64,000 nucleotides of DNA, from contig JBKDBG010000017.1 in the NCBI GenBank assembly GCA_046314755.1, positions 7,626-71,625 on the forward strand. Direction: 5' to 3'. Made by a program: the position numbers and the translations under genes. Positions within the stretch are counted from its first letter, which is position 1; each line of letters opens with the position of its first letter. Under the pieces are notes generated by a model. It did no database searches, was not told where the DNA came from, and worked only from the letters and a program-made list of their open reading frames with translations. Of this stretch, positions 1 through 64,000 are shown one piece after another. The stretch is from Bacteroidota bacterium (GTDB taxonomy: Bacteria; Bacteroidota; Bacteroidia; UKL13-3).

Positions 1-798
1 CCTCCTAATTCAAGCAAGGTTTTTCCTAAACGAGCGCCAACTGCTTGGGCAACAATTTTTCCCATTCGAATAGAACCTGTTGCTGAAATTAAGGGCACTC
101 TTTCATCCATTGTCATCCACTCACCAACTTTATAATCACCATTAATTAAGCTGAAAACACCTTCCGGTAAATCATTTTGTTTTAACACTTGAGCCATTAG
201 GTTTTGACAAGCAATGGCGCTAAGCGGAGTTTTTTCTGATGGTTTCCACACACAAACATCCCCACAAACTGCAGCAATCATGCTATTCCAACTCCATACG
301 GCTACCGGAAAGTTAAAGGCAGATATAATTCCTACCACACCAATCGGGTGCCATTGCTCATACATGCGATGATCAGGGCGTTCGCTATGCATGGTTAAGC
401 CATACAGTTGACGCGACAAACCCACAGCAAAATCACAGATATCAATCATTTCTTGCACTTCACCCAAACCCTCTTGCAAACTTTTACCCATTTCATAACT
501 CACCAATTTGCCCAGAGGCTCTTTGTATTCGCGCAATAAATTTCCGTATTGGCGCACAATTTCACCTCGCTTTGGGGCAGGCAGTTTTCTCCAAGATACG
601 AATGCCGCTTGAGCAGCTTTTATTACGCGCTCATATTCACCTTGGGTGGTATATTTTACTTTGCCAATCAGCGCACCGTCAACGGGTGAATAAACTTCTT
701 TTACCGTAGCGTTATCTGTACTGAAATGTTGTTGTCCCGTTGAGGTGCCATGATTAATGGCGTTGAGTTGCAATTGTTCAAGAATCTGTTGAATCATA
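1..798 (-). CDS. ALDH7-family aldehyde dehydrogenase (alpha-aminoadipic semialdehyde / piperideine-6-carboxylate dehydrogenase-like). Only the N-terminal part is in the window; the gene continues past position 1.
   Basis: Reverse-complement translation from the ATG at 796-798 gives MIQQILEQLQLNAINHGTSTGQQ...LPAPKRGEIVRQYGNLLREYKEPLGKLVSYEMGKSLQEGLGEVQEMIDICDFAVGLSRQL...FNFPVAVWSWN...VCVWKPSEKTP. This matches the antiquitin/ALDH7 N-terminus as I remember it (IPAPKRGEIVRQ, EMGK, GEVQE, DICDYAVGLSR). It is not in the ORF track because no stop codon falls inside the window. Confidence 0.8.
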
Positions 799-876
799 AA
801 TGGTTGAAATATTATGCAACAAAGGTAGGTATTTGGGTGAAAGTGTAGCTTATTCAGTACGCATATTTATTTTATT

Positions 877-3366
877 ATGTTCGATACTTATTTGGTTTTC
901 ATTACAATTTGTATATTTAACCAAAAATTAAACCACTTGAAAAACCCTTGCCTAAAATTATTGACAACAATTTTGTTGTTGTTTAGTACGCACATTGCGC
1001 TATCGCAAGATGTTGACATTGACTCATTAAACAGCGCATTACTGAATCATATCAATACCCAACGACAAACCGGTGGTGTTGAAGAAGTATTGAGCACACA
1101 AGTGTTAGAAAATGCCGCTCAAGACCAAGCCAATTATTGTGCAGAATTAAAAGCAGAAACCAACACCCAAAAAGAATTAAAGAAGAGCAATGCTTCGCTT
1201 CGTGTTACTTTTTATGGAGGAATAAAAGATGGTGTACCACAGGAAATTATTTTCGGTGAATCGATTAAAAACTCAAAGGGAATAGAATTGAGCACGGGAG
1301 ATTTATTGACCAAACTGATTAAAAAGCTGGATAAAACTGCCTTCAAAAAAATATATACCCGTCCCGATTTGTATTATGCAGGAATTCGAGGGTCATTTGA
1401 CCCAATTAGTGGAAAGGTTTATTTCTGTATTTTGTTTGGCGACATTAATATCATTAACAACACAGCTGCACACAGTAAAGAGTTAGATAAAAATTACACG
1501 GTAAAAACACATGCATTTCATTGGTGGCTTAGAAGAACCGGGTGTAAAATAAACTGTATTTTCGGAAAGTGTGATGAAGGAACTGTTTGTAATGCCTATG
1601 ATGATTTAAAAGAACTGTACAGCAAGGTTGATTTAGACAAGGGGTTTTACATAAAAGACAAAAAATTATTCTTGCGTGAGGAGTATAAAAAGTACTTTAT
1701 CAGTGAGGATCGAAATACCACCAAGTTAATTGCAGATAAAAACGACCGCTTGTTGATTTACATTATTGAAAAATCACAATTCCCATGCAACACTTCTTAC
1801 AATATTTCTGTAGGGGCAAGCACACAAGCCGGACTTGAAATTGGATTACGCCCCGTAACCCTAGCTCAATTAACAGCTAAAGGAGACTTAGCTGTTGACA
1901 AACTACCTGTAGGTTTTTCAGAGAATTTTGAAATTGGTATTAAAGTAGTGAAGTATTGTGATGAAAAAGTTAAATGCGAGGTTTATAATTTTTACGACAA
2001 ACTCAATCGACTAAAACCTTATTTCACACCGGTATCGTTTGAAACACTTCCATTGTTATTAGATACCCAAACAGCTAAAACACCGGAACCTTTTATTGAG
2101 GTAAAAACTTTAAACTGGACCATTCCGTTTGAGCGCAATAAATTTGATTACAAACAAGCAGATATTGCTCCTTTTATCGACAGCTTATCAGAACCAAAAT
2201 TTATTATCCAAGAAATTAAAATTACTGCCTATTCATCCATAGAAGGGGATTCGGTTAAAAATGCGGAACTTCAACAAAAACGTGCCTCAAGTATTGTTAA
2301 AGTATTGGAGCAACAGCAGGCAGGTACCAAAATTAAATACACGGTTAAACAAGGAAACGCTTGGGATATTTTTCGTAAACAAATTTTATTAACTAATTAT
2401 TATTACTTAGCCGACAGTAATCAAGCTTATGTTCGTCAACGATTAAACAGTGATACTTCTTTGCTTAAAAAGGTAGAGCACTTATTAGATCAAGAACGAT
2501 TTGCGACTATTGAAATGCGCGTTGCTTTTGATTTAAAAAAACTAAGTGAGGAAGATTACTGGATTTACAGAATACAAAAAGCGTTGGAAAAAAAAGACCT
2601 CAAACGTGCTTTAAACAATCAAACTGCTTTGATTAAACTATACGAACAAGGTAAAGTAAAATATGAAAAGTTGATGGCGCTGGAAATTCCGAACGACAAA
2701 AAATACATCGCCCTGCTCAACAACAAATATTATTACATTAAAGATATAAAAGAGCAGTTAAGCAAGTTTGAAGAGCTCAGAAATTTAGACCCGAACAACC
2801 CGATTATTAAGTATAATTATTTGGCCATCAAACTAAATGCCGTTAACAATTTAACTGCTGATGCACGAAGAGAGGAATTACAAATTCTGTCTTCCCTATT
2901 TGGGCAACTTACCGCAACAGCCATTCCGGTTAAATTGTATAACACCCTAAGATCAAGATTTCACCCGATTGTTAATGACAACAGAAAGTCGAAAAAAGCC
3001 GAGTCGTACAGCAATATCAAGGATTTATCAAAGAACAGCCCGGTATTGGAATCCATCTTTTTGGCTGATTATTATGCCGAGCAAAAACGATTTGATTTAG
3101 CAGCACAAATTTTATTTGATCATTACAACGAAATAAGCAATGATGATGCTGCCTTATGCAAAGAGTATTGTTTACGCATGTTATATTACGGAAAAGCAAG
3201 CAAGCTTGAGGCTTTTGACAAATTGTATTACAATGTGTTTAAGAAATTACAAGCAACAAACCCGGCTGTTTTTTGTGAGTTGTTTGATCAATCAAAAGTA
3301 TCGTTTAAGTTCTTTGAAAATTTACACATCAAAAAACTTTATTGTGATGCCTGCGGAAGCAAGTAG
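877..3366 (+). CDS. Hypothetical secreted multi-domain protein with an N-terminal CAP/SCP/PR1-like (YkwD-like) domain, a Cys-rich segment, a degenerate OmpA-like segment and a helical-repeat C-terminal region
   Basis: An 829-aa ORF. The signal-peptide-like stretch KLLTTILLLFSTHIALSQ has no Met just before it, so the real start may be the TTG at 937-939. LNSALLNHINTQRQTGGVEEVL...ENAAQDQANYCA follows the CAP-domain pattern. ITAYSSIEGDSVKNAELQQKRASSIVKVL resembles the OmpA-C-like motif. The function is unknown. Confidence 0.6.
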   Translation: MFDTYLVFITICIFNQKLNHLKNPCLKLLTTILLLFSTHIALSQDVDIDSLNSALLNHINTQRQTGGVEEVLSTQVLENAAQDQANYCAELKAETNTQKELKKSNASLRVTFYGGIKDGVPQEIIFGESIKNSKGIELSTGDLLTKLIKKLDKTAFKKIYTRPDLYYAGIRGSFDPISGKVYFCILFGDINIINNTAAHSKELDKNYTVKTHAFHWWLRRTGCKINCIFGKCDEGTVCNAYDDLKELYSKVDLDKGFYIKDKKLFLREEYKKYFISEDRNTTKLIADKNDRLLIYIIEKSQFPCNTSYNISVGASTQAGLEIGLRPVTLAQLTAKGDLAVDKLPVGFSENFEIGIKVVKYCDEKVKCEVYNFYDKLNRLKPYFTPVSFETLPLLLDTQTAKTPEPFIEVKTLNWTIPFERNKFDYKQADIAPFIDSLSEPKFIIQEIKITAYSSIEGDSVKNAELQQKRASSIVKVLEQQQAGTKIKYTVKQGNAWDIFRKQILLTNYYYLADSNQAYVRQRLNSDTSLLKKVEHLLDQERFATIEMRVAFDLKKLSEEDYWIYRIQKALEKKDLKRALNNQTALIKLYEQGKVKYEKLMALEIPNDKKYIALLNNKYYYIKDIKEQLSKFEELRNLDPNNPIIKYNYLAIKLNAVNNLTADARREELQILSSLFGQLTATAIPVKLYNTLRSRFHPIVNDNRKSKKAESYSNIKDLSKNSPVLESIFLADYYAEQKRFDLAAQILFDHYNEISNDDAALCKEYCLRMLYYGKASKLEAFDKLYYNVFKKLQATNPAVFCELFDQSKVSFKFFENLHIKKLYCDACGSK

Positions 3367-3367
3367 T

Positions 3368-6300
3368 TTAGTTACCAAGTGACCTGGCTAACTTAATTGG
3401 GTTCAAATTATTTAGCCTTAAGGTAAAAGTTATTCTTTGCAAATAACTGTTATGAAAAACATCCCAATTATTGGTTGTAAGTTGATCGGCAAATAGCGGA
3501 AAGTTCACTTGAAAAACATCATCAATCGCCCAAATGCTTAAACCTGTTACATAATAAATGGTTGCTTCATAAATTGTAACACTTGTTCCTGTATTGGCAT
3601 TGGTTTGGGTTGTTTTGCTGTTAACCGCAGCAGCATCAACAAATACACGTATAGGTAATATACCCGGAATTGATGAGGTAAAGTTAGCCGTTAACAACCA
3701 ACTATCAGTTGCGGCCAAGCTTTGCGCATAAGCCCTAAAACCTGAAGTACCCGGCATAATTTGCTGGGTAAATAAGTTGCTTACATTTCCCCTTCCAAAT
3801 TGCGATTCATCATACAAATAATCGTAATAACCATTGTTTTCTGCCAAACGGAACAACACACGCTCATCCTTACCCGACTCCGGTTTGGTTAAAAACGTTC
3901 CCCCGAATACACGAACATTTAACCCTTTGTTTCTTTCACCATAATCAATAGCAGTATTATATTCTGCCCATATCTTTTGAAAAGAACTTTGCGCTTGTCC
4001 GTATTGATAATGAACACTCCAACTTGTGGGATTTAACTTTCGCTTTTGGGTTGAAGTAAAACGAATATCGGTATAGGCAAATGCTTTATCAAAATCACTC
4101 AACAAGGCGCGTGTAAACCTGTTTTCTTGCACCAATACATAACGAATATCCAATTGGTTTTTAGCATCGGTACGTGGTTGTTTTTGATTGAAAATAAAGG
4201 TTATGCGTGGTGCAACTTTCTCATAAGATTTCAAACGATTATCTAAGTCAATGCCACTTCCTGTATATACTCCGTTGCTGTCAAAAAAGTCTTTTGCAAT
4301 ATCACCTTGTAAAGCAAAACGCGCACCCTCTATACCTACTTGTATCTCTCTAAAATAGGCTTGAGGAAAAAAGCGATGCTGTAAGCTAAACGATCCGGTT
4401 AAATCTTTTGTGCCAAAAGCAAACATTGGTGCGACCCAAAATTCAGTATTTTTTCGAGGAAGCATACTGTTATAGAACGCAACACCCAACATGGTTTTGT
4501 TGTACATGTTTGCCCCAATAATAGGGCTGTAGAATATTTGGGTTTTATTCGGCTTTTCGAGATTAACAACAGGAGAAAACTCAAGCGGCATAAGCGTTTT
4601 AAACAATCCCTTAGTTCGTGCATAGTTGTTTCCTCGGTAAACATCCAACGATTGTTCAAGGGCATCTATTCGAATATTCGAGATGTTTTTACCGTAAAAA
4701 CTTATAGATTGTTCTTTTTTAAATCCTGCCAATTTTTGCTCTGCAACCAAAGAGGAATCCGCAAATGCTTGTACATAAACCGGAGCCAAAACACCGCCCT
4801 TATTTTTTAATTTTACATGAACACTATCTCCGCTTTTTTGAACCTTACAAATGGCTACGTCAGGTATTTTTGACGAACCCATCAAATCATCAAAAAACCA
4901 ACTTAAATCTTCTCCGGTAAATGTTTTTGCATGATCCATAAAATCTCCGGGAAGCGGATGTTTAAATTTCCATCTTTCGTAATAGCTTTTCATCATCGCA
5001 TCAAATCTTTCGGTGCCTAAATGTTGTTGCAATTGTAAAAATGCCAATGAAGCCTTACTATAAATGATGGTACCATAGTTTAATGAAGTAAATGCTTCCG
5101 AATTTAACAATGAAGGTTGATCGGTTCGATTACGTGCACTTACCAAGTATTGCAACTGTAACAAACCGAATGATGATTCCGTTAACTGTTCAATAGAAAA
5201 TGATTTTGTTTTTTTGAGATTTGCTAGGCCCGGATGCTTGGTAAATAAAGGCTTGTAGGTGCTTCTTGCTTCATAATAGGTGTTGATACTTTCATCCATC
5301 CATGGATAACTACGCTCGTTGCTGCCTAAAATACCATAAAACCAATTGTGTCCAAGTTCATGTACAATTACTTGCCTTGACACTTCTGTAATATTGGTGA
5401 TAGTTGGGTATTCCATACCTCCACCAGCTTTTAAAGGAGTAACCACAACTGTAGCATGCGCATAAGGATAATTGCCTACATTTTTACTGTAAAATTGAAC
5501 AGCAGAATCTACCCAATGCACAACAGATTCTTTCGGACAAACTTGATAGACCCATGTCATCACTTTATGCCCATTATCCAATTGCACCTCATGGCGTTCT
5601 ATTTGAAATCTTTTATCGGCAAACCAGGCGAAATCATGCACACTGTCTTGCACAAAATGTAAAGTTTTTGTGTTGGAAGAAGAGGCAGGAAATTGAGTGT
5701 TGCAACTAGGGACATTTTCAAAATTTTTGTTGCTCAATTCAAACAGTTTATTCCATTCATCCTCGTTTTGCAGGTTACCTGTTGCTGCCACTAAATAATT
5801 TTCAGGTAATGTAATATTCACCTCAAATCGGCCAAACTCGCTGTAAAACTCACCTTGGTCCAAATAAGGCATAGGGTTCCATCCATTCACATCATAAACA
5901 GCAGGCTTTGGGTACCATTGGGTAATGCAATATTGTTGACCATTGTGGCCCAGTCGTGAAAACACTTCCGGAATTTTAACCCTAAAACTGGTAGTAATCA
6001 TTATTTGTTCACCGGGGTTTAGTGGTTTGTTTAATGTAAGTTTTATGATTTCATAACCATTCACAAAGGCGGTTTTTACTTTTTCGCCATTTATCTTGAA
6101 GTTTAAAGAATCAATTCGACCTCTTTGATCATCCTTAGCATAATAAAAATCCATGTTGCCGTTTTCTACTTGTTGTTTCGCAAATGGGGTTTCATTGTTT
6201 AAGTAGGCGTTAGGCCAAAGGTGAAAGAAAATTTCTTTAAGTGTATCCGGTGAATTGTTATAATAACGTAAGTCTTCAAAACCATGCAATACATGTTTGA

Positions 6301-6424
6301 TATCATCCAACCGAACATCTATAGTGTAATCAACCCTTTGTTGCCAAGGGGCTTGACGAATGAGTTGAGCCTGAGCAGCGATAAAACCTACACAAAACAA
6401 TAAAACACCAAGTATTTTTCTCAT
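3368..6424 (-). CDS. M1-family zinc metallopeptidase (aminopeptidase N-like) with a signal peptide and a long C-terminal extension
   Basis: A 1018-aa ORF. The N-terminal signal peptide is MRKILGVLLFCVGFIAAQAQ. The gluzincin motif is VHELGHNWFYGILGSNERSYPWMDESINTYYE (HEXXH followed by a downstream E). The roughly 450-aa C-terminal region has no recognisable family. Confidence 0.85.
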   Translation of the reverse strand: MRKILGVLLFCVGFIAAQAQLIRQAPWQQRVDYTIDVRLDDIKHVLHGFEDLRYYNNSPDTLKEIFFHLWPNAYLNNETPFAKQQVENGNMDFYYAKDDQRGRIDSLNFKINGEKVKTAFVNGYEIIKLTLNKPLNPGEQIMITTSFRVKIPEVFSRLGHNGQQYCITQWYPKPAVYDVNGWNPMPYLDQGEFYSEFGRFEVNITLPENYLVAATGNLQNEDEWNKLFELSNKNFENVPSCNTQFPASSSNTKTLHFVQDSVHDFAWFADKRFQIERHEVQLDNGHKVMTWVYQVCPKESVVHWVDSAVQFYSKNVGNYPYAHATVVVTPLKAGGGMEYPTITNITEVSRQVIVHELGHNWFYGILGSNERSYPWMDESINTYYEARSTYKPLFTKHPGLANLKKTKSFSIEQLTESSFGLLQLQYLVSARNRTDQPSLLNSEAFTSLNYGTIIYSKASLAFLQLQQHLGTERFDAMMKSYYERWKFKHPLPGDFMDHAKTFTGEDLSWFFDDLMGSSKIPDVAICKVQKSGDSVHVKLKNKGGVLAPVYVQAFADSSLVAEQKLAGFKKEQSISFYGKNISNIRIDALEQSLDVYRGNNYARTKGLFKTLMPLEFSPVVNLEKPNKTQIFYSPIIGANMYNKTMLGVAFYNSMLPRKNTEFWVAPMFAFGTKDLTGSFSLQHRFFPQAYFREIQVGIEGARFALQGDIAKDFFDSNGVYTGSGIDLDNRLKSYEKVAPRITFIFNQKQPRTDAKNQLDIRYVLVQENRFTRALLSDFDKAFAYTDIRFTSTQKRKLNPTSWSVHYQYGQAQSSFQKIWAEYNTAIDYGERNKGLNVRVFGGTFLTKPESGKDERVLFRLAENNGYYDYLYDESQFGRGNVSNLFTQQIMPGTSGFRAYAQSLAATDSWLLTANFTSSIPGILPIRVFVDAAAVNSKTTQTNANTGTSVTIYEATIYYVTGLSIWAIDDVFQVNFPLFADQLTTNNWDVFHNSYLQRITFTLRLNNLNPIKLARSLGN

Positions 6425-6521
6425 GTGCGCAATATACTTTAAAAGCCATTTTTTAAATATGGTTTTTAATAAACGGTGGTTTTACGAGGTTGTTGTGTTG
6501 AACGGAGGGTTAGGGAATGTG

Positions 6522-9500
6522 TTACCTTCTGTTTTTAAGTTGCTCAGCCTCTTGCAGCGTAACCCTGCGTCCGTTGTAGTAAGCACTAATAAAGGCATCA
6601 TTAAAGCCGAGCGAGCTTAATAAACGTAAGGTAGCGATACAATCGGCTTCGTTATTAAACTGACCACTTAAAACCCGCACAAAATCATTGTCAATAATTT
6701 CGTACATAATATCCGGTATTCCTCTAAACGCCTCTGGGTTTAGCGGTTTTCTAAATGCGCCTAGCTGAACGGTATACACCAATTCGCGAACATTGTTTAC
6801 GTCAATTTTATCTTTTAAGAAATTATCAAGGGCCTTATCGGTAATCACCGGCCTTGCCCTTCTTACAATAATTGGTTCATCTGGAATTACAACAGGTGGT
6901 GTATTAGTATTGGGTTGAAGGTTGCTCTGAGTGGCCGATTTATTGAGAGATGAAGCCGTATCTATAATTGCCCCGGATGAAGAGAACCTTTTAACACTCA
7001 CTTTTCTCCTCTTTTCAACAATGTTAAATGTCACAAAAATGCTTTCTACATCTTTATCTATTTTTACCTGAATATTGTTTTGCAATAAGGTATATCGATT
7101 ACCCAAAACCTTTTCATCAAAAATAATTTTGTAATCACCATAAGGAGCATAAAAAACAAATGACCCATCGTTCTCTGTAAGCGTATGAATTTCTTTTCCG
7201 TTCTGCGCAGTAATTTTTATCCCACCCAATTCGGGCAGAAACGAAATTTTCTCCGAAAGCACATCTTTATCAACGTGCACCTTGCCATAAATTTTCACCC
7301 CCTTTACAAAAGGCACTGCTACATATTCCTTGTCTAAATAATTTTTAGCCACCAAAATGGTATCCGCAACATTCGGAAAATACCCATTTAACTCTTCCAA
7401 ACTAAACGCTCCAAATTCGTACAAACCACCCGGCATATTTATCAATTTTGCTCTTCCTTTCTCATTGGTAAGCACGTCCCATCCGTTTACTCTTATCACA
7501 ATATTTTCAAGCAAATACTCATCATTATCTTTTACATGATTTCCATTCACATCAACAAAGGCAATAAAATTAGCGGTATAATATCTGCTATTTGAAAACG
7601 GATTTTTTATGCCAAATACTTTTCGAATACCAACATTTGCCATAACATTTTGTGAACTTGTTACGCCTGATTCCTCAGAAACGCCAGTAAGGCCCGACTG
7701 ATTAAAAAACACTACGTTGTTGTTGTTCTTCGTAAAATAGTATCCGAGTTGTAACCTAAAGCGCCAATTATTATCAGTGTAATAATTTAACTCCGGCATA
7801 TAGCTAAACGTTTGGCGCTCATTTTGGCTATAATAAGTGTAGCCTACAAACTGTTGCAAGATAAAATGTGTGTTTCTAAATTGGTATTGGTGATTTAGTG
7901 CGGCAGAAAAAATTTGTGGAGTAACAATAACCGGAGTATTGCCAAGACTAACTGTTCCAATATTGCCATATGCATATCTAATATTAGCCGAGTAAGTTCT
8001 ATATCTGGCCATGCTAAAAAACTGTACAAAGAAATAATCTCTTTGCGGAGTAAGAAACAGCGGACGGTTATATCCTGCCAGCAATGATGCTGAAACCAGC
8101 TGGTTCTTTTCGTAATCAAAACTACCCACATTAAAACTAACCCCTCTGGAATGAACCTCTTTTAAATTCACACTTGAGATGTTATAAAATCCGCCCGTAG
8201 AGAAGAAGGCTTGGCCAACATTTTTATTTACCGATACCTGATTATTGACATTTAAATAGCGATTGGTTGGAAGAAACACATTTCCTGTAAAGATATCGCT
8301 GCGTTGATTGTAGTTATGAATAAGCGTAATGGTTGTTTTCTCATTGTATTTGAAATAAATATTGGCATTTCCTATGTAGGTTTCTCCATCGTTTTGAAAA
8401 GATGATTTAGGAGAGAAATAAGAAAAGGAAAGATTAGATGTTAAGTTGTTTTTTCTTAAAAAAGTACCGGAGTGATTTACTCGAGCCAAATAGCCGGAGT
8501 TAGATGGCCCTGCAGAAGGGATATGATTTGCAATAATGATTCCAAATGAAATACTTTGCGTAGAGCCAAACCCTTGACTCATACTTAATCCATAGTAATC
8601 AGTTATAAAATTCGCACTCAACTGATTTGATCTGGTAAATCCGGAACTGATTTGTGTTCGTTTTAATCGAATGTTGTGAGATACACCATAGCCTTCTGAA
8701 GAATATCCTAATACGTTAGGGCCACCAAAAAGTAGTAATGGATTTTTGGTATAAAAACCACCAATACTTTGTGTTTTTGATATTCGATACATGCCACCTA
8801 TACCTCTTCCGGGAACGGCAAAAGTAGCATTGCTTTCGGGCGCACCACCAATATCTCCTGTAATAATGGAGTACTTTTTATCATACAATCCAACAAAAAA
8901 GCTCGAGTACCTTAAGTAATTATCTGTGTAATAATTCGTGCTGAAATTGGTTTGGAATTGATACATTAAATTAGCACCGTTATCCAACATGGTATTGCCT
9001 CTTAATAACACATTCACAAGAGGAGATCCGGTTGCCAAACTGTTAATATTTGCGTCTAAAATAAGTGGAAAATAAGCATAACCGAATGGTGTTATTTTTA
9101 CTTCGTTCCCCAACCGAACAAAGTCAACCTTTTTGCTTTTTTGTAAAGCACGGCTTCCAAGAGCCTTCGACTCACTTGTTTTTATATAAATAGAGTAGGT
9201 TTTAGTTTCGTCTTCAGTTATTGGGCGATGTGATTCTGTATCAATAAAACGCAAATTTCTTACACCTTCTACCGTACTAACCATATAATGAAACATCGTA
9301 TCGCCTCCAACGCCTAAATTAATATCTTTAAATGTGTTGGAAACAATTTTTCCTGAAGTATCGGTTACAGAAAGTTGTGCCCTATAATTTTCTACAGAAA
9401 CGGAAAGCGGCTGTTCTTCATTTCCTAAGTTGAACACGCCAAAGCTTAAGTCTGTGGTGGTTTGTTTGTTTTTGAAATATATTTTTCCGGGATTGAGCAA

Positions 9501-9983
9501 GTTAATATCCCAATTCCCTATTCGTTTACGATAGGCGAAGAAACTGGATGTTCCAATTACATTACCCGATTCCTCACTTACGTATATGGTGATTAGATAT
9601 TTAGTGTTTCCTTTGATTTTTCCTTGGGGAATTATGTTAACCGGAAGGTATAATTCTTCTTGTGGGCCAATGGTATAAGTTCTTTCAGAAAAGGCGGTTC
9701 TTTTCCACTCGGGAGGAGCTGAAACAGATATTTTAATTCTTCGTTCAGTCCCTTCTAGGTTTAATAATATGATGGTTTTAGAAATGGGTTCTCCAGGTAT
9801 AATTTGTTCCGTGGTATCATCCATAAAAAAAGCTACCAATGTGGTGCTTGACTGTTTAAATAATTTATTATTGATAAGGGTATCACTTGTTTGAGCGCTT
9901 ACCGTATGGTAAACAAACAAACAACTGCACCAAATGATGAGTTGTAAAAGAAGATTGCGATATGAGGTTAGGGGGTGGGTCAA
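6522..9983 (-). CDS. Large outer-membrane protein with usher-like architecture: signal peptide, an N-terminal beta-sandwich region, a roughly 650-aa Y/F/G-rich beta-barrel-like core, two carboxypeptidase-regulatory-like Ig domains, an S/T/N/P linker and a C-terminal SPOR domain
   Basis: A 1153-aa ORF with signal peptide ...FVYHTVSAQ. The middle region is dominated by alternating aromatic/small-residue beta-strand patterns (for example FSYFSPKSSFQNDGETYIGNANIYFKYNE). IKITAQNGKEIHTLTENDGSFVFYAPYGDYKIIF fits the CarboxypepD_reg-like pattern. The C-terminus VYTVQLGAFRKPLNPEAFRGIPDIMYEIIDNDFVRVLSGQFNNEADCIATLRLL fits a SPOR repeat. The usher assignment is an inference from domain order and not from recognised sequence identity. 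Confidence 0.65.
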   Translation of the reverse strand: MTHPLTSYRNLLLQLIIWCSCLFVYHTVSAQTSDTLINNKLFKQSSTTLVAFFMDDTTEQIIPGEPISKTIILLNLEGTERRIKISVSAPPEWKRTAFSERTYTIGPQEELYLPVNIIPQGKIKGNTKYLITIYVSEESGNVIGTSSFFAYRKRIGNWDINLLNPGKIYFKNKQTTTDLSFGVFNLGNEEQPLSVSVENYRAQLSVTDTSGKIVSNTFKDINLGVGGDTMFHYMVSTVEGVRNLRFIDTESHRPITEDETKTYSIYIKTSESKALGSRALQKSKKVDFVRLGNEVKITPFGYAYFPLILDANINSLATGSPLVNVLLRGNTMLDNGANLMYQFQTNFSTNYYTDNYLRYSSFFVGLYDKKYSIITGDIGGAPESNATFAVPGRGIGGMYRISKTQSIGGFYTKNPLLLFGGPNVLGYSSEGYGVSHNIRLKRTQISSGFTRSNQLSANFITDYYGLSMSQGFGSTQSISFGIIIANHIPSAGPSNSGYLARVNHSGTFLRKNNLTSNLSFSYFSPKSSFQNDGETYIGNANIYFKYNEKTTITLIHNYNQRSDIFTGNVFLPTNRYLNVNNQVSVNKNVGQAFFSTGGFYNISSVNLKEVHSRGVSFNVGSFDYEKNQLVSASLLAGYNRPLFLTPQRDYFFVQFFSMARYRTYSANIRYAYGNIGTVSLGNTPVIVTPQIFSAALNHQYQFRNTHFILQQFVGYTYYSQNERQTFSYMPELNYYTDNNWRFRLQLGYYFTKNNNNVVFFNQSGLTGVSEESGVTSSQNVMANVGIRKVFGIKNPFSNSRYYTANFIAFVDVNGNHVKDNDEYLLENIVIRVNGWDVLTNEKGRAKLINMPGGLYEFGAFSLEELNGYFPNVADTILVAKNYLDKEYVAVPFVKGVKIYGKVHVDKDVLSEKISFLPELGGIKITAQNGKEIHTLTENDGSFVFYAPYGDYKIIFDEKVLGNRYTLLQNNIQVKIDKDVESIFVTFNIVEKRRKVSVKRFSSSGAIIDTASSLNKSATQSNLQPNTNTPPVVIPDEPIIVRRARPVITDKALDNFLKDKIDVNNVRELVYTVQLGAFRKPLNPEAFRGIPDIMYEIIDNDFVRVLSGQFNNEADCIATLRLLSSLGFNDAFISAYYNGRRVTLQEAEQLKNRR

Positions 9984-9986
9984 ATA

Positions 9987-10631
9987 TTACAATCCTTCTC
10001 GAAGACAAAATTTCACATTAAGCAAGTAAACTCCCGGCTGTAAGTTTAAAGTAGGACGAATGCGGTAATCAACAGTAAAACTATACTCGCCATAATTAGT
10101 TATGTGCGAACCCGGTCTATTCACATTCGTTCCCGTACAAGTTCCACCGGCATTACTAACTCCGGGGCTATTTACGATGGGAATGTTTGTTGCAGTTGAT
10201 GGTAATGAAACGTAATTTGTACCTGTTAGTGAGGTATTACATGTATTGCGAAAACGCATTTCCAATAAACTCACTTGTGGCATTGGTGATGAAGTAGTGC
10301 CATACATCATAATGTTTTCCCACTCTGTTGCAGGAGATGCATTATTATCTAAATGTACACTTAAAAACCAACGGCAATCAGAAGGAGGAGCTGCATTTTC
10401 AGCAACAATAATTTTATACACCGATTGGCCGAATAGATTTACGCCTCGCAAATAATCGCCAAAAGAATAAAAAGTGAAGTTTATTACAGGCTCCCCTGTA
10501 AGTTCAATTTGAGATCCGGCACCGATACCACTGCAATTAGCTGTAGTAATGGGGGTACAAGAGGTTTGTGCTTTTATGCATAATGTGCTACTTAGTAAAC
10601 ACAATATGCCAATGAATATCTTGCCGTTCAT
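9987..10631 (-). CDS. Small secreted T/S/N/G-rich protein, a candidate fibre subunit and paralog of the next gene
   Basis: A 214-aa ORF with signal peptide MNGKIFIGILCLLSSTLCIKAQ. The C-terminal motif EYSFTVDYRIRPTLNLQPGVYLLNVKF is shared with the 290-aa neighbour (SDYRYVIDYRILPNLP...PGVYTMYVKY). It lies 3 bp upstream of the 1153-aa gene. Confidence 0.6.
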   Translation of the reverse strand: MNGKIFIGILCLLSSTLCIKAQTSCTPITTANCSGIGAGSQIELTGEPVINFTFYSFGDYLRGVNLFGQSVYKIIVAENAAPPSDCRWFLSVHLDNNASPATEWENIMMYGTTSSPMPQVSLLEMRFRNTCNTSLTGTNYVSLPSTATNIPIVNSPGVSNAGGTCTGTNVNRPGSHITNYGEYSFTVDYRIRPTLNLQPGVYLLNVKFCLREGL

Positions 10632-10685
10632 AAGTAAATTTTAAAAGCGGGCACTTAATGTGCCCGCTTTAATTTTGCTTTTTGA

Positions 10686-11558
10686 CTATTGGTCTTGAGC
10701 TAAAATATATTTTACATACATGGTGTATACACCAGGCTGAGCGTAAGTTGCGCCATCACCGGTTAATGTAGTTGCACCATCAGCAGCAATCATATATGGA
10801 GCTGTTGCATTGGTAGCGTTAACAGGGTTTGGAGCTACACGCATGTGGGCAGGAAAAGTTACCGGTAAGTTTGGTAAAATACGGTAATCAATTACATAAC
10901 GATAGTCTGACGTGTTTGCGTTAGAGTTTAGGATGTAACTACCACCTGCAATACTACATCCGGCACCTGTTCCTGTTCCACCTGCAATATACTTCTCAGA
11001 AGTACCTGCAGCGTTGGTTGAGGTAGGTGAAGTGTAAGGAGTAGTTGGGTTCGGGCAGTAAATATTGTTGTTACCCGGAGTCATGGTAGAGGTAGCTGCG
11101 GTTGTGATTGGTTGGAATACCGTAGAATAATCACTAGAAGCGGCAACTGTAGTTAAACAAGTTCCGATTGATGGATTACCGGGGAACTGTCTTAATTCAA
11201 GTGCAGTTAGTGGAATATCATCAGTTGCTCCGGTTGCTGAAGCGTACTCAACCGGATTATCCCATAAGAAGTTACCTTCTTGTCCTTGTGATAAACCTGC
11301 TGCCCATAAGTCGAAACTTACAGTAGCACTTACCTTAAGTATTGTAGCACCATACTTTACAATACCGGCATAGTACTCGTTAATTTCGTCAAATGTAAAG
11401 TCAAGTTGATCCGGACCTTCCATTTTTAATTGAAGAATAGGCTGTAAATCCATTGTAATGGTTACATTCTTCTCATCTTGCAACTGAGCAAAAGCTCCGT
11501 TAGTAAGCACCACAGCTCCCAGAGCCATGAATACTTTTCTGAGTTTAGTTGTTTTCAT
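10686..11558 (-). CDS. Small secreted T/S/N/G-rich protein, a candidate fibre subunit and paralog of the 214-aa protein
   Basis: A 290-aa ORF with signal peptide MKTTKLRKVFMALGAVVLTNGAFAQ. After the signal peptide there is an alternating hydrophobic stretch, VTITMDLQPILQLKM. The C-terminal DYRILP...PGVY motif is shared with the 214-aa protein. Confidence 0.6.
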   Translation of the reverse strand: MKTTKLRKVFMALGAVVLTNGAFAQLQDEKNVTITMDLQPILQLKMEGPDQLDFTFDEINEYYAGIVKYGATILKVSATVSFDLWAAGLSQGQEGNFLWDNPVEYASATGATDDIPLTALELRQFPGNPSIGTCLTTVAASSDYSTVFQPITTAATSTMTPGNNNIYCPNPTTPYTSPTSTNAAGTSEKYIAGGTGTGAGCSIAGGSYILNSNANTSDYRYVIDYRILPNLPVTFPAHMRVAPNPVNATNATAPYMIAADGATTLTGDGATYAQPGVYTMYVKYILAQDQ

Positions 11559-11578
11559 AAATTTTTAATTATGAGTTG

Positions 11579-12484
11579 TTATTTTTTGGGTTTTTGTTGT
11601 TTAGTTAAATTGCCAATTTCAAATTCAAGTTCTGCCGCTTCCAAAGTTTCGTCACTTCCAAAATCAAGAATTACTGAGGCTATATATTTTCCGGGGGGCA
11701 ATTCACCGGGTAAGGTAAAATCAAAGTTTCTTTCCTTTTTAGGGAATATGGTAAATTGCTTTGATGACAGTTTTGTTTTATATCCATTGTTAATATTCGT
11801 AAGTTCAATAAACATACGTGAAAAGCCTAAACCATCACCGGTATTAAAGGCCGTTGCATAAATTACACCTTTACTGTTTTGTGTGGTATCAGCAGAACCA
11901 ACAAATTTCAACTTGGTAAGTTCTAACTTATTTACTTTTACGTTTGGCGGATTTTGGAACATGTACACAGCAAAACCAAATGTTGGAATAATACCCATGG
12001 CAATGGCTTTTCCATCGGCATTTTTGGGTGCAATGGCTTGTCGCTCCTTCATCTGATCAATCATTAGCATGGTCCAGCCGGCTCGGTAACAATTTGCCGA
12101 ATCAGGCACAGCCAGGGTAATGGCAATCTTTTTGGCTTCACCCGGCTTCAACTCAACAAATGATGGTGAAATAGAAATCCACTTAGAAATGCCGTACTCG
12201 TGTTGCACATTGGCAGGCAGTTGTGTCACGGCCCCCCTATCACTCATGTCATAATCAGTTACACTAATCTTAAACTTTTCAGGATTTTTAGTATCATTAG
12301 TAATGGTTACATATTTTGTATCTGAATAACCCGGTATGGTAGTAAATTTTACCATAGAAGGCGCTACAGCCACGCCTAAATTGGTTATTGAATCTTTCAA
12401 TAATGGTTGTTGTGACTGCTGCGCAAACGCAATTAAAAATGAAAAAACGCTTACTGTTAATACAAGGAGTTTCCTAATGAACAT
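11579..12484 (-). CDS. Periplasmic two-beta-sandwich-domain protein, a candidate PapD-like pilus chaperone
   Basis: A 301-aa ORF with signal peptide ...FLIAFAQQ. The first domain, GVAVAPSMVKFTTIPGYSDTKYVTITNDTKNPEKFKISV...PSFVELKPGEAKKIAITLAVPD, follows the PapD/MSP-like strand pattern (vfPp..p.eq.ltv.N....p..f...v...P.f..L.Pge...i.i). The second domain, FTIFPKKERNFDFTLPGELPPGKYIASVILDF, is also beta-rich. It is the first gene of the four-gene operon, with a 20-bp gap to the next gene. The chaperone call is an inference. Confidence 0.45.
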   Translation of the reverse strand: MFIRKLLVLTVSVFSFLIAFAQQSQQPLLKDSITNLGVAVAPSMVKFTTIPGYSDTKYVTITNDTKNPEKFKISVTDYDMSDRGAVTQLPANVQHEYGISKWISISPSFVELKPGEAKKIAITLAVPDSANCYRAGWTMLMIDQMKERQAIAPKNADGKAIAMGIIPTFGFAVYMFQNPPNVKVNKLELTKLKFVGSADTTQNSKGVIYATAFNTGDGLGFSRMFIELTNINNGYKTKLSSKQFTIFPKKERNFDFTLPGELPPGKYIASVILDFGSDETLEAAELEFEIGNLTKQQKPKK

Positions 12485-12794
12485 GTTATTTTTTTATTTG
12501 AATAGCTTTTTATCAATATTAGATAAATATACAAGGGACTCAAATTAAAATAATTTAATACACCGCGGCTTTTCTTATTTTTCGGCACAAAAAGGCTAAA
12601 ACCGTATAATTAAGTGTACAAAATGACGGTTAACTCAATGACATTTGACAATAATTAACTTAAATTTTCTAAAAAATTAATCCCCTTCAGAGGCATCAGC
12701 TTGTCTTGTCAATTACAATTATTGATTAATCATAAACATTTTGCATTGATAATTACCGTATTTATTAAGGCGCGGTGCGTTATTTGTGCCTAAG

Positions 12795-12829
12795 TTTTAG
12801 CAATGGAGCACTTTTTGACGTTATATTTG
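12795..12829 (+). promoter_or_regulatory. Candidate Bacteroidetes sigma-A-type promoter (-7 element TAtaTTTG) for the TPR gene
   Basis: TATATTTG at 12822-12829 matches the Bacteroidetes -7 consensus TAnnTTTG, 25 nt upstream of the ATG at 12854. A T-rich stretch (AGTTTTAG) lies about 22 nt further upstream, but the -33 TTG is not clean. Confidence 0.3.
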
Positions 12830-12853
12830 TTTATCATATAATTATTAAAGGTT

Positions 12854-14266
12854 ATGGATGGTGATGATTTTTTGGATGAAGAAGTGCAACCGGTACTTCA
12901 GCGTTATGAAAAGATGCTGAAAAATAAAACGAAGGAATTTTTTGAAGCTGAAGAGCTTGAAGACATATGTGATTATTATCTGCGGAAAGATAAATTAAAG
13001 AAGGCCCTTGAGGTGGTTTATTTTGCAGAGGAGTTCTATCCATTATATGTAGGCTTTATGATTCAAAAGGCCGAAATATTTGCAGGGCTAGGTAAATTAG
13101 ATGATGCCATAGAGGTATTAGACAAAGCAGAACTGTATGAACCCAACAACGAAGACTTATTCCTAATTCGCGGAGAGGTGTTTCTGTTTAAAAACCAAAT
13201 TGATTTTGCCGAAGAATGTTTTGAGCGAGCACTTGATTTAGCCTCAGACAAGGTAACCATGTTGTTTGATATTGCTTACGCTTACGAGGAAGAAGACAAG
13301 CAAGATTTTGCACACAAATATTTTAAAATGGTGTTGGAAGAGGAAGAAGAAAATGAAGAAGCACACTTTGCTATTGCACAATTGTTTGATGAACAAGGCG
13401 AATTTGACAAGGCGGTTGAATACTTAAATAAACTTATTGATGTGGATCCTTACAACAACACAGCATGGTTTAATCTTGGTGTTACCTACAGCAAAATGAG
13501 CCTGTTTGAAAAAGCTGTTGAAGCCTTCGACTTTTGTATTACCATTGATGAAGAATTTGATGGTGCACATTTTCACAAGGCTAATGCATTGGTGGAACTA
13601 GATGAATACGAAAAAGCCATTGAGGTGTATTTGGAATGCGTTAAACATTTTGGCCCTGATGCCATAACGTATTGCAACTTGGCCAGTTGTTACGAACAAA
13701 ACAACGAACATTTAAAGGCCAGAGAATATTACAAAATGGCCACCAAAATCAATCCAAACATTGCCGAAGCATGGTTTGGAATTGGATTAACCTATGACAA
13801 AGAAGATGCGGTTAAACAAGCCATTCCATACTTTAAACGCGCAATATTACTTGATGCAGAAAACACAGATTTTTTATTCGCACTTGCAGAAGCAGAATAT
13901 AAAATTGGTAAGGTTGATGAAGCGGTTACCATCTATGAAGAAATTTTAGAAATCAACCCCTATTTATACGAGGCTTGGCTCGATTGGTCGTATGTGCTGT
14001 TTGTTGAACAACGCACACAAGAGGCGATTGCGCTACTTTTTAACGCCTTAAAACATTTTCCAGAACAACATCAAATTTACTATCGTTTATGTTGTTATTT
14101 ATTTGATACGGGGAAAACAAAATCAGCATTGGAGTATCTGGAAAAAGCACTTAGCATAAATGCAGATGATAGTTTTTTGATTTACGAAATCATGCCAGAA
14201 TTACAACACGTTACTGACATTACAAATACCATAGCAGCATATAAAAACAACAATGAAAAACTTTAA
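12854..14266 (+). CDS. Tetratricopeptide (TPR) repeat protein
   Basis: A 470-aa ORF with multiple 34-residue TPR-like repeats (EEAHFAIAQLFDEQGEFDKAVEYLNKLIDVDPYNNTAWFNLGVTYSKMSLFEKAVEAFDFCITIDEE... and AEAWFGIGLTYDKEDAVKQAIPYFKRAILLDAEN). It is acidic and has no signal peptide. Confidence 0.85.
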   Translation: MDGDDFLDEEVQPVLQRYEKMLKNKTKEFFEAEELEDICDYYLRKDKLKKALEVVYFAEEFYPLYVGFMIQKAEIFAGLGKLDDAIEVLDKAELYEPNNEDLFLIRGEVFLFKNQIDFAEECFERALDLASDKVTMLFDIAYAYEEEDKQDFAHKYFKMVLEEEEENEEAHFAIAQLFDEQGEFDKAVEYLNKLIDVDPYNNTAWFNLGVTYSKMSLFEKAVEAFDFCITIDEEFDGAHFHKANALVELDEYEKAIEVYLECVKHFGPDAITYCNLASCYEQNNEHLKAREYYKMATKINPNIAEAWFGIGLTYDKEDAVKQAIPYFKRAILLDAENTDFLFALAEAEYKIGKVDEAVTIYEEILEINPYLYEAWLDWSYVLFVEQRTQEAIALLFNALKHFPEQHQIYYRLCCYLFDTGKTKSALEYLEKALSINADDSFLIYEIMPELQHVTDITNTIAAYKNNNEKL

Positions 14267-15044
14267 ACTCAAACAAATTCCTGAAAGAACAATCAAGCCA
14301 CGTAAAAATGGGATTACCATGGTTATGGATAAAGGTTTAAGCGTAAGTGAAGTGGCCAATTTTATTGAGGCAAACAGCGATTATGTTGATTTGGTTAAGT
14401 TCGGTTTTGGCACATCCATGGTTACACCGCGACTTGACGAAAAAATTAAGCTTTATAAAGAGGCCGGCATTGGTGTTTACTTTGGCGGAACATTATTTGA
14501 AGCTTTTATTGTACGCAATCAGTACGATGATTTTTTATCGCTAATTGACAAGTACCAACTTGAGTATGTTGAAGTATCGGACGGTTCCATTGAAATGCCA
14601 CATGAGATCAAATTGGAATACATCAATAAACTCAGCAAACATGCAATAGTATTAAGTGAAGTTGGAAGTAAAGATGTAGAAAAAATTATTCCTCCATACC
14701 AATGGATTGAATTAATGAAAGCAGAGCTAAAAGCCGGAGCGTGGAAAGTAATTGCTGAAGCGCGTGAGGCAGGTAATGTGGGTGTTTACCGAAGCAGTGG
14801 TGAGGTACGCGAAGGGTTGGTACAAGAGATTTTAACAAAAATTGATGGTGAAAAAATTATTTGGGAAGCACCACAAAAAGCACAACAAACCTACTTTATC
14901 AAGTTGGTTGATACAAACGTAAACTTAGGAAATATCGCCCCGAATGATGTTATTCCTTTAGAAACCTTACGTTTAGGATTAAGAAGTGATACTTTTAATT
15001 TCTTCTTGAACAAAAGCGCTAAATTCATTCCAAAAAAGAAGTAA
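14253..15044 (+). CDS. ComA-like (2R)-phospho-3-sulfolactate synthase family protein (PF02679-type)
   Basis: A 263-aa ORF. MVMDKGL...DYVDLVKFGFGTS...GIGVYFGGTLFE...EYVEVSDGS matches the conserved blocks of ComA/YitD as I recall them. The start overlaps the TPR gene stop by 14 nt. Confidence 0.7.
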   Translation: MKNFKLKQIPERTIKPRKNGITMVMDKGLSVSEVANFIEANSDYVDLVKFGFGTSMVTPRLDEKIKLYKEAGIGVYFGGTLFEAFIVRNQYDDFLSLIDKYQLEYVEVSDGSIEMPHEIKLEYINKLSKHAIVLSEVGSKDVEKIIPPYQWIELMKAELKAGAWKVIAEAREAGNVGVYRSSGEVREGLVQEILTKIDGEKIIWEAPQKAQQTYFIKLVDTNVNLGNIAPNDVIPLETLRLGLRSDTFNFFLNKSAKFIPKKK

Positions 15045-15105
15045 AAACGCTGTTCAATTGTATAAGCATATTTCTTATTTTCGTACGAATTATTAGCATT
15101 ACATC

Positions 15106-15558
15106 ATGAGTTTACAACAACAAGTTAATTCAGATATTATTACAGCCATGAAGGCAAAAGACGAAGCCTCGTTGCGTGCATTGCGTGCAATTAAGTCGGC
15201 TTTGTTATTGGCAGCTACAGCTGAGGGTGCAAAAGGTGATACGGTTAGTGATGAAGAGGCCGTTAAATTGCTTCAAAAACTTGCGAAACAACGGAAGGAA
15301 AGTATGGATATTTACGAAAAAAACGGAAGAACAGACTTGGCTAAAACCGAAAAAGAAGAGTTAGATGTAATTGAACGTTACTTGCCTAAACAAATGAGCG
15401 AAGAAGAAATCAAAGCCATACTAGGCAATTTAATTAAAGAAGTTGGCGCCACCGGCAGTGGCGACTTTGGAAAAGTAATGCCTTTAGCTATGAAAGCACT
15501 GGCAGGAAAAGCAGACGGAAAAGTAATTTCAGCTGTACTCAAAGAATTATTAGGATAA
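15106..15558 (+). CDS. GatB/YqeY domain-containing protein
   Basis: A 150-aa ORF. MSLQQQVNSDIITAMKAKDEASLRALRAIKSALLLA...ERYLPKQMSEEEIKAIL...GDFGKVMPLAMKALAGKADGKVISAVLKELLG is the typical YqeY sequence. Confidence 0.85.
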   Translation: MSLQQQVNSDIITAMKAKDEASLRALRAIKSALLLAATAEGAKGDTVSDEEAVKLLQKLAKQRKESMDIYEKNGRTDLAKTEKEELDVIERYLPKQMSEEEIKAILGNLIKEVGATGSGDFGKVMPLAMKALAGKADGKVISAVLKELLG

Positions 15559-15582
15559 TCGAATTTATTGATATTTTGCATG

Positions 15583-15616
15583 AAGGGGCGTACTTGTGCG
15601 CCCCTTATGTATGTTT
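15583..15616 (+). terminator. Rho-independent terminator after the GatB/YqeY gene
   Basis: Stem AAGGGGCG (15583-15590) pairs with CGCCCCTT (15599-15606), with an 8-nt loop, followed by the T-rich ATGTATGTTT. It lies 25 nt after the stop codon. Confidence 0.5.
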
Positions 15617-15630
15617 AAAAAACCAAATTT

Positions 15631-16338
15631 ATGACAGACGAAGAGAGAATTAAAAGAGCATTTGAAAAAAAACACTGGCCTGAAATTAAAGTAACCGATA
15701 GCTGGGCTACGTTTAAAATCATGGCAGAATTTGTTGAGGGGTTTGAAAAAATGAGTAGAATTGGTCCATGTGTTTCCATATTCGGTTCAGCTCGTACCAA
15801 AGAAAACAACAAATATTATTTATTGGCAGAAGAAATTGCACGTAAATTGGTTAATGCCGGTTTTGGTGTAATTACGGGTGGTGGACCGGGCATTATGGAG
15901 GCCGGAAACAAAGGCGCCTACGAAGCAGGAGGCAAATCGGTTGGACTTGGTATTGAATTGCCTTTTGAGCAATTTGTAAACCGTTTTGTCGACCGCGATA
16001 AGATGATTAACTTCGATTACTTTTTCGTGAGAAAAGTAATGTTTATGAAATATGCACAAGGGTTTGTTGCCATGCCGGGGGGGTTTGGAACCATGGACGA
16101 ATTATTTGAAGCTCTAACCTTGATTCAAACACATAAAGTAGCACGTTTTCCGGTGGTGTTGGTAGGCAGTGAATATTGGAGCGGATTACTGGCTTGGCTC
16201 AAAACAACCATGTGCGATGCAGAACGCAACATCAATCCTGAAGATATGGATTTATTCAAAGTGGTTGATAGTGCCGATGATGCCGTAAACTATATTTTAG
16301 ATTACTATGCTGAGATGTCAATCAGCCCGAATTTTTAA
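15631..16338 (+). CDS. LOG-family protein (TIGR00730 Rossmann-fold nucleotide-binding / cytokinin riboside 5'-monophosphate phosphoribohydrolase-like)
   Basis: A 235-aa ORF. IFGSARTKENNKYY...GFGVITGGGPGIMEAGNKGA...GGKSVGLGIELPFEQ...PGGFGTMDELFEALTLIQTHK shows the LOG-family signature blocks (GGGxGxME, PGGxGTxxE). Confidence 0.9.
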   Translation: MTDEERIKRAFEKKHWPEIKVTDSWATFKIMAEFVEGFEKMSRIGPCVSIFGSARTKENNKYYLLAEEIARKLVNAGFGVITGGGPGIMEAGNKGAYEAGGKSVGLGIELPFEQFVNRFVDRDKMINFDYFFVRKVMFMKYAQGFVAMPGGFGTMDELFEALTLIQTHKVARFPVVLVGSEYWSGLLAWLKTTMCDAERNINPEDMDLFKVVDSADDAVNYILDYYAEMSISPNF

Positions 16339-16362
16339 TTAAAAAGCCAACGATAAGAAACA

Positions 16363-18624
16363 ATGAGTTCATTAAAAGAAGATGCACTAAAATACCACAG
16401 CAAAGGAAGACCGGGTAAAATTGAAGTTGTGCCCACAAAGCCAACCAATACCAAACGCGATTTAAGTTTGGCCTATTCACCCGGTGTTGCTGAACCCTGC
16501 ATAGCTATTGCCGAAAACAAAGAAGATGTATACAAATACACCGCTAAAGGAAACTTGGTAGCTGTTATCAGCAATGGAACAGCCGTTTTGGGTTTGGGGG
16601 ATATTGGCCCTGAAGCCTCAAAACCGGTGATGGAAGGAAAAGGCGTGTTATTCAAAATCTTTGCAGACATTGATGTATTTGATATTGAAATCAACACCAA
16701 AGACACCGAAGAATTTATTAAGACAGTTAAAGCCATTAGCCCAACTTTTGGTGGCATTAACCTTGAAGATATTAAAGCGCCCGAGTGTTTTGAAATTGAA
16801 CGCAGGTTGAAAGAAGAATTGGATATTCCAATTATGCATGACGACCAACACGGCACGGCCATTATTACCGGTGCAGGTTTGCTAAATGCACTGGAACTTG
16901 TAAAAAAAGATATTGGTAAAGTAAAGGTGGTGTTTAACGGGGCTGGCGCATCAGCCATGAGTTGTGCTAAAATCTTCTTAAGCCTAGGTGTGAAAAAAGA
17001 AAACCTCATCATGTGCGACAGCAAAGGCGTGATTAGAACAGACAGCCCAAATCTTGATGAATCAAAGGTGTTTTTTGCCACTTCACACCCGGTAAAAACT
17101 TTAGCAGAAGCGATGGTTGGTGCAGATGTTTTTGTTGGTTTAAGCAAAGGAAATGTAGTAAATCAAGATATGGTACGCAGCATGGCAAATGACCCGATTG
17201 TATTTGCACTTGCTAATCCCGATCCTGAAATTTCTTATCAAGAAGCATTGGCTTCAAGGCCTGATGTTATTATTGCCACAGGGAGAAGCGATCATCCAAA
17301 TCAAGTGAATAATGTATTGGGGTTCCCGTACATTTTTAGAGGCGCATTAGATGTGCGTGCCACTAAAATAAATGAGGAAATGAAACTTGCGGCAGTACAT
17401 GCACTTGCGCAACTCACCAAAGAGCCTGTTCCTGAAATTGTGAACATGGCTTACAATGAAAAAAATATTTCATTTGGTCGCACGTATATCATACCAAAGC
17501 CGCTTGACCCGCGATTAATTACTACTGTTTCTCCTGCAGTAGCTAAGGCTGCCATGGAAAGCGGTGTAGCCAAAGGTAGTATTACCGATTGGGAAGCTTA
17601 CCATAATGAGTTGTTAAACCGTTTAGGAAAAGAAAGTAATTTCATCCGTGTAATTGGCAGTAAGGCACGTAAAAACCCAAAACGTGTGGTTTTTGCCGAA
17701 GCCGATAATTATAAAATTTTACGTGCCGCACAAATTGTAAAAGATGAAGGCATGGCCATTCCAATTTTGTTGGGAGACAAAAACAAGATTGAAGCCATCA
17801 TCAAAGAAAACCACATAAAGCTGGAAGATGTGCAAATCATCAATCCACTTGAAGAACATGACAAACGTGCACAATATGCCGAGTTGTTTTATGCCAAACG
17901 CCAGCGCAAAGGTATCACATTGTATGAGGCAAATAAATTAATGCGCGACCGTAATCACTTCGCACCAATGATGGTTGAAATCGGTGAAGCAGATGCAATG
18001 ATTTCGGGACTTACCAAAAACTATCCAAGCACCATTCGTCCGGCTTTACAAATTCTTGGTAAAGAAGAAGGCATAAGCAAAGTGGCCGGCATGTATGTAA
18101 TGCTTACCAATCAAGGAACTTTGTTTTTCTCTGACACCACCGTTAATAAAGATCCAAGCGTAAATGATATTGTTGACATTACCAAGCTTACTTATGATGC
18201 TGTTAAAAAGTTTAACATCAACCCAAGCATAGCCTTGTTATCTTACAGTAATTTTGGAAGCGCTGACGGAAAAACACCAAGCAAGATGAGTGAAGCCAGA
18301 GAGATATTAAAACAGCGTTATCCATACATGGTGGTTGATGGTGATATTCAAGCAAACGTTGCCTTGAGCCAAAAAATGCTAAAGGAGAATTTTCCTTTTA
18401 GTGAGTTGTGTGACAATCCGGTAAACACCTTAATATTCCCGAACCTATCGGCAGGTAATATTGCTTACAAACTCTTGCAACAAGCCGGTAGTGCAGAGGC
18501 TATTGGACCTGTATTGTTAGGGTTAAAAAAATCGGCACATGTATTACAACTTGGAAGCAGCGTGCGTGAAATTGTAAACATGGTGATTATTGCCGTGGTT
18601 GATGCACAAAGTAAAGAAGTGTAA
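16363..18624 (+). CDS. maeB: NADP-dependent malic enzyme, a malic enzyme fused to a phosphotransacetylase-like C-terminal domain
   Basis: A 753-aa ORF. The N-terminus [19 protein letters not shown]...[14 protein letters not shown]...[15 protein letters not shown]...VFNGAGASA is the standard bacterial MaeB pattern. Its length fits the two-domain form. Confidence 0.9.
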
Positions 18625-18646
18625 TATTATTTAATTACTCCTCATA

Positions 18647-18685
18647 ACACTCCGATGCAACTTTTTGTGTCGGAGTGTTTTTGTT
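18647..18685 (+). terminator. Rho-independent terminator after maeB
   Basis: Stem ACACTCCGA (18647-18655) pairs with TCGGAGTGT (18670-18678), followed by TTTTGTT. The loop is long, at 14 nt. Confidence 0.45.
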
Positions 18686-18711
18686 ATAGCTTAGCAATAA
18701 AATAATTATTC

Positions 18712-19554
18712 ATGTTCCTGTTTAAGAATAGAACACTCCTCATCGCAACCAAACATAAAAAAGAACAAGTGCTCGCTCCATTATTGGAACGGACGCTTGC
18801 TGTTCATTGTATTCCATTAACCCAATTTGATACCGACTCGTTGGGAACTTTTAGTGGTGAAGTAGAAAGAGAAAACAATCCATTAACAACGCTTAGAAAC
18901 AAATGCGCCTTTGCGGCTAAAGCACATGGTGTTGATTTGGTGGTTGGCACCGAAGGTTCATTTGGCCCTCATCCGGTTTATGGCTGGTTACCCGCCCATG
19001 ATGAATTGGTAATGTTACTTGATCTTAAAAATAATATTGAAATTTTTGCACGTGAAATGTCCACCCAAACCAACTATGGTGGTACAACAGTAAGCACTTA
19101 TGATGAACTGTTTGCATTTGCAAAAGGCAAAGGATTTCCTGAACACGCTTTGATTATTAAAGATAAAACACAAGAGTTTTCGCAATGCATTAAAGGCATA
19201 CAACAAGAAAACGAATTACTTGCTGCATTTGAGAAAACAAAAAAATACCATCAAAATGTTTGGGTAGAAACGGATATGCGTGCACATCTAAACCCTACGC
19301 GAATGAAAGTGATTGAGCAGGCGGCCGGTAAGCTCATCAACCATATTCAAAGCGAATGCCCGCAGTGCAAAAGGCCGGGATTTGTGGTAAAAAAGGTAAT
19401 TGCCGGATTACCTTGTTCAGTTTGCGGAACTCCTACGGAAAGTATCAAAAGCGAACTTAAAGTTTGTGACGGATGCCGCTACGAAGAAGAACTGATCTAT
19501 CCTAAAAATAAAACCACAGAAGACCCCATGTATTGTTTGGTGTGTAATCCGTAG
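18712..19554 (+). CDS. Hypothetical protein with a C-terminal four-cysteine zinc-ribbon
   Basis: A 280-aa ORF. The C-terminus is CPQCKRPGF...LPCSVCGTPTE...CDGCRYEE...YCLVCNP (CxxC x4). The N-terminal roughly 200 aa have no recognised family. Confidence 0.55.
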   Translation: MFLFKNRTLLIATKHKKEQVLAPLLERTLAVHCIPLTQFDTDSLGTFSGEVERENNPLTTLRNKCAFAAKAHGVDLVVGTEGSFGPHPVYGWLPAHDELVMLLDLKNNIEIFAREMSTQTNYGGTTVSTYDELFAFAKGKGFPEHALIIKDKTQEFSQCIKGIQQENELLAAFEKTKKYHQNVWVETDMRAHLNPTRMKVIEQAAGKLINHIQSECPQCKRPGFVVKKVIAGLPCSVCGTPTESIKSELKVCDGCRYEEELIYPKNKTTEDPMYCLVCNP

Positions 19555-19622
19555 TGAAAACAATATTGCGTTTTTATACTCATCTAATCGCCCCAAAGCA
19601 TAAAAGAGAAATAAAAATACAA

Positions 19623-22600
19623 TTATTTATGCAATACAATTTTGGTTAAAACCATTTCACCATTAACCATTGATTGTAACACATACATGCCCTGTTCGAA
19701 ATCGTTCATGTTCAATTTAATTTCACCGGCATCAACCCACGAATTTGAATGCCATTTTTTCAATAACTTTCCTTGTAAATCAAACAAACAGATTTCATCA
19801 ACCTTTGCCTCTTTACTGGTTTCAATCAACAAATAATCTTGTGCGGGATTAGGATAAATACGTACAGGTAATGAAAGTGTTTTTTGAACAACGCGTACAC
19901 CCAGATAAGCGTATTCCCCATTCATGTCTTCTTGGATGAGTCGATAATAAATAAGTTGGTGTTGAAGCGTTGCACCTACATCATCATACGAATATTGTTT
20001 TGCTGCGTAACTGTTTCCGTTGGCTTTAATAAACGTAAGTGGAGTAAAGTTAATTCCATCCAAAGACTTTTCAATTAGAAAACCTTTGTTGTTTATTTCT
20101 TGGGCAGTTGCCCAACGAATTACTGCATCATCCTCTCGCAACTTCACGTCAAATGAAATTAGTTTTACCGGTAAAGGATTACTGATGGCCTCATCACAGC
20201 CCATATATGGTTTAATCAATGGGCGAGTATGATTATCGATATCCGTTTGAATATTTGCAAGCCGAATTCCTGCTAAAAGGGTATCACCTAAAGAAGCTCC
20301 TGCTAACCTTAAACGCCAAGCACTTTGAAAGGTTACAACCTTACTTTGCGATTGAAAGTTTGTTGCGGTTGCAGTTGAAAATGCAGATAAGGTGGCATAA
20401 TCAATTGCATTAGCATTTCCTAAAATGGTATTGGTTCCATTCACATATAAAAGGTTATGATTCATCACAGGATTGCCGCCCAACCAAAAAAACACAGCAT
20501 AATGTTTACCTCCGGATGCACTTGTGTTACTGCGTTCGTTGATAAAAATATTATTGAACACCGAGTCTTGTGCATCTCCTATTCCTGAATAAAAAGCTGT
20601 TGAGTTATTTGATCCCGATGAGCTTACATTCTGTCCTGATATTCTTACCGTATTGTAAAATATTTTATTGGCAGCTCCGGATTTTTGTATGCCAATGTAT
20701 GCAATTGATCCTGTGTTCGCATTTGAAAGACTATCTGTTCCTAATGCGATTTCATTGTTGTGTACAAATATACCGGGACCAAAAGTTGAAACGCCAATTG
20801 CTCTTGCTTCGGTGTTGTTGATTGGCCCGATGCCTAGAATGCTGTTTCTTGCCACTTCAATAAAATTAGTACTGCCTCCCGAAACTTGAATACCCGCAGC
20901 ATTTCCCGAAGGCGCCCCAATGGTATTTATTTGTGTTACAGTATTGTTAGTCACCAAACGTTGGCCACTTCCTGAGGCAGATAGAAAAATACCGTTTATA
21001 AAAGTAAAACTTGTGCTGATTAAAGCAGGGTTTGACGGGTTATGACTCAATTGTGTGATGCGGTTATTTCGGATTATTGCAGGGGCATTTCCTGAAACAA
21101 ATATTCCATACAATGTTTTAGATTGATGTAAAGCATACCGTAAGTTTCTAATGGTATTATTTTCAATGGTTACATGTTGCCCATTGTTCACCGTAAACTC
21201 AATGCCACATAAATCACCGTTACATAGTTGGTTAATACTAGCCGCAGTTTGATTTGAACCAATAATATTATTAGTAACACTAAATACACCTGAGCTGGCC
21301 GAAAACCTTATACCATAAAAAGAAAGCAAGCCACCTCCGGAAACCTGTATCGCTCCGATTTTATTTTGATTGATGAGAATGGAGTCAAGCGCTGTACCTA
21401 GAGATGCACCAATATTAATTCCGCTAAATGCTGCAACACCAACATTGTTTACATAATTAAATTGAATACTTGCTACTCCGGTATCAGCACCTATTGTGTT
21501 TCCGGTTAATTCTGCCTTGCCGTTTAAAACAGCAATAAAAGCATGGTTGCCGTTGTTGAACATGGTAGAAAAACTTATACGCCTAAACGTATTATTACGA
21601 ACGGCCACACCGGCATTTGCTGTACTTAACTGAAGAAGTTGGTATGTAACCGTACCATCAAACGAAGTGTTTTGCGTACCACCACAATAGGCCGCACTGC
21701 CTCCAAAAAAGTTATTCGAGATATTAGCAAAGCCTGCAGAAGCATAGCTGATAAACGAAAAGTTGCTCGAATGGCTGTATGTGAGGTTTTTGTAAAAACT
21801 GTTTCCGGTAATGGCTAGATTGGCGTTGGTATTATCCACAAAAATTCCGCAGTTCAGTGGGCTCACAATTTCATTATTGGTAATCATATTTCCGGTTGAA
21901 AGCACGTTGGCCGGCCCCGTTGAACCTGATGCGGAAATACACGTTGCAGGTAAATTTGATGTATTGAGAGCACCAATGTAACAACTGTCGATTATGTTAT
22001 TGTTATTTCCTGTGCTTATTCTGTTGCCAAACTCTACAATTCCGTCATTATTAAATGTTGTGTTCCCATAAACAAAACAATTTTGTAATCGGTTAAATGA
22101 AGCGTCATTTGCAAACAACACCGCAGGGTCACTTGATGTATTTCTGATGGTGATTCTTCTGCCTGCCTGTGTAGTCGTATCCGCGCCATTAACAGAAATA
22201 TACCTTGAACCGTTAAAATAAATATTGGCTGGAGTTGCAGAGCCAATGACGGTTGCTGTAACACCATTTGCAGGACGAATTTGTATGTTGTTGACAGCAC
22301 TTACTCCTTGTATTAGTGATGAAAATGCTATAGGAAATGTTTCGGCAGGAGTGGTGTAAGTTGTTTGTGTTAATAACAACGTAACCGGACCGGAAACCCC
22401 TCTTTGGTTTACATCATTTACTGCTGCCGTTAACGTAGTATAATTTCCTCCTGCACCTACTCGATAAACACCCGACATTGGAGGGCCAACAATGGCAAAA
22501 CGAAACGGAGTGCTTGGAGGTGCCGTAAAACTATCCCAAGTGATGCTGCCAAAACCGGCAGAAGGAAGTGCCGCATAATTCCCCAAACTATCAGTTGCTG

Positions 22601-25600
22601 CAAAGAAGTAATAAATAGAATCTCCTATCACGGGCAATGAAGTAAGCAAAGCATAATTCAACGTAAATTCAAAAGGAGAAGCAGCACTGCTTGTCTCCAC
22701 AAATTTCCAACCGTTAAAACTGCTTTGGTTTGGACCAAAACCATTGCCTTCTGATTTTTTCTTAAAATAAACCCGGGGCTTTCTTCCGTTGGCCATGCTT
22801 ATACCGCTTAAGGTATCACTAATGATTAATGCAGGTAGCGTACGAAGCGGAGTTGAACCACTATTAACAGCATTTTGATACGCACCAAATTGTGGAGGGA
22901 AAATATCGTAATCGGTTTCATAACAACCAAGTCTAGTGAATGGTGTTGTGCGTATCGAATCAATCAAATCTCTATTGATACCCGATAATACTACTCCCAC
23001 TTTTGTGGTTGCGCCTTTAATGGGCCTCAAATCACTGTTGCTAATTAATCGCGGATTTGTTGAAACAGAATTGGCATTTCCTCCTAACCTACCTACTAAA
23101 CCAGCTAAATCATTATAATTTGATGAGCCATCATACAACAAAAATCCGTTAGCCGGATCAACATAATAGTTGTTATTGTTAATGGTTGCTCCTACAATTG
23201 GCAATGTGGTTGATGCCCAAAATGCAGTATGCCTTGAGCTGCCTAAGCCATTAAACCTAATGTTGCTGAAAACATTATTACGAATATCAAGCCCGGTAAA
23301 CGGACCATTGCCAAAAATTTGAAAAGCACTTGAACCACTAACGCCCGAGCCAAAAAATGACCCACCTGAAAAGTGCACTGTATTGTAATATATTTTTAGG
23401 TTGGTTCCTCCATTAATTTTTATTCCAAACGAGTTAAACATGATTCCTATGGAGCTGCTACTGTTTGATGCCAATATTCTTGAAATGCTGTTGTTATAAA
23501 TGGAATCATTATTGACCCCAACTCCCGTTGAAACAAAAACACCATAACACCCTGTTGAATTGGCGTTACCAGACTCCACAGAATGGATGATATTATTTTT
23601 AATGCAAGAGTTATTTACGTTTTCACCCAAATGCACCCCAGTTAAAATAACGCCAGTACCGGAATAGATATTAATGATTTGATTTTTATTTATCACCGCA
23701 TTGTTTGCACCTTCCAAATAAACACCTGTTGTGCCAAGCACTAAATTAGAAGAGTCGCTGCTGAATCGGTTGTTTTCAATAAGCAAATTGGTAATAGGAG
23801 AACTTACCGAACCTAAAGCCATTATACCTGCAACACCAACATATAAATTACAATTGCGAACCGTAATTCTATCTGCACCTTCAGCCTTTGTTATGGCTTG
23901 GGCTCCAATACCTGTTCTTCCGCCTATAATAACAATTTGCGTGGTTGAAACATTGGATCCTTTCAAAATCACATTTCTAATTTCAACATTTTTTATGCCT
24001 CCGTTTTGGTTGGTTGATTGCATAAATAACACACTTTGTGCATTTACATGAGTGTTGGTTATTCTTAAGTTGCGTGAGGTTGTGTTGTTGTTCGAACCTT
24101 CAAGGGTAAAGTTATTTACACCATCACGTACAATAAATAAAGCAGAATCAAACGACCCTATGATTAATGGGTTTAATCCTGCGGCTGGCCTCATTAATAA
24201 TGTATTGTTGGCCGACATACCAACAGCCGGACGAAGCGAAAGCGGAAAAGTTTCTTGTCCGCCAAGCGCAGGTGTGGTATACATATTATTGGTTAACACA
24301 AACGTTACCGGACCGGTTTGTACACTTGCTGCATAACGATTAAAAGCCGCTGTAATTGAACTAAAGGATCCTCCATTGCCCACTGTAAATACCCCGGAAA
24401 GGGTATCAAAAACAGGGAAAAACGGAATACTTCCGCTAACCGGAAAATTAGAGGAGAGCAAGGTGGTTGAATTTACTACTCCATTAATATTTACCGCACC
24501 CGAACCAATTGTGCCGTTACTGTCCTCAACAGCTGCAAAAAACTCAATGGTATCTCCTACCGCAATTCCACCTTGTAATAAAGCAAAATCAACCTGAAAC
24601 AAAAAAGGAGAGGCGGCACTTGATGTTTGCACAAACTTCCATCCACTGCTTTGGTTGGTATTATTTACAAATGCATTTGGAGCTGTTTTTTTCTTGTAAT
24701 ACAACCTTGGGCGGTTAGTTACCGATCCTTTTATGCCAAATCTATCACTGGCAATAACCGTAATTTGAGGGGCAGTTTGAAATGGCGAAACACCACTTAC
24801 TTGCCCATAACTTACTTGTGGTTTTTGAAAATCAGCAGGAACAAAAGCGCCTTCATAACAACCCAAATCAGGGTAACGAAGTGAGCGAAGATTTCCGTTT
24901 AAATCATTCAACACCATCATTGGGGTATCAATATAATTTGCTCCGGATTCAATTTGTGAAGGTACACCTGTTGCCGGTTGTAAATCAAAAGGAGTAACAA
25001 CTGTTTGTTGAAACTGCACATCTTCAAAGTAACTTTCGCTTTCTCTCGGGGCTACTCTTTGTCTTATTTGTGCTAAAGTAGTATCACGGTTTGCTCCGTC
25101 ATAATACGCTGCAAACCTACCCGGTGAACCGGATGAGAAAAACAAATTCTGATTTGAACCAAGTCGGTACGTATCCAAGTTTGAGCTTTCTCTGTAATAA
25201 GCTGCATTCATTCCAAATGGTACAGCCAGAGATTTATTCACCAATACATTATTGCGCAACTCAACTTGCGAAAAGACACTTGCCCTTACACAATACGAAA
25301 GTAAATTTCCGGAGTTTGGCGCATTAAAATAAATGGTGTTGTAATAAATTCGACTGACATTGGTTGGGCCGTGCGTATTGATAAAAATACCAAATATACT
25401 GCTTTCAATACTGCTGGTGTAGGTTTCAAAATCATAAATAAGGTTATTGGTAATAACCGCGTTGATGTGATTTGGACCTATTTCAATTCCGGTTAAAGTA
25501 GCATTGATGGAGTCGGAACTAAAACCATAGATTTGATTGCGTAAAATATTTACTTGTGCATTGGTGTTATTGTATTCAATGGCTTTTACTACGCCTAGCT

Positions 25601-27116
25601 TGGTTCTGAAGTTATAAAACCTATTGCCTTGAATCACCTTAACACCGGAAAAAACATAGCCTGTAACCGGTTTTAAATACCCAATTACGCTTCCATTAAC
25701 CGTATTGATTAATCCATAAAATTCATTGCTAACTACACTATCGGCAAGGCTTGAGTTGTGGTTATTCATAATGCCAACATTCGCGCCATTCACACAAGTA
25801 TCATTATAAATCTTGTTCTCATAAATGCGGGTAATTCCAAGGGAGCCTAAAATATTTATTCCATAAAAACTGGTAGTACTTCTATTGCCGTAGATTTCGT
25901 TTTTTTGCATGAGCACATATCTGTTATTCGCCAACGTAATAAATAATCCTGCAAACAGTTGTGATGCTGTACCCCAATAAGAATTATTATTAATATGATT
26001 TAGATTAATGATTAAGGTATCGCATGCAATGGCATTAATCCCATTAAAAGTACCGGTTGCGGTTCGGCAATTCCGAATAAAATTACTTTCCACATACAAC
26101 CGGCCCGTATTGCTGTTATTAATTAACAAGCCGTTGTTTGTGCCGGATGAAACGGTGTCGGTAATTATGTTATTTTTTATAAAGGCGCGAGCAATGAATT
26201 TTAAATCAATTCCGTTGAGCGTGTTTGTAAAACTTAATCCGCCTCCTGAAATGGTATTACCGTCAACCTCTAAGTTGTTTTGATAATACATGGCAATACC
26301 CGAAGCAACGGAACCGTTATTTGGCCCAAAACCAACTATATTATTTCCTTGATTGGGAGACCCAATTTTATTCGACTGATCATATAGCGTAGTTGATGCA
26401 GACGTTATATTTATTCCGCTAAAATATACTCCAAATTGTGCATTGGTTATGGTGTTGTTTTCTATGGTATTAAAGGAGTGTGCATCATTCACCGATGTGT
26501 AGGTGATATTTGACGTATTGATTGCAGTATGATTTGCAGCATAAATGGCCGCTTGTGTCATAAACGTATTCCGCCTAAACCTTATGTTACAATTGCGAAT
26601 GGTATTGTATTGGCAACCATCAACGGGAGCTGCAGCATTACGTTTCACCAACATGATGCCGTATTCATATTGTGTAAAGGAAAAAGTATTGGTATTAGCC
26701 TCTATGAAATCCAGCCCGTCAAAAGTTACATAATCAACGCCCAAAAGCTTAACCATAGCATCTATTCCGCCAATGCCCGAACCGGAAGTAAACACAGGGT
26801 TGTTTCCCGGCAAAAAACTTTTACGAATAACCAAAGGATTATTGGCGTTTAGCGTTCCGTTTAATGTGGCCGAGCCAAGACTTATACCTGCATTGGGCAA
26901 GGTTTCGGTATGTCCGGAAGCAATTTCAATAATTGCACCACCGGCTGCAACTCCATTTGTATTTAGTGCAGTAAAAGCAGCATTGAGAGATACATAATCA
27001 CAACCTGAAGTACAAACTGTTTTGGTTCCTGAGATAGGTTGACTAAAAACCGGAAAAACGAAGAATATAAAAAGCACCGCAATGAATGATTTGCTTTGAT
27101 GCAGATTTAAATACAT
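19623..27116 (-). CDS. Giant secreted T9SS cargo protein with multiple right-handed parallel beta-helix (pectin-lyase-fold) regions and a Por/T9SS C-terminal sorting domain; a putative adhesin
   Basis: A 2497-aa ORF with signal peptide MYLNLHQSKSFIAVLFIFFVFPVFSQ. It has pervasive N/S/T/G-rich short repeats (IxNNxI, NNN). There are several beta-helix N-cap-like motifs of the pattern G(V/T)(F/Y)xVGxGGx(F/Y)xx(I/L)TAA, for example GVFTVGNGGSFSSITAAF and GVYRVGAGGNYTTLTAAV. The C-terminus IYPNPAQDYLLIE...GMYVLQSMVNGEMVLTKIVLHK fits the T9SS CTD (TIGR04183-like). Confidence 0.85.
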   Translation of the reverse strand: MYLNLHQSKSFIAVLFIFFVFPVFSQPISGTKTVCTSGCDYVSLNAAFTALNTNGVAAGGAIIEIASGHTETLPNAGISLGSATLNGTLNANNPLVIRKSFLPGNNPVFTSGSGIGGIDAMVKLLGVDYVTFDGLDFIEANTNTFSFTQYEYGIMLVKRNAAAPVDGCQYNTIRNCNIRFRRNTFMTQAAIYAANHTAINTSNITYTSVNDAHSFNTIENNTITNAQFGVYFSGINITSASTTLYDQSNKIGSPNQGNNIVGFGPNNGSVASGIAMYYQNNLEVDGNTISGGGLSFTNTLNGIDLKFIARAFIKNNIITDTVSSGTNNGLLINNSNTGRLYVESNFIRNCRTATGTFNGINAIACDTLIINLNHINNNSYWGTASQLFAGLFITLANNRYVLMQKNEIYGNRSTTSFYGINILGSLGITRIYENKIYNDTCVNGANVGIMNNHNSSLADSVVSNEFYGLINTVNGSVIGYLKPVTGYVFSGVKVIQGNRFYNFRTKLGVVKAIEYNNTNAQVNILRNQIYGFSSDSINATLTGIEIGPNHINAVITNNLIYDFETYTSSIESSIFGIFINTHGPTNVSRIYYNTIYFNAPNSGNLLSYCVRASVFSQVELRNNVLVNKSLAVPFGMNAAYYRESSNLDTYRLGSNQNLFFSSGSPGRFAAYYDGANRDTTLAQIRQRVAPRESESYFEDVQFQQTVVTPFDLQPATGVPSQIESGANYIDTPMMVLNDLNGNLRSLRYPDLGCYEGAFVPADFQKPQVSYGQVSGVSPFQTAPQITVIASDRFGIKGSVTNRPRLYYKKKTAPNAFVNNTNQSSGWKFVQTSSAASPFLFQVDFALLQGGIAVGDTIEFFAAVEDSNGTIGSGAVNINGVVNSTTLLSSNFPVSGSIPFFPVFDTLSGVFTVGNGGSFSSITAAFNRYAASVQTGPVTFVLTNNMYTTPALGGQETFPLSLRPAVGMSANNTLLMRPAAGLNPLIIGSFDSALFIVRDGVNNFTLEGSNNNTTSRNLRITNTHVNAQSVLFMQSTNQNGGIKNVEIRNVILKGSNVSTTQIVIIGGRTGIGAQAITKAEGADRITVRNCNLYVGVAGIMALGSVSSPITNLLIENNRFSSDSSNLVLGTTGVYLEGANNAVINKNQIINIYSGTGVILTGVHLGENVNNSCIKNNIIHSVESGNANSTGCYGVFVSTGVGVNNDSIYNNSISRILASNSSSSIGIMFNSFGIKINGGTNLKIYYNTVHFSGGSFFGSGVSGSSAFQIFGNGPFTGLDIRNNVFSNIRFNGLGSSRHTAFWASTTLPIVGATINNNNYYVDPANGFLLYDGSSNYNDLAGLVGRLGGNANSVSTNPRLISNSDLRPIKGATTKVGVVLSGINRDLIDSIRTTPFTRLGCYETDYDIFPPQFGAYQNAVNSGSTPLRTLPALIISDTLSGISMANGRKPRVYFKKKSEGNGFGPNQSSFNGWKFVETSSAASPFEFTLNYALLTSLPVIGDSIYYFFAATDSLGNYAALPSAGFGSITWDSFTAPPSTPFRFAIVGPPMSGVYRVGAGGNYTTLTAAVNDVNQRGVSGPVTLLLTQTTYTTPAETFPIAFSSLIQGVSAVNNIQIRPANGVTATVIGSATPANIYFNGSRYISVNGADTTTQAGRRITIRNTSSDPAVLFANDASFNRLQNCFVYGNTTFNNDGIVEFGNRISTGNNNNIIDSCYIGALNTSNLPATCISASGSTGPANVLSTGNMITNNEIVSPLNCGIFVDNTNANLAITGNSFYKNLTYSHSSNFSFISYASAGFANISNNFFGGSAAYCGGTQNTSFDGTVTYQLLQLSTANAGVAVRNNTFRRISFSTMFNNGNHAFIAVLNGKAELTGNTIGADTGVASIQFNYVNNVGVAAFSGINIGASLGTALDSILINQNKIGAIQVSGGGLLSFYGIRFSASSGVFSVTNNIIGSNQTAASINQLCNGDLCGIEFTVNNGQHVTIENNTIRNLRYALHQSKTLYGIFVSGNAPAIIRNNRITQLSHNPSNPALISTSFTFINGIFLSASGSGQRLVTNNTVTQINTIGAPSGNAAGIQVSGGSTNFIEVARNSILGIGPINNTEARAIGVSTFGPGIFVHNNEIALGTDSLSNANTGSIAYIGIQKSGAANKIFYNTVRISGQNVSSSGSNNSTAFYSGIGDAQDSVFNNIFINERSNTSASGGKHYAVFFWLGGNPVMNHNLLYVNGTNTILGNANAIDYATLSAFSTATATNFQSQSKVVTFQSAWRLRLAGASLGDTLLAGIRLANIQTDIDNHTRPLIKPYMGCDEAISNPLPVKLISFDVKLREDDAVIRWATAQEINNKGFLIEKSLDGINFTPLTFIKANGNSYAAKQYSYDDVGATLQHQLIYYRLIQEDMNGEYAYLGVRVVQKTLSLPVRIYPNPAQDYLLIETSKEAKVDEICLFDLQGKLLKKWHSNSWVDAGEIKLNMNDFEQGMYVLQSMVNGEMVLTKIVLHK

Positions 27117-27316
27117 GGGCTATTGAGTTTTTCTTTTCAAATTAAGACAATTTTTTAATTTATTCATAAAAAACGGTTGTTGCTGGGATTCTAAAAACAC
27201 AGGTTCTCCTCAGGCTCAGTAACAAGTTAAATTATACCACGAAAATTACCGGTTACATGATGAGTTGACAATGCGAATATTAAATCCTCACTAAAAAAGA
27301 TTAACAGTTAGGTTAC

Positions 27317-27349
27317 AAAAAAAGCGTCCGCCTCAAAGAGGCGGACGCT
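27317..27349 (-). terminator. Rho-independent terminator of the 3464-aa gene (perfect 11-bp stem)
   Basis: GCGTCCGCCTC (27324-27334), loop AAAG, then GAGGCGGACGC (27339-27349). An A7 run at 27317-27323 on the plus strand becomes a U-run after the hairpin on the minus-strand transcript. It lies 23 nt downstream of the stop at 27372. Confidence 0.7.
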
Positions 27350-27371
27350 TCCCGTCATTTAACATAGAAAA

Positions 27372-30300
27372 TTATTTCAGCCTTACTACCTTTTGTACTT
27401 GTACAAATGAGGCTTGCTTCACTTCAACGAAGTATATTCCTCCATCACTGTTAACTAACTCATCCATATTAACTACGTTAATTCCGCTTTGCAAGGTGGT
27501 GGTTTTACTAAACACAAGTTTTCCGTTTAAGTCGAACACGGTTATTTGTGCGCTACCCTCTTGCGGGGTATTCACTTTTAAGTTCAATGCACTTAAGAAC
27601 GGATTTGGATATGGGGTAACCGCAAATGTTTCCAATTGCATTTTATTTAATTCAATGGTATTGCTGTATTCATATCCGCCATTTACATCAATTTGCTTTA
27701 AGCGATAATAAACGATACTTGATTGATTAAATACGTTCGCATCTACAAACTGATAATTGCGTTTAACGTTGCTGTTTCCGGCTCCTTTTACAAAACCAAC
27801 ATACTCAAAAGTTCTGCCGTCTGATGATCGTTCAATCTCAAACCCTAAGTTGTTTCTTTCTGAAGCTGTAATCCATGTAAGTTTCGCATCATCATTCATC
27901 ACTTCTCCATTAAAGGTTAACATTTGAACAGGTAATGGCGCAGAAGCATCCGTTCCGGTAATGATTCCAAATGCATTACTTGGTGTTGATGTAGCGATGG
28001 TTTGTGAAGAAGTATTCGCACCAGAAGCTGCATCAAAACTCCATGATGTTCCAAAACGAGCCCAGCGCAATGCGGTTTCGCTCAGAACATTTCCTAACAA
28101 AGCAGGATCATAGTTAAAAGTTGCTTGGTAAGAGTAACCTGTTCCTCCTGCCGCGGATACTTGTAAATATGCATTCATAAAACGTGTACCCACATTGGTT
28201 GATGGAGGGTTTGTTCCGCTGTAATAGTTGGCCGATAAGCTGCTTGGTACCGTACCTGTAGCACCCCAGTTAATTGTTGCAAGTGTGCGTCCGGCAAATG
28301 TAATGGTTGTTGTTCCATTCAAAGCGGGAGTTCCTGTAATAGTAGCTGCAGGTGGTGTTGATGTAGACACAAACTCATGTGCCCCAATATCTGTTCCGAA
28401 GCCTACAGTTGTTCCTCTGCTGTTTCCGGCAAAATCAGCATTGATATTGCCTGACAAAGGACCGGCAATACCTTTTCCATTTAGATACCAGTTTTGAGCT
28501 GCTGATGACACGACATTTAAGTTTCCATTTGTAACATTAGCAAATAAGACAGCAGGGTTAACCAACGTGCTTATTTCCGACCAAGAGTTTCTATCAGCAT
28601 TGCTGGTTGTTCTCCAGTTGCTGATATTTAAATCCCCGGTACCCCATAAACCAAGTGTGTTGGCATTTGATGATGATAACAAGTTGTAGTTTACCACGGC
28701 CCATCCTGCTCCGGTTGGTGTTCCCGAAACCTCATTGGCAATTGCATAATTCTTGGTTGCACCTCCAGCACGGTTGTTAATGAACGCATTGTTTACCAAG
28801 CGAGTTCCGGATGTAACCTCAAATGTAGAGTTTGGACCTTTGTGATAAGCATAAGAAGCTAATGAACCCGATGATGAGTTACCTGTTATAAGTACCGTGT
28901 TGTAATAAGCATTCACATCAAAACCTCCGCTTGATTGTTGCCAAATACCATTGTACTGTATGTTATTGGTTTGACCATCACCTAAAGTAATTTGATTGTT
29001 GGTAACGTCTAGTGCATTCACCACATTGAACACCAAAATTCCGGTAGCTGTAGCCATTGGATTTGCGGCATTAGAGGTGCTCAAGTTTCTGATATCATAA
29101 ACCCTGTTTCCAGTTACTCTTGCAGCATTAGCACTTTGAATCATAATGCCGGCAGCATTGGTCGTTGAAGCACTGGTACTATTTGCAGAAATGTTGTATA
29201 TAAGGTTGTTGTTTACCATCGGACCGGCATTGGTTGATCCGGCTAAGCTGATTCCAAATACACTTAAAAAGGTTGATGAAAGACTGGTATTGGTTGAAAG
29301 CGTACTTAAATTGAAGATTCTATTATTGCTGATGTTGGCAACTGTAGAACCTGACATTTGAATGCCGCCTAATGTTACACTCGTTTGTGTTCCATTTGCA
29401 TTGATATTGGCAATGGTGTTTCCGGTTATTTGTACAGCAGGGTCAATGTTCACCGCAGTTGTTACATTAATAGCCCTTGTTGTACCATTAGCATTATTCG
29501 TAATACTGTTTACCGTATTGGTAGTACCAATAACATTATTGTTAATTGAAGTAATACCTCCGGATACCAATATCCCATTAAAAGAGACGCTATTGCCCGC
29601 ACTGTTGATGGCAATACCTGCAATTCTATTATTTTCAACCAATGTAGGAACAGTAACAGTTGCGTTTACAGCAATACCGGAGTGGGTAGTTGGAGGAGCC
29701 AATTCTATCGAGCCGGCAACCGTTGAATCCCCAATCATGTTACCTGTAATATTTGTTCTTCCGGCAGTAACCAAAATACCATTCCATTGCACACCGCTTG
29801 CCGTTTGAATGAAGCGCATGTTTCTAATGGTGTTGGATGAAATTTGGGTGGTTAAATTATTGCCCACCGCAATTTGAATACAGTTCCAAGCCGCAAGAAC
29901 ACTGCTGTTCCAGGCAGATCCTCCTGCATTTGGAGCAGATCCTCCAATAATGTTGTTTGAAATCGTATGCCCTTCAGAAATGGCACCGCCATTAAAACGA
30001 ATTGGTAACGCATTCGCAGTGATTAAGACGAGTGTGTTGTAGAAATTATTTCCATTCACTACCCAATTATTACCTGAACCACCATCCACATTTACATAGA
30101 CTGAAGATGCATTTAACAAATTGTTTCCGCTGATTACGTTTGATGAGTTTAACACAAATCCGGAGTGGAAACTGCTGATTAATGCGGCAGGAATTCCGCT
30201 TGGGAATGCTACACCAAGATCATTTCTAATCGTACAATTGATAATCGAATCTTGGCTGTTACCAACAGTGGTGTTTGTACCTGCGAATGAAACCGCACCG

Positions 30301-33300
30301 CCATTTATTAATAATGGAGACGTGTTGTTAGCAGACTCAATTGTTAAATTACTAAGTCTGTTTTTTGTCGCACCATTTACAAACAACACAGCAGGTCCGG
30401 CCGTTGAAGAGTTTCTGATGGTTAATAAGTTTAAATTATTATTTGAACTTAAATCAGGAACACCGGATATTTTTATGCGATCAACTCCATTCAACCTGAG
30501 CAACCCAAGGTTGGTGTTACCCGAAACTATTCTTGATGCGGTTGTTGATGAATCAGGACGAATAGTAATGGTAAAAGAACCTGCACCTACACCATCTTCT
30601 CCTAGTTGATTTAACGCTACGGTTCCCGGTTCGTTAATGTTTGAAGTAATTACAGCTGTGATTGAACCACCAAGCGTATTGTTATTTAAAAATTCAAACA
30701 ATCCCCCAACACCGGTAAGTGTTGTATAGGTTTGACCTGCGCCAACATAAAACTTGCTGTTGGCCGGTATTGTAGGTAAAATCACATAAAAATCAACGGC
30801 TGCAGGTTCGTTGGTAATGTTATTTACATTCGTTCCTAATGCTAAAGGTCTTTGCGAAGTGAGATTAGAAGCAACACTGTCCTCCGCCACTACGTAGTAG
30901 AAAATGGTATCACCGGTTGTAACACCGGCTACCGGACCATAAAATATTTCGAACGAATAGTTTGCTTGTGTTGGCGTACCTGTTGCAATTGAAGCCGCAC
31001 TACTCACCCACAAACCTCCTATTCCTTTTTTGTAATAAATTCTTGGTGCATTTAAACCTCCACCAAGAGGCACCCCTTGATTATCTCTTACAATAACATT
31101 TGAAAGTTGTACCGGACCCGTAATACTTCCTTGGTTGCTCACCGCAGTATAGGTCATACTAGGCGGAAAAATATCGGTACTGCTGGTAAAAGCATCAGCA
31201 TCGGCACCTACATCTAATCCGGCCAATCCTGTTCTGGCATTGCCATCAAAGTCAACCGTTACCACACCCATTAAGGCTTGGTCTCCACTGGCCTCTGCCG
31301 GATTACTTGATTGCAAGTGTAAATCTACCGTGTTCGCATCACCTGTAGCATTTACAAATAATGGATTTCCACTTCCGCTTTGTAAATCATACAACGTGTT
31401 ACGCGCCCATCCGCTGAGACCGCCTAATGTTATATAATCTAAAAGATTAGTACCGCCAATAATACCTCCCGTTCCGGTTGTTTGAAGAATATTGTAGTTT
31501 GAAATAAGTGAGGTAGCATTTACAGGGAATCCGGCTAATCGAATAGCAAAATGTTTACCTGTTGATGTTCCTGTATTTGATGTTGCGTTTACAAAAATAT
31601 TGTTGCGTAAATCATTCACATTCGTTCCGGTAGGTGTTCCATTTAATCTGATACAAGCCGTAACAGAAGCACCCGCTGCAGGAGCGCCCGCTAAAAACAC
31701 CGAGTTGTGGTAGTACTCGAAGTTGCCTGAAACGTCATTTAAGAAACCATATACCTCATAGTTGTTTCCATTTAAGGTTCCTGCCGAATCAATACCTAAA
31801 CGAATCATGTTATTGGCATAACGCGTGAATGACCCTGAGTTTTGTTGAATACCAATTAAGCGAGCAATCCCGGTTGTTGACGATTTAAAACTATGAACAA
31901 AGTTTCTGCTCACACTGTTCAACACATTGGTTGTTGTGCCTTGATATAAAATACCTACAATATTGTTCGCCCCGGTTAATCCAATTGTTTCAAGTGCATA
32001 CACCCTGTTTTGGTTGATGTTAATTTGACTTCCGGAACCATTGTGCATTAAACCAATAATAGATGATGCAGTACTGGTATTTGAAGACGATGAATTCGAT
32101 CTTAAATTATGAACTATATTTTCATTTAAGGTATGTCCGCTTCCGCTCGATTGCATAATGCCAATGAGTTGAGTCGAATTGGGTGTTGTGGTAACGTAGT
32201 TCAAGTATCTTACCACATTATTATTGATGATTTGTCCCGGATTCGATGAGCCCACCCATATACCAATCAATCCTGAACTGGTTGTGGTTGATGTGTTTTG
32301 TACGTTTGTTGTTATTCCTTCTACTATGTTATTGGTTACAGTTGCCAAACCGGAGGTTGACAAAATACCCAACGTTTGGCAAAATGAAACTACACCAATA
32401 TTTGCATTAAGCAAGTTACTCACCCGGTTGTTGTTGATTTGAATACTTGTGGTACTGCTAGAAACGTTTATGCCTACTAATGGTGCTGAAGTTGATGTTC
32501 CTCCTAATGACGAAGAATCTCTTAAGTTGCTCACAATATTATTATTGATTTGCAGCGATCCTGTTTGGTTCCAGGCCCTTATTCCATTAACTGTAACCGA
32601 TGTAATCGTTGTTGCCGAAGAGAATATACCGGATACAATATTGTTATTGATAATCGTGTTAGAACCTGTTTGACAGTTAATACCAAGTGATGTGGTATTT
32701 CCTCTATTAATGATAGATTGAACATTGTTGGTATCTCCAATATAGTTGTTTAATAGTGTTGCAACACCACCGCCATTGTTAACCTGAATCCCAACGAAGG
32801 ATGCTGCACTTACATTGTTCATCACAATATTGGTTATTCTGTTATCGGCAATGTGCGTTCCGGTATTAGCACCTGCACTCACGTTAATTCCGGTAAAGCC
32901 TAAACCATTAATCACATTCCAATTGTTCATCAGTACATACCAATTGCCACCAATCACATTTCCACTAATAGTATCGTTATTTGATAAGGTACCCGGAGTA
33001 AAATTAATTACAGTTGGAGAGGCGGTGTGATGATTTAAGGTGTCTTGGAAAAACACATTGTTTTTGATTCTGTAATTATTCCCGGTTCCTGAACTAATAT
33101 TAATAGCATTAAAATTAAAACCATAAAACACACTGTTTTCAATGAGTAAGTTATCGTTTTCTCTATTAACACCGGTTGTGCCCGATGCTACAAAAAGAAT
33201 TCCAGGCAACCCTCCCGCACCCGGAGCTCTTCTAAAGTAACAGTTACCCACATACACATTGTCATTCCCTGTTACAGCCGATGTTTGGCTTATTCTTACT

Positions 33301-36300
33301 GCACCTCCACTAAATGTTGAAGTACTGGTGTTATTGGTTTCAAAAATTACACCTTGAATAAATATATCACTAGCGTCATTTAATAATGTAAGAGCCGGTT
33401 GTGAGGTTGCTGTGTTTCGAATAACAAGGTTCGTGTCTGTAACTAATCCGTTTGCGGCATAACCCAATAGTTGAACTCTGTCTGCGCCATTAAGCTTGAT
33501 AATACCATCAGTAAATGCAACATTTCCTGTTATGATGGTTTGTGTTGGCCCGGCAGGTCGAATGGTAAGCGTATAACCAAAATTGCCTACACTAGTACCA
33601 TTCGTTTCCAACCATTGATTTAATGAAACACTTCCTGTTTCGGTGATGGTTGCACCATTTTCGAGCGTTACAACTGTATTGCCTTGTAATAAGCTGTTAT
33701 TTATTGCATTAAACAATCCGGTTGGTCCGGTTAGGGTTGTGTATGTGCCTGTAGGTCCAACAGTAACTGCTGTTGGTATTGGTGTAGAAATTTGATATTG
33801 GTTTGGTGTTTGAGGAGGAAAAGTAATATTAGCGATATCAATTCCAACACCAAAAGCAGGTTGTGTACTGTAATTTATTGCACTATCCTGAGCGGCTATG
33901 TAATATCTAATAATATCATTAGGAACTACACCGCCAACAAGCGAATAATCAATGGTAAAATCCCAGCTACCGTTACGGCTGTTGCCAGTTGTTAAGGCTC
34001 CCAAAACGTTGGCCCATGTGCCGTTGTTTTTGTTAAAGTATAATCTTGGGGTAAACGTACCGAAATCAACTCCCGAATTTCTATCAATAATCGTTGCGGA
34101 AATCGTTCTGTTTAATACACTTGCCGTATTCGTTAGCGGAGTAAAAATAATTTCCGGAGCAACAGAGTCAAAACTTAACGTATTCGTTGCTGAGCCAAAT
34201 GCTCCGATATCAACCGGGGTTAAGGCGCTTCTTTGGTTGCCATTAAAATCACTTGAGGAGAAGGCAACCAACGTTGGATCGCCTGCTCCCTCTCCCGGAT
34301 TAGAAGAAGCAACATTCAAGTTAATTGAGCCTGCCGCAGCAGCCGGTGCAATTAAATTTGGATTCGCGTGGATACTGTTTATATCTCTTTGTGAGATTCT
34401 TTTCCAGCCTCCTGTCCCAGTCATAAATGCGGCATTTCCAGGACCACCTCCAATAAAGTTGTTGGTTAGCCCACTTCCTGCCCATAAAATATTGTAATTG
34501 CATACAAACTGTGGAACAGATGCTATACTGCCATAATTTATTGCATAATTAAATCCGGTACCCCCATTGTTTTGAACCACATTTACAAAAATGTTATTTC
34601 TGATGTCGCTCCATGATATAAAACCAATTGAAGCCCTGTATGCAGCGGTAATTGATGTGCCTGAAGTTGGCGCTCCACCAATATAAACCGTGTTGTGTAA
34701 AATACGATTGATAAAAGTACTTGATGAATGGTTATTGTTAATTCCACTTACTACAAAAGGACCGGTATACGCATTACCTGCTGTATCAATACCCAAACGA
34801 ATTAAGTTATTCGCAACAGTTCCGTGCATGGTTTGCAAATCAATTCCCAATAGGTTCGTTGCTGAGGTTCCTGCACTTGCAAAACTGTGTATGAAGTTGC
34901 GGTTACAGAACGATTCGTTTCCTGTTGTAGCGCTTGAAGCTGAATAACGAATACCAATAATACTTCCGGTTGTAGCCGTATGTAAATTATATAACCCCCA
35001 AATCACGTTGCTGTCACACTCTTGGTTTACTACCCCTGAAATATATTGAATACCGCAAATGCCCGGTGAACTGGTTGTGAAACGGTTGTAAATTGACTTG
35101 ATTTGGTTTCCATAAACCCTGTTTCCGGTGGTTCCGAAAATAACCATTCCATTTACTTGTGTAGATGATGCCGTTGGTGTATTCAAGGCCAACGAATCAA
35201 TATAGTTATTCAACACCAAGGCTCTGCCCGAAGAACCAAAGTTAATACCATTTAATGCGGCAGAAGTAGAGGTTGATGTGTTTGAACTTCTTGAAAATAA
35301 ACCATAAACAATATTGTTACTTATGGTTGTGAAACCGCTACTTGCATAACAAATACCATTAATTTGAGTTGATTGGGTGGCTAGTGTTGAACGTTGATAT
35401 AAATGGCGAACAGTGTTGTTTCTAATAATTTGTCCGGCCGAACCAGAAAAATTCAAAATACCATTAATGGCGGCACTTGTTGTAGTTCCTGTACTTGTAC
35501 AACCGGTACTATCCATAAATAACCCATCAATAATATTATTTTCAATTACTGATATTCCGGATGTGCTCAAAATGCCAATGATTCTAACAGCAGAAGTTGT
35601 GGTATTATTATTAGTAAGCGGCTCTGCAAAAGTACCGATTAGGTTTCCGCTAATAGTAACGGAGTTGCTTGATGATTGGGATGAAATACCCATTAGTGAA
35701 GCAGCGGTGGTTGACCCGATATTGCCTGAATTGGTTCTTAAGCCCTTAACGATGTTGTTGTTGATATTAACAACTTGACCAGAACTTGTAGTAATTGCCC
35801 TAATTGCACCAGTAGTTCCGGTATTGTATAAGGAAACATTTGAAACGATGTTTCTTGTGATATCATAATTTGATGCAGGAACTGCATTTATCGCTACAAA
35901 AACAGCGTTGTTCAAGGACAACACATCGCCAATATAGTTACTGTCAATATTGGCCACACCACCGCTTAATTGTATACCAGTAAACTGGCCTGTTGCTGCA
36001 GTACCGGCCAATGTCCAATTTTTAATTTGGTTTCCATAAACCCTGGTTGGTGTTCCATTAGCCACCGTTACTTGAATGGGTACACGGATATTAGAACCGA
36101 TATTTACGAATGGCCCTGCCAATGCTAATGGGGCATCGCCACCAATAATATTATTTAATATTTGATTATTAACAGACCCACTACCTGTGCCGGGCACAAA
36201 ATTGATTGCCGACCATGTAGATGTTTGTAATGTATTGGCCGCTGTATCATAGAAATTGTTATTAGCAATTAACCAATTTGAACCATTTCCATTATTGGTG

Positions 36301-37766
36301 CCTGTTATTGATATCCCGTTAAATCCAAAACTATTAAAATCGTTTCCTATTATTGAGTTGTTATTGTTTTGAATGATATTTGATTGACCTGTTGAAATAA
36401 TACCAACAGCAAAAACACCCGTTGATGAACGTCCAAAATAATTGTTTTGAATGGTATTATTATCATTACCCGTAAAACCCGTAGAGCCTAGTATGGCAAT
36501 TGCACCAGAAGCCGTTCCGGTATTTGCCGAAAGCAAATTCATGTTTCGAAGGGTGTTGTTATTAGCATCATTAACTAATGTAAAAATAACTCCAGCGGTG
36601 TTATAGTTTTTTATTGTTAAATCCCTCGTATTTCCTGCACCATTGCTTCCATCAAAAACAACAAAACTGCTTCCGTTTAAGTTAAACATATTTGATGTGG
36701 ATGCTTCAACTAGGCTACTTACGCCAGTGGCCGGTTTGAAGGTTATCGTGTTAGTGGCCGAAATCCCTGAAACGTTCGCAAAATTAATCGGAAAGGATTC
36801 TCCTGTTGAAGTATTATACAGGGTATCAATTAAACTAAAAACTACCGGACCTGTCACACCAAATGCACTTGCAGCTGTGGCTGCTTCAGATATGGTTCTA
36901 AAGTCACCTGTGGCCCCCACTGTAAAAGTTCCTGTTAATGGTGAACGATATATCCTCGTTAGAGTATCATCAATATTTACAGTATCAAATGCACTATTAG
37001 GCATTGAGGTGTATACTTTAACACGATACAAAATTCCTGCTGCCATAGTAAAGTTACCCAATTGTACGCTTTGAGAATTACTTCCCAAACCACCAAGTGT
37101 ATCTAATAGGCCTGTAAAGGCTACAGGGGTTTGTACAACTCCGTTAACCTCCCAATTTACGTTAACACTAGTAATTTGATTTACTCCAGCATTTCTTATT
37201 CTAGCAGTAAAAAGATTACTGCCTAAATTAAATCCAATAGGAGTATCTATAGCGAACACAGAGGCGTTGTGTGTACCTGATGATAATTGTAATACTTGTA
37301 TTTCTCTGAAATTTGGGTTCGTTCCTTGCACATTATTAAACCTAACCCGAGTTGTTGTAATTGGAACGATAAATGAAATTGAATCTACTTGAGGCGCAGC
37401 ACTTACAAATGGGTTTGGTGCCAATGGCACATATGCGCTCCCATTCCAAATTTCAATAATCATTGAGGTAAAAGGCCTGTTGTCTTTATAAAAAACAATC
37501 CTGCTAAAGGAAATAGGATTTGACCAAACATATTCAATGAATTGACCTGTGTTAATCCACCCCCATCCGCAAGGAGTAGGAGCACAATTAAATGGTGGAA
37601 TGATTCCATCATTGTAGTTTGTTGCACCAAAACCCAATGCAGGATTTCCGCCTGTACCTTGTGTGGCTGTTGCCGTTAAAGCATGATTTGTTTGGGCCTT
37701 CAACTCTTTTAAGAGCAAGAGCACCAAAATTAATAATGCTGTTTTAAGTAGTTGTTGTTTTTTCAT
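27372..37766 (-). CDS. Giant secreted T9SS cargo protein with multiple beta-helix regions and a Por/T9SS C-terminal sorting domain; a putative adhesin
   Basis: A 3464-aa ORF with signal peptide MKKQQLLKTALLILVLLLLKELKAQ. The N/S/T/G-rich beta-helix repeat composition continues throughout. The C-terminus YPNPFLSALNLKV...GIYFVEVKQASFVQVQKVVRLK is a T9SS CTD. It is paralogous in module content to the 2497-aa and 1922-aa proteins. Confidence 0.85.
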   Translation of the reverse strand: MKKQQLLKTALLILVLLLLKELKAQTNHALTATATQGTGGNPALGFGATNYNDGIIPPFNCAPTPCGWGWINTGQFIEYVWSNPISFSRIVFYKDNRPFTSMIIEIWNGSAYVPLAPNPFVSAAPQVDSISFIVPITTTRVRFNNVQGTNPNFREIQVLQLSSGTHNASVFAIDTPIGFNLGSNLFTARIRNAGVNQITSVNVNWEVNGVVQTPVAFTGLLDTLGGLGSNSQSVQLGNFTMAAGILYRVKVYTSMPNSAFDTVNIDDTLTRIYRSPLTGTFTVGATGDFRTISEAATAASAFGVTGPVVFSLIDTLYNTSTGESFPINFANVSGISATNTITFKPATGVSSLVEASTSNMFNLNGSSFVVFDGSNGAGNTRDLTIKNYNTAGVIFTLVNDANNNTLRNMNLLSANTGTASGAIAILGSTGFTGNDNNTIQNNYFGRSSTGVFAVGIISTGQSNIIQNNNNSIIGNDFNSFGFNGISITGTNNGNGSNWLIANNNFYDTAANTLQTSTWSAINFVPGTGSGSVNNQILNNIIGGDAPLALAGPFVNIGSNIRVPIQVTVANGTPTRVYGNQIKNWTLAGTAATGQFTGIQLSGGVANIDSNYIGDVLSLNNAVFVAINAVPASNYDITRNIVSNVSLYNTGTTGAIRAITTSSGQVVNINNNIVKGLRTNSGNIGSTTAASLMGISSQSSSNSVTISGNLIGTFAEPLTNNNTTTSAVRIIGILSTSGISVIENNIIDGLFMDSTGCTSTGTTTSAAINGILNFSGSAGQIIRNNTVRHLYQRSTLATQSTQINGICYASSGFTTISNNIVYGLFSRSSNTSTSTSAALNGINFGSSGRALVLNNYIDSLALNTPTASSTQVNGMVIFGTTGNRVYGNQIKSIYNRFTTSSPGICGIQYISGVVNQECDSNVIWGLYNLHTATTGSIIGIRYSASSATTGNESFCNRNFIHSFASAGTSATNLLGIDLQTMHGTVANNLIRLGIDTAGNAYTGPFVVSGINNNHSSSTFINRILHNTVYIGGAPTSGTSITAAYRASIGFISWSDIRNNIFVNVVQNNGGTGFNYAINYGSIASVPQFVCNYNILWAGSGLTNNFIGGGPGNAAFMTGTGGWKRISQRDINSIHANPNLIAPAAAAGSINLNVASSNPGEGAGDPTLVAFSSSDFNGNQRSALTPVDIGAFGSATNTLSFDSVAPEIIFTPLTNTASVLNRTISATIIDRNSGVDFGTFTPRLYFNKNNGTWANVLGALTTGNSRNGSWDFTIDYSLVGGVVPNDIIRYYIAAQDSAINYSTQPAFGVGIDIANITFPPQTPNQYQISTPIPTAVTVGPTGTYTTLTGPTGLFNAINNSLLQGNTVVTLENGATITETGSVSLNQWLETNGTSVGNFGYTLTIRPAGPTQTIITGNVAFTDGIIKLNGADRVQLLGYAANGLVTDTNLVIRNTATSQPALTLLNDASDIFIQGVIFETNNTSTSTFSGGAVRISQTSAVTGNDNVYVGNCYFRRAPGAGGLPGILFVASGTTGVNRENDNLLIENSVFYGFNFNAINISSGTGNNYRIKNNVFFQDTLNHHTASPTVINFTPGTLSNNDTISGNVIGGNWYVLMNNWNVINGLGFTGINVSAGANTGTHIADNRITNIVMNNVSAASFVGIQVNNGGGVATLLNNYIGDTNNVQSIINRGNTTSLGINCQTGSNTIINNNIVSGIFSSATTITSVTVNGIRAWNQTGSLQINNNIVSNLRDSSSLGGTSTSAPLVGINVSSSTTSIQINNNRVSNLLNANIGVVSFCQTLGILSTSGLATVTNNIVEGITTNVQNTSTTTSSGLIGIWVGSSNPGQIINNNVVRYLNYVTTTPNSTQLIGIMQSSGSGHTLNENIVHNLRSNSSSSNTSTASSIIGLMHNGSGSQININQNRVYALETIGLTGANNIVGILYQGTTTNVLNSVSRNFVHSFKSSTTGIARLIGIQQNSGSFTRYANNMIRLGIDSAGTLNGNNYEVYGFLNDVSGNFEYYHNSVFLAGAPAAGASVTACIRLNGTPTGTNVNDLRNNIFVNATSNTGTSTGKHFAIRLAGFPVNATSLISNYNILQTTGTGGIIGGTNLLDYITLGGLSGWARNTLYDLQSGSGNPLFVNATGDANTVDLHLQSSNPAEASGDQALMGVVTVDFDGNARTGLAGLDVGADADAFTSSTDIFPPSMTYTAVSNQGSITGPVQLSNVIVRDNQGVPLGGGLNAPRIYYKKGIGGLWVSSAASIATGTPTQANYSFEIFYGPVAGVTTGDTIFYYVVAEDSVASNLTSQRPLALGTNVNNITNEPAAVDFYVILPTIPANSKFYVGAGQTYTTLTGVGGLFEFLNNNTLGGSITAVITSNINEPGTVALNQLGEDGVGAGSFTITIRPDSSTTASRIVSGNTNLGLLRLNGVDRIKISGVPDLSSNNNLNLLTIRNSSTAGPAVLFVNGATKNRLSNLTIESANNTSPLLINGGAVSFAGTNTTVGNSQDSIINCTIRNDLGVAFPSGIPAALISSFHSGFVLNSSNVISGNNLLNASSVYVNVDGGSGNNWVVNGNNFYNTLVLITANALPIRFNGGAISEGHTISNNIIGGSAPNAGGSAWNSSVLAAWNCIQIAVGNNLTTQISSNTIRNMRFIQTASGVQWNGILVTAGRTNITGNMIGDSTVAGSIELAPPTTHSGIAVNATVTVPTLVENNRIAGIAINSAGNSVSFNGILVSGGITSINNNVIGTTNTVNSITNNANGTTRAINVTTAVNIDPAVQITGNTIANINANGTQTSVTLGGIQMSGSTVANISNNRIFNLSTLSTNTSLSSTFLSVFGISLAGSTNAGPMVNNNLIYNISANSTSASTTNAAGIMIQSANAARVTGNRVYDIRNLSTSNAANPMATATGILVFNVVNALDVTNNQITLGDGQTNNIQYNGIWQQSSGGFDVNAYYNTVLITGNSSSGSLASYAYHKGPNSTFEVTSGTRLVNNAFINNRAGGATKNYAIANEVSGTPTGAGWAVVNYNLLSSSNANTLGLWGTGDLNISNWRTTSNADRNSWSEISTLVNPAVLFANVTNGNLNVVSSAAQNWYLNGKGIAGPLSGNINADFAGNSRGTTVGFGTDIGAHEFVSTSTPPAATITGTPALNGTTTITFAGRTLATINWGATGTVPSSLSANYYSGTNPPSTNVGTRFMNAYLQVSAAGGTGYSYQATFNYDPALLGNVLSETALRWARFGTSWSFDAASGANTSSQTIATSTPSNAFGIITGTDASAPLPVQMLTFNGEVMNDDAKLTWITASERNNLGFEIERSSDGRTFEYVGFVKGAGNSNVKRNYQFVDANVFNQSSIVYYRLKQIDVNGGYEYSNTIELNKMQLETFAVTPYPNPFLSALNLKVNTPQEGSAQITVFDLNGKLVFSKTTTLQSGINVVNMDELVNSDGGIYFVEVKQASFVQVQKVVRLK

Positions 37767-38180
37767 AAGTATTATTTTTTTATTTTGTCTCTTTCAAACC
37801 ATCGTTAATAACTTGATAGCACAGGCAGCTAAGCTTTAAAATGGGCAAAAATTTATTTGCTTATTAATTTTGAATTATTAATGAAGTTATAAATTATTCA
37901 AACAAAGCAATTCATCCCGGGGACATTTAATCTCATTTTAATCTTATTGTTTGGTTTATTGGGCGAAAAACAAAATAACTAGCCACAAATAGGTATAAGT
38001 AGAAAATGTTGGAATATTGATTAATTCAATATATGGCTTAATCGTAATTCTTTTGTGTAGTGTATCATTTACAATTAAGAACTTAATTGCTGTGGAAAAC
38101 TAGCCTTGACTTTTCCAATTAATTACCATGATTGGTTGAAAACAGGGGAATGAAATGCCCTAAGGCAAAATTAGGAAACA

Positions 38181-38209
38181 AAAAAGCCACACAAAACGCG
38201 TGGCTTTTA
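38181..38209 (-). terminator. Rho-independent (bidirectional-type) terminator after the 1126-aa gene
   Basis: AAAAGCCAC (38182-38190) pairs with GTGGCTTTT (38200-38208) around a 9-nt loop. The A-run and T-run flanks sit immediately downstream of the stop at 38232 on the minus strand. Confidence 0.55.
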
Positions 38210-38231
38210 TATGACAAATTTTACTTATTGC

Positions 38232-41200
38232 CTACTCCACCAAGAGTTTCTTTTGAATAGAAGAGTTTATGGTATTAATTTCTACAAAATATAACCCCGG
38301 TTCCAAAGCAGATATATCAATGGTTTTTTGAAGCGCTACAACACATTTCACCCTACCATCAGTTTGTCTCATCGTAACGGTTCCTTGATCCTCCTCTTGT
38401 AAGCCGTCAATATGAATAAATCCTTTTGCCGGATTAGGGTAAATACTTAATGCATGCATTGGGTCTCCATTGTCAACACGCACCACATGGCTGTATTCGC
38501 TTTGGTTAAATTCAATCTTGTTTAATCGATAATACCCTTCTACTAATCTATTGTCATCAAAAACGTATTGTGTTTGGGTGGCTCTGTTTTTTGATTGAAT
38601 ATATCCAATCGTTTCAAATGCTAATCCATCGGCTGAATATTGTACTTCATAGCCTTTCATGTTTTTTTCTTGAGCCGTTGTCCATGATATTACGTTGCCG
38701 AATTCTTTTCGTCTAGCAGAAAAAGAAACTAGCTTTACGGGAAGTGCTTGCGCATTTCCGATTACTAATCTGAAGCGATTGCCTCCGGTTGCAGCATTTG
38801 AATTTTGAATTTGAAAAGTATATTTTGAATGCAACCTCACGTTGGTGATGTTGTTATTAAAAAGGTCAATCAAATACACATCCTTATTGGCTGGAATAGT
38901 ATTGCCCAAATCAAGCTCAATGGTATAACTTCCATTGGATACTGCATTTGTGCTTATCACAAATGTATCTGCTGTACTGTTGTTTAATGCTTGAACCACA
39001 TTGCGTTGAACAAGTTGATGATCAGAAGTAACAAATCCCATGTTGATGTTGCTGTTTAATAACTTCATGGCATCTTCATTAAACACATATGATAAAGAGG
39101 AATTGGGTTTAAAATGAAGCCAGGCGATATCATACTTTGTACTGTCTTGGTACATTTTAATGGATAAGGGATTTTCTTCTGTCTTAAAATATGCAGTTGG
39201 GTTGGTAGAAACCTTGCCGGACTCATTAAAGGTAACACTTGCCCCGGAAGAAGCAGCTTGTACGAAAAAGCCTTGGCCAATAGCAATATGTTGTGAAGAA
39301 GTTCTATTCACGTACATTCCGGTTGAGGCATCCCACACCCAATAGGAGTTTGATACCGACCCCGAAATGCTTAAGGCTGCATAATTAATTTCGCATGGGT
39401 ATGGGTTACCCAATAAATTCCAACCATCATTCGAGGCAGATCCGGTTGATGTATAAGATAAATTAACCGCAACAGCACCTTGGTTAATGTTGCCGAAATA
39501 ATCCATTACCGTATCATTCGGCACAATAGATGCATTTGTTAAGCTATTCGTTTGTGAACGACTTCCTCGGTAAAAAACCAACATGCCCAATCCTTGTCCA
39601 AGAGCATTGTTGGTATGGGTTATGTTCTTCCACCCTCTCCCTCCGGAAGTGTTTTCTTGATAAGTTACAATAGAAGAATTTGGTGTGGCGGCATCAAAGC
39701 CGTTTGAACCACCTCCCGGACCTGTGATCAAAATGTCTTCTTGCAATTGATTAAATGTAAAACCATTAATCGGGCTTGTCACCATTCTCCAGCCCCTTCT
39801 TCCTGAGCCGCCTTGTACAAATCGTTGCACATTTATATTGCCGCTAATGGCTGCACCTGATTGTATCTGAGCAATTCGTCCCGTTGCGGAAGCTGTTGAT
39901 ATCAATACCAAATTTCCATTTGCGTTTAATGTTCCTGCTGTTGGCGTAACTGTTCCTGTTACTTGTACTTCGTTTCCTAATGTTATCGTACTTGATGCGC
40001 GATTTACCGTAAGGTTAACAAGCCTATTGGTTGATCCGAAAGTTGTTTGATCGAAAAACAAAGAAATATTGCCTGTGCTTCCTCCAACATTTATTGATCC
40101 TCCGTTACTGCGTATAAAACCGGAAGTACGAGAAACAGCCCCATTCACCGATAACGTATTTGAACCAATATCAAGTGTAGCCGAACCAATAGTTAACGTA
40201 CCGGAAACCGTAAGGTTATTGCTTAAACTGCTTGTTCCCGAAGGCATGGTATAGTTTTGAAGTTCTGTTGGCAATGTGAAGTTAGAAATGCTTCCACCGT
40301 TAAAAATTAACGACCCGGTGTTGCCAAGCGTTAAGTTGTTTGATGCGTTAAACGCCCCATTTAGCGTAAGCGTACCGTTAATGGTTCGCGATGCATGCAG
40401 CACAGCCCCTGAAGCTCCAACAGAAACATTGTTTGGACCAGAGGAAGATGGCCACTCCATATTATTTGTTGTTTGCACAGAAACACCGGAATATACCAAC
40501 GTGCTATTATTTCCATAAGCAATTGAACCTGCACCGATGATGGTGCCCGAATGCGTTAAAGCTCCATTAATTGTCAACGTAACTCCTGCGTCTACTGTGA
40601 GTGTACCACCTGTATTTATTGTTAGTTCATCAAGGGTCTGGTTGCTGCTTACTCGAAGCGTTCCGCCATTATTAACAGTTACATCATTGGTTGCGGGTAA
40701 GGTTGAGCCCCCACTTCTGTTTAACTGTAAAGTTCCTGCATTAACGGTCGTTAATCCGGTAAATGTATTTTGCGCTGTTAATGTAACCGTGCCTAAACCA
40801 TTTTTATTCACATCATTAATGGTTGACTCATTGTTGGAAATCACACCAGTTACATTGAACGACTCGCTCGTGTTTGCGGTTAAATTTATTGGTATGTTGG
40901 AAACCTCTAACAATGTAAATAAAGCATCCATATTTGCTCCTGAGTTCCTTACATGAATTAATGCGGGAGAAACTCCAGTAGAGCCCGTAAATCTTCTAAT
41001 ATTGTTTCTGTTTGATCCAATAACCAGATTAAACTCTCGGTCAGAAACCACTTCAATATCATAGGTTGTTCCTGATTTGAAATCGGTAAAGTTAGGCATA
41101 TTCGTAGTGGAGAAACCTGCGCCATCACTAAATCGCGCTGTTGATTGTCCGCCTAGAAATTCTATTTTTAATATCGAGTTATTGTCATACCTACCAGCTA

Positions 41201-41612
41201 AAGAGGAGCCCCCATCAAAAATTCCACCGCCAGACTTTATTGAAACACCAATGATGCCATCGTTTACAATTCCCGTTCGCCCGCCACCGTCTTGTCCTGC
41301 AATTCGAATTCTGATTCTTTGTCCGGGCTTTACCGTACGTTGCGTTCCATTCAGTGTGCCGTCTGTTGTGAAAAACCGACCATCAAGTTGTCCTTGTACA
41401 GTACTTCCAAATGAAAATTGAGCAACGCCATTAGTAACAGAAAAGCTACCACTGTTTTCGCTCCACACGTTAGTCCAATTAGAATTCCCTGTGGTATAGT
41501 TTTGGGCAGAAGAATAGTTGTTTGAAATGATAAAAATATAAACCACTAAAGGGATCTTATATTTTAACAAATCGAATCGGTTCTTCACATTGTAAGAAAA
41601 AATCTGGCTCAT
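38232..41612 (-). CDS. T9SS cargo protein with autotransporter-like beta-strand repeats (xGTLTxxxG) and a Por/T9SS C-terminal sorting domain
   Basis: A 1126-aa ORF. The repeat block GTLTVDAGVTLTINGALTHSGTIIGAGS...NGTLTLNGAFNASNNLTLGNTGSLIFNGGSIS resembles passenger-domain (PATR-like) repeats. The C-terminus has the pre-CTD module LPVKLVSFSARRKEFGNVISWTTAQEKNMKGYEV... followed by IYPNPAKGFIHIDGL...GLYFVEINTINSSIQKKLLVE. Confidence 0.8.
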   Translation of the reverse strand: MSQIFSYNVKNRFDLLKYKIPLVVYIFIISNNYSSAQNYTTGNSNWTNVWSENSGSFSVTNGVAQFSFGSTVQGQLDGRFFTTDGTLNGTQRTVKPGQRIRIRIAGQDGGGRTGIVNDGIIGVSIKSGGGIFDGGSSLAGRYDNNSILKIEFLGGQSTARFSDGAGFSTTNMPNFTDFKSGTTYDIEVVSDREFNLVIGSNRNNIRRFTGSTGVSPALIHVRNSGANMDALFTLLEVSNIPINLTANTSESFNVTGVISNNESTINDVNKNGLGTVTLTAQNTFTGLTTVNAGTLQLNRSGGSTLPATNDVTVNNGGTLRVSSNQTLDELTINTGGTLTVDAGVTLTINGALTHSGTIIGAGSIAYGNNSTLVYSGVSVQTTNNMEWPSSSGPNNVSVGASGAVLHASRTINGTLTLNGAFNASNNLTLGNTGSLIFNGGSISNFTLPTELQNYTMPSGTSSLSNNLTVSGTLTIGSATLDIGSNTLSVNGAVSRTSGFIRSNGGSINVGGSTGNISLFFDQTTFGSTNRLVNLTVNRASSTITLGNEVQVTGTVTPTAGTLNANGNLVLISTASATGRIAQIQSGAAISGNINVQRFVQGGSGRRGWRMVTSPINGFTFNQLQEDILITGPGGGSNGFDAATPNSSIVTYQENTSGGRGWKNITHTNNALGQGLGMLVFYRGSRSQTNSLTNASIVPNDTVMDYFGNINQGAVAVNLSYTSTGSASNDGWNLLGNPYPCEINYAALSISGSVSNSYWVWDASTGMYVNRTSSQHIAIGQGFFVQAASSGASVTFNESGKVSTNPTAYFKTEENPLSIKMYQDSTKYDIAWLHFKPNSSLSYVFNEDAMKLLNSNINMGFVTSDHQLVQRNVVQALNNSTADTFVISTNAVSNGSYTIELDLGNTIPANKDVYLIDLFNNNITNVRLHSKYTFQIQNSNAATGGNRFRLVIGNAQALPVKLVSFSARRKEFGNVISWTTAQEKNMKGYEVQYSADGLAFETIGYIQSKNRATQTQYVFDDNRLVEGYYRLNKIEFNQSEYSHVVRVDNGDPMHALSIYPNPAKGFIHIDGLQEEDQGTVTMRQTDGRVKCVVALQKTIDISALEPGLYFVEINTINSSIQKKLLVE

Positions 41613-41685
41613 GCTTTTATAACTTTATTATTAAAATAACAGGCACCTATTAATCTTTTTTTCTAACCTTAATTTAAATCCTATT

Positions 41686-43800
41686 TCATTTCAAAAGTTT
41701 AATTGTTCTCTTTTCACCGTTATTATTTATCGTTAAATAATAAACACCTTCACTCAGTCCCTCTAAATTGCTTAGCACAAGTTTGCGGTCATGGGTCATT
41801 GACCGGCCTTCCTTCATCAACATGCCTTGCACATTATAAATTTCCCAAGCCAATGTGGTTGCCTCGCCTTGAATTCCGCTTATGATAATTTGATCATTAA
41901 ACGGTACCGGATATGCATTCAAATCTTTCCACAACAACTCTTGTTCAACACTTACTGTTTCAGAAAAAGAAACTGCTCCATCATAATCCACTTGTTTGAT
42001 TCGATAATAGGCCGCACCATCCAACACCTCATCAATAAACTGATAGGTGTTGCTTGTTTTGCTGTTACCGGCTCCACGAACAAAGGCAAGGTCTTCAAAG
42101 TATCTACCGTCAATTGACCTTTGAACAACAAACCCTTTGTTATTACTTTCTGAAGCAGTGGTCCATTCTACCAACACGGCACCATTTTTTACTTTAGCGC
42201 CTACGTTTACAAACACAACAGGTAAAGCAACATTGCACGTATTAAATACTGAACCTAACAAAACAGCGGTTGTGTTTATTCTGGTATATGTACGATTAAA
42301 TCCGCCCACACCATTGCTCACTGTGCAAGAGCGTTGGGCGGGATTCGGAAAGGATTCATGATTCGCAGCAACAGAGCTGTCTCCGTTAATGTATTTGTAC
42401 TCAAACGTAGTAGGACAAACATTGTTTACAATGGCTTGGTAGTGATTTGGTGTATTCGGAATCGGAGTCATTCTAATGGCGCCTCCCACCCAAGTTGGTG
42501 TAGTAAAACTTCCCATCACATACACTCTGCCTTGCGGGTCCGGTGTTTGTCCGGTAAGGTCAACCACAAACGTAATGGTGGATGGTGCCGGAGTTGGCGG
42601 ACAAGCGGTTGTCATGCCAAAACATGGTGTTGCTAATGTGCTATCTTTAATCACTACCAACTCTCTGTTTGAAGACGTTGTTGTAAACGAGCTCTCCCAA
42701 TTGGTTACCCCATTACGATGAAAACGAAACTTGTATTGTAGAGCAACTCCGGAATCAATGGTGATTATGCGGCTATATACATTTGTTGTTCCCAAACGAT
42801 TTAATAAAACACCATTTGACCAATTGGTTAGTGCTGCATCAGAACCTGCAACCGTAATGGAATCAATACCTCCGCAAATGTTATTGGTTACATCAACCGA
42901 AAAGGTAAGGTTGAATTTAGCCGTAAATGAAGCAACGTAATTATTTCCCGAATTATCATTTACCTGCAAGCAGCATAAACTTCTGTCGGCTTCTGTTAAT
43001 TGATTCAGTTTGCTTAATGTGAGTGTTGATGTAAACGCATAATACCTGATGCTGGTTCCGCTCGGTTGTGCCGGAATAATTACTTGCCAGTTGGTATTGG
43101 TTGGCGCATTCGTTGATGTGGCTTCTAAAATGGTAGTGCTGTTCGTTGATGCAAAACCGCTTGCAGAAGTATAACGAACAAATACCCTTTCTCCTGTTGA
43201 TGGAGCAGCTGAAGTAGTGACATTAACCACAACACTGTTGTTGGCTTGTATACTTTGGGTAACTGTGTTTAGCGTAACAGGGTTATTTGCAGTGTATCCT
43301 ACATAATACCGTGCATTTGTATTGGTGTAGCCGCAATCGTTAAACACAAAGGTATATCTGCCGGCAGTGCTCATGTTTAAGCCCATGTCGTTTCCGGAGT
43401 TGTATGCTCCTGCTATGTTCACCGAATCTATTCTGGCTTGCGCTACCGAAGTAAATACCCATTTATTTTGAAAGCGATTGGCGGGGGGGCCGGAAATAAA
43501 TAAAAATCCGTTACCACCTCCACCGGCCATGTTACTATTGGTAACATCGCCTCCCGTTGGTTGTGCATTATACGTTTTTACCCATTGCCCACGCCCATCA
43601 GTTGGGTTACCCGAAGTAGTTGTAATTCTTCGGTAAACCGAATTCGCTGATGAAGCTGTGCTGTATCCGTTCATGCTTCCGGTTACTTGAACGGGCTCTC
43701 CCGAAAAGATATTTTGACTATATGTCATCGGAGCTAACACCATACAAAACAACATTGCAATTGTTGCTTTCAACGGTTTTAATTGTAGTATGTTTTTCAT
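41686..43800 (-). CDS. Starch-binding T9SS cargo protein: unknown N-terminal domain, CBM20 plus CBM20-like second domain, pre-CTD module and T9SS CTD
   Basis: A 704-aa ORF. ITVAGSDAALTNWSNGVLLNRLGTTNVYSRIITIDSGVALQYKFRFHRNGVTNWESSFTTTSSNRELVV matches the CBM20 starch-binding pattern (W...G.V.YKF......WE...NR). The second domain, VYVMGSFTTPTWVGGAIRM...EYKYINGDSSVAANHESFPNPAQRSCTVSNGVGGFNRTY, is CBM20-like. The first roughly 170 aa are about 80% identical to the 1326-aa neighbour. The T9SS CTD is at the C-terminus. Confidence 0.8.
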   Translation of the reverse strand: MKNILQLKPLKATIAMLFCMVLAPMTYSQNIFSGEPVQVTGSMNGYSTASSANSVYRRITTTSGNPTDGRGQWVKTYNAQPTGGDVTNSNMAGGGGNGFLFISGPPANRFQNKWVFTSVAQARIDSVNIAGAYNSGNDMGLNMSTAGRYTFVFNDCGYTNTNARYYVGYTANNPVTLNTVTQSIQANNSVVVNVTTSAAPSTGERVFVRYTSASGFASTNSTTILEATSTNAPTNTNWQVIIPAQPSGTSIRYYAFTSTLTLSKLNQLTEADRSLCCLQVNDNSGNNYVASFTAKFNLTFSVDVTNNICGGIDSITVAGSDAALTNWSNGVLLNRLGTTNVYSRIITIDSGVALQYKFRFHRNGVTNWESSFTTTSSNRELVVIKDSTLATPCFGMTTACPPTPAPSTITFVVDLTGQTPDPQGRVYVMGSFTTPTWVGGAIRMTPIPNTPNHYQAIVNNVCPTTFEYKYINGDSSVAANHESFPNPAQRSCTVSNGVGGFNRTYTRINTTAVLLGSVFNTCNVALPVVFVNVGAKVKNGAVLVEWTTASESNNKGFVVQRSIDGRYFEDLAFVRGAGNSKTSNTYQFIDEVLDGAAYYRIKQVDYDGAVSFSETVSVEQELLWKDLNAYPVPFNDQIIISGIQGEATTLAWEIYNVQGMLMKEGRSMTHDRKLVLSNLEGLSEGVYYLTINNNGEKRTIKLLK

Positions 43801-43818
43801 ATGTATTACTAATTATAA

Positions 43819-46800
43819 TTACTGCTTACAAACTTTTATCATTTTTACTCCAAACTCATTTTTCACACGGAGATAATACACGCCTGATGGCAACTCCTCG
43901 GTTGAAATCTGCGCGGATGTTTGTTCTTCGGTATGATAAACCACCACACCAGTAACATTGGTAATGGTAATTGATGTTTGTTCTAATAGTCCTTCAATCA
44001 AAAGTTGGTTGTTGAACGGATTAGGATAAATATTCACTCCGTTTTCATTCACTTTGTTCAAACCTGTACCACTTAAACTTGTATTATACAATGCAGTATC
44101 TGCGCACGGAACATTAGCAATTACGCGTATGGTTCCCAATAAGCCGCTTTCCCATACTACTGTAATTTGTGAAGTTCCTAATCCGCTGATGATTTTTCCG
44201 TTTGAGCTAATCTCCCAAGCATATCCACTGAATGATGAATTTGTTGTTTGGTATAAAACGGTATCGCCTAGCTTAGCTTCTGTAGGGCCAATTACCGGAC
44301 CAACGTTTATCGGCTCACACACGTTTACATTCAATACAGTTTGGTTGCTGCAGGTATCATTTGCTTTCACCTTGATGTTGTTTGTTCCGGCACTTACCCA
44401 TTTTACTGTTATCGTGTTTGTTCCGGCACCACTTTCAATGGTTCCGCCTGTTACTTCCCAAATGGCAGTTGATCCTTGCGGTAAGGAGGTTTGATAGGCT
44501 TGTGTTTCATTTAAGCGTGCAGTGGTTGTTCCCGTAATCGGACCAACCTCAACAGCAATTCGCCTGTTCACTTCAACTGTAGTGCTTACGATACCCCCTC
44601 CAACAGAAACCAAACGAACCAAATAGTTACCCACTACTGTTGGGGCCGGAATAATTAAATTGGTTTGTCCGGATGCATTAAACAATTGAACGGTTCCCGT
44701 ATTAATCGGCTGAGCGAAACTTCCATTCGCATCAGAAATTTCAACACGGAATAATGAATCCGTATACGCTGAATTTCTTAGTGTGTATTGAACTGTTGTA
44801 ATTCCGTTACCACAAACAACAGCAGGAGATGGATTTGAAAGTTGAAGCTCTTCTTGTTTGCTGCATTTGTTAAATAAAAATTCAACTTGTGTTAATGCCG
44901 CAATATTTCTAATGAGTTGTCGATTAAACCCACCTAAGCCATTGCTAACCACACAGCCTCTTTCATTCGCATTTGGAAAAGTTTCCGCATTATTCACCAC
45001 ACTGCTATCTCCATTAATAAATTTATATAACACGGTATCTACGCAAACCTGTGTGGTGATTTCAAACAATCCGGGTTGACCAGAAACCTGCTGCATTCGC
45101 ATAGGTCCGCCCATCCATTGCGGTTGTGTGAAATTTCCCATTACATACACTCTTCCTTGTGCGTCAGGAATTACTTGCGATACATCAACCCTAAAGCGAA
45201 CAAGCGAAGGAGGATTACTCGGAGCACAATTCCCTGTTTCGCCAAAACATACCGGACCAATTGTGGCAGATGAGGTGATGGTAAACTCTCTGTTTTTGCT
45301 TGTAGTTGCAAAATCGCTTTCCCAAACTGTTGTTCCCGAGCGATGTGTTCTAAATTTATATTGAAGCGCCAATCCGGAATCCAGCAACAGTGTATCTGTA
45401 TAAATATTGGTTCCTGTTATTTGGTGCAGTCTTCTACTGCCTGCCCAATTACCTAATATCACATTGTTGCCGGTGATGGTTACTGAATCAGGAAGCGCAC
45501 ATTTTTGCTTTTCAAGATTCACCTGAAATACCACTTGGTATTTAGGAATAATTGGAGCAGGAGAGCAACTATCGAACATAAATTCTAATACAACAGGTAA
45601 GCTGTCGTTGCGAAGGAGTCTTCTGTTAAACCCTCCGCCCGATGCCGGTACTACACAAGTTCTTTGAGAAGCGGAAGGAAACGTTTCTGCATTTACAATA
45701 ACACTGCTATCTCCATTTATAAATTTGTACAATACCGTATCGGCACAAACAGAAACCATTCTTTCAAAAACACCCGGACGACCTGCTACAGGAAATAATC
45801 GTAATGCACCTTGTTGCCATTGTGGTGTGGTGAAATTTCCCATCACATAAATTCTTCCTTGGGCATTTGGAACACCTCTGCTTAAATCAACCCTAAACGT
45901 AATGTTTGATGGTGCCGGAAGAGGAGAACAATTGTTTAGTTGATTAAAACAAACTACCTCAAGTGTGGTGTCGGTGTTAACCGTAAGTTGTCGGTTTCCA
46001 CTTGTTGATGTAAAATTAGATTCCCATGTTATTGCTCCGTTTGTATGCCAACGAAATTTATACTGAATGGCTAAGGCCGAATCAAAACTGATGGTGTCAC
46101 TGTAAATATTGCTTATTCCTTCTTGTTTAAGTCGCACCGAATTCGACCAATTGCCTAACATGACGTGATTGCCTGTAATGGTTACCGAATCAAATCCGGC
46201 ACACGCCAATCGCTCCATGTTTACCCTAAATCGAACTGTTTTTTTACTGATTACAGGAGCAACCATACAACTGTCAAATAAGTACTCTAATGTTTGTGCT
46301 TGCGTACCGTTTCTTACAAAAATTCGGTTAAACCCTCCGGTTCCATTTGATACCGTGCATGAACGTTGCGAAGGAGAAGGAAATGTTTCTGCATTTGCTG
46401 CCACACTGCTGTCTCCATTCATAAATTTATAAATCACCGTGTCGGCACAAACAGAAACCGTTCTTTCAAAAACACCCGGACGACCTGCTACAGGAAATAA
46501 TCGTAATGCCCCTTGTTGCCATTGTGGTGTGGTGAAATTTCCCATCACATAAATTCTTCCTTGGGCATTTGGAACACCTCTGCTTAAATCAACCCTAAAC
46601 GTAACTTGTGATGGTGGCGGAAATGAGGGGCAAGTTTGTTGTTGACCAAAACAAAAAGCAAGAAGTGACGTATCTTTTTGAATGGTAATTTCTCGGTTGC
46701 CACTTACGGTTGAAAAGTTTGCTTCCCATTGTGTTGTTCCATTTCGGTGATACCTGAATTTAAATTGAACCGCAGCACCTGAATCAAGCAACAAGGTATC

Positions 46801-47799
46801 CGAGTGAATGGTGCCGTTGCTATTCATCCTACGCCATCCCGACCAGTTGCCCAATACCATTTGATTACCAACTAAAGTCACCGAGTCAAAAGGCACACAA
46901 GCAAATGCGGCCATATCAACATTAAACACCACATTGTATTTTGGAACAAAACTGTGTTGATAGTTTAGTCCGTTGTTGTCTAAAACTTGTAAAGCACATA
47001 AAGATTTTCCGGTTTCGTTTAGTGCATTTAACTGTGTTTGTATTAGGGTTGAAGTAAAGAAATAATACGTAACTGTACTGCCGGCATTCATAGCAGGTAA
47101 TGTGGCTTGCCATAAAGTATCGGTAGGATTATTTAAAGAGGAACATGCCAAAACCGTACTGCTTGATGTTGCTCCAAAATTTGAATTCAATGTGTATCTT
47201 ACAAACACCCTTTCATTAGGTGACGGAGTAGTGTTTGTTCTCAACTGCAATTGAAGAGTGTTGTTGGCCAACACTTGCATGCTTGCATTACTTACTTGCA
47301 CCGGCTGATTTGGGGTATAACCCACATAAAACTGGGCATTGGTTGCTGTGTAACCACAGTCGTTAAACACAAACGTATACCTTCCGGCAGTGCTCATGTT
47401 TAAGCCCATATCTTGACCGGAATTATATGCTGAAATTCCGTTGATAGAATCTAAGCGTGCTTGTCCGATTCCCGCAAAAACCCATTTGTTTTGAAAGCGA
47501 CTAGCAGAAGGTCCGGATATAAATAAAAATCCGTTACCTCCTCCACCGGCCATGTTTGTGTTTGTTACATCACCACCACTTGGTTGTGCATTATAGGTTT
47601 TTACCCATTGGCCTCTGCCATCGGTTGGGTTACCCGCATTTACCGACACCCTTCTGTAGGTGGTGTTAAATGCACTTCCCGTATTATAGTTATTCATGGA
47701 GCCAACCACTTGAACCGGCTCTCCGGAAAAAATATTCTGGGCATTTGTGCCTGTGGCAAAAAGACCCAAGAACACTCCACAAAGGATGCTTTTTTTCAT
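43819..47799 (-). CDS. Starch-binding T9SS cargo protein with four tandem (CBM20 + CBM20-like) units, two Ig-like domains and a T9SS CTD
   Basis: A 1326-aa ORF. There are four roughly 234-aa repeats, each containing a CBM20 (for example VTLVGNQMVLGNWSGWRRMNSNGTIHSDTLLLDSGAAVQFKFRYHRNGTTQWEANFSTVSGNREITI) and a second module (FRVDLSRGVPNAQGRIYVMGNFTTPQWQQGALRL...YKFMNGDSS...FPSPSQRSCTVSNGTGGFNR). The C-terminus YPNPFNNQLLIEGL...GVYYLRVKNEFGVKMIKVCKQ is a T9SS CTD. The gene starts 5 bp after the stop of the 932-aa amylase gene. Confidence 0.8.
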   Translation of the reverse strand: MKKSILCGVFLGLFATGTNAQNIFSGEPVQVVGSMNNYNTGSAFNTTYRRVSVNAGNPTDGRGQWVKTYNAQPSGGDVTNTNMAGGGGNGFLFISGPSASRFQNKWVFAGIGQARLDSINGISAYNSGQDMGLNMSTAGRYTFVFNDCGYTATNAQFYVGYTPNQPVQVSNASMQVLANNTLQLQLRTNTTPSPNERVFVRYTLNSNFGATSSSTVLACSSLNNPTDTLWQATLPAMNAGSTVTYYFFTSTLIQTQLNALNETGKSLCALQVLDNNGLNYQHSFVPKYNVVFNVDMAAFACVPFDSVTLVGNQMVLGNWSGWRRMNSNGTIHSDTLLLDSGAAVQFKFRYHRNGTTQWEANFSTVSGNREITIQKDTSLLAFCFGQQQTCPSFPPPSQVTFRVDLSRGVPNAQGRIYVMGNFTTPQWQQGALRLFPVAGRPGVFERTVSVCADTVIYKFMNGDSSVAANAETFPSPSQRSCTVSNGTGGFNRIFVRNGTQAQTLEYLFDSCMVAPVISKKTVRFRVNMERLACAGFDSVTITGNHVMLGNWSNSVRLKQEGISNIYSDTISFDSALAIQYKFRWHTNGAITWESNFTSTSGNRQLTVNTDTTLEVVCFNQLNNCSPLPAPSNITFRVDLSRGVPNAQGRIYVMGNFTTPQWQQGALRLFPVAGRPGVFERMVSVCADTVLYKFINGDSSVIVNAETFPSASQRTCVVPASGGGFNRRLLRNDSLPVVLEFMFDSCSPAPIIPKYQVVFQVNLEKQKCALPDSVTITGNNVILGNWAGSRRLHQITGTNIYTDTLLLDSGLALQYKFRTHRSGTTVWESDFATTSKNREFTITSSATIGPVCFGETGNCAPSNPPSLVRFRVDVSQVIPDAQGRVYVMGNFTQPQWMGGPMRMQQVSGQPGLFEITTQVCVDTVLYKFINGDSSVVNNAETFPNANERGCVVSNGLGGFNRQLIRNIAALTQVEFLFNKCSKQEELQLSNPSPAVVCGNGITTVQYTLRNSAYTDSLFRVEISDANGSFAQPINTGTVQLFNASGQTNLIIPAPTVVGNYLVRLVSVGGGIVSTTVEVNRRIAVEVGPITGTTTARLNETQAYQTSLPQGSTAIWEVTGGTIESGAGTNTITVKWVSAGTNNIKVKANDTCSNQTVLNVNVCEPINVGPVIGPTEAKLGDTVLYQTTNSSFSGYAWEISSNGKIISGLGTSQITVVWESGLLGTIRVIANVPCADTALYNTSLSGTGLNKVNENGVNIYPNPFNNQLLIEGLLEQTSITITNVTGVVVYHTEEQTSAQISTEELPSGVYYLRVKNEFGVKMIKVCKQ
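45737..45903. repeat. Near-identical roughly 165-bp direct repeat, copy A (copy B at 46438-46605), inside the 1326-aa gene
   Basis: CGGCACAAACAGAAACC(A/G)TTCTTTCAAAAACACCCGGACGACCTGCTACAGGAAATAATCGTAATGC(A/C)CCTTGTTGCCATTGTGGTGTGGTGAAATTTCCCATCACATAAATTCTTCCTTGGGCATTTGGAACACCTCTGCTTAAATCAACCCTAAACGTAA occurs twice, about 702 bp apart, with only about 2 mismatches. The flanks are similar at roughly 85% identity. Confidence 0.85.
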
Positions 47800-47804
47800 A
47801 CGTG

Positions 47805-50603
47805 TTAATGTTTTACCAATACTTTCTTCACTTCACTTGCGTGCGTATATTCAATTCTTAATAAATACATTCCATTGGTTACTTCACTTACATTGATATC
47901 GGCTATGTTATTATCAATTTCAGTTGATATGATTTCTTTTCCTGATAAATCAAGAAGGCTGATTTTTTTGATAGGCTGTTTGAGTGATTCAATAATTATT
48001 TTTTCATTGGCCGGGTTTGGAAACACATTGCTCATTCCGGTCATTGGCATTTCGGTTAAACCCACACTGCCGCTTGGTTTTGTGGTAAGTTTCACATCAG
48101 TAAACACCACATAATCTCCCGGTTGTAAGCTAATAGTTTGCCCCACATTGGTTACATTAATTGAATCACCGGTAATGTAATTATACCACCATCCGGTATG
48201 CTGAAAACCCGGAGTTAAATTAAGAGGAACCACATCAAAATTTCCTGCAATTACGGTATTCATGCTGTCGTGATTCACCTTAAGTACTTTACCTGTTCCG
48301 GCTACATCGTAGATGTAGTTATCCGATGAAAAAGAAACGTGTTGTTTCAACTTGGCAATCATACCAACTTGAGTAAGGGCAGCAACACGATCGGCATTGT
48401 TTAAGTAATCCCAGCGAAAGGGTTTATTGCCGGTTCTTCCATTGGTGTTAATAGAAACTTCGTATCCCAACTCTCCTCCTTGCCATAACATTTTTGGGCC
48501 TTTTAATGGTAACAACAATGCATGATAAGCAGCCACACGTTTTAAGGCATTGCTTAAGTTTTTTGTGCTATATCCGCCACTTGCATTGCCATAGGTTAAA
48601 GTAGAAAACATGATACGTTCTTCATCATGGCTTTCGGCATAGGTAATTAAGTTTGGAAAATTCCAGCCTCTGGCTTTGTAATTACCCCAACTTAAATTTG
48701 CTTTTGAATTGTTATAACCCATTGTTGCTTCTGCGTAAGCTTCAGTCATTTTACCCCACAACATAAAACCCATGTTTGCCAATACGGTTTCTTCCGAGTT
48801 ATCACCCAAATGCTCCAATATTAAATACGCATCAGGCGCATACTTAATAATTTCATTGCGTATTCTATTCCAAATATCTACTCGAGACTGATCGTAGGCA
48901 CTCCAGGCCCCAATATCACCAAGGGTGTTTTTTTGTGTGAATCCTTTTGATAAATCAAAACGATAACCATCAACTTTATACTCCGTCAACCAAAATTTAA
49001 TCACACGATCCGTAAATTCTTTTACTACTTGTGCTTCGTGGTTGTAGTCATAACCCACACCAAAAGGATGTTTATCTACTTGATTAAACCAAGGGTTTTG
49101 TGCCGTTGGCTGTCCGTACTGACCTGCCGTTGGATCAAAGTACATTCTTACCTGAGGATTTTGGCCAAACGAATGGTTTAATGCAATATCTAAAACAACC
49201 GCTATTCCGTTGGCATGACACTCATCTACGAACGCTTTAAAATCATTTTTTGTTCCGTAGTATTTGTCAATTGCGAAATAAAACATTGGATTGTAGCCCC
49301 AACTTTCATTCCCTTCAAACTCCATAATAGGCATAATTTTTACGCAGTTGGCACCAACTCTTTTTAAATAACTGATGGTGTCTTTTAGGGTTTTAAAATC
49401 ATGTTTGCCAATAAAATCACGAACCAATAATTCATAAATTACCAGTTTATCATTTAATGGCTTTACAAAGTTGTTTGTTTTCCAAGTATAAGCAGGTTCA
49501 CCTATTTGCAGTACCGAAACAACTTCAGTTGTTTTTCCAACCGGATACGGTTTTAAATTCGGATATGTTTCAGGAGTAATCCAACCATCATTCCAAGGAT
49601 CAAGAACTTTTTCGGCATATACATCAGCCACTTTTAATTGCACATCATCAATTGAATATTGAAAAGCATATTCTACTCCTTTTGTTAATCCTGATATGGT
49701 AATCCAATATCGGCTTCCGTCAGGAGTACGCTTCATTAAATAGTTGGGATGAAATTCCCAATTATTAAAATCACCAATTACATAAACAAAGTTTTTAAAC
49801 GGAGCAAAAAGCTGTAAGGTTACGGAAGAATCATTAATATAATTTATTCCATCAATAACACCTGATGGTGATGTTGCAATAGCAGGGTTTAATCTTGGCA
49901 TGATGTAAGACGTATCATATGATTTTGTGCCATTTAAATTTCCTTCCAACACCAAATTAACGCGCGTATTTCCAAAACCCAACGCAGTGTTTTTATACGT
50001 TAATGAGGTGGAATTATTCGCTTGTGCAACTTGCACCCCATTGGCAAACAAGGTTAATGTTGAAGGGGCAGAAGCTCCGGCAGAAACAGTGAACGAATCG
50101 GTTGGGTTAAAAAAACTGCCTTTTTGTGGGACGTTTATTTTCGCTTGATAAGTACCTTGGTTAATGTCTACAAAAATATCTCCGCCACCACTTGTTTTTC
50201 CTGTTTTGCTTCCATCGGCATTTCTGAACACAAACGCTAATCTTAACACGGTTTCATTGGCAGGAATTCCATAAAACGAGCGAATATTTCCAATTGTTAA
50301 AGTATATCTGTTGGTGTTACCTATTCGTGTTAGTAAAGCTTTAGGCAAATTGGTTGTCCATGGCGCAATTACATACCTCCAATCTGAACCGGAAGTGCTG
50401 GCAGAGGTAATTACTCCCGAATGTGCATAAATGGTACTCTGACCCAATAAAGCAGCGTTGCCTAATGAGGCATCAAAAGTAATAACAACATTATTATCAT
50501 TGGCCGTTGCAAACGCAGGGCTAATAGAAATAAGTTGTGCAGAAACACGGTAAGTAACCGAAAAAAATAATACAAAGGCTATTAATTTATTTTTCATATG
50601 CAT
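47805..50603 (-). CDS. GH13 alpha-amylase family enzyme with an N-terminal CBM48-like domain and a T9SS C-terminal sorting domain
   Basis: A 932-aa ORF. All four GH13 conserved regions are present: VVLDIALNHS (I), VDGYRFDLSKGF (II), LILEHLGD (III) and YAESHDEERI (IV). FVYVIGDFNNWEF...RYWITISGLTKGVEYAFQYSID fits the CBM48/E-set pattern. The C-terminus VFPNPANEKIIIESL...GMYLLRIEYTHASEVKKVLVKH is a T9SS CTD. Confidence 0.9.
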   Translation of the reverse strand: MHMKNKLIAFVLFFSVTYRVSAQLISISPAFATANDNNVVITFDASLGNAALLGQSTIYAHSGVITSASTSGSDWRYVIAPWTTNLPKALLTRIGNTNRYTLTIGNIRSFYGIPANETVLRLAFVFRNADGSKTGKTSGGGDIFVDINQGTYQAKINVPQKGSFFNPTDSFTVSAGASAPSTLTLFANGVQVAQANNSTSLTYKNTALGFGNTRVNLVLEGNLNGTKSYDTSYIMPRLNPAIATSPSGVIDGINYINDSSVTLQLFAPFKNFVYVIGDFNNWEFHPNYLMKRTPDGSRYWITISGLTKGVEYAFQYSIDDVQLKVADVYAEKVLDPWNDGWITPETYPNLKPYPVGKTTEVVSVLQIGEPAYTWKTNNFVKPLNDKLVIYELLVRDFIGKHDFKTLKDTISYLKRVGANCVKIMPIMEFEGNESWGYNPMFYFAIDKYYGTKNDFKAFVDECHANGIAVVLDIALNHSFGQNPQVRMYFDPTAGQYGQPTAQNPWFNQVDKHPFGVGYDYNHEAQVVKEFTDRVIKFWLTEYKVDGYRFDLSKGFTQKNTLGDIGAWSAYDQSRVDIWNRIRNEIIKYAPDAYLILEHLGDNSEETVLANMGFMLWGKMTEAYAEATMGYNNSKANLSWGNYKARGWNFPNLITYAESHDEERIMFSTLTYGNASGGYSTKNLSNALKRVAAYHALLLPLKGPKMLWQGGELGYEVSINTNGRTGNKPFRWDYLNNADRVAALTQVGMIAKLKQHVSFSSDNYIYDVAGTGKVLKVNHDSMNTVIAGNFDVVPLNLTPGFQHTGWWYNYITGDSINVTNVGQTISLQPGDYVVFTDVKLTTKPSGSVGLTEMPMTGMSNVFPNPANEKIIIESLKQPIKKISLLDLSGKEIISTEIDNNIADINVSEVTNGMYLLRIEYTHASEVKKVLVKH

Positions 50604-50882
50604 GGTTTTGTTTACTGTTTTAAAAAAGCAGTAAGTGTAAAATTAACACTTATTCACAGAAACACAAACTTTTGTGATGATTTCATCAATAAATTATAAG
50701 GTCTTTTTGCTTGTTTTATAAAATGGCAATCACCCTTTTTGTTGAACACAGATTAAACAGCGGCTACAGAAAAGGGATTATTAGAATTTTGCTTGGTTCA
50801 AATGCTGGGCAACCATTCTTTATGAATAATTTCCATGAGGGATATCTGGTGATGATTGTCAACAACAAAGGACCTGCACTTA

Positions 50883-53588
50883 CTATTGTTTTTGTACCTT
50901 TTTACGGAAAATGGTTTTATTCTTGTACTCCAACTCCAACACATACAAACCGTCCGGCAAATGTTTTGTGTGAAGCAGATACCCGTCTCCGTTTTCTTGA
51001 ACATCAACGGTTACTAATTTGCCAACCATATTATACAGCCGCAATTTGGATGAAGGAGGAACATTCGCAATTTGCAGCGCATCACCAAACGGATGAGGGA
51101 AAAACAATACTTTATGATTTTCTTCTTCCAACAAACCGGTGCTATTGCTCACCACAAATCGCCATTGGTTTGACGAGTTAAATCCTGCAAAAGGGTTGTT
51201 AGCCAAATCTTTTACAGCCGCTTGATCAACGAGTACATATACTTCGACTCCCGGAGTAAACCCTGCATGGTTAATCGTAAGTACACTCCCTGAAACCAAT
51301 ACATTACTTGATGCAACCGGATAGGTATACTTTAATTCGTTATTTTCAAAAATTTGTATGTTACCCGTTCCTTTGATAATGTTTTCTGAAAAGGTAATGC
51401 TTAGCGCTGCAACACTCGAAACATTTAAAGCCGCATTTAAAGGACTTAAACTGCTTACCGTTGGCGCTTGCGTATCTGATTGGCCATTGCCCAACGCTGT
51501 TTTATAATCTTGGCTGCCATTATTATCCCACGTACCATTTCCATTGTGAAAGGCTGCACAAAAATTAACTCTTGCATTAGCAGGAACCATAACCGTTGTG
51601 GTCCAAACGTTGCCGGATTTTACCATGGCCTTATCTTGAACTCCGCCCACGGTCCAATTGTCCCAACTGTAATGCATCAACACTTGTGACTGGCTGGCCA
51701 AACTACCCGAATAAGTGATGGTTAAGTTTTGTGTGGGTGCCGGATTTTGAGGAACAAAAGTTACGGCTGAACTTCCTCCGCCACCACCCGAACTGCTGTT
51801 TTGAAAAAACCCTTCACCTAAAGCGCCAATCAACCCCGGGCCATTTAATAGGTATACTCCGGCACTTCCGGGTTGAACGACAAAGGATAAATTTCCGCTG
51901 CTTACTGTAATGGCGTGTCCGGTAACAGCATCTCGATAGGTACCATTGCTTAATCCCGAAAAATTAAACGTAACCGCACCATCTTTTGCTAAGCCAACAG
52001 CAACTTCGCTTGACCCAAATTTTCGCACAAAGCCCACTCCGTTTGAACTGTTTGTTCCATCCCAACGCCAAGACCCTTTTTGCAAAGCAGGAATCGCCTT
52101 TCTAATGGCATTCAGTTTTCTGATGTGTTTGTAAATTTGGTGATTGGGGGCATTGGCAATTTCGTTTCCAAAATAAGCTCGGCCGGTATTGTCAATGGAA
52201 AAATTGATGTCGTTAGAGGAATGAATATCAGCATAGGCTCCTTTTTTAAATTGCACTTCGGTGCCATAATATACACAAGGCAACCCTCTCCAAAAAAACA
52301 TAAAGTTTAATGCGGCTGCCAGGTTCTGCGCGTCACCATCATAACGTTTGTTCCAATCGTTATTCGGACCAAAATCATGGTTATCCAAAAACATCACATT
52401 GGTTGATGGGTCAGCATATAAATCATCATAAAGTGCCGCTGATTTTACGTTTGAAAACGCTTCGCCTTTACCAAACAAATGAAAGGTTCCCATGGCAAAA
52501 AAATCGAGAACAGCGATATTACTTGAAGGAGAGTTTTTAGTTTGTCCGCGCCAAGTATACCAATGTGGATTTATTTCTTCTATTTGATGTAACTCATGTC
52601 GCTTTTGTGCCACTTCAGCAAATACCATTAGGTTTGGATTAACTTGTCGAAAGCGATCAACAAAATACAATACATCTCTTTTAGGCATGTGTTTTACGGC
52701 ATCTAAACGCATACCATCAATTCCCATATCGATAAATGTTTTGTATGCATTAAACAAGTAATTACGAACACTGTCTCCACCCGTTAGTAAATCGGGAGTA
52801 TCTCCGGCTAATGCACGGTAATATAAATTGGTAGTATCATCATATCCTTGCGCAAACCCATTACCCGACTTGTTGTACCAAGCAGCATCGCTGGTGGTTA
52901 CATAACTTTCCATGCTTGGCCAGTTAAATGCGGCAAGGTTTTGGTTAAATGGAGGCGGCATTTTAGCCAGGTTAGATCTACTCCATATTTTACCATCCAT
53001 TGGGTTGGGCGTGAGCCCGTCATATTGCCACAATGGATTATCTTGCAATGGCTGACCCATTAAGTTTTTGCCCCATGGCTGGTTCGGGTCGGTGTTGTAT
53101 TTAATTTCTGCTTTGCCTTTAATGCCAAATCTTCCGGCATGGTTTAATACAACATCCAAAAACACCTTTATCCCCTTGGCGTGAGCTGAATCAATAAGAT
53201 TTTTAAACGTGTAGCCGGGTGATTCTAAACGCGGGTCTACTTTGGTAAAATCCCATGCATGATAACCATGGTAATCAAGCGGGCTTCTATTTTGTACAAT
53301 GGGCGTAATCCAAATGGCGGTAAAACCCATGTCTTTGATATAATCTAATTTTTGAACCAGCCCCTTAAAATCGCCTTTCCAAGTCACATCATTTACGCCT
53401 GCATAATTAGCATTATTAGGATTACCGGGGAAATAAGAACACCATTCGGTTGGACGGTTATTGGTTGGATCACCATCGAAAAAACGGGTGGTGAGTAAAA
53501 AGTAAATGGTTTCCTCTCTGATATCGGATTGAGGATACACAGAAAAAGATATTGTAAGCAAACAAAGCGCTGTAAATAATTTTCTCAT
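50883..53588 (-). CDS. GH13 alpha-amylase with a C-terminal CBM25/26-like starch-binding domain, an Ig-like domain and a T9SS C-terminal sorting domain
   Basis: A 901-aa ORF with signal peptide MRKLFTALCLLTISFSVYPQ. The GH13 regions are FLDVVLNHAG (I), GIDGMRLDAVKHMP (II), MVFAEVAQ (III) and FLDNHDFG (IV). LTITYSGSLASQSQVLMHYSWDNWT...GNGTWDNNGSQDYK resembles the Bacillus-type starch-binding modules. The C-terminus FFPHPFGDALQIANV...GLYVLELEYKNKTIFRKKVQKQ is a T9SS CTD. Confidence 0.9.
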   Translation of the reverse strand: MRKLFTALCLLTISFSVYPQSDIREETIYFLLTTRFFDGDPTNNRPTEWCSYFPGNPNNANYAGVNDVTWKGDFKGLVQKLDYIKDMGFTAIWITPIVQNRSPLDYHGYHAWDFTKVDPRLESPGYTFKNLIDSAHAKGIKVFLDVVLNHAGRFGIKGKAEIKYNTDPNQPWGKNLMGQPLQDNPLWQYDGLTPNPMDGKIWSRSNLAKMPPPFNQNLAAFNWPSMESYVTTSDAAWYNKSGNGFAQGYDDTTNLYYRALAGDTPDLLTGGDSVRNYLFNAYKTFIDMGIDGMRLDAVKHMPKRDVLYFVDRFRQVNPNLMVFAEVAQKRHELHQIEEINPHWYTWRGQTKNSPSSNIAVLDFFAMGTFHLFGKGEAFSNVKSAALYDDLYADPSTNVMFLDNHDFGPNNDWNKRYDGDAQNLAAALNFMFFWRGLPCVYYGTEVQFKKGAYADIHSSNDINFSIDNTGRAYFGNEIANAPNHQIYKHIRKLNAIRKAIPALQKGSWRWDGTNSSNGVGFVRKFGSSEVAVGLAKDGAVTFNFSGLSNGTYRDAVTGHAITVSSGNLSFVVQPGSAGVYLLNGPGLIGALGEGFFQNSSSGGGGGSSAVTFVPQNPAPTQNLTITYSGSLASQSQVLMHYSWDNWTVGGVQDKAMVKSGNVWTTTVMVPANARVNFCAAFHNGNGTWDNNGSQDYKTALGNGQSDTQAPTVSSLSPLNAALNVSSVAALSITFSENIIKGTGNIQIFENNELKYTYPVASSNVLVSGSVLTINHAGFTPGVEVYVLVDQAAVKDLANNPFAGFNSSNQWRFVVSNSTGLLEEENHKVLFFPHPFGDALQIANVPPSSKLRLYNMVGKLVTVDVQENGDGYLLHTKHLPDGLYVLELEYKNKTIFRKKVQKQ

Positions 53589-53860
53589 TACTCAAATATA
53601 TCATAACCGATTTTGAAAATTACAACAGTAATTGTAAAAAATACACTTAATAGACTAATTGGCGTTTATCGGAGGTCAATTTTGAATACATGATTGTTTT
53701 TTTAAAACAGATTACACTTCTGGGCTAATTAACTACACACATTGTTTTTAATTGAATAAAACAAACAATGACATTTTTTTATATAAAACACAATCACTAA
53801 AGCGCTACTTTTCCAAATAGGTCAGCACCCATTTCTTTAAACAACTAAAGCTCTCTCAAC

Positions 53861-53900
53861 AAAAAAGCTGCTTAATATATTAAACAGCTTTTTTGTTTTA
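53861..53900 (-). terminator. Strong bidirectional rho-independent terminator downstream of the 406-aa lipoprotein gene and upstream of the amylase gene
   Basis: AAAAAAGCTG (53861-53870) pairs with CAGCTTTTTT (53885-53894) as a perfect 10-bp stem. The loop CTTAATATATTAAA is itself palindromic. There is an A-run on one side and a T-run (TTTTTTGTTTT) on the other. Confidence 0.6.
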
Positions 53901-53995
53901 TGACCATGACTTCATTGCGTAACCGAAAATCTTGCCTAACCAACTTTACTTTGGCGTTTAGTTTTTCACCAAAAAGAAAACAGCAATAAAAAACA

Positions 53996-55216
53996 TTACG
54001 GGTTAAAAACCCCGGTTATAACCGGAAAATAATTGGTAAAGAGTATCTTTTTATTCGGTAATGGCTCAATATCAATAAAGCTAACCGGTGTTTTGTATTC
54101 AACATAGTTTACTGTGTTTAAATCGCTTGTTATGTAAATTGTTTTTTCAAACCTAAAAGCAAAATAAAAACCATTAACCGTTACGTATACATCGGGTATT
54201 GACCCGGAAGAATGTTTGGGTATTAAGCCAATTTTCACCCAGTTGTTTATGCCATTGATAGATGAATAGATATTTTGATTACCAACCAAATAGTGTTTGC
54301 CGTTTATTTTGGTTACAAACGTTGCCGGCTCCGGCAAACTAAATGTGTTATATGTGGTTGATGTATCAGTTGCAAAGGCATATCCATTACTCCCACCATA
54401 GGCAATAAAACCATTGGCTTGTTGTATAATGTTTGTTGCCCTTATGTTATAAAATAATTCTTCATTCCCATTGGGTAAAATACGTCCTATTGCAAACGCA
54501 TCATTGCTGTAAACCAATGTTTTTCTAAACAGTGCAAGTTTGGAAGCACCAAACTGAAGTGGAATAGTTTGTGCTTGGTTTGTGCTCGTATTCAACACAA
54601 TTGCCCTTGCTTGCGTTCTAATAAAAAGCAGTTCTCCCTCATCACTTATTCCATCTAAAAAGGCTCCCGTTCTTATGGCTGAATAATCTATGGGCTCAAG
54701 TTGATTGGTGTTTAAGTTGAATAAAAATCCGTTTGCTGAATAATACTTACCTGCATTAAAATCAAATACCGATGTAAGACCCAATGGACTTGCTATTAAA
54801 AAATCATACGTTACCGGTTTGCTTACCACATTAACCGTAAGATAAGCCGGCTTAGCTCTTTTTGTTCCGTTTAAAAATAATTGCACGGCTACTTTTATTG
54901 TGCCGGGTTTTTGTGGCGCAACAAACCGAATTGAAGGATGAATTCCTGCGAAAGAATAGGCAGAATCGTTGGTGTTATTTTCTACAACAGTTACTGTATA
55001 ATTGGTTTCGTAATCAAAGCCCGGATCAAAGGGTTGGTTATCTTTTAATATAGTTACATCTACTTCTGATTCTTCTCCGGCATTAACCGAAATCTCCGTT
55101 TGGCTCAGTTGAAGTTGAAACACATCAGGACCCTGCTTTTCCACCTCCTCCGTTTTTTTACATGAGGCAGCAATCAATAATAGGCTAAAAAATACAAAAT
55201 AATAATGGCGTTTCAT
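53996..55216 (-). CDS. Lipoprotein with an N-terminal Ig-like domain and a BNR/Ycf48-like beta-propeller region
   Basis: A 406-aa ORF. The N-terminus MKRHYYFVFFSLLLIAASCKK is a lipoprotein signal with Cys. It carries S.NG..NW-type Asp-box-like motifs (YSSINGINNWVKI). It is paralogous in layout to the adjacent 434-aa protein. Confidence 0.7.
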   Translation of the reverse strand: MKRHYYFVFFSLLLIAASCKKTEEVEKQGPDVFQLQLSQTEISVNAGEESEVDVTILKDNQPFDPGFDYETNYTVTVVENNTNDSAYSFAGIHPSIRFVAPQKPGTIKVAVQLFLNGTKRAKPAYLTVNVVSKPVTYDFLIASPLGLTSVFDFNAGKYYSANGFLFNLNTNQLEPIDYSAIRTGAFLDGISDEGELLFIRTQARAIVLNTSTNQAQTIPLQFGASKLALFRKTLVYSNDAFAIGRILPNGNEELFYNIRATNIIQQANGFIAYGGSNGYAFATDTSTTYNTFSLPEPATFVTKINGKHYLVGNQNIYSSINGINNWVKIGLIPKHSSGSIPDVYVTVNGFYFAFRFEKTIYITSDLNTVNYVEYKTPVSFIDIEPLPNKKILFTNYFPVITGVFNP

Positions 55217-55221
55217 GTTGT

Positions 55222-56526
55222 TTATGGTTTTTTAAATGATACATATCCCGACTCGTTTTTTATGCACAAATAATTATTGATGCACGACCAATTTTTGGTT
55301 AATCCAAGGGGGTCAATATCCGGTTTAAACTCGGATAAGGTTAGTTCGGTTAAGCTTGTTCCTATGTACATATTAACCCGCCTATAGAAACGGCTGTTTG
55401 TGGCAGCAAACACATAGTACATGTTGTTTTGCTTGATTACATCAAACACTTGAAATTCATTTGGCAATGGCACATTACCAATCAATGATAATGTTCCATT
55501 TTCAAAGCGATATATTTCTTTTTTACCAAATGAATAAATGGTGTTCCCTTCTTTATATAAATAATCCGCAAACACATTCAGGTTTTGTTTAACCAAAACG
55601 GTATCGTTTACAGATGAAGAACTGTACAACAAACCATCAAAAGTGTGTACATACAATTTGTTATTATTGTCTACCACAAGTCCGGTAGCGCCTTTAACGG
55701 TGGACCATAGCGAATAGGAATATGTGCCATTATTATTAACAACAAGTTTGATAATACCAAAGTCGTTTGATAATAAAAATTCATTTTCAGAAAGCTGCCC
55801 AACATAACTCCAAATATTAACAACCGTTTTCCAGTTTGCGCCTTGGTCGTTAGAAATATTAATGGTGTTTCCTTTGGTGTAAAAAATACTGCCGGAGGGT
55901 TTATGATAAAAATTAAATGGTTTATTCATTAAGCTTAAACTTAGATTAGTGCCGTCTTCGTTAGGCGAGTATGGAGAAAAATACTCCCACGTTAATCCAA
56001 GGTTGGTTGTTTTATACACGCCCCCATATCCCACAAACAAACAGGTTTGGTCTTCTAGGTGCAAAATGTTTCCATACGCATTAAAACAATTTGGCTCAAA
56101 GCCTTCCGGATTTTGAATAACGTTTATTTCCGTTTCAACAGAAGTTATACGCTCTTTTGATTCAGCATCAATTAGCCAAATAGCAATACGCTGTTTGCCG
56201 ATTTTTTCTCCTGTATAACAAAACAAACTAAAGGATCCATCGGGGTTTTCGATTAACCTTACCGGAGCTTTTTCTTGATTAGGTAAATCTAATGTACAGT
56301 TGTTTGCAACAACTTCAAACAAAAAATTGGTGCTGCTCAGCGGGAGAGTTTCGCCTGCTTGCATTATTCTTACCACAATTGGTGTGGTGCTGTATTGTCC
56401 GTTAAATTCATTGGTGTTGTTCGGTTGAACAATTTCAAGCTTAACATTGGGAATAACGGTTTTGGTTTCTTTTTTACAGGATGCAATAACAACTATTGCA
56501 ACCATGGTGAAAAATGTTATACGCAT
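55222..56526 (-). CDS. Lipoprotein with BNR/Asp-box-like repeats (beta-propeller)
   Basis: A 434-aa ORF. The N-terminus MRITFFTMVAIVVIASCKK is a lipobox. It has Asp-box-like motifs TTNLGLTWE and SNDQGANWKTV (S/TxDxGxxW). Confidence 0.7.
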   Translation of the reverse strand: MRITFFTMVAIVVIASCKKETKTVIPNVKLEIVQPNNTNEFNGQYSTTPIVVRIMQAGETLPLSSTNFLFEVVANNCTLDLPNQEKAPVRLIENPDGSFSLFCYTGEKIGKQRIAIWLIDAESKERITSVETEINVIQNPEGFEPNCFNAYGNILHLEDQTCLFVGYGGVYKTTNLGLTWEYFSPYSPNEDGTNLSLSLMNKPFNFYHKPSGSIFYTKGNTINISNDQGANWKTVVNIWSYVGQLSENEFLLSNDFGIIKLVVNNNGTYSYSLWSTVKGATGLVVDNNNKLYVHTFDGLLYSSSSVNDTVLVKQNLNVFADYLYKEGNTIYSFGKKEIYRFENGTLSLIGNVPLPNEFQVFDVIKQNNMYYVFAATNSRFYRRVNMYIGTSLTELTLSEFKPDIDPLGLTKNWSCINNYLCIKNESGYVSFKKP

Positions 56527-56613
56527 GATTGCAATAAAAATAAATATTACAAATCGTACAAATTTTTGATGAAAAAGCTGTAATCATTTAAGCGTGAATA
56601 GTGGTTATATTCT

Positions 56614-56624
56614 CCCCCCCCCCC
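56614..56624. repeat. Homopolymeric poly-C (C11) tract in the divergent intergenic region between the 434-aa lipoprotein gene and the PQQ-dehydrogenase lipoprotein gene
   Basis: The sequence is TTCTCCCCCCCCCCCGCAAAT. There are 11 consecutive C (G on the other strand) at 56614-56624, about 88 nt upstream of the minus-strand start at 56526 and about 160 nt upstream of the plus-strand start at 56784. Confidence 0.9.
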
Positions 56625-56783
56625 GCAAATGGCAATGAAATATGTTTGTGACATAATGAACAAATAGAAAATAACAATAATGATGCTGTTAAATTCGAGC
56701 CAAGAACCTGTTTATTGCAATTTGAAAAACGACATTTGAATTCTTTTGTTGTTATTGTTGGATTACGCTTAACCAAATTTTAA

Positions 56784-57923
56784 ATGAAACGCCTTTCTAT
56801 TTTAACAATTAGCGCCTTTTGCATTGCCATAGGATTAACCTCATGCAATAAAGAAGAGCAAAATGAAAAACCCGCTCCAATTATTCCTGCGGACACCACT
56901 CCTGTATCACTTGTATTGGACACCCTTTTAACCAACCTGGATCAGCCATGGGGAATGGCTATTTTACCTGATGGGGGAATTATTACTTTAGAAAAAAGGG
57001 GGGTGATGAAACTTACACAAAATGGCAACACAAATCCTATTACAGGTCTTCCGGCTATAAGAAATGCGGGTCAAGGCGGATTAATGGATATTGCATTGCA
57101 TCCGGAATTTAACACCAACAAGTTCATCTATTTCACAGCAACAACCGACATGGGTTCGGGGTATAGCACGGCTTTATATAGAGCACAATTAGAGGGCACA
57201 TCATTGCTGTCTTTAGTTAAATTATTTCAAAGCACACAAATAAACACCTCAAGTGTGCACTTTGGCAGCCGCATTGTGTTTGATAAAGACGGTAAACTTT
57301 ATGTGTGTTTGGGCGAACGAAACGAAACAACACAATCACAAAACTTAAGCAGCCATGCCGGCAAGGTTATACGTTTGAATGATGATGGAAGCGTCCCAAC
57401 CGATAATCCATTTGTTAATCACCCAACCGCCTTAAAAGATGTTTTTTCATACGGACACAGAAATCCGCAAGGAATGGCTATGCATCCGGTAACAGGGCAA
57501 CTGTGGTTGCACGAACACGGACCAAGAGGCGGTGATGAAATAAATCTTTTACAAGCAGGTGCAAATTATGGATGGCCATTGGCATCCTTCGGTGTAAATT
57601 ACAATGGCACTCCAATATCAAAGGATACCGCGGTTGAGGGTACTTTACAGCCAATTTATTATTGGGTTCCGTCTATTGCTCCGTGTGGCATGGATTTTTA
57701 TCAATCTGATAGCATTCCGCAATGGAAAGGTAAATTATTTATTGGTGCGTTGGCAGGTCAACACCTAAACATAACAACCATTGAGAACAATAAGGTAATT
57801 AAAGAAGAAAGAATACTACAAGCATTTGGAAGATTTAGATGTGTTAAGGCCGGGCCTGACGGATACTTGTATTTTTTAACAGAATCTCCGGGGCTATTGT
57901 GCCGATTTAAACCAAAACGATAA
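56784..57923 (+). CDS. PQQ-dependent sugar dehydrogenase (soluble glucose/sorbosone dehydrogenase family, GSDH beta-propeller) lipoprotein
   Basis: A 379-aa ORF. The N-terminus MKRLSILTISAFCIAIGLTSCNK is a lipoprotein signal. LDQPWGMAILPDG, GQGGLMDIALHPEF, HFGSRIVFDKDGKLYV, FSYGHRNPQGMAMHPVTGQLW...HGPRGGDEINL and GANYGWP are the characteristic GSDH blocks. Confidence 0.85.
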   Translation: MKRLSILTISAFCIAIGLTSCNKEEQNEKPAPIIPADTTPVSLVLDTLLTNLDQPWGMAILPDGGIITLEKRGVMKLTQNGNTNPITGLPAIRNAGQGGLMDIALHPEFNTNKFIYFTATTDMGSGYSTALYRAQLEGTSLLSLVKLFQSTQINTSSVHFGSRIVFDKDGKLYVCLGERNETTQSQNLSSHAGKVIRLNDDGSVPTDNPFVNHPTALKDVFSYGHRNPQGMAMHPVTGQLWLHEHGPRGGDEINLLQAGANYGWPLASFGVNYNGTPISKDTAVEGTLQPIYYWVPSIAPCGMDFYQSDSIPQWKGKLFIGALAGQHLNITTIENNKVIKEERILQAFGRFRCVKAGPDGYLYFLTESPGLLCRFKPKR

Positions 57924-58166
57924 GGTTTTAGTTGTTAAAATTATAATGCAGAAAGGGCTTCGCTTTAGATAGCTCGAATGAGTATTGTATGTAGTTATCC
58001 TACGTGGTTGATTTTTGACCCCATTCCTAGTTTCAGATAAAATACACTTTCATGCACAAAAAAGAGCTGACTATGTAAAAATGATTATTTATTCCTTAAT
58101 CAGATTTACACAATCAGCTCCTGTTGTCTGTTTTGATAAAACTTCCTTTAGCTAGTGATTAGCTCT

Positions 58167-61100
58167 TTATTGTTTAATCAACTTTATGGTTTGAGTTTCA
58201 CCATTTACGGTAAGTCTTGCAAAGTAAATTCCAGGGGCAAGTTCTTCTGCTCCATTCACATTCACCTTGTTTAAGCCATTATTTGTTTCAAGCTGCTGAG
58301 TATAAATAGTCTTTCCATGCATATCAACAATTTGAATAGTAGCAATCGTGTTTCCTTTACTCATAAACTCAACAATAAACTGACTCACCACCGGATTTGG
58401 ATAGATTGATACCGAAGACAAATCAAGGTTGTTTTTGTTTACTACAGCCACATTAGAATAAGCGTACGCACCATCAAAATCAATTTGCTTTAAACGGTAA
58501 TACAACACATTTGATGCATCAAATGGATTTACATCAAGCATGGTATAGTTTGAAACTGTTGACGCATTTCCTTTTCCGGTTACAAAGTTGATGTCTTTAA
58601 ACTCAACACCATTTGTTGAGCGTTGAACCAAAAATCCTTTGTTATTTTTTTCTGTTGCAGTTTGCCAATTTAATACCACATCATCTGCTTCAACCTTAGC
58701 CATAAAATAGTTAAGCGAAACAGGAAGCGGAGTTAATGCAGAATCAGTAAAAGTAAACACACCGGTATTACTTACATTATTTGCTAAAACATATCCGTTG
58801 TTGCCCAATGCCGCACTATTGTTATAACGTAACCAATCGGTTGCTGTACCTAAATAGTTAGCAATTTGCATACGATTTACCGCTGCAATATTGCGATGTA
58901 TGGCAGAGTCTTGCATGAGGGTTAAATTAAATGTATAACCACTACCGCCCGTTGGTTGAACATTGTAATACGCATTAGCAAAAGAACTTCCGGAAATGGT
59001 GTTTGTTGGATTTACTCCAGAATAGTACTGCACGTTAACTGCTGTAGGTAAGTTTCCTGCACCCCAAACAGCCTTTGCCACCATACGTGAAGCAAAGAAA
59101 AACTGAGTACTATCATTTGCTGCAGGTGCTTTGTCTGCAAAAGCATTTGGTGGAGTTGACGTTGGCGTAAACTCAACCGAACCAATATCTGTTGCTCCGG
59201 ATACAATAGTTGTTGAGCGTACTCCTGTTGCATTATTAAAATCACCTGAAATGTTTGGTATTCTAATACCCTTTCCGTTTACATACCACGCAGCCGGAGA
59301 AGAAGTAACAATGCCTAAGTTGCCATTCAGTGTGTCAATGAAAAGATCTTGAGCAGAAACAACGCTTGTACGTTCGGCCCAATTGGTATTGTAGGTTGCC
59401 GGGTAAAAAGTATTTAATGCACTCCAGCTATTGCCCACACCCGCAGGTAATTCAGCAATACGAGCAGTATCGTTTACAATAAATGTATTGTAATTAATGT
59501 TTGCCCCGGATACACCCGTAGCCGAAGCCGATGATACACCATACCCAAAACCTGTTCCGTTGGTAGTACGTTTGTTATACACCAGGTTATTGCGGAAGTT
59601 TATGTTTGATGTGGGGGTAGATCGATGAAAACCGGTAGAGTTGTTCGGGCCAACATTTGTATTGCCAGTAATAAAAATACTGTTGTAAGCATAGGTGTTC
59701 GCTCCTGCTGTTGCATCAAAAATACCATATACACGCGATTCGTTCATTGCTGAATCACCAAGTGATATTTGGTTGTTGGCCACAATTGCATTAGAAGATA
59801 TTAATAAATGTATGCCAACTACCTCTGGAGCTGATGAGCCGGGACCCATTCCTATTGCTCCAATATTTCTGATTCTGTTTCTGATGATATTATACCCTCC
59901 GGAAGCACTCACCATAATTCCCACCGGGGAATAAGCCGCTGTTCCTGTGTTAATGCTTTGAATGTTGGAAACAGTGTTTCCTTCAATTGTGATGCCAGAT
60001 GGGGGCCCGGAAGTGATTAATATTCCACCTAATCGAGAAGAGGATGTTACTATTCCCGTATTTAATCCATAAATATTTCGAATTGTATTATTGCTAATGG
60101 TAATTGGCCCAGAGGTGGTGGTGGTGGCAGAAATACCGGCATTTCTTAATGTTGATGCATTAAAAAAGTTGATATGCGACACCAAGTTGTTGTTGATTAC
60201 AATTGAGGAGCCTGTGCCTCCTGAAAAATGAATTGCACTTGATGTACCATTGGTTGCTATTGTATCATAAGGCAACACGCCTCCACCAATAGTATTGTTA
60301 TTTAGCGTTACTATACCGCTTGATACCACAATTGGTTGAAACGCCACCGTAGTAGACCCAACATTTGAAATGACGTTGTTTGAAACGGTAACGGGGTTAT
60401 TTGCACCAACTGTTATACGAATCATAGTAGATCCGGTTGTTGATGTCATGGCTGCGCCACTTCTGTCTGCAGCCGCACCGCCTATACTGTTTCCCGTTAT
60501 CAAATAATTTGTTCCTCCATCAATTTGGTATACAACCATGCCAACATTTCTTGCCATGGTTTGGTAAGATTTATTATTGGAAATGGTCCAAAACGATCCC
60601 GCTGTAGCACCCATATTAATGGAACTAAAACCAATATTTACAAACTCGTTGTTATCAATAGTATTGAAGTCGTTGCTAAAGGTTGTTTGTGAAAAAATAC
60701 CTGTATTAGGCATTGCGGTTGAAATAATATTTCCAAGCGTATCTCTAATTAAACAACCAATCACCGCGTTAGAGTCATTTCCGGTACCGCCAACTTTTGT
60801 TGATGTCCAGAAATTAATCATTGCAACCGTATTGTTGGTTCCCTCAATAATACAATTAGCCAATGTATCGTTGTCTGCATCCTGCTGGAAAGCAAATGTT
60901 GCTCCGGCTGCAGCGCGGTTCATGAATCTTAAAAACCTACCGGAACCGGCAAAGCTACCATCAACCCTCACTCGGTCTGCTCCGTTTAATCTAATCATCG
61001 ATTCAAAAGTAACGGCATAATTACCTACAACATTTCGCACCACAGCCGCATTTGGTTCAATGCGTATGCTATAATTTCCTGTTCCTGTTTCAACGGTTTC

Positions 61101-64000
61101 GTTTAAACCGTTTAAGCCGGTTTCTTCAAGGTCGCTTGTTATTTGTATCGTAATATTTCCTCCTACAACACTTGAGTTAATATAGCTGAATATACCATTA
61201 GCACCTGTTAGGCTGGTAAACGATTGTCCTGTTCCTACATTAAAAACACCGCTTATTACGGCCTGTATTCTATATGCATTTAATGAAGGGAAAACAGTAA
61301 TGTTATTTACACTTGTTCCTTCTGCCCCTCCCGGTGAAGAACCCAAATTGCTTGTGGGTGTTGAATCTTGCGCAACAACAAAATAATAAACTGAATCATC
61401 ACCAACCACTCCACCAATAAGAGCGTTATTAATGGTAAATGTCCATGTTCCATTCGCAGCATTTCCTGAAGTAAGTACACCTGCAGTTGATTGGTACGCT
61501 CCTGAAGCAGCCTTTTTGAAATAGATTCGTGGCATCAATACTCCTGTGGTGTAAACTCCTGAAGCATCGGTTATGGTTGCTACAATGGTTCTGTTTGTTG
61601 TTGCGATGGTATTTGTTAATGCGGTATAATTAATTACAGGTGATGCTAAATCTTGTGCAATAAAGTTACCTGCATCTGCACCCAAATCAACCGGTGTTAA
61701 GTTTGTTCGCGTTTGTCCGTCAAAATCCTCATCCGTTCCAAATCCGGCTACAGCAATTCCTGTTCCCTCTATGGGTGTTGGATTGGCCGGGTTAATTCTT
61801 AAACTCAATGTGTTTATACCACCTGTAGGATTTAACAATCCCGGATTACCATAAATAGAGTTTGCGTCTTCAACTGCACCTGCTTTCCAATTGGCAATAC
61901 TTGCAAATGTGGTTGTACCCACACGCCCTATGGTATCGGCAAATAATAAATTATAGTTGCTGTTTAGGGTTGTATTGTTGTTGATTTGAATGGCATAATG
62001 GCCCGGACCACCCGCAGAAACATTTGTACGTTGGTTCACAATAATATTATTCAACACATCATCTGTTCCTGCTCCTGTGCGTTGAAAAGCGAAGGTGTTG
62101 CTGCTTGAATTATTTACGTTGTTTCCGCCTATGTAAATGGTATTAAAATAAAAGTTACTGTTTCCTGAGTTTTTTGAAATTCCGCGCAAGGTGGCTCCTG
62201 TAACTATTGCATTACCCAACGTGTCAATACCCATTCTAATGAGGTTGTTGTTGATGTTATTATTACCTGCAGCAACATCAAAACCGGTTAAAACAGCAAG
62301 CGGGTTGTTGTCCCAAACCATTTGTGTGTGGACCTCATTACGAATTAAATTATGAGTTGCGTTTGCATTGGTAGAAAAGAAAATTCCTGTGCTTTGAATT
62401 GCGTCTGTTGTTGTGGTTGCTGTTAAGTGTAAACTTCTGATGGTATTTTGCCTTACATCAAAAGTTCCTACAGTTCCTGAAACAACCAAACCGCCAATAA
62501 CAGTGTTTATTCCGGTTGCGTTTGTTCTGCCGGCAGAATAAAGGTTGGTGATAAGGTTATTTGTTACTGTATATGTTCCGGCAATAGTTGGATTCACCAA
62601 AACACCTCTCGTTGCCGTAATGTGTGTTCCGGTTACTGAGTGGAAGTTAAAAATATTTGCAATGGTGTTATTAAAAATTGCATGCACCGGTGTTCCTGAT
62701 GACGGGTTGTTAAAAATACCCGATACGCGTTGTTGTGTTGTTCCGCTTGTTGCTACCGAAAAAATGCGAATACTTCCCGTTAGCGATGAGGTATCGCCAA
62801 TTAGATTATTAAACACGTTTACGTTTGTTCCTGTAAACACATTAATTCCAAAAAACTCAGGAGTAGTAGTTGCGGTAGTGCCATAAACATCAATACCGCT
62901 AACAAAATTGTTCGCAATATTAAATGTATTACCCGTTCCTCCGCCAGTGCGTATGCCAATAAATCCGGTTGACGTTGTTGAACTTGTGTTTACGGTAATT
63001 GCTCCGTTAGTTGTACGCGATCCAATGGTGTTTCCTTGCAATGTGCCAAAATTAACATTGCCATTAACCATGTTTATACCAAGAAATGCCGTTGAAGATG
63101 TGTTGTTTGTAGTGTAGTTAATGTTTGTGATGGTGTTTCCTTGTATTGAGGTTGCAGCACCCAAGCCCACCGATATATCAAACACATTTAATGAGTGGGC
63201 GAAGTTTCCATTCATTTCATAATTACCGGTTCCTGCCGTATTGTTACCTCCAATAAAGTTGTTGTTTATAACAAAACCACTTGCGCTGGTTAGGTTCGCA
63301 ACGTTAGGTGTAATCCAAAATACCCTATGAACCGGGGCTGCCGTAAACGAGCGAGCAGCTGTTTGATAAAATCTATTTCCGCGTATTTGCCAAGCGCTAT
63401 TGTTTGCTCCAACATAAATAGCCGCGCTGTTTACCGTTGGGCTAAAAAAGTTATAAATATTACAGCTGTCAACAATGTTGTTGTCATTGTTAGCCGCAAT
63501 CGTTGTAGCGCTACCAATCGATGAAATGGCAGCTACCGGAAATCCCGATCCCTCTTCTCTAATATCACAAAACTTAATGGTGTTAAAATCATTTCCATTG
63601 GCAAATGTGGTGGTACCAAAATTTATCACACCGGCACCTGCGCTACCAAGTGCGGTTGTGTTTGATGAACGTAAATCAGTATATAAAATCTGATTGCTAT
63701 CTGCATCATTAATAAAACGAACAGCAGGAGCCGTTGCGCTTGAAGTGCGAATAATTAAATTATTTCCACTAACAAAGCCGCCTGCTCCACCCGGACGACC
63801 ATCTATATAAACATGTGAAGCATTGTTTAAATCAATCGTGGCTATATTGCTGTTCCCGTTGATTGAAGAAGCAACACCAACATCAGGGCGTATGGTAACA
63901 CTGTTTGTTGGAGATGCGTTGGTATATGGGCCCAATACAATTGGAAAAACCTCACCGGTTGTATTATCATAAACAGCATCTTTTAATATAAATGTAACCG
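58167..64000 (-). CDS. Giant beta-helix T9SS cargo protein, 5'-truncated by the window edge (more than 1940 aa)
   Basis: The track ORF of 1922 aa begins at a TTG at 63933-63935, but the frame stays open to 64000 (...VTFILKDAVYDNTTGEVFPIVLGPYTN...). The N-terminus is therefore outside the window. It has the same N/S/T/G beta-helix repeat style and a module (PRIYFKKAASGAYQ...) shared with the other giants. The C-terminus has the pre-CTD module LPVSLNYFMAKVEADDVVLNWQTATEKNNKGFLVQRS... followed by IYPNPVVSQFIVE...GIYFARLTVNGETQTIKLIKQ. Confidence 0.85.
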   Translation of the reverse strand, partial: VTFILKDAVYDNTTGEVFPIVLGPYTNASPTNSVTIRPDVGVASSINGNSNIATIDLNNASHVYIDGRPGGAGGFVSGNNLIIRTSSATAPAVRFINDADSNQILYTDLRSSNTTALGSAGAGVINFGTTTFANGNDFNTIKFCDIREEGSGFPVAAISSIGSATTIAANNDNNIVDSCNIYNFFSPTVNSAAIYVGANNSAWQIRGNRFYQTAARSFTAAPVHRVFWITPNVANLTSASGFVINNNFIGGNNTAGTGNYEMNGNFAHSLNVFDISVGLGAATSIQGNTITNINYTTNNTSSTAFLGINMVNGNVNFGTLQGNTIGSRTTNGAITVNTSSTTSTGFIGIRTGGGTGNTFNIANNFVSGIDVYGTTATTTPEFFGINVFTGTNVNVFNNLIGDTSSLTGSIRIFSVATSGTTQQRVSGIFNNPSSGTPVHAIFNNTIANIFNFHSVTGTHITATRGVLVNPTIAGTYTVTNNLITNLYSAGRTNATGINTVIGGLVVSGTVGTFDVRQNTIRSLHLTATTTTDAIQSTGIFFSTNANATHNLIRNEVHTQMVWDNNPLAVLTGFDVAAGNNNINNNLIRMGIDTLGNAIVTGATLRGISKNSGNSNFYFNTIYIGGNNVNNSSSNTFAFQRTGAGTDDVLNNIIVNQRTNVSAGGPGHYAIQINNNTTLNSNYNLLFADTIGRVGTTTFASIANWKAGAVEDANSIYGNPGLLNPTGGINTLSLRINPANPTPIEGTGIAVAGFGTDEDFDGQTRTNLTPVDLGADAGNFIAQDLASPVINYTALTNTIATTNRTIVATITDASGVYTTGVLMPRIYFKKAASGAYQSTAGVLTSGNAANGTWTFTINNALIGGVVGDDSVYYFVVAQDSTPTSNLGSSPGGAEGTSVNNITVFPSLNAYRIQAVISGVFNVGTGQSFTSLTGANGIFSYINSSVVGGNITIQITSDLEETGLNGLNETVETGTGNYSIRIEPNAAVVRNVVGNYAVTFESMIRLNGADRVRVDGSFAGSGRFLRFMNRAAAGATFAFQQDADNDTLANCIIEGTNNTVAMINFWTSTKVGGTGNDSNAVIGCLIRDTLGNIISTAMPNTGIFSQTTFSNDFNTIDNNEFVNIGFSSINMGATAGSFWTISNNKSYQTMARNVGMVVYQIDGGTNYLITGNSIGGAAADRSGAAMTSTTGSTMIRITVGANNPVTVSNNVISNVGSTTVAFQPIVVSSGIVTLNNNTIGGGVLPYDTIATNGTSSAIHFSGGTGSSIVINNNLVSHINFFNASTLRNAGISATTTTSGPITISNNTIRNIYGLNTGIVTSSSRLGGILITSGPPSGITIEGNTVSNIQSINTGTAAYSPVGIMVSASGGYNIIRNRIRNIGAIGMGPGSSAPEVVGIHLLISSNAIVANNQISLGDSAMNESRVYGIFDATAGANTYAYNSIFITGNTNVGPNNSTGFHRSTPTSNINFRNNLVYNKRTTNGTGFGYGVSSASATGVSGANINYNTFIVNDTARIAELPAGVGNSWSALNTFYPATYNTNWAERTSVVSAQDLFIDTLNGNLGIVTSSPAAWYVNGKGIRIPNISGDFNNATGVRSTTIVSGATDIGSVEFTPTSTPPNAFADKAPAANDSTQFFFASRMVAKAVWGAGNLPTAVNVQYYSGVNPTNTISGSSFANAYYNVQPTGGSGYTFNLTLMQDSAIHRNIAAVNRMQIANYLGTATDWLRYNNSAALGNNGYVLANNVSNTGVFTFTDSALTPLPVSLNYFMAKVEADDVVLNWQTATEKNNKGFLVQRSTNGVEFKDINFVTGKGNASTVSNYTMLDVNPFDASNVLYYRLKQIDFDGAYAYSNVAVVNKNNLDLSSVSIYPNPVVSQFIVEFMSKGNTIATIQIVDMHGKTIYTQQLETNNGLNKVNVNGAEELAPGIYFARLTVNGETQTIKLIKQ

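What the first reader, a model, noticed from the sequence alone, without database searches (positions are those of the whole stretch)
6522..12484. Candidate chaperone-usher-like fibre assembly operon with a SPOR-anchored outer-membrane barrel
Four co-oriented minus-strand genes sit with gaps of 20, 54 and 3 bp. The first encodes a periplasmic protein of two beta-sandwich domains, whose first domain follows the PapD/MSP-like strand pattern. The next two encode paralogous small secreted T/S/N/G-rich proteins with an alternating-hydrophobic N-terminal stretch and a shared C-terminal DYRIxP...PGVY motif. The last encodes a 1153-aa outer-membrane protein whose domain order mirrors that of fimbrial ushers. 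That order is an N-terminal beta-sandwich, a roughly 650-aa beta-barrel-like core, and two Ig/CarboxypepD_reg-like C-terminal domains. In addition it carries a C-terminal SPOR peptidoglycan-binding domain. Neither gamma-type chaperone-usher pili nor Csu/spore-coat-U-type pili are a recognised feature of Bacteroidetes, whose described pili are the lipoprotein type V pili. I do not recall an usher-like barrel carrying a SPOR domain in any chaperone-usher clade. None of the four proteins has a family signature I recognise with confidence, so this may be a divergent or new surface-fibre assembly system.
Basis: partly seen in the sequence, partly recalled or inferred. Interest (0 to 1): 0.8.

Follow-up and report, generated by a model that had tools for sequence, protein, structure and literature searches.

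The report
Gene cluster for TLP-1 pond pili
This four-gene Bacteroidota operon encodes the subunit of the "TLP-1" tubular pili, which were solved by cryo-EM from pond water in 2024 with no known host or assembly machinery, and it places that subunit next to a chaperone-like protein and an usher-like outer-membrane barrel that probably build the fibre.

Summary
Four intact, co-oriented minus-strand genes are present: A (301 aa), B (290 aa), C (214 aa) and D (1153 aa), with gaps of 20, 54 and 3 bp. The A-B-C-D order is kept in nearly every related Bacteroidota locus with enough flank.

C is a B paralogue without the donor strand. In some genomes it is fused in front of a B-like domain through a donor-strand-like linker.

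A belongs to a divergent branch of DUF916 / WxL-interacting proteins.

D is modelled as N-terminal Ig-like domains, a barrel of about 26 strands, two C-terminal sandwich domains and a sub-threshold SPOR tail. Its best structural matches are full-length FimD and PapC ushers. It has no plug, no Usher or PapD Pfam match, and no profile-level homology to E. coli ushers or chaperones.

Verdict: a real, undescribed chaperone-usher-like pathway for an already imaged fibre. The chaperone and usher roles are inferred, not shown.

The parts
11579..12484 (-). Gene A, 301 aa. Sec-exported soluble protein of the DUF916 / WxL-interacting-protein (WxLIP_PGBD) type with no C-terminal TM helix. Candidate periplasmic chaperone.
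   Evidence: ORF. Pfam WxLIP_PGBD 20.9 bits (cutoff 27.3), plus fn3_5 and MSP, all below their cutoffs. 61 of 67 family members hit PF06030 at E<=0.01 (best 1.9e-7), 26 hit MSP, 1 hits PapD_N and 1 hits WxLIP_HBD. Several homologues carry a precomputed PF06030 hit, and NCBI names one of them a DUF916 protein. No homology to E. coli chaperones by hhalign.
10686..11558 (-). Gene B, 290 aa. Major pilin, homologue of the TLP-1a/b fibril protomer.
11427..11489 (-). Codons for B residues 24-44 (QLQDEKNVTITMDLQPILQL). This is the N-terminal extension, the predicted donor strand.
   Evidence: It is the most conserved segment of the family: mean column conservation 0.84 against 0.63 for the mature protein, with Q39, P40, L42, Q43 and L44 invariant. 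It is coil with pLDDT 60-75 in the monomer model. It is nearly identical to the TLP-1 beta1 strand (LISEQNVTVTMDLQPVLQL), which inserts into protomer n from protomer n+4.
10644..10670 (-). GC-rich hairpin with a U-rich tail in the 54-bp B-C spacer. Candidate attenuator or mRNA stabiliser placed after the major-subunit gene.
   Evidence: 11-bp stem with 7 GC pairs. Sequence. Fold energy -19.9 kcal/mol. Hairpins of unrelated sequence (-17 to -23 kcal/mol, followed by T-runs) sit at the same position in L001, L012, L013, L014, L015, L016, L017 and L021. The short 33-34 nt spacers of L002-L010 do not have one.
9987..10631 (-). Gene C, 214 aa. B paralogue lacking the donor strand, Cys-rich. Candidate tip (cap) subunit or base nucleator.
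   Evidence: BLASTP to B gives E 2e-7. Alignment A4 shows a CX7C loop in place of the donor strand. It is conserved as the third gene in related loci. In L012, L015 and L017 a C-like domain is fused through a donor-strand-like linker (LEIEIQEILHLQM) to a B-like domain.
6522..9983 (-). Gene D, 1153 aa. Outer-membrane protein with usher-like architecture. Candidate assembly and secretion platform.
9096..9839 (-). D residues 49-296: two Ig-like N-terminal domains, weakly similar to A and to WxLIP.
7605..9074 (-). D residues 304-793: predicted beta-barrel of about 26 strands, with no plug-sized insertion.
   Evidence: The DSSP strand list gives 26 long strands. The longest loops are 15-21 residues. 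Barrel pLDDT is mostly 70-90.
7014..7583 (-). D residues 801-990: two C-terminal beta-sandwich domains (CTD1, CTD2) of prealbumin / CarboxypepD_reg type.
   Evidence: Weak Pfam SpaA hit at residues 923-986. CarboxypepD_reg, SdrD_B and SpaA hits at the equivalent positions in homologues.
6528..6782 (-). D residues 1068-1152: SPOR-like peptidoglycan-binding tail, preceded by a disordered linker (residues 993-1050).
   Evidence: SPOR scores 17.7 bits (cutoff 21), E 0.0045, covering profile positions 5-73 of 76 when the tail is scanned alone; the P0012 tail scores 23.9 bits; P0310 scores 34.5 bits. The predicted secondary structure alternates strands and helices. The tail is present in 30 of 107 full-length family representatives.

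Best explanation
The operon builds a TLP-1-type pilus by a chaperone-usher-like route that uses non-canonical parts.

Shown:
- B is a homologue of the TLP-1 protomer. It has a conserved N-terminal donor strand and an Ig-like core that needs that strand from another subunit.
- The four genes form a conserved module across aquatic Bacteroidota.
- D has usher-like architecture.

Inferred:
1. All four proteins are exported by Sec and cleaved before Gln.
2. In the periplasm, the soluble DUF916/WxLIP-like protein A caps the open groove of B and C by inserting a strand. This keeps them folded and unpolymerised.
3. D sits in the outer membrane. Its Ig-like N- and C-terminal domains face the periplasm and, in this lineage, a SPOR tail is pinned to peptidoglycan. 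D recruits A:subunit complexes and passes subunits through its barrel of about 26 strands.
4. C has a groove but no donor strand. It enters first and ends up as the distal cap.
5. Each incoming B gives its N-terminal strand to an earlier subunit.
6. The 8-nm, four-protofilament tubule forms outside the cell.
7. A hairpin after B sets high A and B expression and low C and D expression.
For: - The TLP-1b sequence is up to 55% identical to the B genes of loci that all carry A-B-C-D.
- The donor strand and the last strand are the most conserved parts of B.
- Synteny is conserved.
- A belongs to the DUF916/WxLIP branch. For WxLIP, AF2 complex predictions show a strand completing the partner's sandwich (PMC10599100). 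A crystal entry titled 'WxLIP bound to long WxL' exists (9i25); I did not examine it.
- D's best structural matches are full-length ushers, and its domain order is NTDs-barrel-CTD1-CTD2.
- D is the only outer-membrane protein in the module. B has no T9SS C-terminal domain, since its C-terminus is retained in the fibre, and no lipobox.
- C lacks the donor strand. Natural fusions of C, donor-strand linker and B mimic engineered donor-strand-complemented constructs.
- A terminator-like hairpin follows B in 9 of 17 loci, with unrelated sequences.
Against: - No experiment or complex model links A to B, and A's structure was not predicted.
- D shows no plug-sized insertion.
- D and A have no Pfam Usher or PapD membership and no profile-profile similarity to E. 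coli ushers or chaperones.
- The D model is of only moderate quality (pLDDT 68.7, pTM 0.43).
- TLP-1 uses n+4 strand exchange, so the fibre consists of four strand-linked chains. A single-file usher mechanism does not simply account for that.
- Chaperone-free donor-strand fibres exist (TasA, archaeal cannulae, bundling pili).
- Gene order (A first, co-expressed with B at a high level) differs from fim, pap and csu.
Confidence: 0.6

Rival explanations
1. Secrete-then-nucleate model, as for curli or TasA. D is only a secretion pore and/or peptidoglycan-tethered anchor. C has an open groove and no donor strand, so it sits on the cell surface as a nucleator or anchor at the base. B monomers polymerise extracellularly at the distal end without usher catalysis. 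A is a periplasmic holdase, or is co-secreted.
For: - The four-protofilament n+4 architecture, and the 8-nm width, must in any case assemble outside the barrel.
- Chaperone-free donor-strand fibres are known.
- D has no plug and no sequence homology to ushers.
- C's lack of a donor strand fits a base nucleator as well as a tip.
Against: - D carries usher-like periplasmic N- and C-terminal Ig domains, and its best matches are full-length ushers. A passive pore would have little use for them.
- A strictly co-conserved periplasmic DUF916-like protein is expressed with B.
- An exposed-groove monomer would need protection all the way to the surface.
Confidence: 0.25
2. WxL-cluster analogue. A is not a chaperone but a structural adaptor, as proposed for Gram-positive WxLIP. 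It binds the fibre base by strand insertion and links it to the envelope. D is a peptidoglycan-anchored outer-membrane dock, and export uses another route.
For: - A family members match WxLIP_PGBD.
- The one-WxLIP-plus-two-small-secreted-proteins layout mirrors the commonest WxL cluster.
- D's N-terminal part resembles WxLIP structurally.
- D has a SPOR tail.
Against: - A lacks the TM helix, and essentially lacks the DUF3324 (HBD) signature: 1 of 67 members.
- The SPOR tail is absent from about 70% of D homologues.
- No other export signal is present in B.
Confidence: 0.1
3. The four genes are functionally unrelated neighbours, and D is an ordinary porin or transporter.
Against: - A-B-C-D order is conserved with D identity as low as about 26%, across freshwater and marine Bacteroidota.
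- C and D are 3 bp apart here and abut or overlap in other loci.
- Foldseek clearly prefers full-length ushers.
Confidence: 0.03

Closest known systems
TLP-1a / TLP-1b fibrils (PDB 9IKJ, 9IKK; Wang et al., 'CryoSeek', PNAS 2024, PMC11494351)
   Different: The window protein comes from another lineage and has longer variable surface loops. TLP-1 was described only as a structure. Its species and machinery were reported unknown, and it had no match in the authors' own metagenome or mass spectrometry. This locus supplies host phylum, operon, minor subunit and candidate machinery.
Classical and archaic chaperone-usher pili (Fim, Pap, Csu/CupE)
   Same: An operon containing a subunit, a donor-strand-less paralogue, a periplasmic Ig-like protein and a large outer-membrane barrel flanked by Ig-like domains. 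Polymerisation is by donor-strand exchange. D's best structural matches are FimD and PapC. An attenuator-like hairpin follows the major subunit gene; my recollection is that papA has a comparable one.
   Different: No Usher, PapD_N/C or SCPU Pfam hits, and no profile-profile homology. The model has about 26 strands and no plug, whereas ushers have 24 strands plus a plug. The chaperone candidate is DUF916-type. Strand exchange is n+4, giving a four-chain tubule, not n+1. There is an optional SPOR tail. The host phylum is Bacteroidota.
WxL clusters of Firmicutes (WxLIP = DUF916 + DUF3324 + TM helix, plus short and long WxL proteins)
   Same: A is a distant DUF916 relative. The layout of one WxLIP-like gene plus two small secreted beta-sandwich genes matches. 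WxLIP is predicted to complete its partner's sandwich with a strand.
   Different: WxL clusters belong to monoderm hosts and have no outer-membrane component. WxLIP has a TM helix and a DUF3324 domain, which A lacks. B and C show no detectable WxL domain.
Type V pili of Bacteroidota (FimA / Mfa1)
   Same: Same phylum, and polymerisation by strand exchange.
   Different: By my knowledge of the family, type V pilins are lipoprotein precursors matured by proteolysis and have no chaperone or usher. Here all four proteins have non-lipoprotein signal peptides, and B's fold matches TLP-1 and not FimA or Mfa1.
Chaperone-free donor-strand fibres (TasA, archaeal bundling pili, threads, cannulae)
   Different: Those systems have no dedicated outer-membrane barrel or periplasmic partner. 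The structural similarity to B is marginal.

Membership tests
TLP-1 pilin family (9IKJ/9IKK) | Full-length sequence and fold homology to the TLP-1 protomer | tested here: met
   [not shown]
TLP-1 pilin family (9IKJ/9IKK) | N-terminal extension that serves as the donor strand, and a mature N-terminus directly after the signal peptide | tested here: met
   B residues 24-44 align with TLP beta1 and are almost identical to it. This is the most conserved segment and is unstructured in the monomer model. The strand exchange itself is taken from the paper and was not tested for this protein.
Fimbrial usher (Pfam Usher PF00577; FimD/PapC) | Sequence membership, by Pfam Usher hit or profile homology to known ushers | tested here: not met
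   No Usher hit for D or for six homologues. hhalign of the D family against FimD/SfmD/HtrE/YraJ gives probability below 1%, E about 0.1. PDB profile search finds nothing.
Fimbrial usher (Pfam Usher PF00577; FimD/PapC) | Domain order: periplasmic NTD, large barrel, CTD1, CTD2 | tested here: met
   AF2 secondary structure and domain layout. The top 7 Foldseek hits are full-length FimD, over 800-950 alignment columns.
Fimbrial usher (Pfam Usher PF00577; FimD/PapC) | Plug domain inserted in the barrel (between strands 6 and 7), and a 24-strand barrel | tested here: not met
   The model shows about 26 strands and no loop longer than about 21 residues. The model is of moderate confidence and its coordinates could not be inspected.
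PapD-like periplasmic chaperone | PapD_N and PapD_C domains, or profile homology to known chaperones | tested here: not met
   PapD_N hits 1 of 67 members at E 0.0033; PapD_C hits none. hhalign against FimC/SfmC/YadV/YraI gives probability 1%. MSP (Motile_Sperm) hits 26 of 67 members weakly; my recollection is that MSP belongs to the PapD-like clan.
PapD-like periplasmic chaperone | Two Ig-like domains in a boomerang, a donor G1 strand, and basic cleft residues that hold the subunit's C-terminus | not tested
Only indirect evidence is available, from WxLIP similarity.
WxL-interacting protein (WxLIP: DUF916 + DUF3324 + TM helix) | DUF916 / WxLIP_PGBD domain (PF06030) | tested here: inconclusive
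   The window protein scores 20.9 bits against a cutoff of 27.3. 61 of 67 family members hit at E<=0.01, best 1.9e-7. Several homologues carry a precomputed PF06030 hit and one has an NCBI DUF916 name.
WxL-interacting protein (WxLIP: DUF916 + DUF3324 + TM helix) | DUF3324 / HBD domain and a C-terminal TM helix | tested here: not met
   WxLIP_HBD hits 1 of 67 members. A ends in a polar tail (...EFEIGNLTKQQKPKK) with no hydrophobic helix.
WxL-interacting protein (WxLIP: DUF916 + DUF3324 + TM helix) | Adjacent WxL-domain proteins (PF13731) | tested here: not met
   [not shown]
SPOR domain (PF05036) | Pfam SPOR match above the gathering score | tested here: inconclusive
   The window tail scores 17.7 bits against a cutoff of 21, covering profile positions 5-73 of 76. 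The homologous tail of P0012 scores 23.9 bits and P0310 scores 34.5 bits. The predicted secondary structure alternates strands and helices.
Type V pilus (FimA/Mfa1) | Lipoprotein signal peptide with a lipobox Cys on the pilin precursor | tested here: not met
   The B signal peptide ends ...GAFA|QLQ with no Cys. The mature TLP-1 chain starts at the equivalent position.
T9SS cargo | Cleavable C-terminal sorting domain | tested here: not met
   No Por_Secre_tail hit. The C-terminal strand of B aligns to the last residues present in the assembled TLP-1 fibre.

The most novel reading that the evidence does not exclude
This is the founding genetic description of a third, phylum-wide class of donor-strand-exchange pilus pathway in Bacteroidota. 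It combines a DUF916/WxLIP-type periplasmic chaperone with a plug-less, usher-like barrel of about 26 strands that carries its own WxLIP-like N-terminal module and, in some lineages, a SPOR anchor. It assembles four-protofilament tubular pili (TLP-1) that are abundant in natural waters. Through protein A it ties the enigmatic Gram-positive WxL surface clusters to chaperone-assisted strand-complementation systems.
Probability: 0.45. Interest if true: 0.88.

Novelty: new variant of a known kind. Interest (0 to 1): 0.78.

Why it matters
- TLP-1 fibrils are among the most conspicuous objects seen by cryo-EM in pond water, yet the authors could name neither the organism nor the machinery. This locus assigns them to aquatic Bacteroidota and gives a complete candidate biogenesis module.
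- The operon also occurs in a cultured strain, Wenyingzhuangia aestuarii DSM 105044 (L018), so the open question can now be tested directly.
- It suggests that chaperone-usher-style assembly exists in a phylum thought to rely on lipoprotein type V pili. The parts are too diverged, or convergent, to be recognised by the existing family models.
- It offers a functional hint, strand-donating chaperone or adaptor, for the widespread DUF916 family of Gram-positive bacteria.
- The n+4 exchange poses a new mechanistic problem: how does one outer-membrane platform feed four strand-linked chains?

Tried and rejected
- Pfam and NCBIfam scans of all four proteins gave no significant family: no Usher, PapD, SCPU or WxL, and no SPOR for full-length D.
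- PDB sequence searches with D, A, the A profile, the D profile and P0042 gave only chance hits (GFP, synaptotagmin) and a weak EfmWxLIP1 match at E 0.32.
- hhalign of the D family against four E. coli ushers, and of the A family against four E. coli chaperones, found no homology.
- The A to D N-terminus similarity looked promising at probability 60%. It fell to 11% with a broader D alignment, so I keep it only as a weak lead.
- The AFDB fold libraries were unavailable, so the spread of the B fold outside this family could not be checked.
- Literature searches for a described gene cluster, usher or chaperone for TLP-1, or for DUF916 in Bacteroidota, found nothing.
- TonB-dependent receptor, porin, T9SS cargo and type V pilin readings were all rejected (see the membership tests).
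Full report
**1. The observation**

One search confirms four intact minus-strand ORFs:
- A, 12484..11579, 301 aa.
- B, 11558..10686, 290 aa.
- C, 10631..9987, 214 aa.
- D, 9983..6522, 1153 aa, with a TTG start.

The spacers are 20, 54 and 3 bp. Each protein starts with a signal-peptide-like segment that ends just before Gln (A ...AFA|QQ, B ...AFA|QL, C ...KA|QT, D ...SA|QT). None has a lipobox cysteine. B and C are weak paralogues (23% identity, E 2e-7) and share the DYRI.P...PGVY motif. Only one copy of the module is present in the window.

**2. Family scans**

Pfam and NCBIfam give nothing above threshold.
- A has sub-threshold fn3_5, WxLIP_PGBD (DUF916) and MSP hits.
- B has none. C has only a weak Wzt_C hit, far below its cutoff.
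- D has only weak Ig-type hits: FixG_C at 71-149 and SpaA at 923-986.

Sequence searches against the PDB with A and D give chance hits only.

**3. Conservation**

- The first search found only 15 D homologues. A full profile search found 3098 cluster representatives at E<=1e-3, of which 220 are at E<=1e-30.
- B has 704 homologues, none with a Pfam domain.
- A has 71 homologues. Several carry a precomputed PF06030 hit, and NCBI names one a DUF916 protein.
- The exact A and B proteins come from a 'Bacteroidota bacterium' MAG.
- Loci found through distant D homologues (27-28% identity) keep the same four genes in the same order.
- A scan of species-representative genomes gave 20 loci, all Bacteroidota. 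They include freshwater lake, reservoir and pond MAGs, Crocinitomicaceae, and the cultured Wenyingzhuangia aestuarii DSM 105044.
- A script using HMMs for A, B and D plus phmmer for C shows A-B-C-D in every locus with enough flank. The one exception is L011, where the order is C-D followed by A-B about 2.5 kb downstream.

**4. What B is**

The AF2 model of B is confident (pLDDT 90.3, pTM 0.82). It has a beta-rich core and an unstructured N-terminal segment, residues 24-43.

The B-family profile matches 9ikk and 9ikj over their full length, at E 6.6e-56 and 1.1e-54.

The source paper (PMC11494351) describes TLP-1a/b as follows:
- They are 8-nm homopolymeric helical tubules with a 15-Å lumen, isolated from Tsinghua Lotus Pond water.
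- The N-terminal strand beta1 of protomer n+4 inserts between beta2 and beta7 of protomer n to complete an Ig-like fold.
- The authors state that the species is unidentified, and that neither their metagenome nor mass spectrometry matched.
- Their best AFDB hit was an unannotated Flavobacteriales protein.
- Later CryoSeek papers and citing papers do not describe a gene cluster, chaperone or usher.

I rebuilt the TLP-1b sequence from the HMMER alignment. It is 49-55% identical to the B genes of L021, L001, L016, L022, L013 and L014, all of which sit in A-B-C-D operons. It begins at residue 24 of those precursors.

In the B family the donor segment (residues 24-44) is the most conserved stretch, with mean conservation 0.84. 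The last strand follows at 0.81. The mature protein overall scores 0.63.

B is therefore a TLP-1-type major pilin with high confidence.

**5. What C is**

C-family members share B's core motifs. In place of the donor strand they have a Cys-x7-Cys loop, and they carry further conserved cysteines.

In L012, L015 and L017 the third gene is 441-461 aa. It consists of a C-like domain, a linker resembling the donor strand (…LEIEIQEILHLQM…) and a B-like domain ending in EDQ. This is the topology of engineered donor-strand-complemented pilins. It argues that C's groove is filled by a B-type donor strand.

A subunit with a groove and no donor strand must lie at one end of a strand-linked chain. That end is the distal tip if growth is from the base, as in chaperone-usher pili. 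It is the base if growth is distal.

**6. What A is**

- 61 of 67 family members hit WxLIP_PGBD (PF06030) at E<=0.01, with a best E of 1.9e-7. In addition, 26 hit MSP, 24 hit Cep192_D6, 1 hits PapD_N and 1 hits WxLIP_HBD.
- In Firmicutes, WxLIP consists of two Ig-like domains at right angles plus a TM helix. It is encoded next to two WxL proteins. AF2 complexes predict that a WxLIP hairpin strand fills a gap in the WxL sandwich (PMC10599100).
- PDB entries for WxLIP alone (9i1y) and for 'WxLIP bound to long WxL' (9i25) exist.
- A lacks the TM helix and has a polar C-terminus, so by default it is a soluble periplasmic protein.
- hhalign against four E. coli chaperones shows no homology (probability 1%).

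**7. What D is**

The AF2 model is of moderate quality (pLDDT 68.7, pTM 0.43; barrel mostly 70-90). It shows:
- two Ig-like domains, residues 49-296;
- about 26 long strands, residues 304-793, with no loop longer than about 21 residues, so no plug-sized insert;
- two sandwich domains, residues 801-990;
- a disordered linker, residues 993-1050;
- an alpha/beta tail, residues 1068-1152.

Structural comparisons:
- Foldseek is more discriminating. The seven best hits are full-length FimD (E 5e-13 to 6e-11, 800-950 alignment columns) and PapC follows at 5e-9. TonB-dependent transporters and LptD reach only 1e-6 to 1e-5. WxLIP bound to WxL (9i25_C) scores 2.7e-5.

At sequence level there is no link to ushers. 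There is no Pfam Usher hit, and hhalign against FimD/SfmD/HtrE/YraJ gives probability below 1%.

The tail scanned alone matches SPOR at 17.7 bits, below the 21-bit cutoff, across almost the whole profile. Homologous tails reach 23.9 and 34.5 bits. Of 107 full-length family representatives, 30 carry this tail, 60 stop after CTD2 and 12 have other C-terminal extensions.

A's two domains align weakly to D's N-terminus. The probability is 60% with the 16-sequence alignment but only 11% with 106 sequences, while the barrel and CTD controls give nothing. This is a lead, not a finding.

**8. Regulation**

The B-C spacer holds an 11-bp GC-rich hairpin followed by a U-rich tail, at 10644-10670. Equivalent hairpins with unrelated sequences (-17 to -23 kcal/mol, followed by T-runs) follow the B gene in eight other loci. 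The clade with 33-34 nt spacers lacks them. This fits a highly expressed major subunit, co-expressed with A, and lower expression of C and D. C and D are 3 bp apart here and abut or overlap elsewhere, which suggests translational coupling.

**9. Mechanism and caveats**

The best-supported reading is a chaperone-usher-like pathway built from non-canonical parts: Sec export, capping of the subunit groove by A, recruitment and translocation by D, C as the first or terminal subunit, and B polymerising by donor-strand exchange outside the cell.

Shown: the identity and donor strand of B, the conserved module, and D's usher-like architecture.

Inferred: the A:B complex, translocation through D, and C's position.

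The main difficulties are these:
- D has no plug.
- Neither A nor D is detectably homologous in sequence to known chaperones or ushers.
- The D model is only moderately confident.
- The n+4 exchange implies four parallel strand-linked chains per fibre. A single-file usher does not obviously explain this.

The main rival is a curli/TasA-style secrete-then-nucleate model, with D as pore or anchor and C as base nucleator.

**10. Novelty**

The fibre itself is published, so B is a new member of a known structural family. The operon, the host phylum, the minor subunit and the candidate machinery are not described in the literature I could search. That machinery comprises a DUF916-type chaperone candidate and a plug-less usher-like barrel with an optional SPOR anchor. 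I rate the finding a new variant of a known kind, namely donor-strand-exchange pili assembled by a periplasmic partner and an outer-membrane platform. Interest is high because an orphan environmental structure now has genes and a cultured host, which makes the question directly testable.

Noticed in passing
window 10644-10670 (B-C spacer): Strong palindromic hairpin (AAAGCGGGCAC-ATTAA-GTGCCCGCTTT, -19.9 kcal/mol) with a U-rich tail directly after the major pilin gene. Hairpins of unrelated sequence occupy the same position in eight other loci.
   Followed up: yes
L012:4479-5804, L015:4010-5335, L017:4609-5994: In these loci the third gene is a 441-461 aa natural fusion of a C-like domain, a donor-strand-like linker and a B-like domain. 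It resembles an engineered donor-strand-complemented pilin.
   Followed up: partly
L001:9275-11986; L016:7036-9725; L022:9553-12251; P0015 contig: In several loci of the clade whose B genes are closest to TLP-1, D is followed directly by a gene for an FKBP_C-domain protein of about 520 aa. In L001, L016 and L022 a gene of about 375 aa follows that; the L001 copy carries a Pfam WG_beta_rep hit. The FKBP protein may be an extra folding factor. Neither gene is present in the window.
   Followed up: partly
L001:37-2598, L014:100-2811, L021:52-2814; L002:1-5329: Large repetitive proteins lie just upstream of gene A in several loci. In L002 the upstream gene encodes a protein of more than 3182 aa with Ig-like repeats and a T9SS Por_Secre_tail. 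The window instead has a divergently oriented TPR gene at 12854-14266.
   Followed up: no
window 3368-6424 (minus strand): A 1018-aa M1-family metallopeptidase-like gene (HExxH; Pfam Peptidase_M1, E 4e-12) lies 97 bp downstream of D and is co-oriented with it. No terminator-like site was found between them. The FKBP-type (L001) and AIRS-type (L002) genes downstream of D in other loci differ from it, so it is probably not part of the module.
   Followed up: partly
PDB 9ikk against L021:4180-5001: The TLP-1b sequence is 55% identical to the B gene of a freshwater MAG deposited as 'Chitinophaga pinensis isolate GE-03apr19-264', and 49-53% identical to other lake MAGs. The unknown TLP-1 producer is therefore probably a freshwater Bacteroidota of this clade.
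   Followed up: partly
[not shown]
   Followed up: partly
L011 (C-D at 5224-9351; A-B at 11928-13855): This is the one locus with a rearranged module: C-D comes first, and A-B lies about 2.5 kb downstream on the same strand.
   Followed up: no

Follow-up and report, generated by a model that had tools for sequence, protein, structure and literature searches.

In classical ushers such as FimD and PapC, periplasmic beta-sandwich domains precede and follow a large outer-membrane barrel, and both termini are periplasmic, as they are in every bacterial outer-membrane barrel. Their operons also encode secreted donor-strand-exchange pilins and, at the chaperone position, a secreted Ig-like protein. 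The known fimbriae of Bacteroidota (type V, FimA/Mfa1) work by another mechanism. Strand donation in classical pili is n+1, whereas the TLP-1a/TLP-1b pili (PDB 9ikj/9ikk), which assemble by donor-strand exchange and were solved by cryo-EM from pond water, have an n+4 geometry (PMC11494351). This geometry implies four parallel subunit chains, for which one usher-type pore offers no obvious explanation. The CryoSeek study (PNAS 2024) gave no host, operon or assembly machinery for TLP-1 (PMC11494351), and its authors named a 'Flavobacteriales bacterium' as the nearest public sequence. The 'TLP-2' of the 2025 CryoSeek preprint was set aside: it is a dipeptide glycofibril of another kind and does not correspond to the PDB 9ikk chain.

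SPOR domains are carried by division proteins or by a lytic transglycosylase, and in FtsN, DamX and DedD they stand at the C-terminus behind a disordered linker. The preliminary description of the locus reported here had counted RlpA with these proteins as inner-membrane or periplasmic, a placement that fails for RlpA, which is an outer-membrane lipoprotein; an outer-membrane-associated SPOR domain is thus not unprecedented. SPOR domains share <20% identity. Other wall-binding modules tether or position outer-membrane or trans-envelope machines, including AMIN of the PilQ secretin, LysM of TsaP/FimV, the OmpA_C-like module of T9SS PorE, and MotB. For ushers, we know of no description of a C-terminal peptidoglycan-binding tail, and neither a SPOR-usher fusion nor a TLP-1 operon was reported in the searched literature.

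In the window, by which we mean the whole stretch of 64,000 nucleotides that was analyzed, we describe a Bacteroidota four-gene pilus cassette (Table 1) whose 1153-aa product is probably an usher-like outer-membrane assembly or secretion platform, tethered to the cell wall through a SPOR-type tail. It appears to be the assembly pore for a TLP-1-type pilus, known only from pond-water cryo-EM. The cassette encodes, in order, a 301-aa chaperone-like protein, a 290-aa major pilin, a 214-aa pilin paralogue, and the platform. This order is kept in every locus having upstream DNA, and the four-gene synteny is strict over 26–94% identity with unrelated flanks. The family was found in Bacteroidota only, with which the 'Flavobacteriales' origin of the sequence nearest to TLP-1 is consistent. 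All four proteins have signal-peptide-like N-termini.

Table 1. Features of the pilus cassette, with coordinates in the window.
Feature	Position	Strand	Extent and basis
SPOR-like peptidoglycan-binding domain (predicted)	6525..6782	(-)	residues 1068-1153; Pfam, AF2, Foldseek, FtsN-site alignment
S/T/N/P-rich low-complexity linker	6783..6983	(-)	residues ~1001-1067; sequence and low pLDDT
Two C-terminal beta-sandwich domains (prealbumin/CarboxypepD_reg-like)	6984..7586	(-)	residues ~800-1000; AF2 secondary structure
Predicted outer-membrane beta-barrel, ~26 long antiparallel strands	7605..9074	(-)	residues ~304-793; AF2 and Foldseek
N-terminal Ig-like beta-sandwich domains	9084..9890	(-)	residues ~32-300; AF2 secondary structure
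Signal-peptide-like N-terminus (...LFVYHTVSA|Q)	9891..9983	(-)	residues 1-31; sequence and aligned hydrophobic N-termini in homologues
214-aa secreted pilin paralogue	9987..10631	(-)	hhalign to 290-aa family: probability 98.8%, E 5e-17
290-aa major pilin, TLP-1 subunit homologue	10686..11558	(-)	PDB 9ikk/9ikj, E 2.4e-33 alone
301-aa secreted Ig-like-domain protein	11579..12484	(-)	first gene of the cassette, position conserved

The 290-aa protein is a clear homologue of the TLP-1 subunit, donor strand included. Its family profile matches PDB 9ikk/9ikj at E 1.3e-70, and its residues 27–287 align to TLP-1 3–235 with 37.6% identity. Behind the signal peptide lies the conserved N-terminal donor strand (NVTxTMDLQPxLQL), and 15 of 24 positions in the donor-strand region are identical to TLP-1. 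At only 38% overall identity, the window's pilin and TLP-1 do not come from the same organism. The 214-aa paralogue, which has a Cys-containing N-terminus, matches PDB 9ikk at E 3e-5, holds its position in all loci, and is a candidate minor, tip or terminator subunit. The 301-aa protein is a candidate periplasmic chaperone; sub-threshold matches in its family were to WxLIP_PGBD (13/13 members), MSP (7/13) and PapD_N (1/13), and hhalign against FimC-type chaperones gave a probability of 1.7%, which is not significant.

The platform gene is the last of the four (ORF 6522..9983, minus strand, stop codon 6522–6524), and begins with a TTG start codon 4 nt past the stop of the upstream gene. Its product ends in ...VYTVQLGAF...QLKNRR*, and the C-terminal peptide singled out in the preliminary description is present as 85 aa (residues 1069–1153, nt 6525–6779). 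Read on the plus strand, 6522–6780 yields stops only, and the feature was assigned to the minus strand. A promoter and terminator scan 3′ of the gene, made with a tool that does not cover Bacteroidota promoters, found nothing. A conserved 'EKRRKvxvKxF' motif closes the C-terminal beta-sandwich region and, with it, the family core. The S/T/N/P-rich flexible linker described earlier is evident in the sequence and is predicted to be disordered (AlphaFold pLDDT 25–31, residues 1008–1065). Its composition and length vary among family members, and it includes a short conserved segment, 'ITDxxLDNFL', immediately before the SPOR domain.

The C-terminal assignment to SPOR was borne out, although not at the level of the standard Pfam cutoff. 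Against the isolated 85 aa, SPOR (PF05036) was the sole Pfam match and covered profile positions 5–74 of 76, but at 18.4 bits (E=0.0027) it fell short of the 21-bit gathering score. Including flanking sequence lowered the score to 15.7–17.3 bits, and neither Pfam nor NCBIfam gave a SPOR match when searched with the full-length 1153-aa protein. The match of the segment to SPOR exceeds chance. When family C-termini were scanned singly, 8 of 11 matched SPOR (best 2.1e-5); the module is kept in 15/15 of the closest homologue clusters, and one relative (L018) carries a canonical SPOR domain of 44.2 bits, above the gathering score, at the same position as the window's tail. Neither the domain by itself nor its family profile retrieved a SPOR entry in PDB sequence searches, which gave only chance-level matches (FSH receptor, gp37), and an HMM built from four E. 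coli SPOR domains alone detected 0 tails, consistent with the low identity among SPOR domains.

AF2 modelled the domain confidently (pLDDT 85.5) in the RNP-like SPOR fold that had been expected, a four-stranded antiparallel sheet in the order b1-a1(short)-b2-b3-a2-b4 with an extra strand and helix (elements E25-34 H39-42 E48-52 E57-65 H68-80 E87-92). The best Foldseek match in the PDB was the SPOR domain of CwlC (1x60; probability 1.0, TM 0.65 on target, E 1.4e-2), and the top 22 also included DedD (6ztg), RlpA (6i05 and the glycan complex 6i09), and FtsN (1uta). The fold is thus that of RlpA, FtsN, DamX, DedD, CwlC and C. hutchinsonii CHU2221, unlike which the window's domain has a shortened helix a1, additional elements past b4, and a sub-threshold score. 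Residues implicated in glycan binding and septal localization are Q251, S254, W283, R285, and I313 of FtsN and Q270, A273, and R309 of RlpA (PMC6895207). The five FtsN positions align with Q1073, A1076, F1101, R1103, and F1131 and are conserved or conservatively substituted; the glycan-contact pattern (Q/A/R/F) is nearest that of RlpA, and Q1073 is invariant across the family. On the predicted structure, the conserved residues, and the canonical domain of the relative, we take the C-terminal ~85 aa to be a SPOR-type domain despite the borderline Pfam score.

Across the family, the size of which was established by an index-free HMMER search (repeating the word-indexed search with the family profile brought no further homologues), the tail varies. 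Among 122 representatives, 52 have SPOR-like tails, 3 have LysM, and 60 have none. A Pfam scan of 54 tails found SPOR in 20 (best E 4.3e-11) and LysM in 3 (best 9e-40), and a family-aware SPOR HMM, built from a mixed seed with shuffled sequences as control, matched 59/73 tails compared with 0/730 shuffled ones. With SPOR, LysM, or no tail at the same position, the C-terminus is a place where a peptidoglycan-binding module may be attached or left out. The replacement of SPOR by LysM in some relatives strengthens the analogy, drawn in the preliminary description, with other envelope machines anchored to peptidoglycan. The same description suggested that the tail would anchor the barrel; the tail is optional and missing from about half of the family. 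No gene for a separate wall-binding protein was found beside the tail-less platforms, whose neighbors are housekeeping genes only, so that anchoring is dispensable; the LysM and tail-less relatives likewise mark the tail as an accessory, not part of the catalytic mechanism. In PilQ, TsaP/FimV, PorE, and MotB the module also tethers or positions a machine, whereas here it is a SPOR domain on an usher-like machine; a long flexible tether joins it directly to the pore protein, and within the family LysM can replace it or it can be missing.

The tail could be a localization device instead of a simple anchor, with denuded glycans at septa or new poles placing the platforms at mid-cell or at the pole. 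All characterized SPOR domains, including CHU2221 of Bacteroidota, go to the division site via denuded glycans (PMC6895207), the window's tail retains the Q and R that contact glycan, and the 2–4 tandem SPOR-like domains of some relatives would raise avidity. However, LysM, which is not known as septum-specific, stands in for SPOR in three separate clades, and with half of the family tail-less the common denominator is wall binding rather than septal targeting. We therefore regard localization as the tail's primary role as unlikely.

The body of the protein resembles an usher in predicted architecture and not in sequence. AlphaFold modelled the full-length protein with moderate confidence (pLDDT 66.8, pTM 0.42; barrel region mostly at pLDDT 70–90), and the model shows the usher plan of a large outer-membrane barrel between N- and C-terminal beta-sandwich domains. 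Its barrel has ~26 predicted strands, compared with 24 in classical ushers, and no ~80-residue globular insertion (plug) is evident in its predicted secondary structure. FimD (E 3e-13) and PapC (E 8.5e-9) were the best Foldseek matches to the full-length model and made up the top seven bacterial ones, over ~800 aligned columns. The platform is unlike classical ushers in being found in Bacteroidota, in its predicted C-terminal peptidoglycan-binding tail, and in lacking detectable sequence or profile similarity to them: 0/16 members matched Usher (PF00577) in Pfam or NCBIfam, a profile of the whole family found nothing in the PDB, and hhalign of the family against FimD/SfmD/HtrE gave a probability of 0.3%, which is not significant. 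Given the two hhalign results, the proteins were not assigned to the classical usher or FimC-type chaperone families. Weak FixG_C and NPCBM_assoc matches fell in the N-terminal Ig-like region, and sub-threshold SpaA and CarboxypepD_reg matches in the C-terminal beta-sandwich region of 12–16 of the 16 members. The preliminary description, which had proposed a large outer-membrane barrel or fibre platform, agrees with the predicted barrel, the FimD/PapC matches, and the operon shared with a donor-strand-exchange pilus homologue.

The missing usher sequence similarity and recognizable plug, the presence of TonB-dependent transporters, LptD, and MtrB lower among the Foldseek matches, and the difficulty of fitting the four-chain TLP-1 geometry to one usher pore would also suit an outer-membrane barrel of another kind, a transporter or an anchor for a surface layer or adhesin, whose linkage to pilin genes does not mean secretion. 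Yet the E-values of the ushers are better than those of all other barrel classes by 4–7 orders of magnitude, their alignments are nearly full-length, and the strict synteny amid unrelated flanks ties the platform to the pilins. The signal peptides of the latter are of the Sec type, and a T9SS sorting domain was not found in them, so that a dedicated outer-membrane exit is needed. A barrel of another kind is accordingly improbable. Still less credit is due to a tail that shares merely an RNP/ferredoxin-like fold and, in place of peptidoglycan, binds a chaperone-subunit complex, gates the pore, or contacts the pilus: the weak Pfam score, the empty PDB sequence search, the short a1 and extra C-terminal elements, and the many unrelated b-a-b-b-a-b folds of similar E-value in the Foldseek list speak for it, but the high-probability Foldseek matches are the four structurally solved SPOR types only, FtsN- and RlpA-critical residues are conserved, relatives have canonical SPOR or LysM domains at this position, and the subtype is also found on its own in small secreted or lipoprotein-type proteins, as expected of a wall-binding module.

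In the wall-anchored usher-like platform that we favor, all four cassette proteins would be exported by Sec, as their N-termini suggest, and the TLP-1-homologous pilin would polymerize by donor-strand exchange. The platform, predicted to consist of N-terminal Ig-like domains, a ~26-strand barrel, and two C-terminal beta-sandwich domains, should have both ends in the periplasm. Past the family core, a ~65-residue tether predicted to be disordered would lead to the SPOR-type domain, which by its predicted fold and conserved key residues most likely binds the peptide-free ('denuded') glycan strands of peptidoglycan, and would thereby pin the platform non-covalently to the cell wall. For one SPOR domain from Bacteroidota, binding to denuded glycans is at about 0.8 uM. 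The most parsimonious role of the tail would be to anchor the base of the pilus both mechanically and in position, with RlpA as the precedent for a SPOR domain attached to the outer membrane. Against this model stand the sub-gathering SPOR score and the negative full-length scan, the PDB sequence searches that retrieved no SPOR entry, the domain's Foldseek E of only 1.4e-2, the lack of sequence-profile similarity of the cassette proteins to classical ushers or PapD chaperones, the moderate confidence of the full-length model and its want of an evident plug, the tail-less half of the family, and the four-chain TLP-1 geometry. More tentatively, the cassette may represent a Bacteroidota-specific chaperone-usher-like pathway, dissimilar in sequence to the classical one, that builds four-chain n+4 TLP-1-type pili from a SPOR- or LysM-pinned platform; in species whose module is SPOR, the window's included, it could direct pili to sites of division or to new poles, or gather several platforms so that four chains emerge together.

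For the TLP-1 pilus, solved straight from pond water, the cassette provides a genomic location, the host phylum, and candidate assembly machinery, and so supplies by inference the operon, host, and machinery that its structure report did not give. Usher-type pilus assembly is indicated in Bacteroidota, with machinery too divergent for sequence methods, and SPOR domains are extended beyond their known carriers to the integral outer-membrane barrel of a pilus machine. The swappable tail (SPOR, LysM, or none) on a pilus pore protein amounts to a natural experiment on the need for wall anchoring. One carrier of the cassette, the tail-less Wenyingzhuangia aestuarii DSM 105044, is in culture, which opens the pathway to experiment.

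The SPOR-type peptide that the preliminary description placed at the C-terminus of a large barrel protein lies in the last gene of a four-gene cassette. The locus seems to hold the biogenesis system so far missing for an orphan cryo-EM pilus, including a pore that bears an exchangeable wall anchor. All four genes are co-directional. Related loci with enough upstream DNA carry the same four in the same order between unrelated flanks, including those whose platform (the usher-like fourth protein) has no tail; L010 (MAG 'uncultured Bacteroidia bacterium', 5224-13855) is rearranged, its chaperone-like and major-pilin genes lying downstream of the platform gene at 11928-13855. Every named genome with the platform family belongs to Bacteroidota; most are MAGs from fresh water, and Wenyingzhuangia aestuarii DSM 105044 is also among them. 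This phylum is not known for usher-type assembly. No paper on the cassette operon or on a SPOR-usher fusion was found in the literature.

Features of the cassette, the platform protein and neighboring genes
Feature	Nucleotides	Strand	Residues	Basis or remark
301-aa chaperone-like gene, first of cassette	11579-12484	-		
290-aa major pilin gene	10686-11558	-		
214-aa pilin paralogue gene	9987-10631	-		
Platform gene, fourth and last	6522-9983	-	1153 aa	
N-terminal beta-sandwiches		-	~50-300	AlphaFold2
~26 long antiparallel strands		-	~304-793	AlphaFold2
Two C-terminal beta-sandwiches		-	~800-1000	AlphaFold2
S/T/N/P-rich stretch ahead of SPOR segment		-	~1001-1067	Sequence
Disordered linker ahead of SPOR domain		-	1008-1065	AlphaFold2, pLDDT 25-31
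SPOR-like segment	6525-6779	-	1069-1153 (85 aa)	Identical to the peptide first described
Platform stop codon	6522-6524	-		
M1 aminopeptidase-domain gene	3368-6424	-	1018 aa	E 4e-12
OmpA-family/CAP-domain gene	877-3366	+	829 aa	OmpA-family E 0.002
ComA homologue	14253-15044	+		E 4e-90
Very large ORFs in series	19623-27116	-		
Very large ORFs in series, continued	27372-63935			

The 290-aa protein connects the cassette to TLP-1, a pilus solved by cryo-EM from pond water (PDB 9ikj/9ikk). TLP-1 forms 8-nm tubular filaments by donor-strand exchange, the N-terminal strand of protomer n+4 completing the Ig-like fold of protomer n, and was proposed to represent uncharacterised bacterial pili (PMC11494351). 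Its authors found no matching sequence in their own metagenome or mass spectrometry data, the machinery was undescribed, and the nearest public sequence came from 'Flavobacteriales bacterium' (PMC11494351). Searches against 9ikk/9ikj gave E 1.3e-70 for the 290-aa family profile and E 2.4e-33 for the window protein alone; identity is 37.6%, with 15/24 residues identical in the N-terminal strand region. The 214-aa protein is a pilin paralogue (hhalign probability 98.8%) with a different, cysteine-bearing N-terminus, and we infer that it is a minor, tip or terminator subunit. In three relatives (L011, L014, L016), the gene occupying this place encodes 441-461 aa, roughly double the length, and its product resembles the 214-aa protein of the window only weakly; it may be a two-domain tip adhesin.

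The 301-aa protein carries a signal peptide and is a candidate chaperone by position and fold class only. Sub-threshold Ig-like matches occurred in 13/13 family members examined (WxLIP_PGBD 13/13, MSP 7/13, PapD_N 1/13), and alignment with FimC-type chaperones was collinear but not significant (hhalign probability 1.7%). Between its two halves, at residues ~160-180, lies a strongly conserved hydrophobic segment, MGIIPTFGFAVYMFQNPP, with G164, F171 and Q177-P180 invariant; this could serve as a long edge strand in the manner of the G1 donor strand of PapD, or else interact with a membrane. The C-terminal half of the family profile (positions 220-293) matches synaptotagmin-1 C2 domains in the PDB (E 5.6e-6), probably a beta-sandwich resemblance, though unexpectedly strong for chance.

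The platform's TTG start sits 4 nt past the upstream gene's stop, and its N-terminus resembles a Sec signal peptide (...LFVYHTVSA/Q). Its body gave no identifying match in Pfam, NCBIfam or PDB sequence searches; sub-threshold Ig-like and prealbumin-like matches occur at the two ends only. The full-length AlphaFold2 model, based on a 16-sequence family alignment, is moderate overall (pLDDT 66.8, pTM 0.42) and good in the center (mostly 70-90). Its first Foldseek PDB match is the FimD usher (E 3.2e-13, ~800 aligned columns), followed by more FimD entries and PapC (8.5e-9), with TonB-dependent transporters, LptD and MtrB behind at 1e-6 or worse, in keeping with the large outer-membrane barrel first proposed. 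The platform thus resembles FimD and PapC in its modeled barrel and flanking beta-sandwiches; however, profile-profile comparison with FimD/SfmD/HtrE detected no sequence relationship (probability 0.3%) and no plug domain is evident in the model. Because of these differences we describe it as usher-like by predicted architecture, yet leave it outside the Usher family. An extracellular C-terminus, raised at the outset as an objection to a wall-binding tail, is unsupported, since C-terminal domains of ushers lie in the periplasm and, to our knowledge, both termini are periplasmic in all bacterial outer-membrane barrels studied so far.

The C-terminal peptide and its preceding linker were recovered on the minus strand exactly as first described; the plus-strand reading of 6522-6780 is riddled with stops, the feature being the 3′ end of a minus-strand ORF. 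Sequence support for SPOR in the window platform alone is borderline: a Pfam scan of the full-length protein at E<=0.1 lacked SPOR, which was the sole Pfam match of the isolated 85 aa (E=0.0027, profile positions 5-74 of 76) at 18.4 bits, under the 21-bit gathering score. PDB sequence searches with the domain alone or its family profile returned no SPOR entry. Such a weak signal is expected, because characterised SPOR domains share <20% pairwise identity (10.1101/2022.07.01.498525). The module is kept in 15/15 close homologue clusters at identities down to 26%, and 8/11 family C-termini match SPOR individually (best 2.1e-5). AlphaFold2 modeled the last 109 aa confidently (pLDDT 85.5) in the SPOR element order b-a-b-b-a-b, followed by an additional strand and helix. 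The top PDB match of this model is the CwlC SPOR domain (Foldseek probability 1.00, TM 0.65 on target), and the other high-probability matches are exclusively SPOR structures of DedD, RlpA (including a glycan complex) and FtsN, with modest E-values (best 1.4e-2). FtsN requires Q251, S254, W283, R285 and I313 for septal localization, and the MurNAc-contacting Q270 and R309 of RlpA are counterparts of Q251 and R285 (PMC6895207). The five FtsN positions align with platform Q1073, A1076, F1101, R1103 and F1131, an RlpA-like pattern, and Q1073 is invariant across the family. A relative, L018, carries a canonical SPOR at the matching C-terminal position (44.2 bits, E 2.4e-11). The SPOR call is above chance because conservation, fold, functional residues and position are four independent lines, and we conclude that the tail is a divergent SPOR-type domain in which helix a1 is shortened and a strand and helix are added at the C-terminus.

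Whereas a word-indexed search gave only 15 homologue clusters, index-free HMMER gave 220 representatives at E<=1e-30. The shared core terminates around residue 1000 at the motif EKRRKvxvKxF, and the sequence beyond is variable: among 122 near-full-length representatives, 60 have no tail, 52 a SPOR-like, three a LysM and seven another tail. Pfam SPOR matches 20/54 non-redundant tails (best 4.3e-11) and LysM 3/54 (best 9.2e-40); a family-aware HMM finds SPOR-like domains in 59/73 tails versus 0/730 shuffled controls, with tandem copies (2 or 4) in seven. Two to four SPOR-like domains stand in tandem in P0113, P0114, P0119, P0121, P0125 and P0127, suggesting that avidity for the wall is tuned. 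On a neighbor-joining core tree, tail type changes at least 28 times (40-47 with shuffled labels), and the three LysM tails occupy three separate places. The stop codons of tail-less L014 and L017 were verified, and no wall-binding gene adjoins tail-less members, whose neighbors are only housekeeping genes. Because the tail varies in this way, the platform C-terminus is a place where peptidoglycan-binding modules are optional and can be exchanged for one another, which is strong, if indirect, evidence for a periplasmic, wall-binding tail. This SPOR subtype is also found by itself in small proteins of secreted or lipoprotein type. Two tail-less members, P0057 (1418 aa) and P0064 (1564 aa), have N-terminal extensions of ~430-570 aa, their cores beginning at residues 480 and 603.

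The sequence features, their conservation, the synteny and the pilin's homology to a solved donor-strand-exchange filament are observed; the SPOR fold, the barrel and its flanking domains are predictions, and the mechanism is inferred from both. All four proteins would be exported by Sec, the 301-aa protein would keep the pilins in the periplasm, and the barrel would polymerise and secrete them. Through its flexible tether of ~65 residues, the SPOR domain would extend to the peptidoglycan layer and attach to glycan strands devoid of peptides, so that the base of the pilus would be fixed to the wall. In SPOR-bearing species, placement of pili at the septum or pole via denuded glycans is a live alternative; LysM can stand in for SPOR and half of the family is tail-less, however, so that generic anchoring or stabilization is the most economical function. 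The initial observation is confirmed and its interpretation, a tail tethering the barrel to the wall, supported with two corrections: the tail is optional, and a SPOR domain on an outer-membrane-associated carrier is not unprecedented, since RlpA is an outer-membrane lipoprotein with SPOR. Of greater interest than the fusion alone is the apparent biogenesis system, a putative usher-like assembly with an exchangeable wall anchor in a phylum not known for such assembly. The n+4 strand donation of TLP-1 implies four independent (parallel) subunit chains per fibril, an arrangement not readily explained by a single usher-type pore.

The M1 aminopeptidase gene, on the same strand 97 nt downstream of the platform gene, is outside the conserved cassette of relatives. 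Also near the cassette, the 829-aa protein, with weak OmpA-family and CAP-domain matches, may be a further peptidoglycan-associated envelope protein. The serial large ORFs encode 2497, 3464, 1126, 704, 1326, 932, 901 and 1922 aa; a T9SS C-terminal sorting domain terminates the 2497-aa protein, and the window encodes T9SS cargo. A clear homologue of phosphosulfolactate synthase (ComA), a sulfonate-metabolism enzyme uncommon among bacteria, is also present.

Follow-up and report, generated by a model that had tools for sequence, protein, structure and literature searches.

The window (the whole 64-kb stretch of DNA that was analysed) contains a row of four genes on its minus strand (12484-6522). 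They code, in this order, for a chaperone-like protein (301 aa), a pilin (290 aa), a 214-aa protein and an usher-like protein (1153 aa). The first-pass annotation had reported the products of the two middle genes as proteins of 290 and 214 aa, and both open reading frames were found where it had placed them, on the minus strand (10686-11558 and 9987-10631). No tRNA genes and no second cluster were detected in the rest of the 64 kb. The features of the cluster are the following, with the evidence in parentheses:

11579-12484, minus strand: chaperone-like periplasmic protein of 301 aa, its two Ig-like domains spanning residues 38-177 and 187-290 (AF2 model and Foldseek)
11957-12004, minus strand: candidate complementing strand of the 301-aa protein (I161-F176, AIAMGIIPTFGFAVYMF), followed by an invariant QNPP linker (model and register)
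10686-11558, minus strand: 290-aa major pilin of the TLP-1 family (phmmer homology to PDB 9IKK/9IKJ)
11421-11465, minus strand: pilin donor strand beta-1 (V32-M46, VTITMDLQPILQLKM) (conservation and alignment to the TLP-1 strand)
10644-10670, no strand assigned: perfect 11-bp hairpin in the spacer that separates the genes of the pilin and the 214-aa protein (hairpin scan)
9987-10631, minus strand: 214-aa strandless paralogue of the pilin, probable tip or cap (minor) subunit (hhalign, cysteines, fusions)
6522-9983, minus strand: 1153-aa usher-like outer-membrane protein (AF2 model and Foldseek)
7605-9074, minus strand: region of the usher-like protein (residues 304-793) predicted to form the transmembrane beta-barrel (DSSP on the model)
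6531-6782, minus strand: SPOR-like domain at the C-terminus (residues 1068-1151) of the usher-like protein (sub-threshold Pfam match and model)

The order chaperone, pilin, tip, usher was found in essentially all of the approximately 80 Bacteroidota loci that had enough flanking sequence. In nearly all loci the pilin gene is preceded by the gene of the 301-aa protein. The usher-like gene is conserved in its place behind the tip gene, at a median distance of 5 nt; in the window it begins with a TTG codon 3 nt past the stop of the 214-aa gene. Synteny of the four genes was strict across pilin identities of roughly 45-78% and across several Bacteroidota orders. A relative of the pilin is present in 195 species genomes, and the cultured carriers of the four-gene cluster are Flavicella marina, Flavicella sediminum and Polaribacter uvawellassae. 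In 70 of 79 related loci the spacer behind the pilin gene contains a strong stem-loop (MFE -8 or lower), the sequences of these stem-loops being unrelated. The hairpin is likely to be an attenuator or a terminator keeping the pilin transcript in excess, a function that is inferred. Scanning for sigma-70 promoters was uninformative: sites were fewer than in shuffled sequence, and Bacteroidota promoters are not modelled by the scan.

The products of the two middle genes had been described as paralogous secreted proteins with cleavable signal peptides. Each starts with a hydrophobic signal sequence followed by an A-Q junction, the predicted cleavage falling between AFA and Q25 in the 290-aa protein and between KA and Q22 in the 214-aa protein. 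Their described richness in T, S, N, G and A was reproduced (45% and 43% in the mature 290-aa and 214-aa proteins, respectively, compared with 34% and 36% in the flanking proteins), and the common C-terminal block (DYRI.P...PGVY..VK..L) is present as quoted in both. The paralogy is beyond chance. BLASTP aligned the two sequences at E 2e-7 with 23% identity, and a profile-profile comparison of the two families with hhalign gave a probability of 99.1% (E 9.7e-19, 192 columns).

The statement that these proteins belong to no recognisable family proved correct for Pfam and NCBIfam. Scans with all four proteins of the cluster, and with whole family alignments at E values up to 10, identified no family for either protein in these collections, and every one of the 704 homologues of the 290-aa protein is unannotated. 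The statement did not hold for solved structures. In a phmmer search of the PDB the 290-aa protein matched 9IKK (E 2.4e-33) and 9IKJ (E 3.5e-32), structures known since 2024, with residues 27-287 corresponding to chain residues 3-235 and an identity of 31% (BLASTP). Each of the two entries comprises 16 filament-subunit chains.

The matched entries are those of TLP-1a/b (9IKJ/9IKK), 8-nm tubular fibrils from pond water solved by cryo-EM in 2024 (PMC11494351). The fibrils are homopolymers that were found free in filtered water; they polymerise by donor-strand exchange through an N-terminal strand, which protomer n+4 donates to protomer n (PMC11494351). With n+4 as the donor, the tube holds four separate strand-exchanged chains. 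The deposited sequences were built from the density. The authors were unable to establish what sequence the fibrils have, from which species they come or what function they serve, and the paper describes no gene, organism, minor subunit or assembly machinery (PMC11494351). No description of TLP-1 genes or machinery was found in the searchable literature, which does not cover subscription-only papers. When the exact source of TLP-1a/b was sought in metagenome contigs, the best identity was 54%; the metagenomic loci closest to TLP-1 (50-54% identity) have the same four-gene order.

The segment V32-M46 of the pilin aligns with the strand that in the TLP-1 structure is inserted into protomer n from n+4. 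It is the most conserved block of the family, with V32, D37, Q39, P40, L42, Q43 and L44 invariant in 28 sequences. The first-pass annotation had proposed donor-strand complementation by this N-terminal stretch, VTITMDLQPILQLKM. Cryo-EM of the homologue speaks in favour of the proposal, the equivalent TLP-1 strand, NVTVTMDLQPVLQL, being inserted into another protomer. Its suggestion of a polymerising major subunit was likewise supported, the 290-aa protein being a homologue of the fibril protein TLP-1a/b. Apart from the donor strand, NVT(I/V)TMDLQP(I/V)LQL, the two share the C-terminal strand PGVYT..VK, signal peptide cleavage and the mature N-terminus: Q25, the predicted first residue of the mature 290-aa protein, corresponds in the alignment to residue 1 of the chains deposited for TLP-1. 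The window pilin differs in being about 30 residues longer, the additional residues appearing as alignment gaps in the variable middle and C-proximal segments. The closest metagenomic relatives of TLP-1 that were found (50-54% identical) fall in a subgroup with shorter pilins. On the evidence of sequence homology, the major pilin of the cluster is the 290-aa protein, which is of the TLP-1 type.

A match to an unrelated family, such as a lipocalin or a lectin, had been named as the result that would refute a role as polymerising subunits. No such match was found. The only hint was a weak, sub-threshold Wzt_C match of the 214-aa protein (E 0.0027), which was seen in one of the 43 members of its family, and the sole solved relatives are filament subunits. 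That the 290-aa and 214-aa proteins are non-polymerising secreted proteins of the lectin or lipocalin kind can be practically disregarded.

Strand-exchange polymers of Bacteroidota are known in the form of the type V pili (FimA/Mfa1), which have the phylum and the strand-exchange polymer in common with the present system. Type V pilins are lipoproteins; they polymerise once an N-terminal strand has been cut off by proteolysis, and the strand that they donate is C-terminal. In contrast, the window subunits have A-Q sites of the signal peptidase I type with no lipobox and no cysteine at position +1, and the donor strand of the window pilin is N-terminal. Neither of the window subunits matched the FimA or Mfa families of Pfam, and the pilin family had no Pfam match at all.

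The second subunit lacks the strand by which the first one polymerises. When the 214-aa family was aligned with the pilin family by hhalign, the alignment began only past the donor strand, from beta-2 onward, and the donor strand was absent in 43 sequences of the 214-aa family. Four cysteines (C25, C86, C131 and C165) are invariant in this family, two disulfides are predicted for the 214-aa protein, and the mature end reads Q-x-C. In a PDB search with the family profile only 9IKK/9IKJ were matched (E 1e-7); the single 214-aa sequence reached only E 0.56 against the TLP-1 chains. In chaperone-usher systems an acceptor cleft without a donor strand marks the first, distal subunit, and the fibres grow from the base; the assignment of the 214-aa protein as a tip rests on that rule. 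The suggestion of a minor or tip subunit was borne out in so far as a pilin fold without donor strand, as expected of a first-incorporated tip, was found. The tip role itself is inferred and was not demonstrated.

Natural fusions of the two subunits were found in loci L001, L011, L013, L014 and others. In these proteins the tip domain precedes a short linker, the donor strand and the pilin body, i.e. it stands N-terminal to the donor strand of a full pilin module, a layout that mimics that of engineered self-complemented subunits. The existence of such fusion proteins argues for contact between the tip domain and a pilin donor strand. There is no evidence that locates the 214-aa protein, and TLP-1-type fibres could also be made with this protein serving as a proximal anchor or terminator, as an usher-bound nucleator or as a periplasmic regulator. 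The four-chain architecture may need a special initiating or capping complex, and translation of the 214-aa gene is coupled to that of the usher-like gene (spacer of 3 nt in the window, median 5 nt). However, a subunit that has an acceptor cleft and no donor strand cannot join an existing acceptor end, and the position of the tip domain in the fusions is that of a distal neighbour. A role away from the distal tip is possible but unlikely; the 214-aa protein is probably a tip or cap subunit, an inference made without knowledge of its location.

The surroundings of the paralogue pair had been described as a chaperone-like and an usher-like gene, and the models of both flanking proteins matched such folds in Foldseek searches. 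The AF2 model of the 301-aa protein (pLDDT 89.5, pTM 0.79) shows the PapD-like fold of two Ig-like domains. WxLIP ranked first among its PDB matches (E 1.3e-12). Besides WxLIP, more than 40 chains of chaperone-usher chaperones were matched, with CfaA, DraB, FimC, CsuC, PapD, Caf1M, FaeE and SafB at E values of 1e-11 to 1e-8; the chaperone matches had a probability of 1.00, extended over approximately 255-275 columns and had target-normalised TM scores of 0.5-0.62. In Pfam, 42 of the 43 cluster-linked homologues matched WxLIP_PGBD (PF06030; best E 1.3e-11), the window protein itself scoring 20.9 bits, below the cut-off of 27.3. PapD_N and PapD_C were not matched by the window protein; PapD_N was weakly matched by 5 of the 43 homologues (best E 4.7e-4). 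An hhalign comparison of the family with E. coli FimC was not significant (probability 0.8%).

The segment I161-F176 of the 301-aa model covers the final strand of domain 1 together with its preceding loop. P167, conserved in 42 of 43 sequences, is surrounded by hydrophobic residues at positions -6, -4, -2, +2, +4 and +6, the same register as that of the pilin donor strand around P40. That the pilin is complemented by this strand is an inference made in the absence of a model of the complex. Among the basic residues of the family only R252, in domain 2, is invariant, domain 1 having no invariant arginine or lysine. Only 11 residues follow domain 2, and the protein has no helix apart from the signal peptide. 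Going by the predicted structure, it would be a periplasmic chaperone with a PapD/WxLIP-like fold; the chaperone role is inferred.

WxLIP, the best structural and Pfam match of the 301-aa protein, points to a rival reading in which this protein is not a transient assembly chaperone. WxLIP of Firmicutes (DUF916-DUF3324; PDB 9I1Y/9I25) likewise has two Ig-like domains and is described as a surface-anchoring partner, a strand of its first domain being predicted to insert into the WxL partner (PMC10599100). The relationship counts against a chaperone role. The cluster could then encode a surface complex similar to WxL/WxLIP, in which the 301-aa protein would be a permanent anchor or bridge and the 1153-aa protein an outer-membrane anchor that translocates no subunits; the SPOR-like, probably peptidoglycan-binding, domain of the latter would suit this arrangement. 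However, the 301-aa protein has no C-terminal transmembrane helix to anchor it, a Pfam search of both subunit families found no WxL domain, the host is diderm and the cluster includes a gene for an outer-membrane barrel. Moreover, the homologous fibrils are homopolymers that occur free in filtered water, and the match of chaperone-usher chaperones to the 301-aa protein extends over both domains and is nearly as good as that of WxLIP. We regard a surface complex of this type as improbable.

For the 1153-aa protein only a model of moderate confidence was obtained (pLDDT 66.8, pTM 0.42), because it was built from 16 sequences only. From the N-terminus to the C-terminus the model consists of two Ig-like domains (49-296), the barrel strands (304-793), beta-sandwich domains (801-1000), a disordered linker and an alpha/beta domain. 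DSSP assigned about 26 consecutive long strands to residues 304-793, most blocks having pLDDT values of 75-90; the model contains, at its moderate overall confidence, a large barrel with flanking beta-sandwich domains as in ushers. The top seven Foldseek matches in the PDB were FimD (E 3e-13, approximately 800 columns) and PapC (E 8.5e-9). TonB-dependent transporters reached only about 1e-5 to 1e-6, and the E values of the FimD and PapC matches were about 10^6 to 10^7-fold better than those of other large barrels; TM scores against ushers were 0.3-0.45. Sequence searches gave no support: the Usher family of Pfam (PF00577) was not matched by the window protein or by eight homologues, the family profile found nothing among the PDB sequences, and the hhalign comparison with E. 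coli FimD was not significant (probability 0.4%). Because the comparisons with FimC and FimD were both insignificant, we claim only a resemblance of fold, not homology, to the classical chaperone-usher proteins. According to its model the 1153-aa protein appears usher-like, resembling FimD and PapC; its role in export is inferred.

The C-terminal domain of the usher-like protein gave a sub-threshold Pfam match to SPOR (17.4 bits, cut-off 21; E 0.0055) that spans positions 5-73 of the 76 in the profile, and it has a beta-alpha-beta-beta-alpha-beta pattern in the model. It is 47% identical in L001 and is missing from most of the homologues, which are approximately 970-1030 aa long.

The system thus defined can be compared with the chaperone-usher pili of Proteobacteria (Fim, Pap, CFA/I, Csu/CupE, Caf1). 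Common to both are a secreted subunit with an N-terminal donor strand, a strandless minor subunit, a periplasmic chaperone fold of two Ig domains, a large outer-membrane barrel with flanking beta-sandwich domains and a hairpin past the gene of the major subunit. In contrast to these systems, the window cluster belongs to Bacteroidota, no similarity was found at the sequence level, and the gene order is chaperone, major subunit, minor subunit, usher. The usher-like protein is larger than the proteobacterial ushers, bears two Ig-like domains at its N-terminus, comprises about 26 strands and has no evident internal plug: no insertion of about 80 residues between barrel strands was apparent in the secondary-structure string of the moderate-confidence model, the coordinates of which were not inspected. 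Finally, in the solved relative TLP-1 the donor is protomer n+4, not n+1, giving a four-chain tube.

The absence of sequence homology between the flanking proteins and classical chaperones and ushers would also be compatible with subunits that are exported and assemble by themselves, as in TasA or the archaeal cannulae, the flanking genes serving some other purpose. Strand-exchange fibres formed without a chaperone do exist (PMC12518558). However, the four genes are strictly syntenic across several Bacteroidota orders, the fold matches are specific to chaperones and ushers, and in a diderm cell the subunits need an exit through the outer membrane. Assembly independent of the flanking genes is therefore very improbable.

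The reading that we prefer is that the four genes form an operon-like cluster which builds a TLP-1-type pilus by a divergent chaperone-usher-like pathway; we put its probability at roughly 0.7. In the proposed pathway signal peptidase I would cut the 290-aa major subunit between AFA and Q25. The pilin body would be an incomplete Ig-like sandwich, and the strand V32-M46 of one subunit would complete the sandwich of another one by donor-strand exchange, yielding a fibre that in the solved relatives is an 8-nm tube with donation from n+4 to n. Until then the 301-aa chaperone may hold the subunits, filling the cleft temporarily with its own strand I161-F176. The 1153-aa protein, by means of its predicted outer-membrane barrel and flanking periplasmic domains, would receive the subunits from the chaperone and export them. 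The 214-aa protein, having kept the acceptor cleft and having no donor strand, would enter first and end up distal on each strand-exchanged chain. Owing to the hairpin behind its gene, the pilin is probably produced in far greater amounts than the products of the downstream minor-subunit and usher-like genes. Of the elements of this pathway the homologies, folds, gene order and conservation were observed, strand-exchange polymerisation is taken from the literature, and the roles of chaperone, usher and tip are inferences.

A weakness of the proposal is that there is no experimental evidence on the 290-aa protein or on the cluster, and the pathway is untested. Moreover, one usher extruding one linear polymer leaves the four-chain fibre unexplained; we know of no usher that co-assembles four strand-exchanged chains into one tube. 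A more far-reaching interpretation is that the cluster represents a chaperone-usher-like pilus pathway undescribed in the searchable literature and widespread in Bacteroidota, and that it is the genetic origin and the assembly machine of TLP-1 fibrils. It would have no sequence-level relation to the proteobacterial chaperones and ushers, its chaperone would be akin to the Gram-positive WxLIP, and four chains would be co-assembled into one tube capped by strandless, disulfide-bearing tips. We lean only slightly towards this interpretation in its entirety.

The results provide the orphan TLP-1 fibrils with a gene family, a phylum and a conserved four-gene cluster that includes a candidate chaperone, a candidate tip and a candidate usher, and they link the Gram-positive WxLIP fold to pilus chaperones. 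The existence of cultured carriers makes genetics and electron microscopy of TLP-1-type pili possible. A mechanical problem arises, namely by what means a single tube is put together from four strand-exchanged chains. If the pathway works as inferred, assembly of the chaperone-usher type would reach into Bacteroidota by way of proteins that sequence searches do not link to the classical families.

Four tightly packed ORFs were identified on the minus strand, from position 12484 to 6522. These ORFs, the hairpin and the C-terminal domain discussed later are:

11579-12484, minus strand: ORF of the 301-aa chaperone-like protein
10686-11558, minus strand: ORF of the 290-aa predicted pilin
10644-10670: perfect 11-bp hairpin after the pilin gene (hairpin scan and sequence)
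9987-10631, minus strand: ORF of the 214-aa tip-like protein
6522-9983, minus strand: ORF of the 1153-aa usher-like protein; TTG start 3 nt past the stop of the 214-aa gene
6531-6782, minus strand: SPOR-like C-terminal domain of the usher-like protein (sub-threshold Pfam SPOR match)

The first-pass annotation had described two related small secreted proteins with a common C-terminal block, rich in T/S/N/G/A and of no recognisable family. The ORFs and the block were found, both proteins start with a signal sequence ending in A|Q, and the T/S/N/G/A content of the mature polypeptides is 45% and 43% (34% and 36% in the two flanking proteins). The 290-aa and 214-aa proteins matched by BLASTP with E 2e-7, and profile-profile comparison of their families gave a probability of 99.1% (E 9.7e-19); judged from sequence, this relatedness is far above chance. 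No Pfam or NCBIfam family was detected for either protein or for any of the 28 and 43 family members scanned one by one. The claim of no recognisable family did not hold for the PDB, where the 290-aa protein found clear matches.

The predicted signal peptides of all four proteins end in A|Q (AFA|QQ, AFA|QL, KA|QT and SA|QT), and the +1 Q is invariant or near-invariant within each family. This is consistent with the known tendency of Bacteroidota signal-peptidase-I substrates to carry a +1 glutamine, later pyroglutamate. Directly downstream of the cluster lies the gene of a 1018-aa secreted protein (3368-6424, minus strand) with an M1-peptidase domain (Pfam E 4e-12), which is not kept beside the cluster in other loci. 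Elsewhere the window contains several ORFs of 700-1300 aa and three very large ones, all on the minus strand (2497 aa, 19623-27116; 3464 aa, 27372-37766; 1922 aa, 58167-63935). The latter probably encode giant surface proteins; the 2497-aa and 3464-aa ORFs have signal-peptide-like starts.

In a PDB sequence search the 290-aa protein was matched over its full length by 9IKK (TLP-1b, E 2.4e-33) and 9IKJ (TLP-1a, E 3.5e-32), entries of 16 chains each from the CryoSeek study (PMC11494351). TLP-1 forms 8 nm tubular fibrils with a 15 Å lumen, seen in filtered pond water, and its protomer was modelled from the density without sequence information (PMC11494351). The N-terminal strand beta-1 slots between beta-2 and beta-7 of another protomer and completes its Ig-like domain, a donor-strand exchange from protomer n+4 to protomer n (PMC11494351). 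Neither the metagenome nor the mass-spectrometry data of that study yielded a matching sequence, the authors called species and identity unknown, and their text leaves gene context, chaperone and usher undiscussed (PMC11494351).

Q25 of the pilin, at the predicted signal-peptidase site, aligned with TLP-1 residue 1, and the TLP-1 donor strand NVTVTMDLQPVLQL aligned with NVTITMDLQPILQL. The latter is the very stretch proposed as donor strand in the first-pass annotation, and it proved to be more conserved than any other block in 28 diverse homologues, with V32, D37, Q39, P40, L42, Q43 and L44 invariant. Identity to TLP-1 was 31% for the window pilin (BLASTP), 40-44% for shorter pilins of other genomes and 50-54% for metagenomic pilins, values to be taken with caution as the deposited sequences are density-derived and approximate. 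These alignments place the pilin, as a new member, in the TLP-1 family, which is known from structure. A type V pilus was ruled out by the absence of a lipobox, the N-terminal position of the donor strand and the lack of any FimA/Mfa domain match.

The 214-aa family (43 aligned sequences) aligned with the pilin family only from the pilin LQLKMEGPDQ onward, i.e. past the donor strand. The mature protein begins with Q-x-C after the signal peptide, and four cysteines (C25, C86, C131 and C165) are invariant. Two elements of the TLP-1 acceptor cleft are kept, beta-2 (..N.DFTFD.F..Y..GIT) and the C-terminal element (..IDYRI.PG....PG.YQL..KF.L.E), and 9IKK and 9IKJ were the only PDB matches of the family profile (E 1e-7). 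In chaperone-usher pili, the subunit that is incorporated first and ends up distal has a cleft but lacks a donor strand, and by this analogy the 214-aa protein is inferred to be the tip subunit.

In at least eight related loci (L001, L003, L011, L013, L014, L016, L017 and L029) the second gene after the pilin gene encodes, in place of the tip-like protein, a 441-461-aa tandem protein in which a cysteine-bearing, tip-like domain is joined through an internal copy of the donor strand to a complete pilin body. In the L001 protein (9018-10397) a first half similar to the 214-aa protein leads into AQLQHQTFTFEIDIEPIIQLTM, a copy of the donor strand with a remnant of the A|Q cleavage site, and then into a full pilin body (36% identity to the window pilin, E 2e-35). 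The residues at the junction, AQLQ, resemble a relic of a signal-peptidase site. Internal ..IEIQPILQL.M segments are likewise present in L011, L013 and L014, whose N-terminal halves carry the tip-domain cysteine set with at most one extra, signal-peptide cysteine. The tandem proteins are a natural counterpart of the engineered self-complemented subunits used in chaperone-usher research, and such natural fusions were read as evidence that the tip-like domain takes up a pilin donor strand.

An exhaustive search with the 301-aa protein yielded 963 representative clusters of homologues, and 117 sequences were aligned for AlphaFold2. The model was confident (pLDDT 89.5, pTM 0.79) and contained two beta-sandwich domains (38-177 and 187-290). 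Its top Foldseek match in the PDB was Enterococcus WxLIP (E 1.3e-12), a Firmicutes surface protein with two Ig-like domains, followed by dozens of chaperone-usher chaperones (CfaA, DraB, FimC, CsuC, PapD, CupB2, Caf1M, FaeE, SafB) covering both domains with E 1e-11 to 1e-8. Pfam WxLIP_PGBD was matched by 42 of 43 cluster-linked homologues and PapD_N, weakly, by only 5; comparison of the family with E. coli FimC by hhalign was insignificant. A WxL cluster is unlikely, since WxL domains are absent and the 301-aa protein lacks a membrane anchor. The final strand of domain 1 with its preceding loop, AIAMGIIPTFGFAVYMF, is followed by an invariant QNPP and carries hydrophobic residues at -6, -4, -2, +2, +4 and +6 around a proline that is kept in 42/43 sequences. 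This is the register of the pilin donor strand around P40, which hints, without proving it, that the 301-aa protein may complement the pilin with this strand.

The model of the 1153-aa protein was built from only 16 usable sequences and is moderately confident (pLDDT 66.8, pTM 0.42, with most barrel blocks at 75-90). Two N-terminal Ig-like domains precede about 26 long strands (residues 304-793), beta-sandwich domains (801-1000), a disordered linker and a C-terminal alpha/beta domain with a sub-threshold match to Pfam SPOR (E 0.0055). The best seven Foldseek matches in the PDB were FimD (E 3e-13 to 3e-12, ~800 aligned columns) and PapC (8.5e-9); TonB-dependent transporters and LptD followed at ~1e-5 to 1e-6. 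No usher was matched at the sequence level by the protein or its family. The labels chaperone-like and usher-like are therefore supported for fold and architecture, whereas the evidence does not support placing the proteins in the classical families. The C-terminal extension varies: it is SPOR-like in the window and L001, includes in L003 a segment matching Pfam EAD9 and, weakly, APG6_N coiled-coil and FapA, and is missing from most homologues (~970-1030 aa). The Polaribacter protein (L073) is a 1507-aa form.

One genome per species was scanned; 195 genomes contained a pilin relative, and 80 loci were retrieved. All were labelled Bacteroidota (Flavobacteriales, Chitinophagales/Sphingobacteriales, Bacteroidales) except three contigs from MAGs that carry the labels Comamonas sp., Bifidobacteriaceae and Chlorobiota (L026, L030 and L041), which probably reflect mis-binning rather than real occurrence outside the phylum. 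Three of the carriers have been cultured, namely Flavicella marina, Flavicella sediminum and Polaribacter uvawellassae. The order chaperone-like, pilin, tip-like (or tandem), usher-like was found in essentially all loci with enough flank, including the metagenomic loci closest to TLP-1. One of these, L112, has an unrelated 199-aa ORF (4871-5470) between the chaperone-like and pilin genes in an otherwise intact cluster. Median spacers were 119 nt (chaperone-pilin), 65 nt (pilin-tip) and 5 nt (tip-usher). The post-pilin spacer contains a strong stem-loop, not conserved in sequence, in 70/79 loci; such a hairpin past the major-subunit gene would let the major subunit be made in the excess required for a pilus.

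A distant variant cluster with a different gene order (L086, Logan SRR25229942, 3413-8983), downstream of sigma-54 two-component regulator genes, encodes four proteins: one of 202 aa that is pilin-like (hhalign match weak and N-terminal, 69%), one of 933 aa that is usher-like (28% identity in the C-terminal domains), a chaperone-like one of 267 aa and an unassigned one of 387 aa. It suggests a wider superfamily, in agreement with the 963 clusters related to the chaperone-like protein.

The first-pass observation is confirmed, and the earlier interpretation, polymerising subunits flanked by chaperone-like and usher-like genes, is supported by the TLP-1 homology, the flanking fold matches and the conserved gene order. 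The present analysis shows that the pilin is a TLP-1 homologue with a conserved donor strand and that the genes of the chaperone fold and the usher-like barrel are syntenic with it across the phylum; that its relatives polymerise into a tube by donor-strand exchange is known from the published structures (PMC11494351). By inference, the 301-aa protein would cap periplasmic subunits through strand complementation, the 1153-aa protein would export and polymerise them, the 214-aa protein would initiate each chain and end up distal, and the hairpin would fix the stoichiometry. The n+4 donation means that strand exchange links the protomers of the TLP-1 tube into four separate chains. One usher extruding one linear polymer in the manner of type 1 and P pili does not account for such a tube; the alternatives are cooperation between several ushers or a different mode of action of this larger usher-like protein.

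The system is best read as a divergent form of chaperone-usher assembly, set apart from the classical systems by its phylum (Bacteroidota), lack of sequence similarity, WxLIP-related chaperone, gene order, larger usher-like protein and four-chain tube. For TLP-1-type fibrils, no description of genes or machinery was found in the searchable literature; papers beyond it cannot be excluded. The results link an orphan cryo-EM structure with a gene cluster and a phylum, and they also name cultured carriers and a candidate machinery for assembly.
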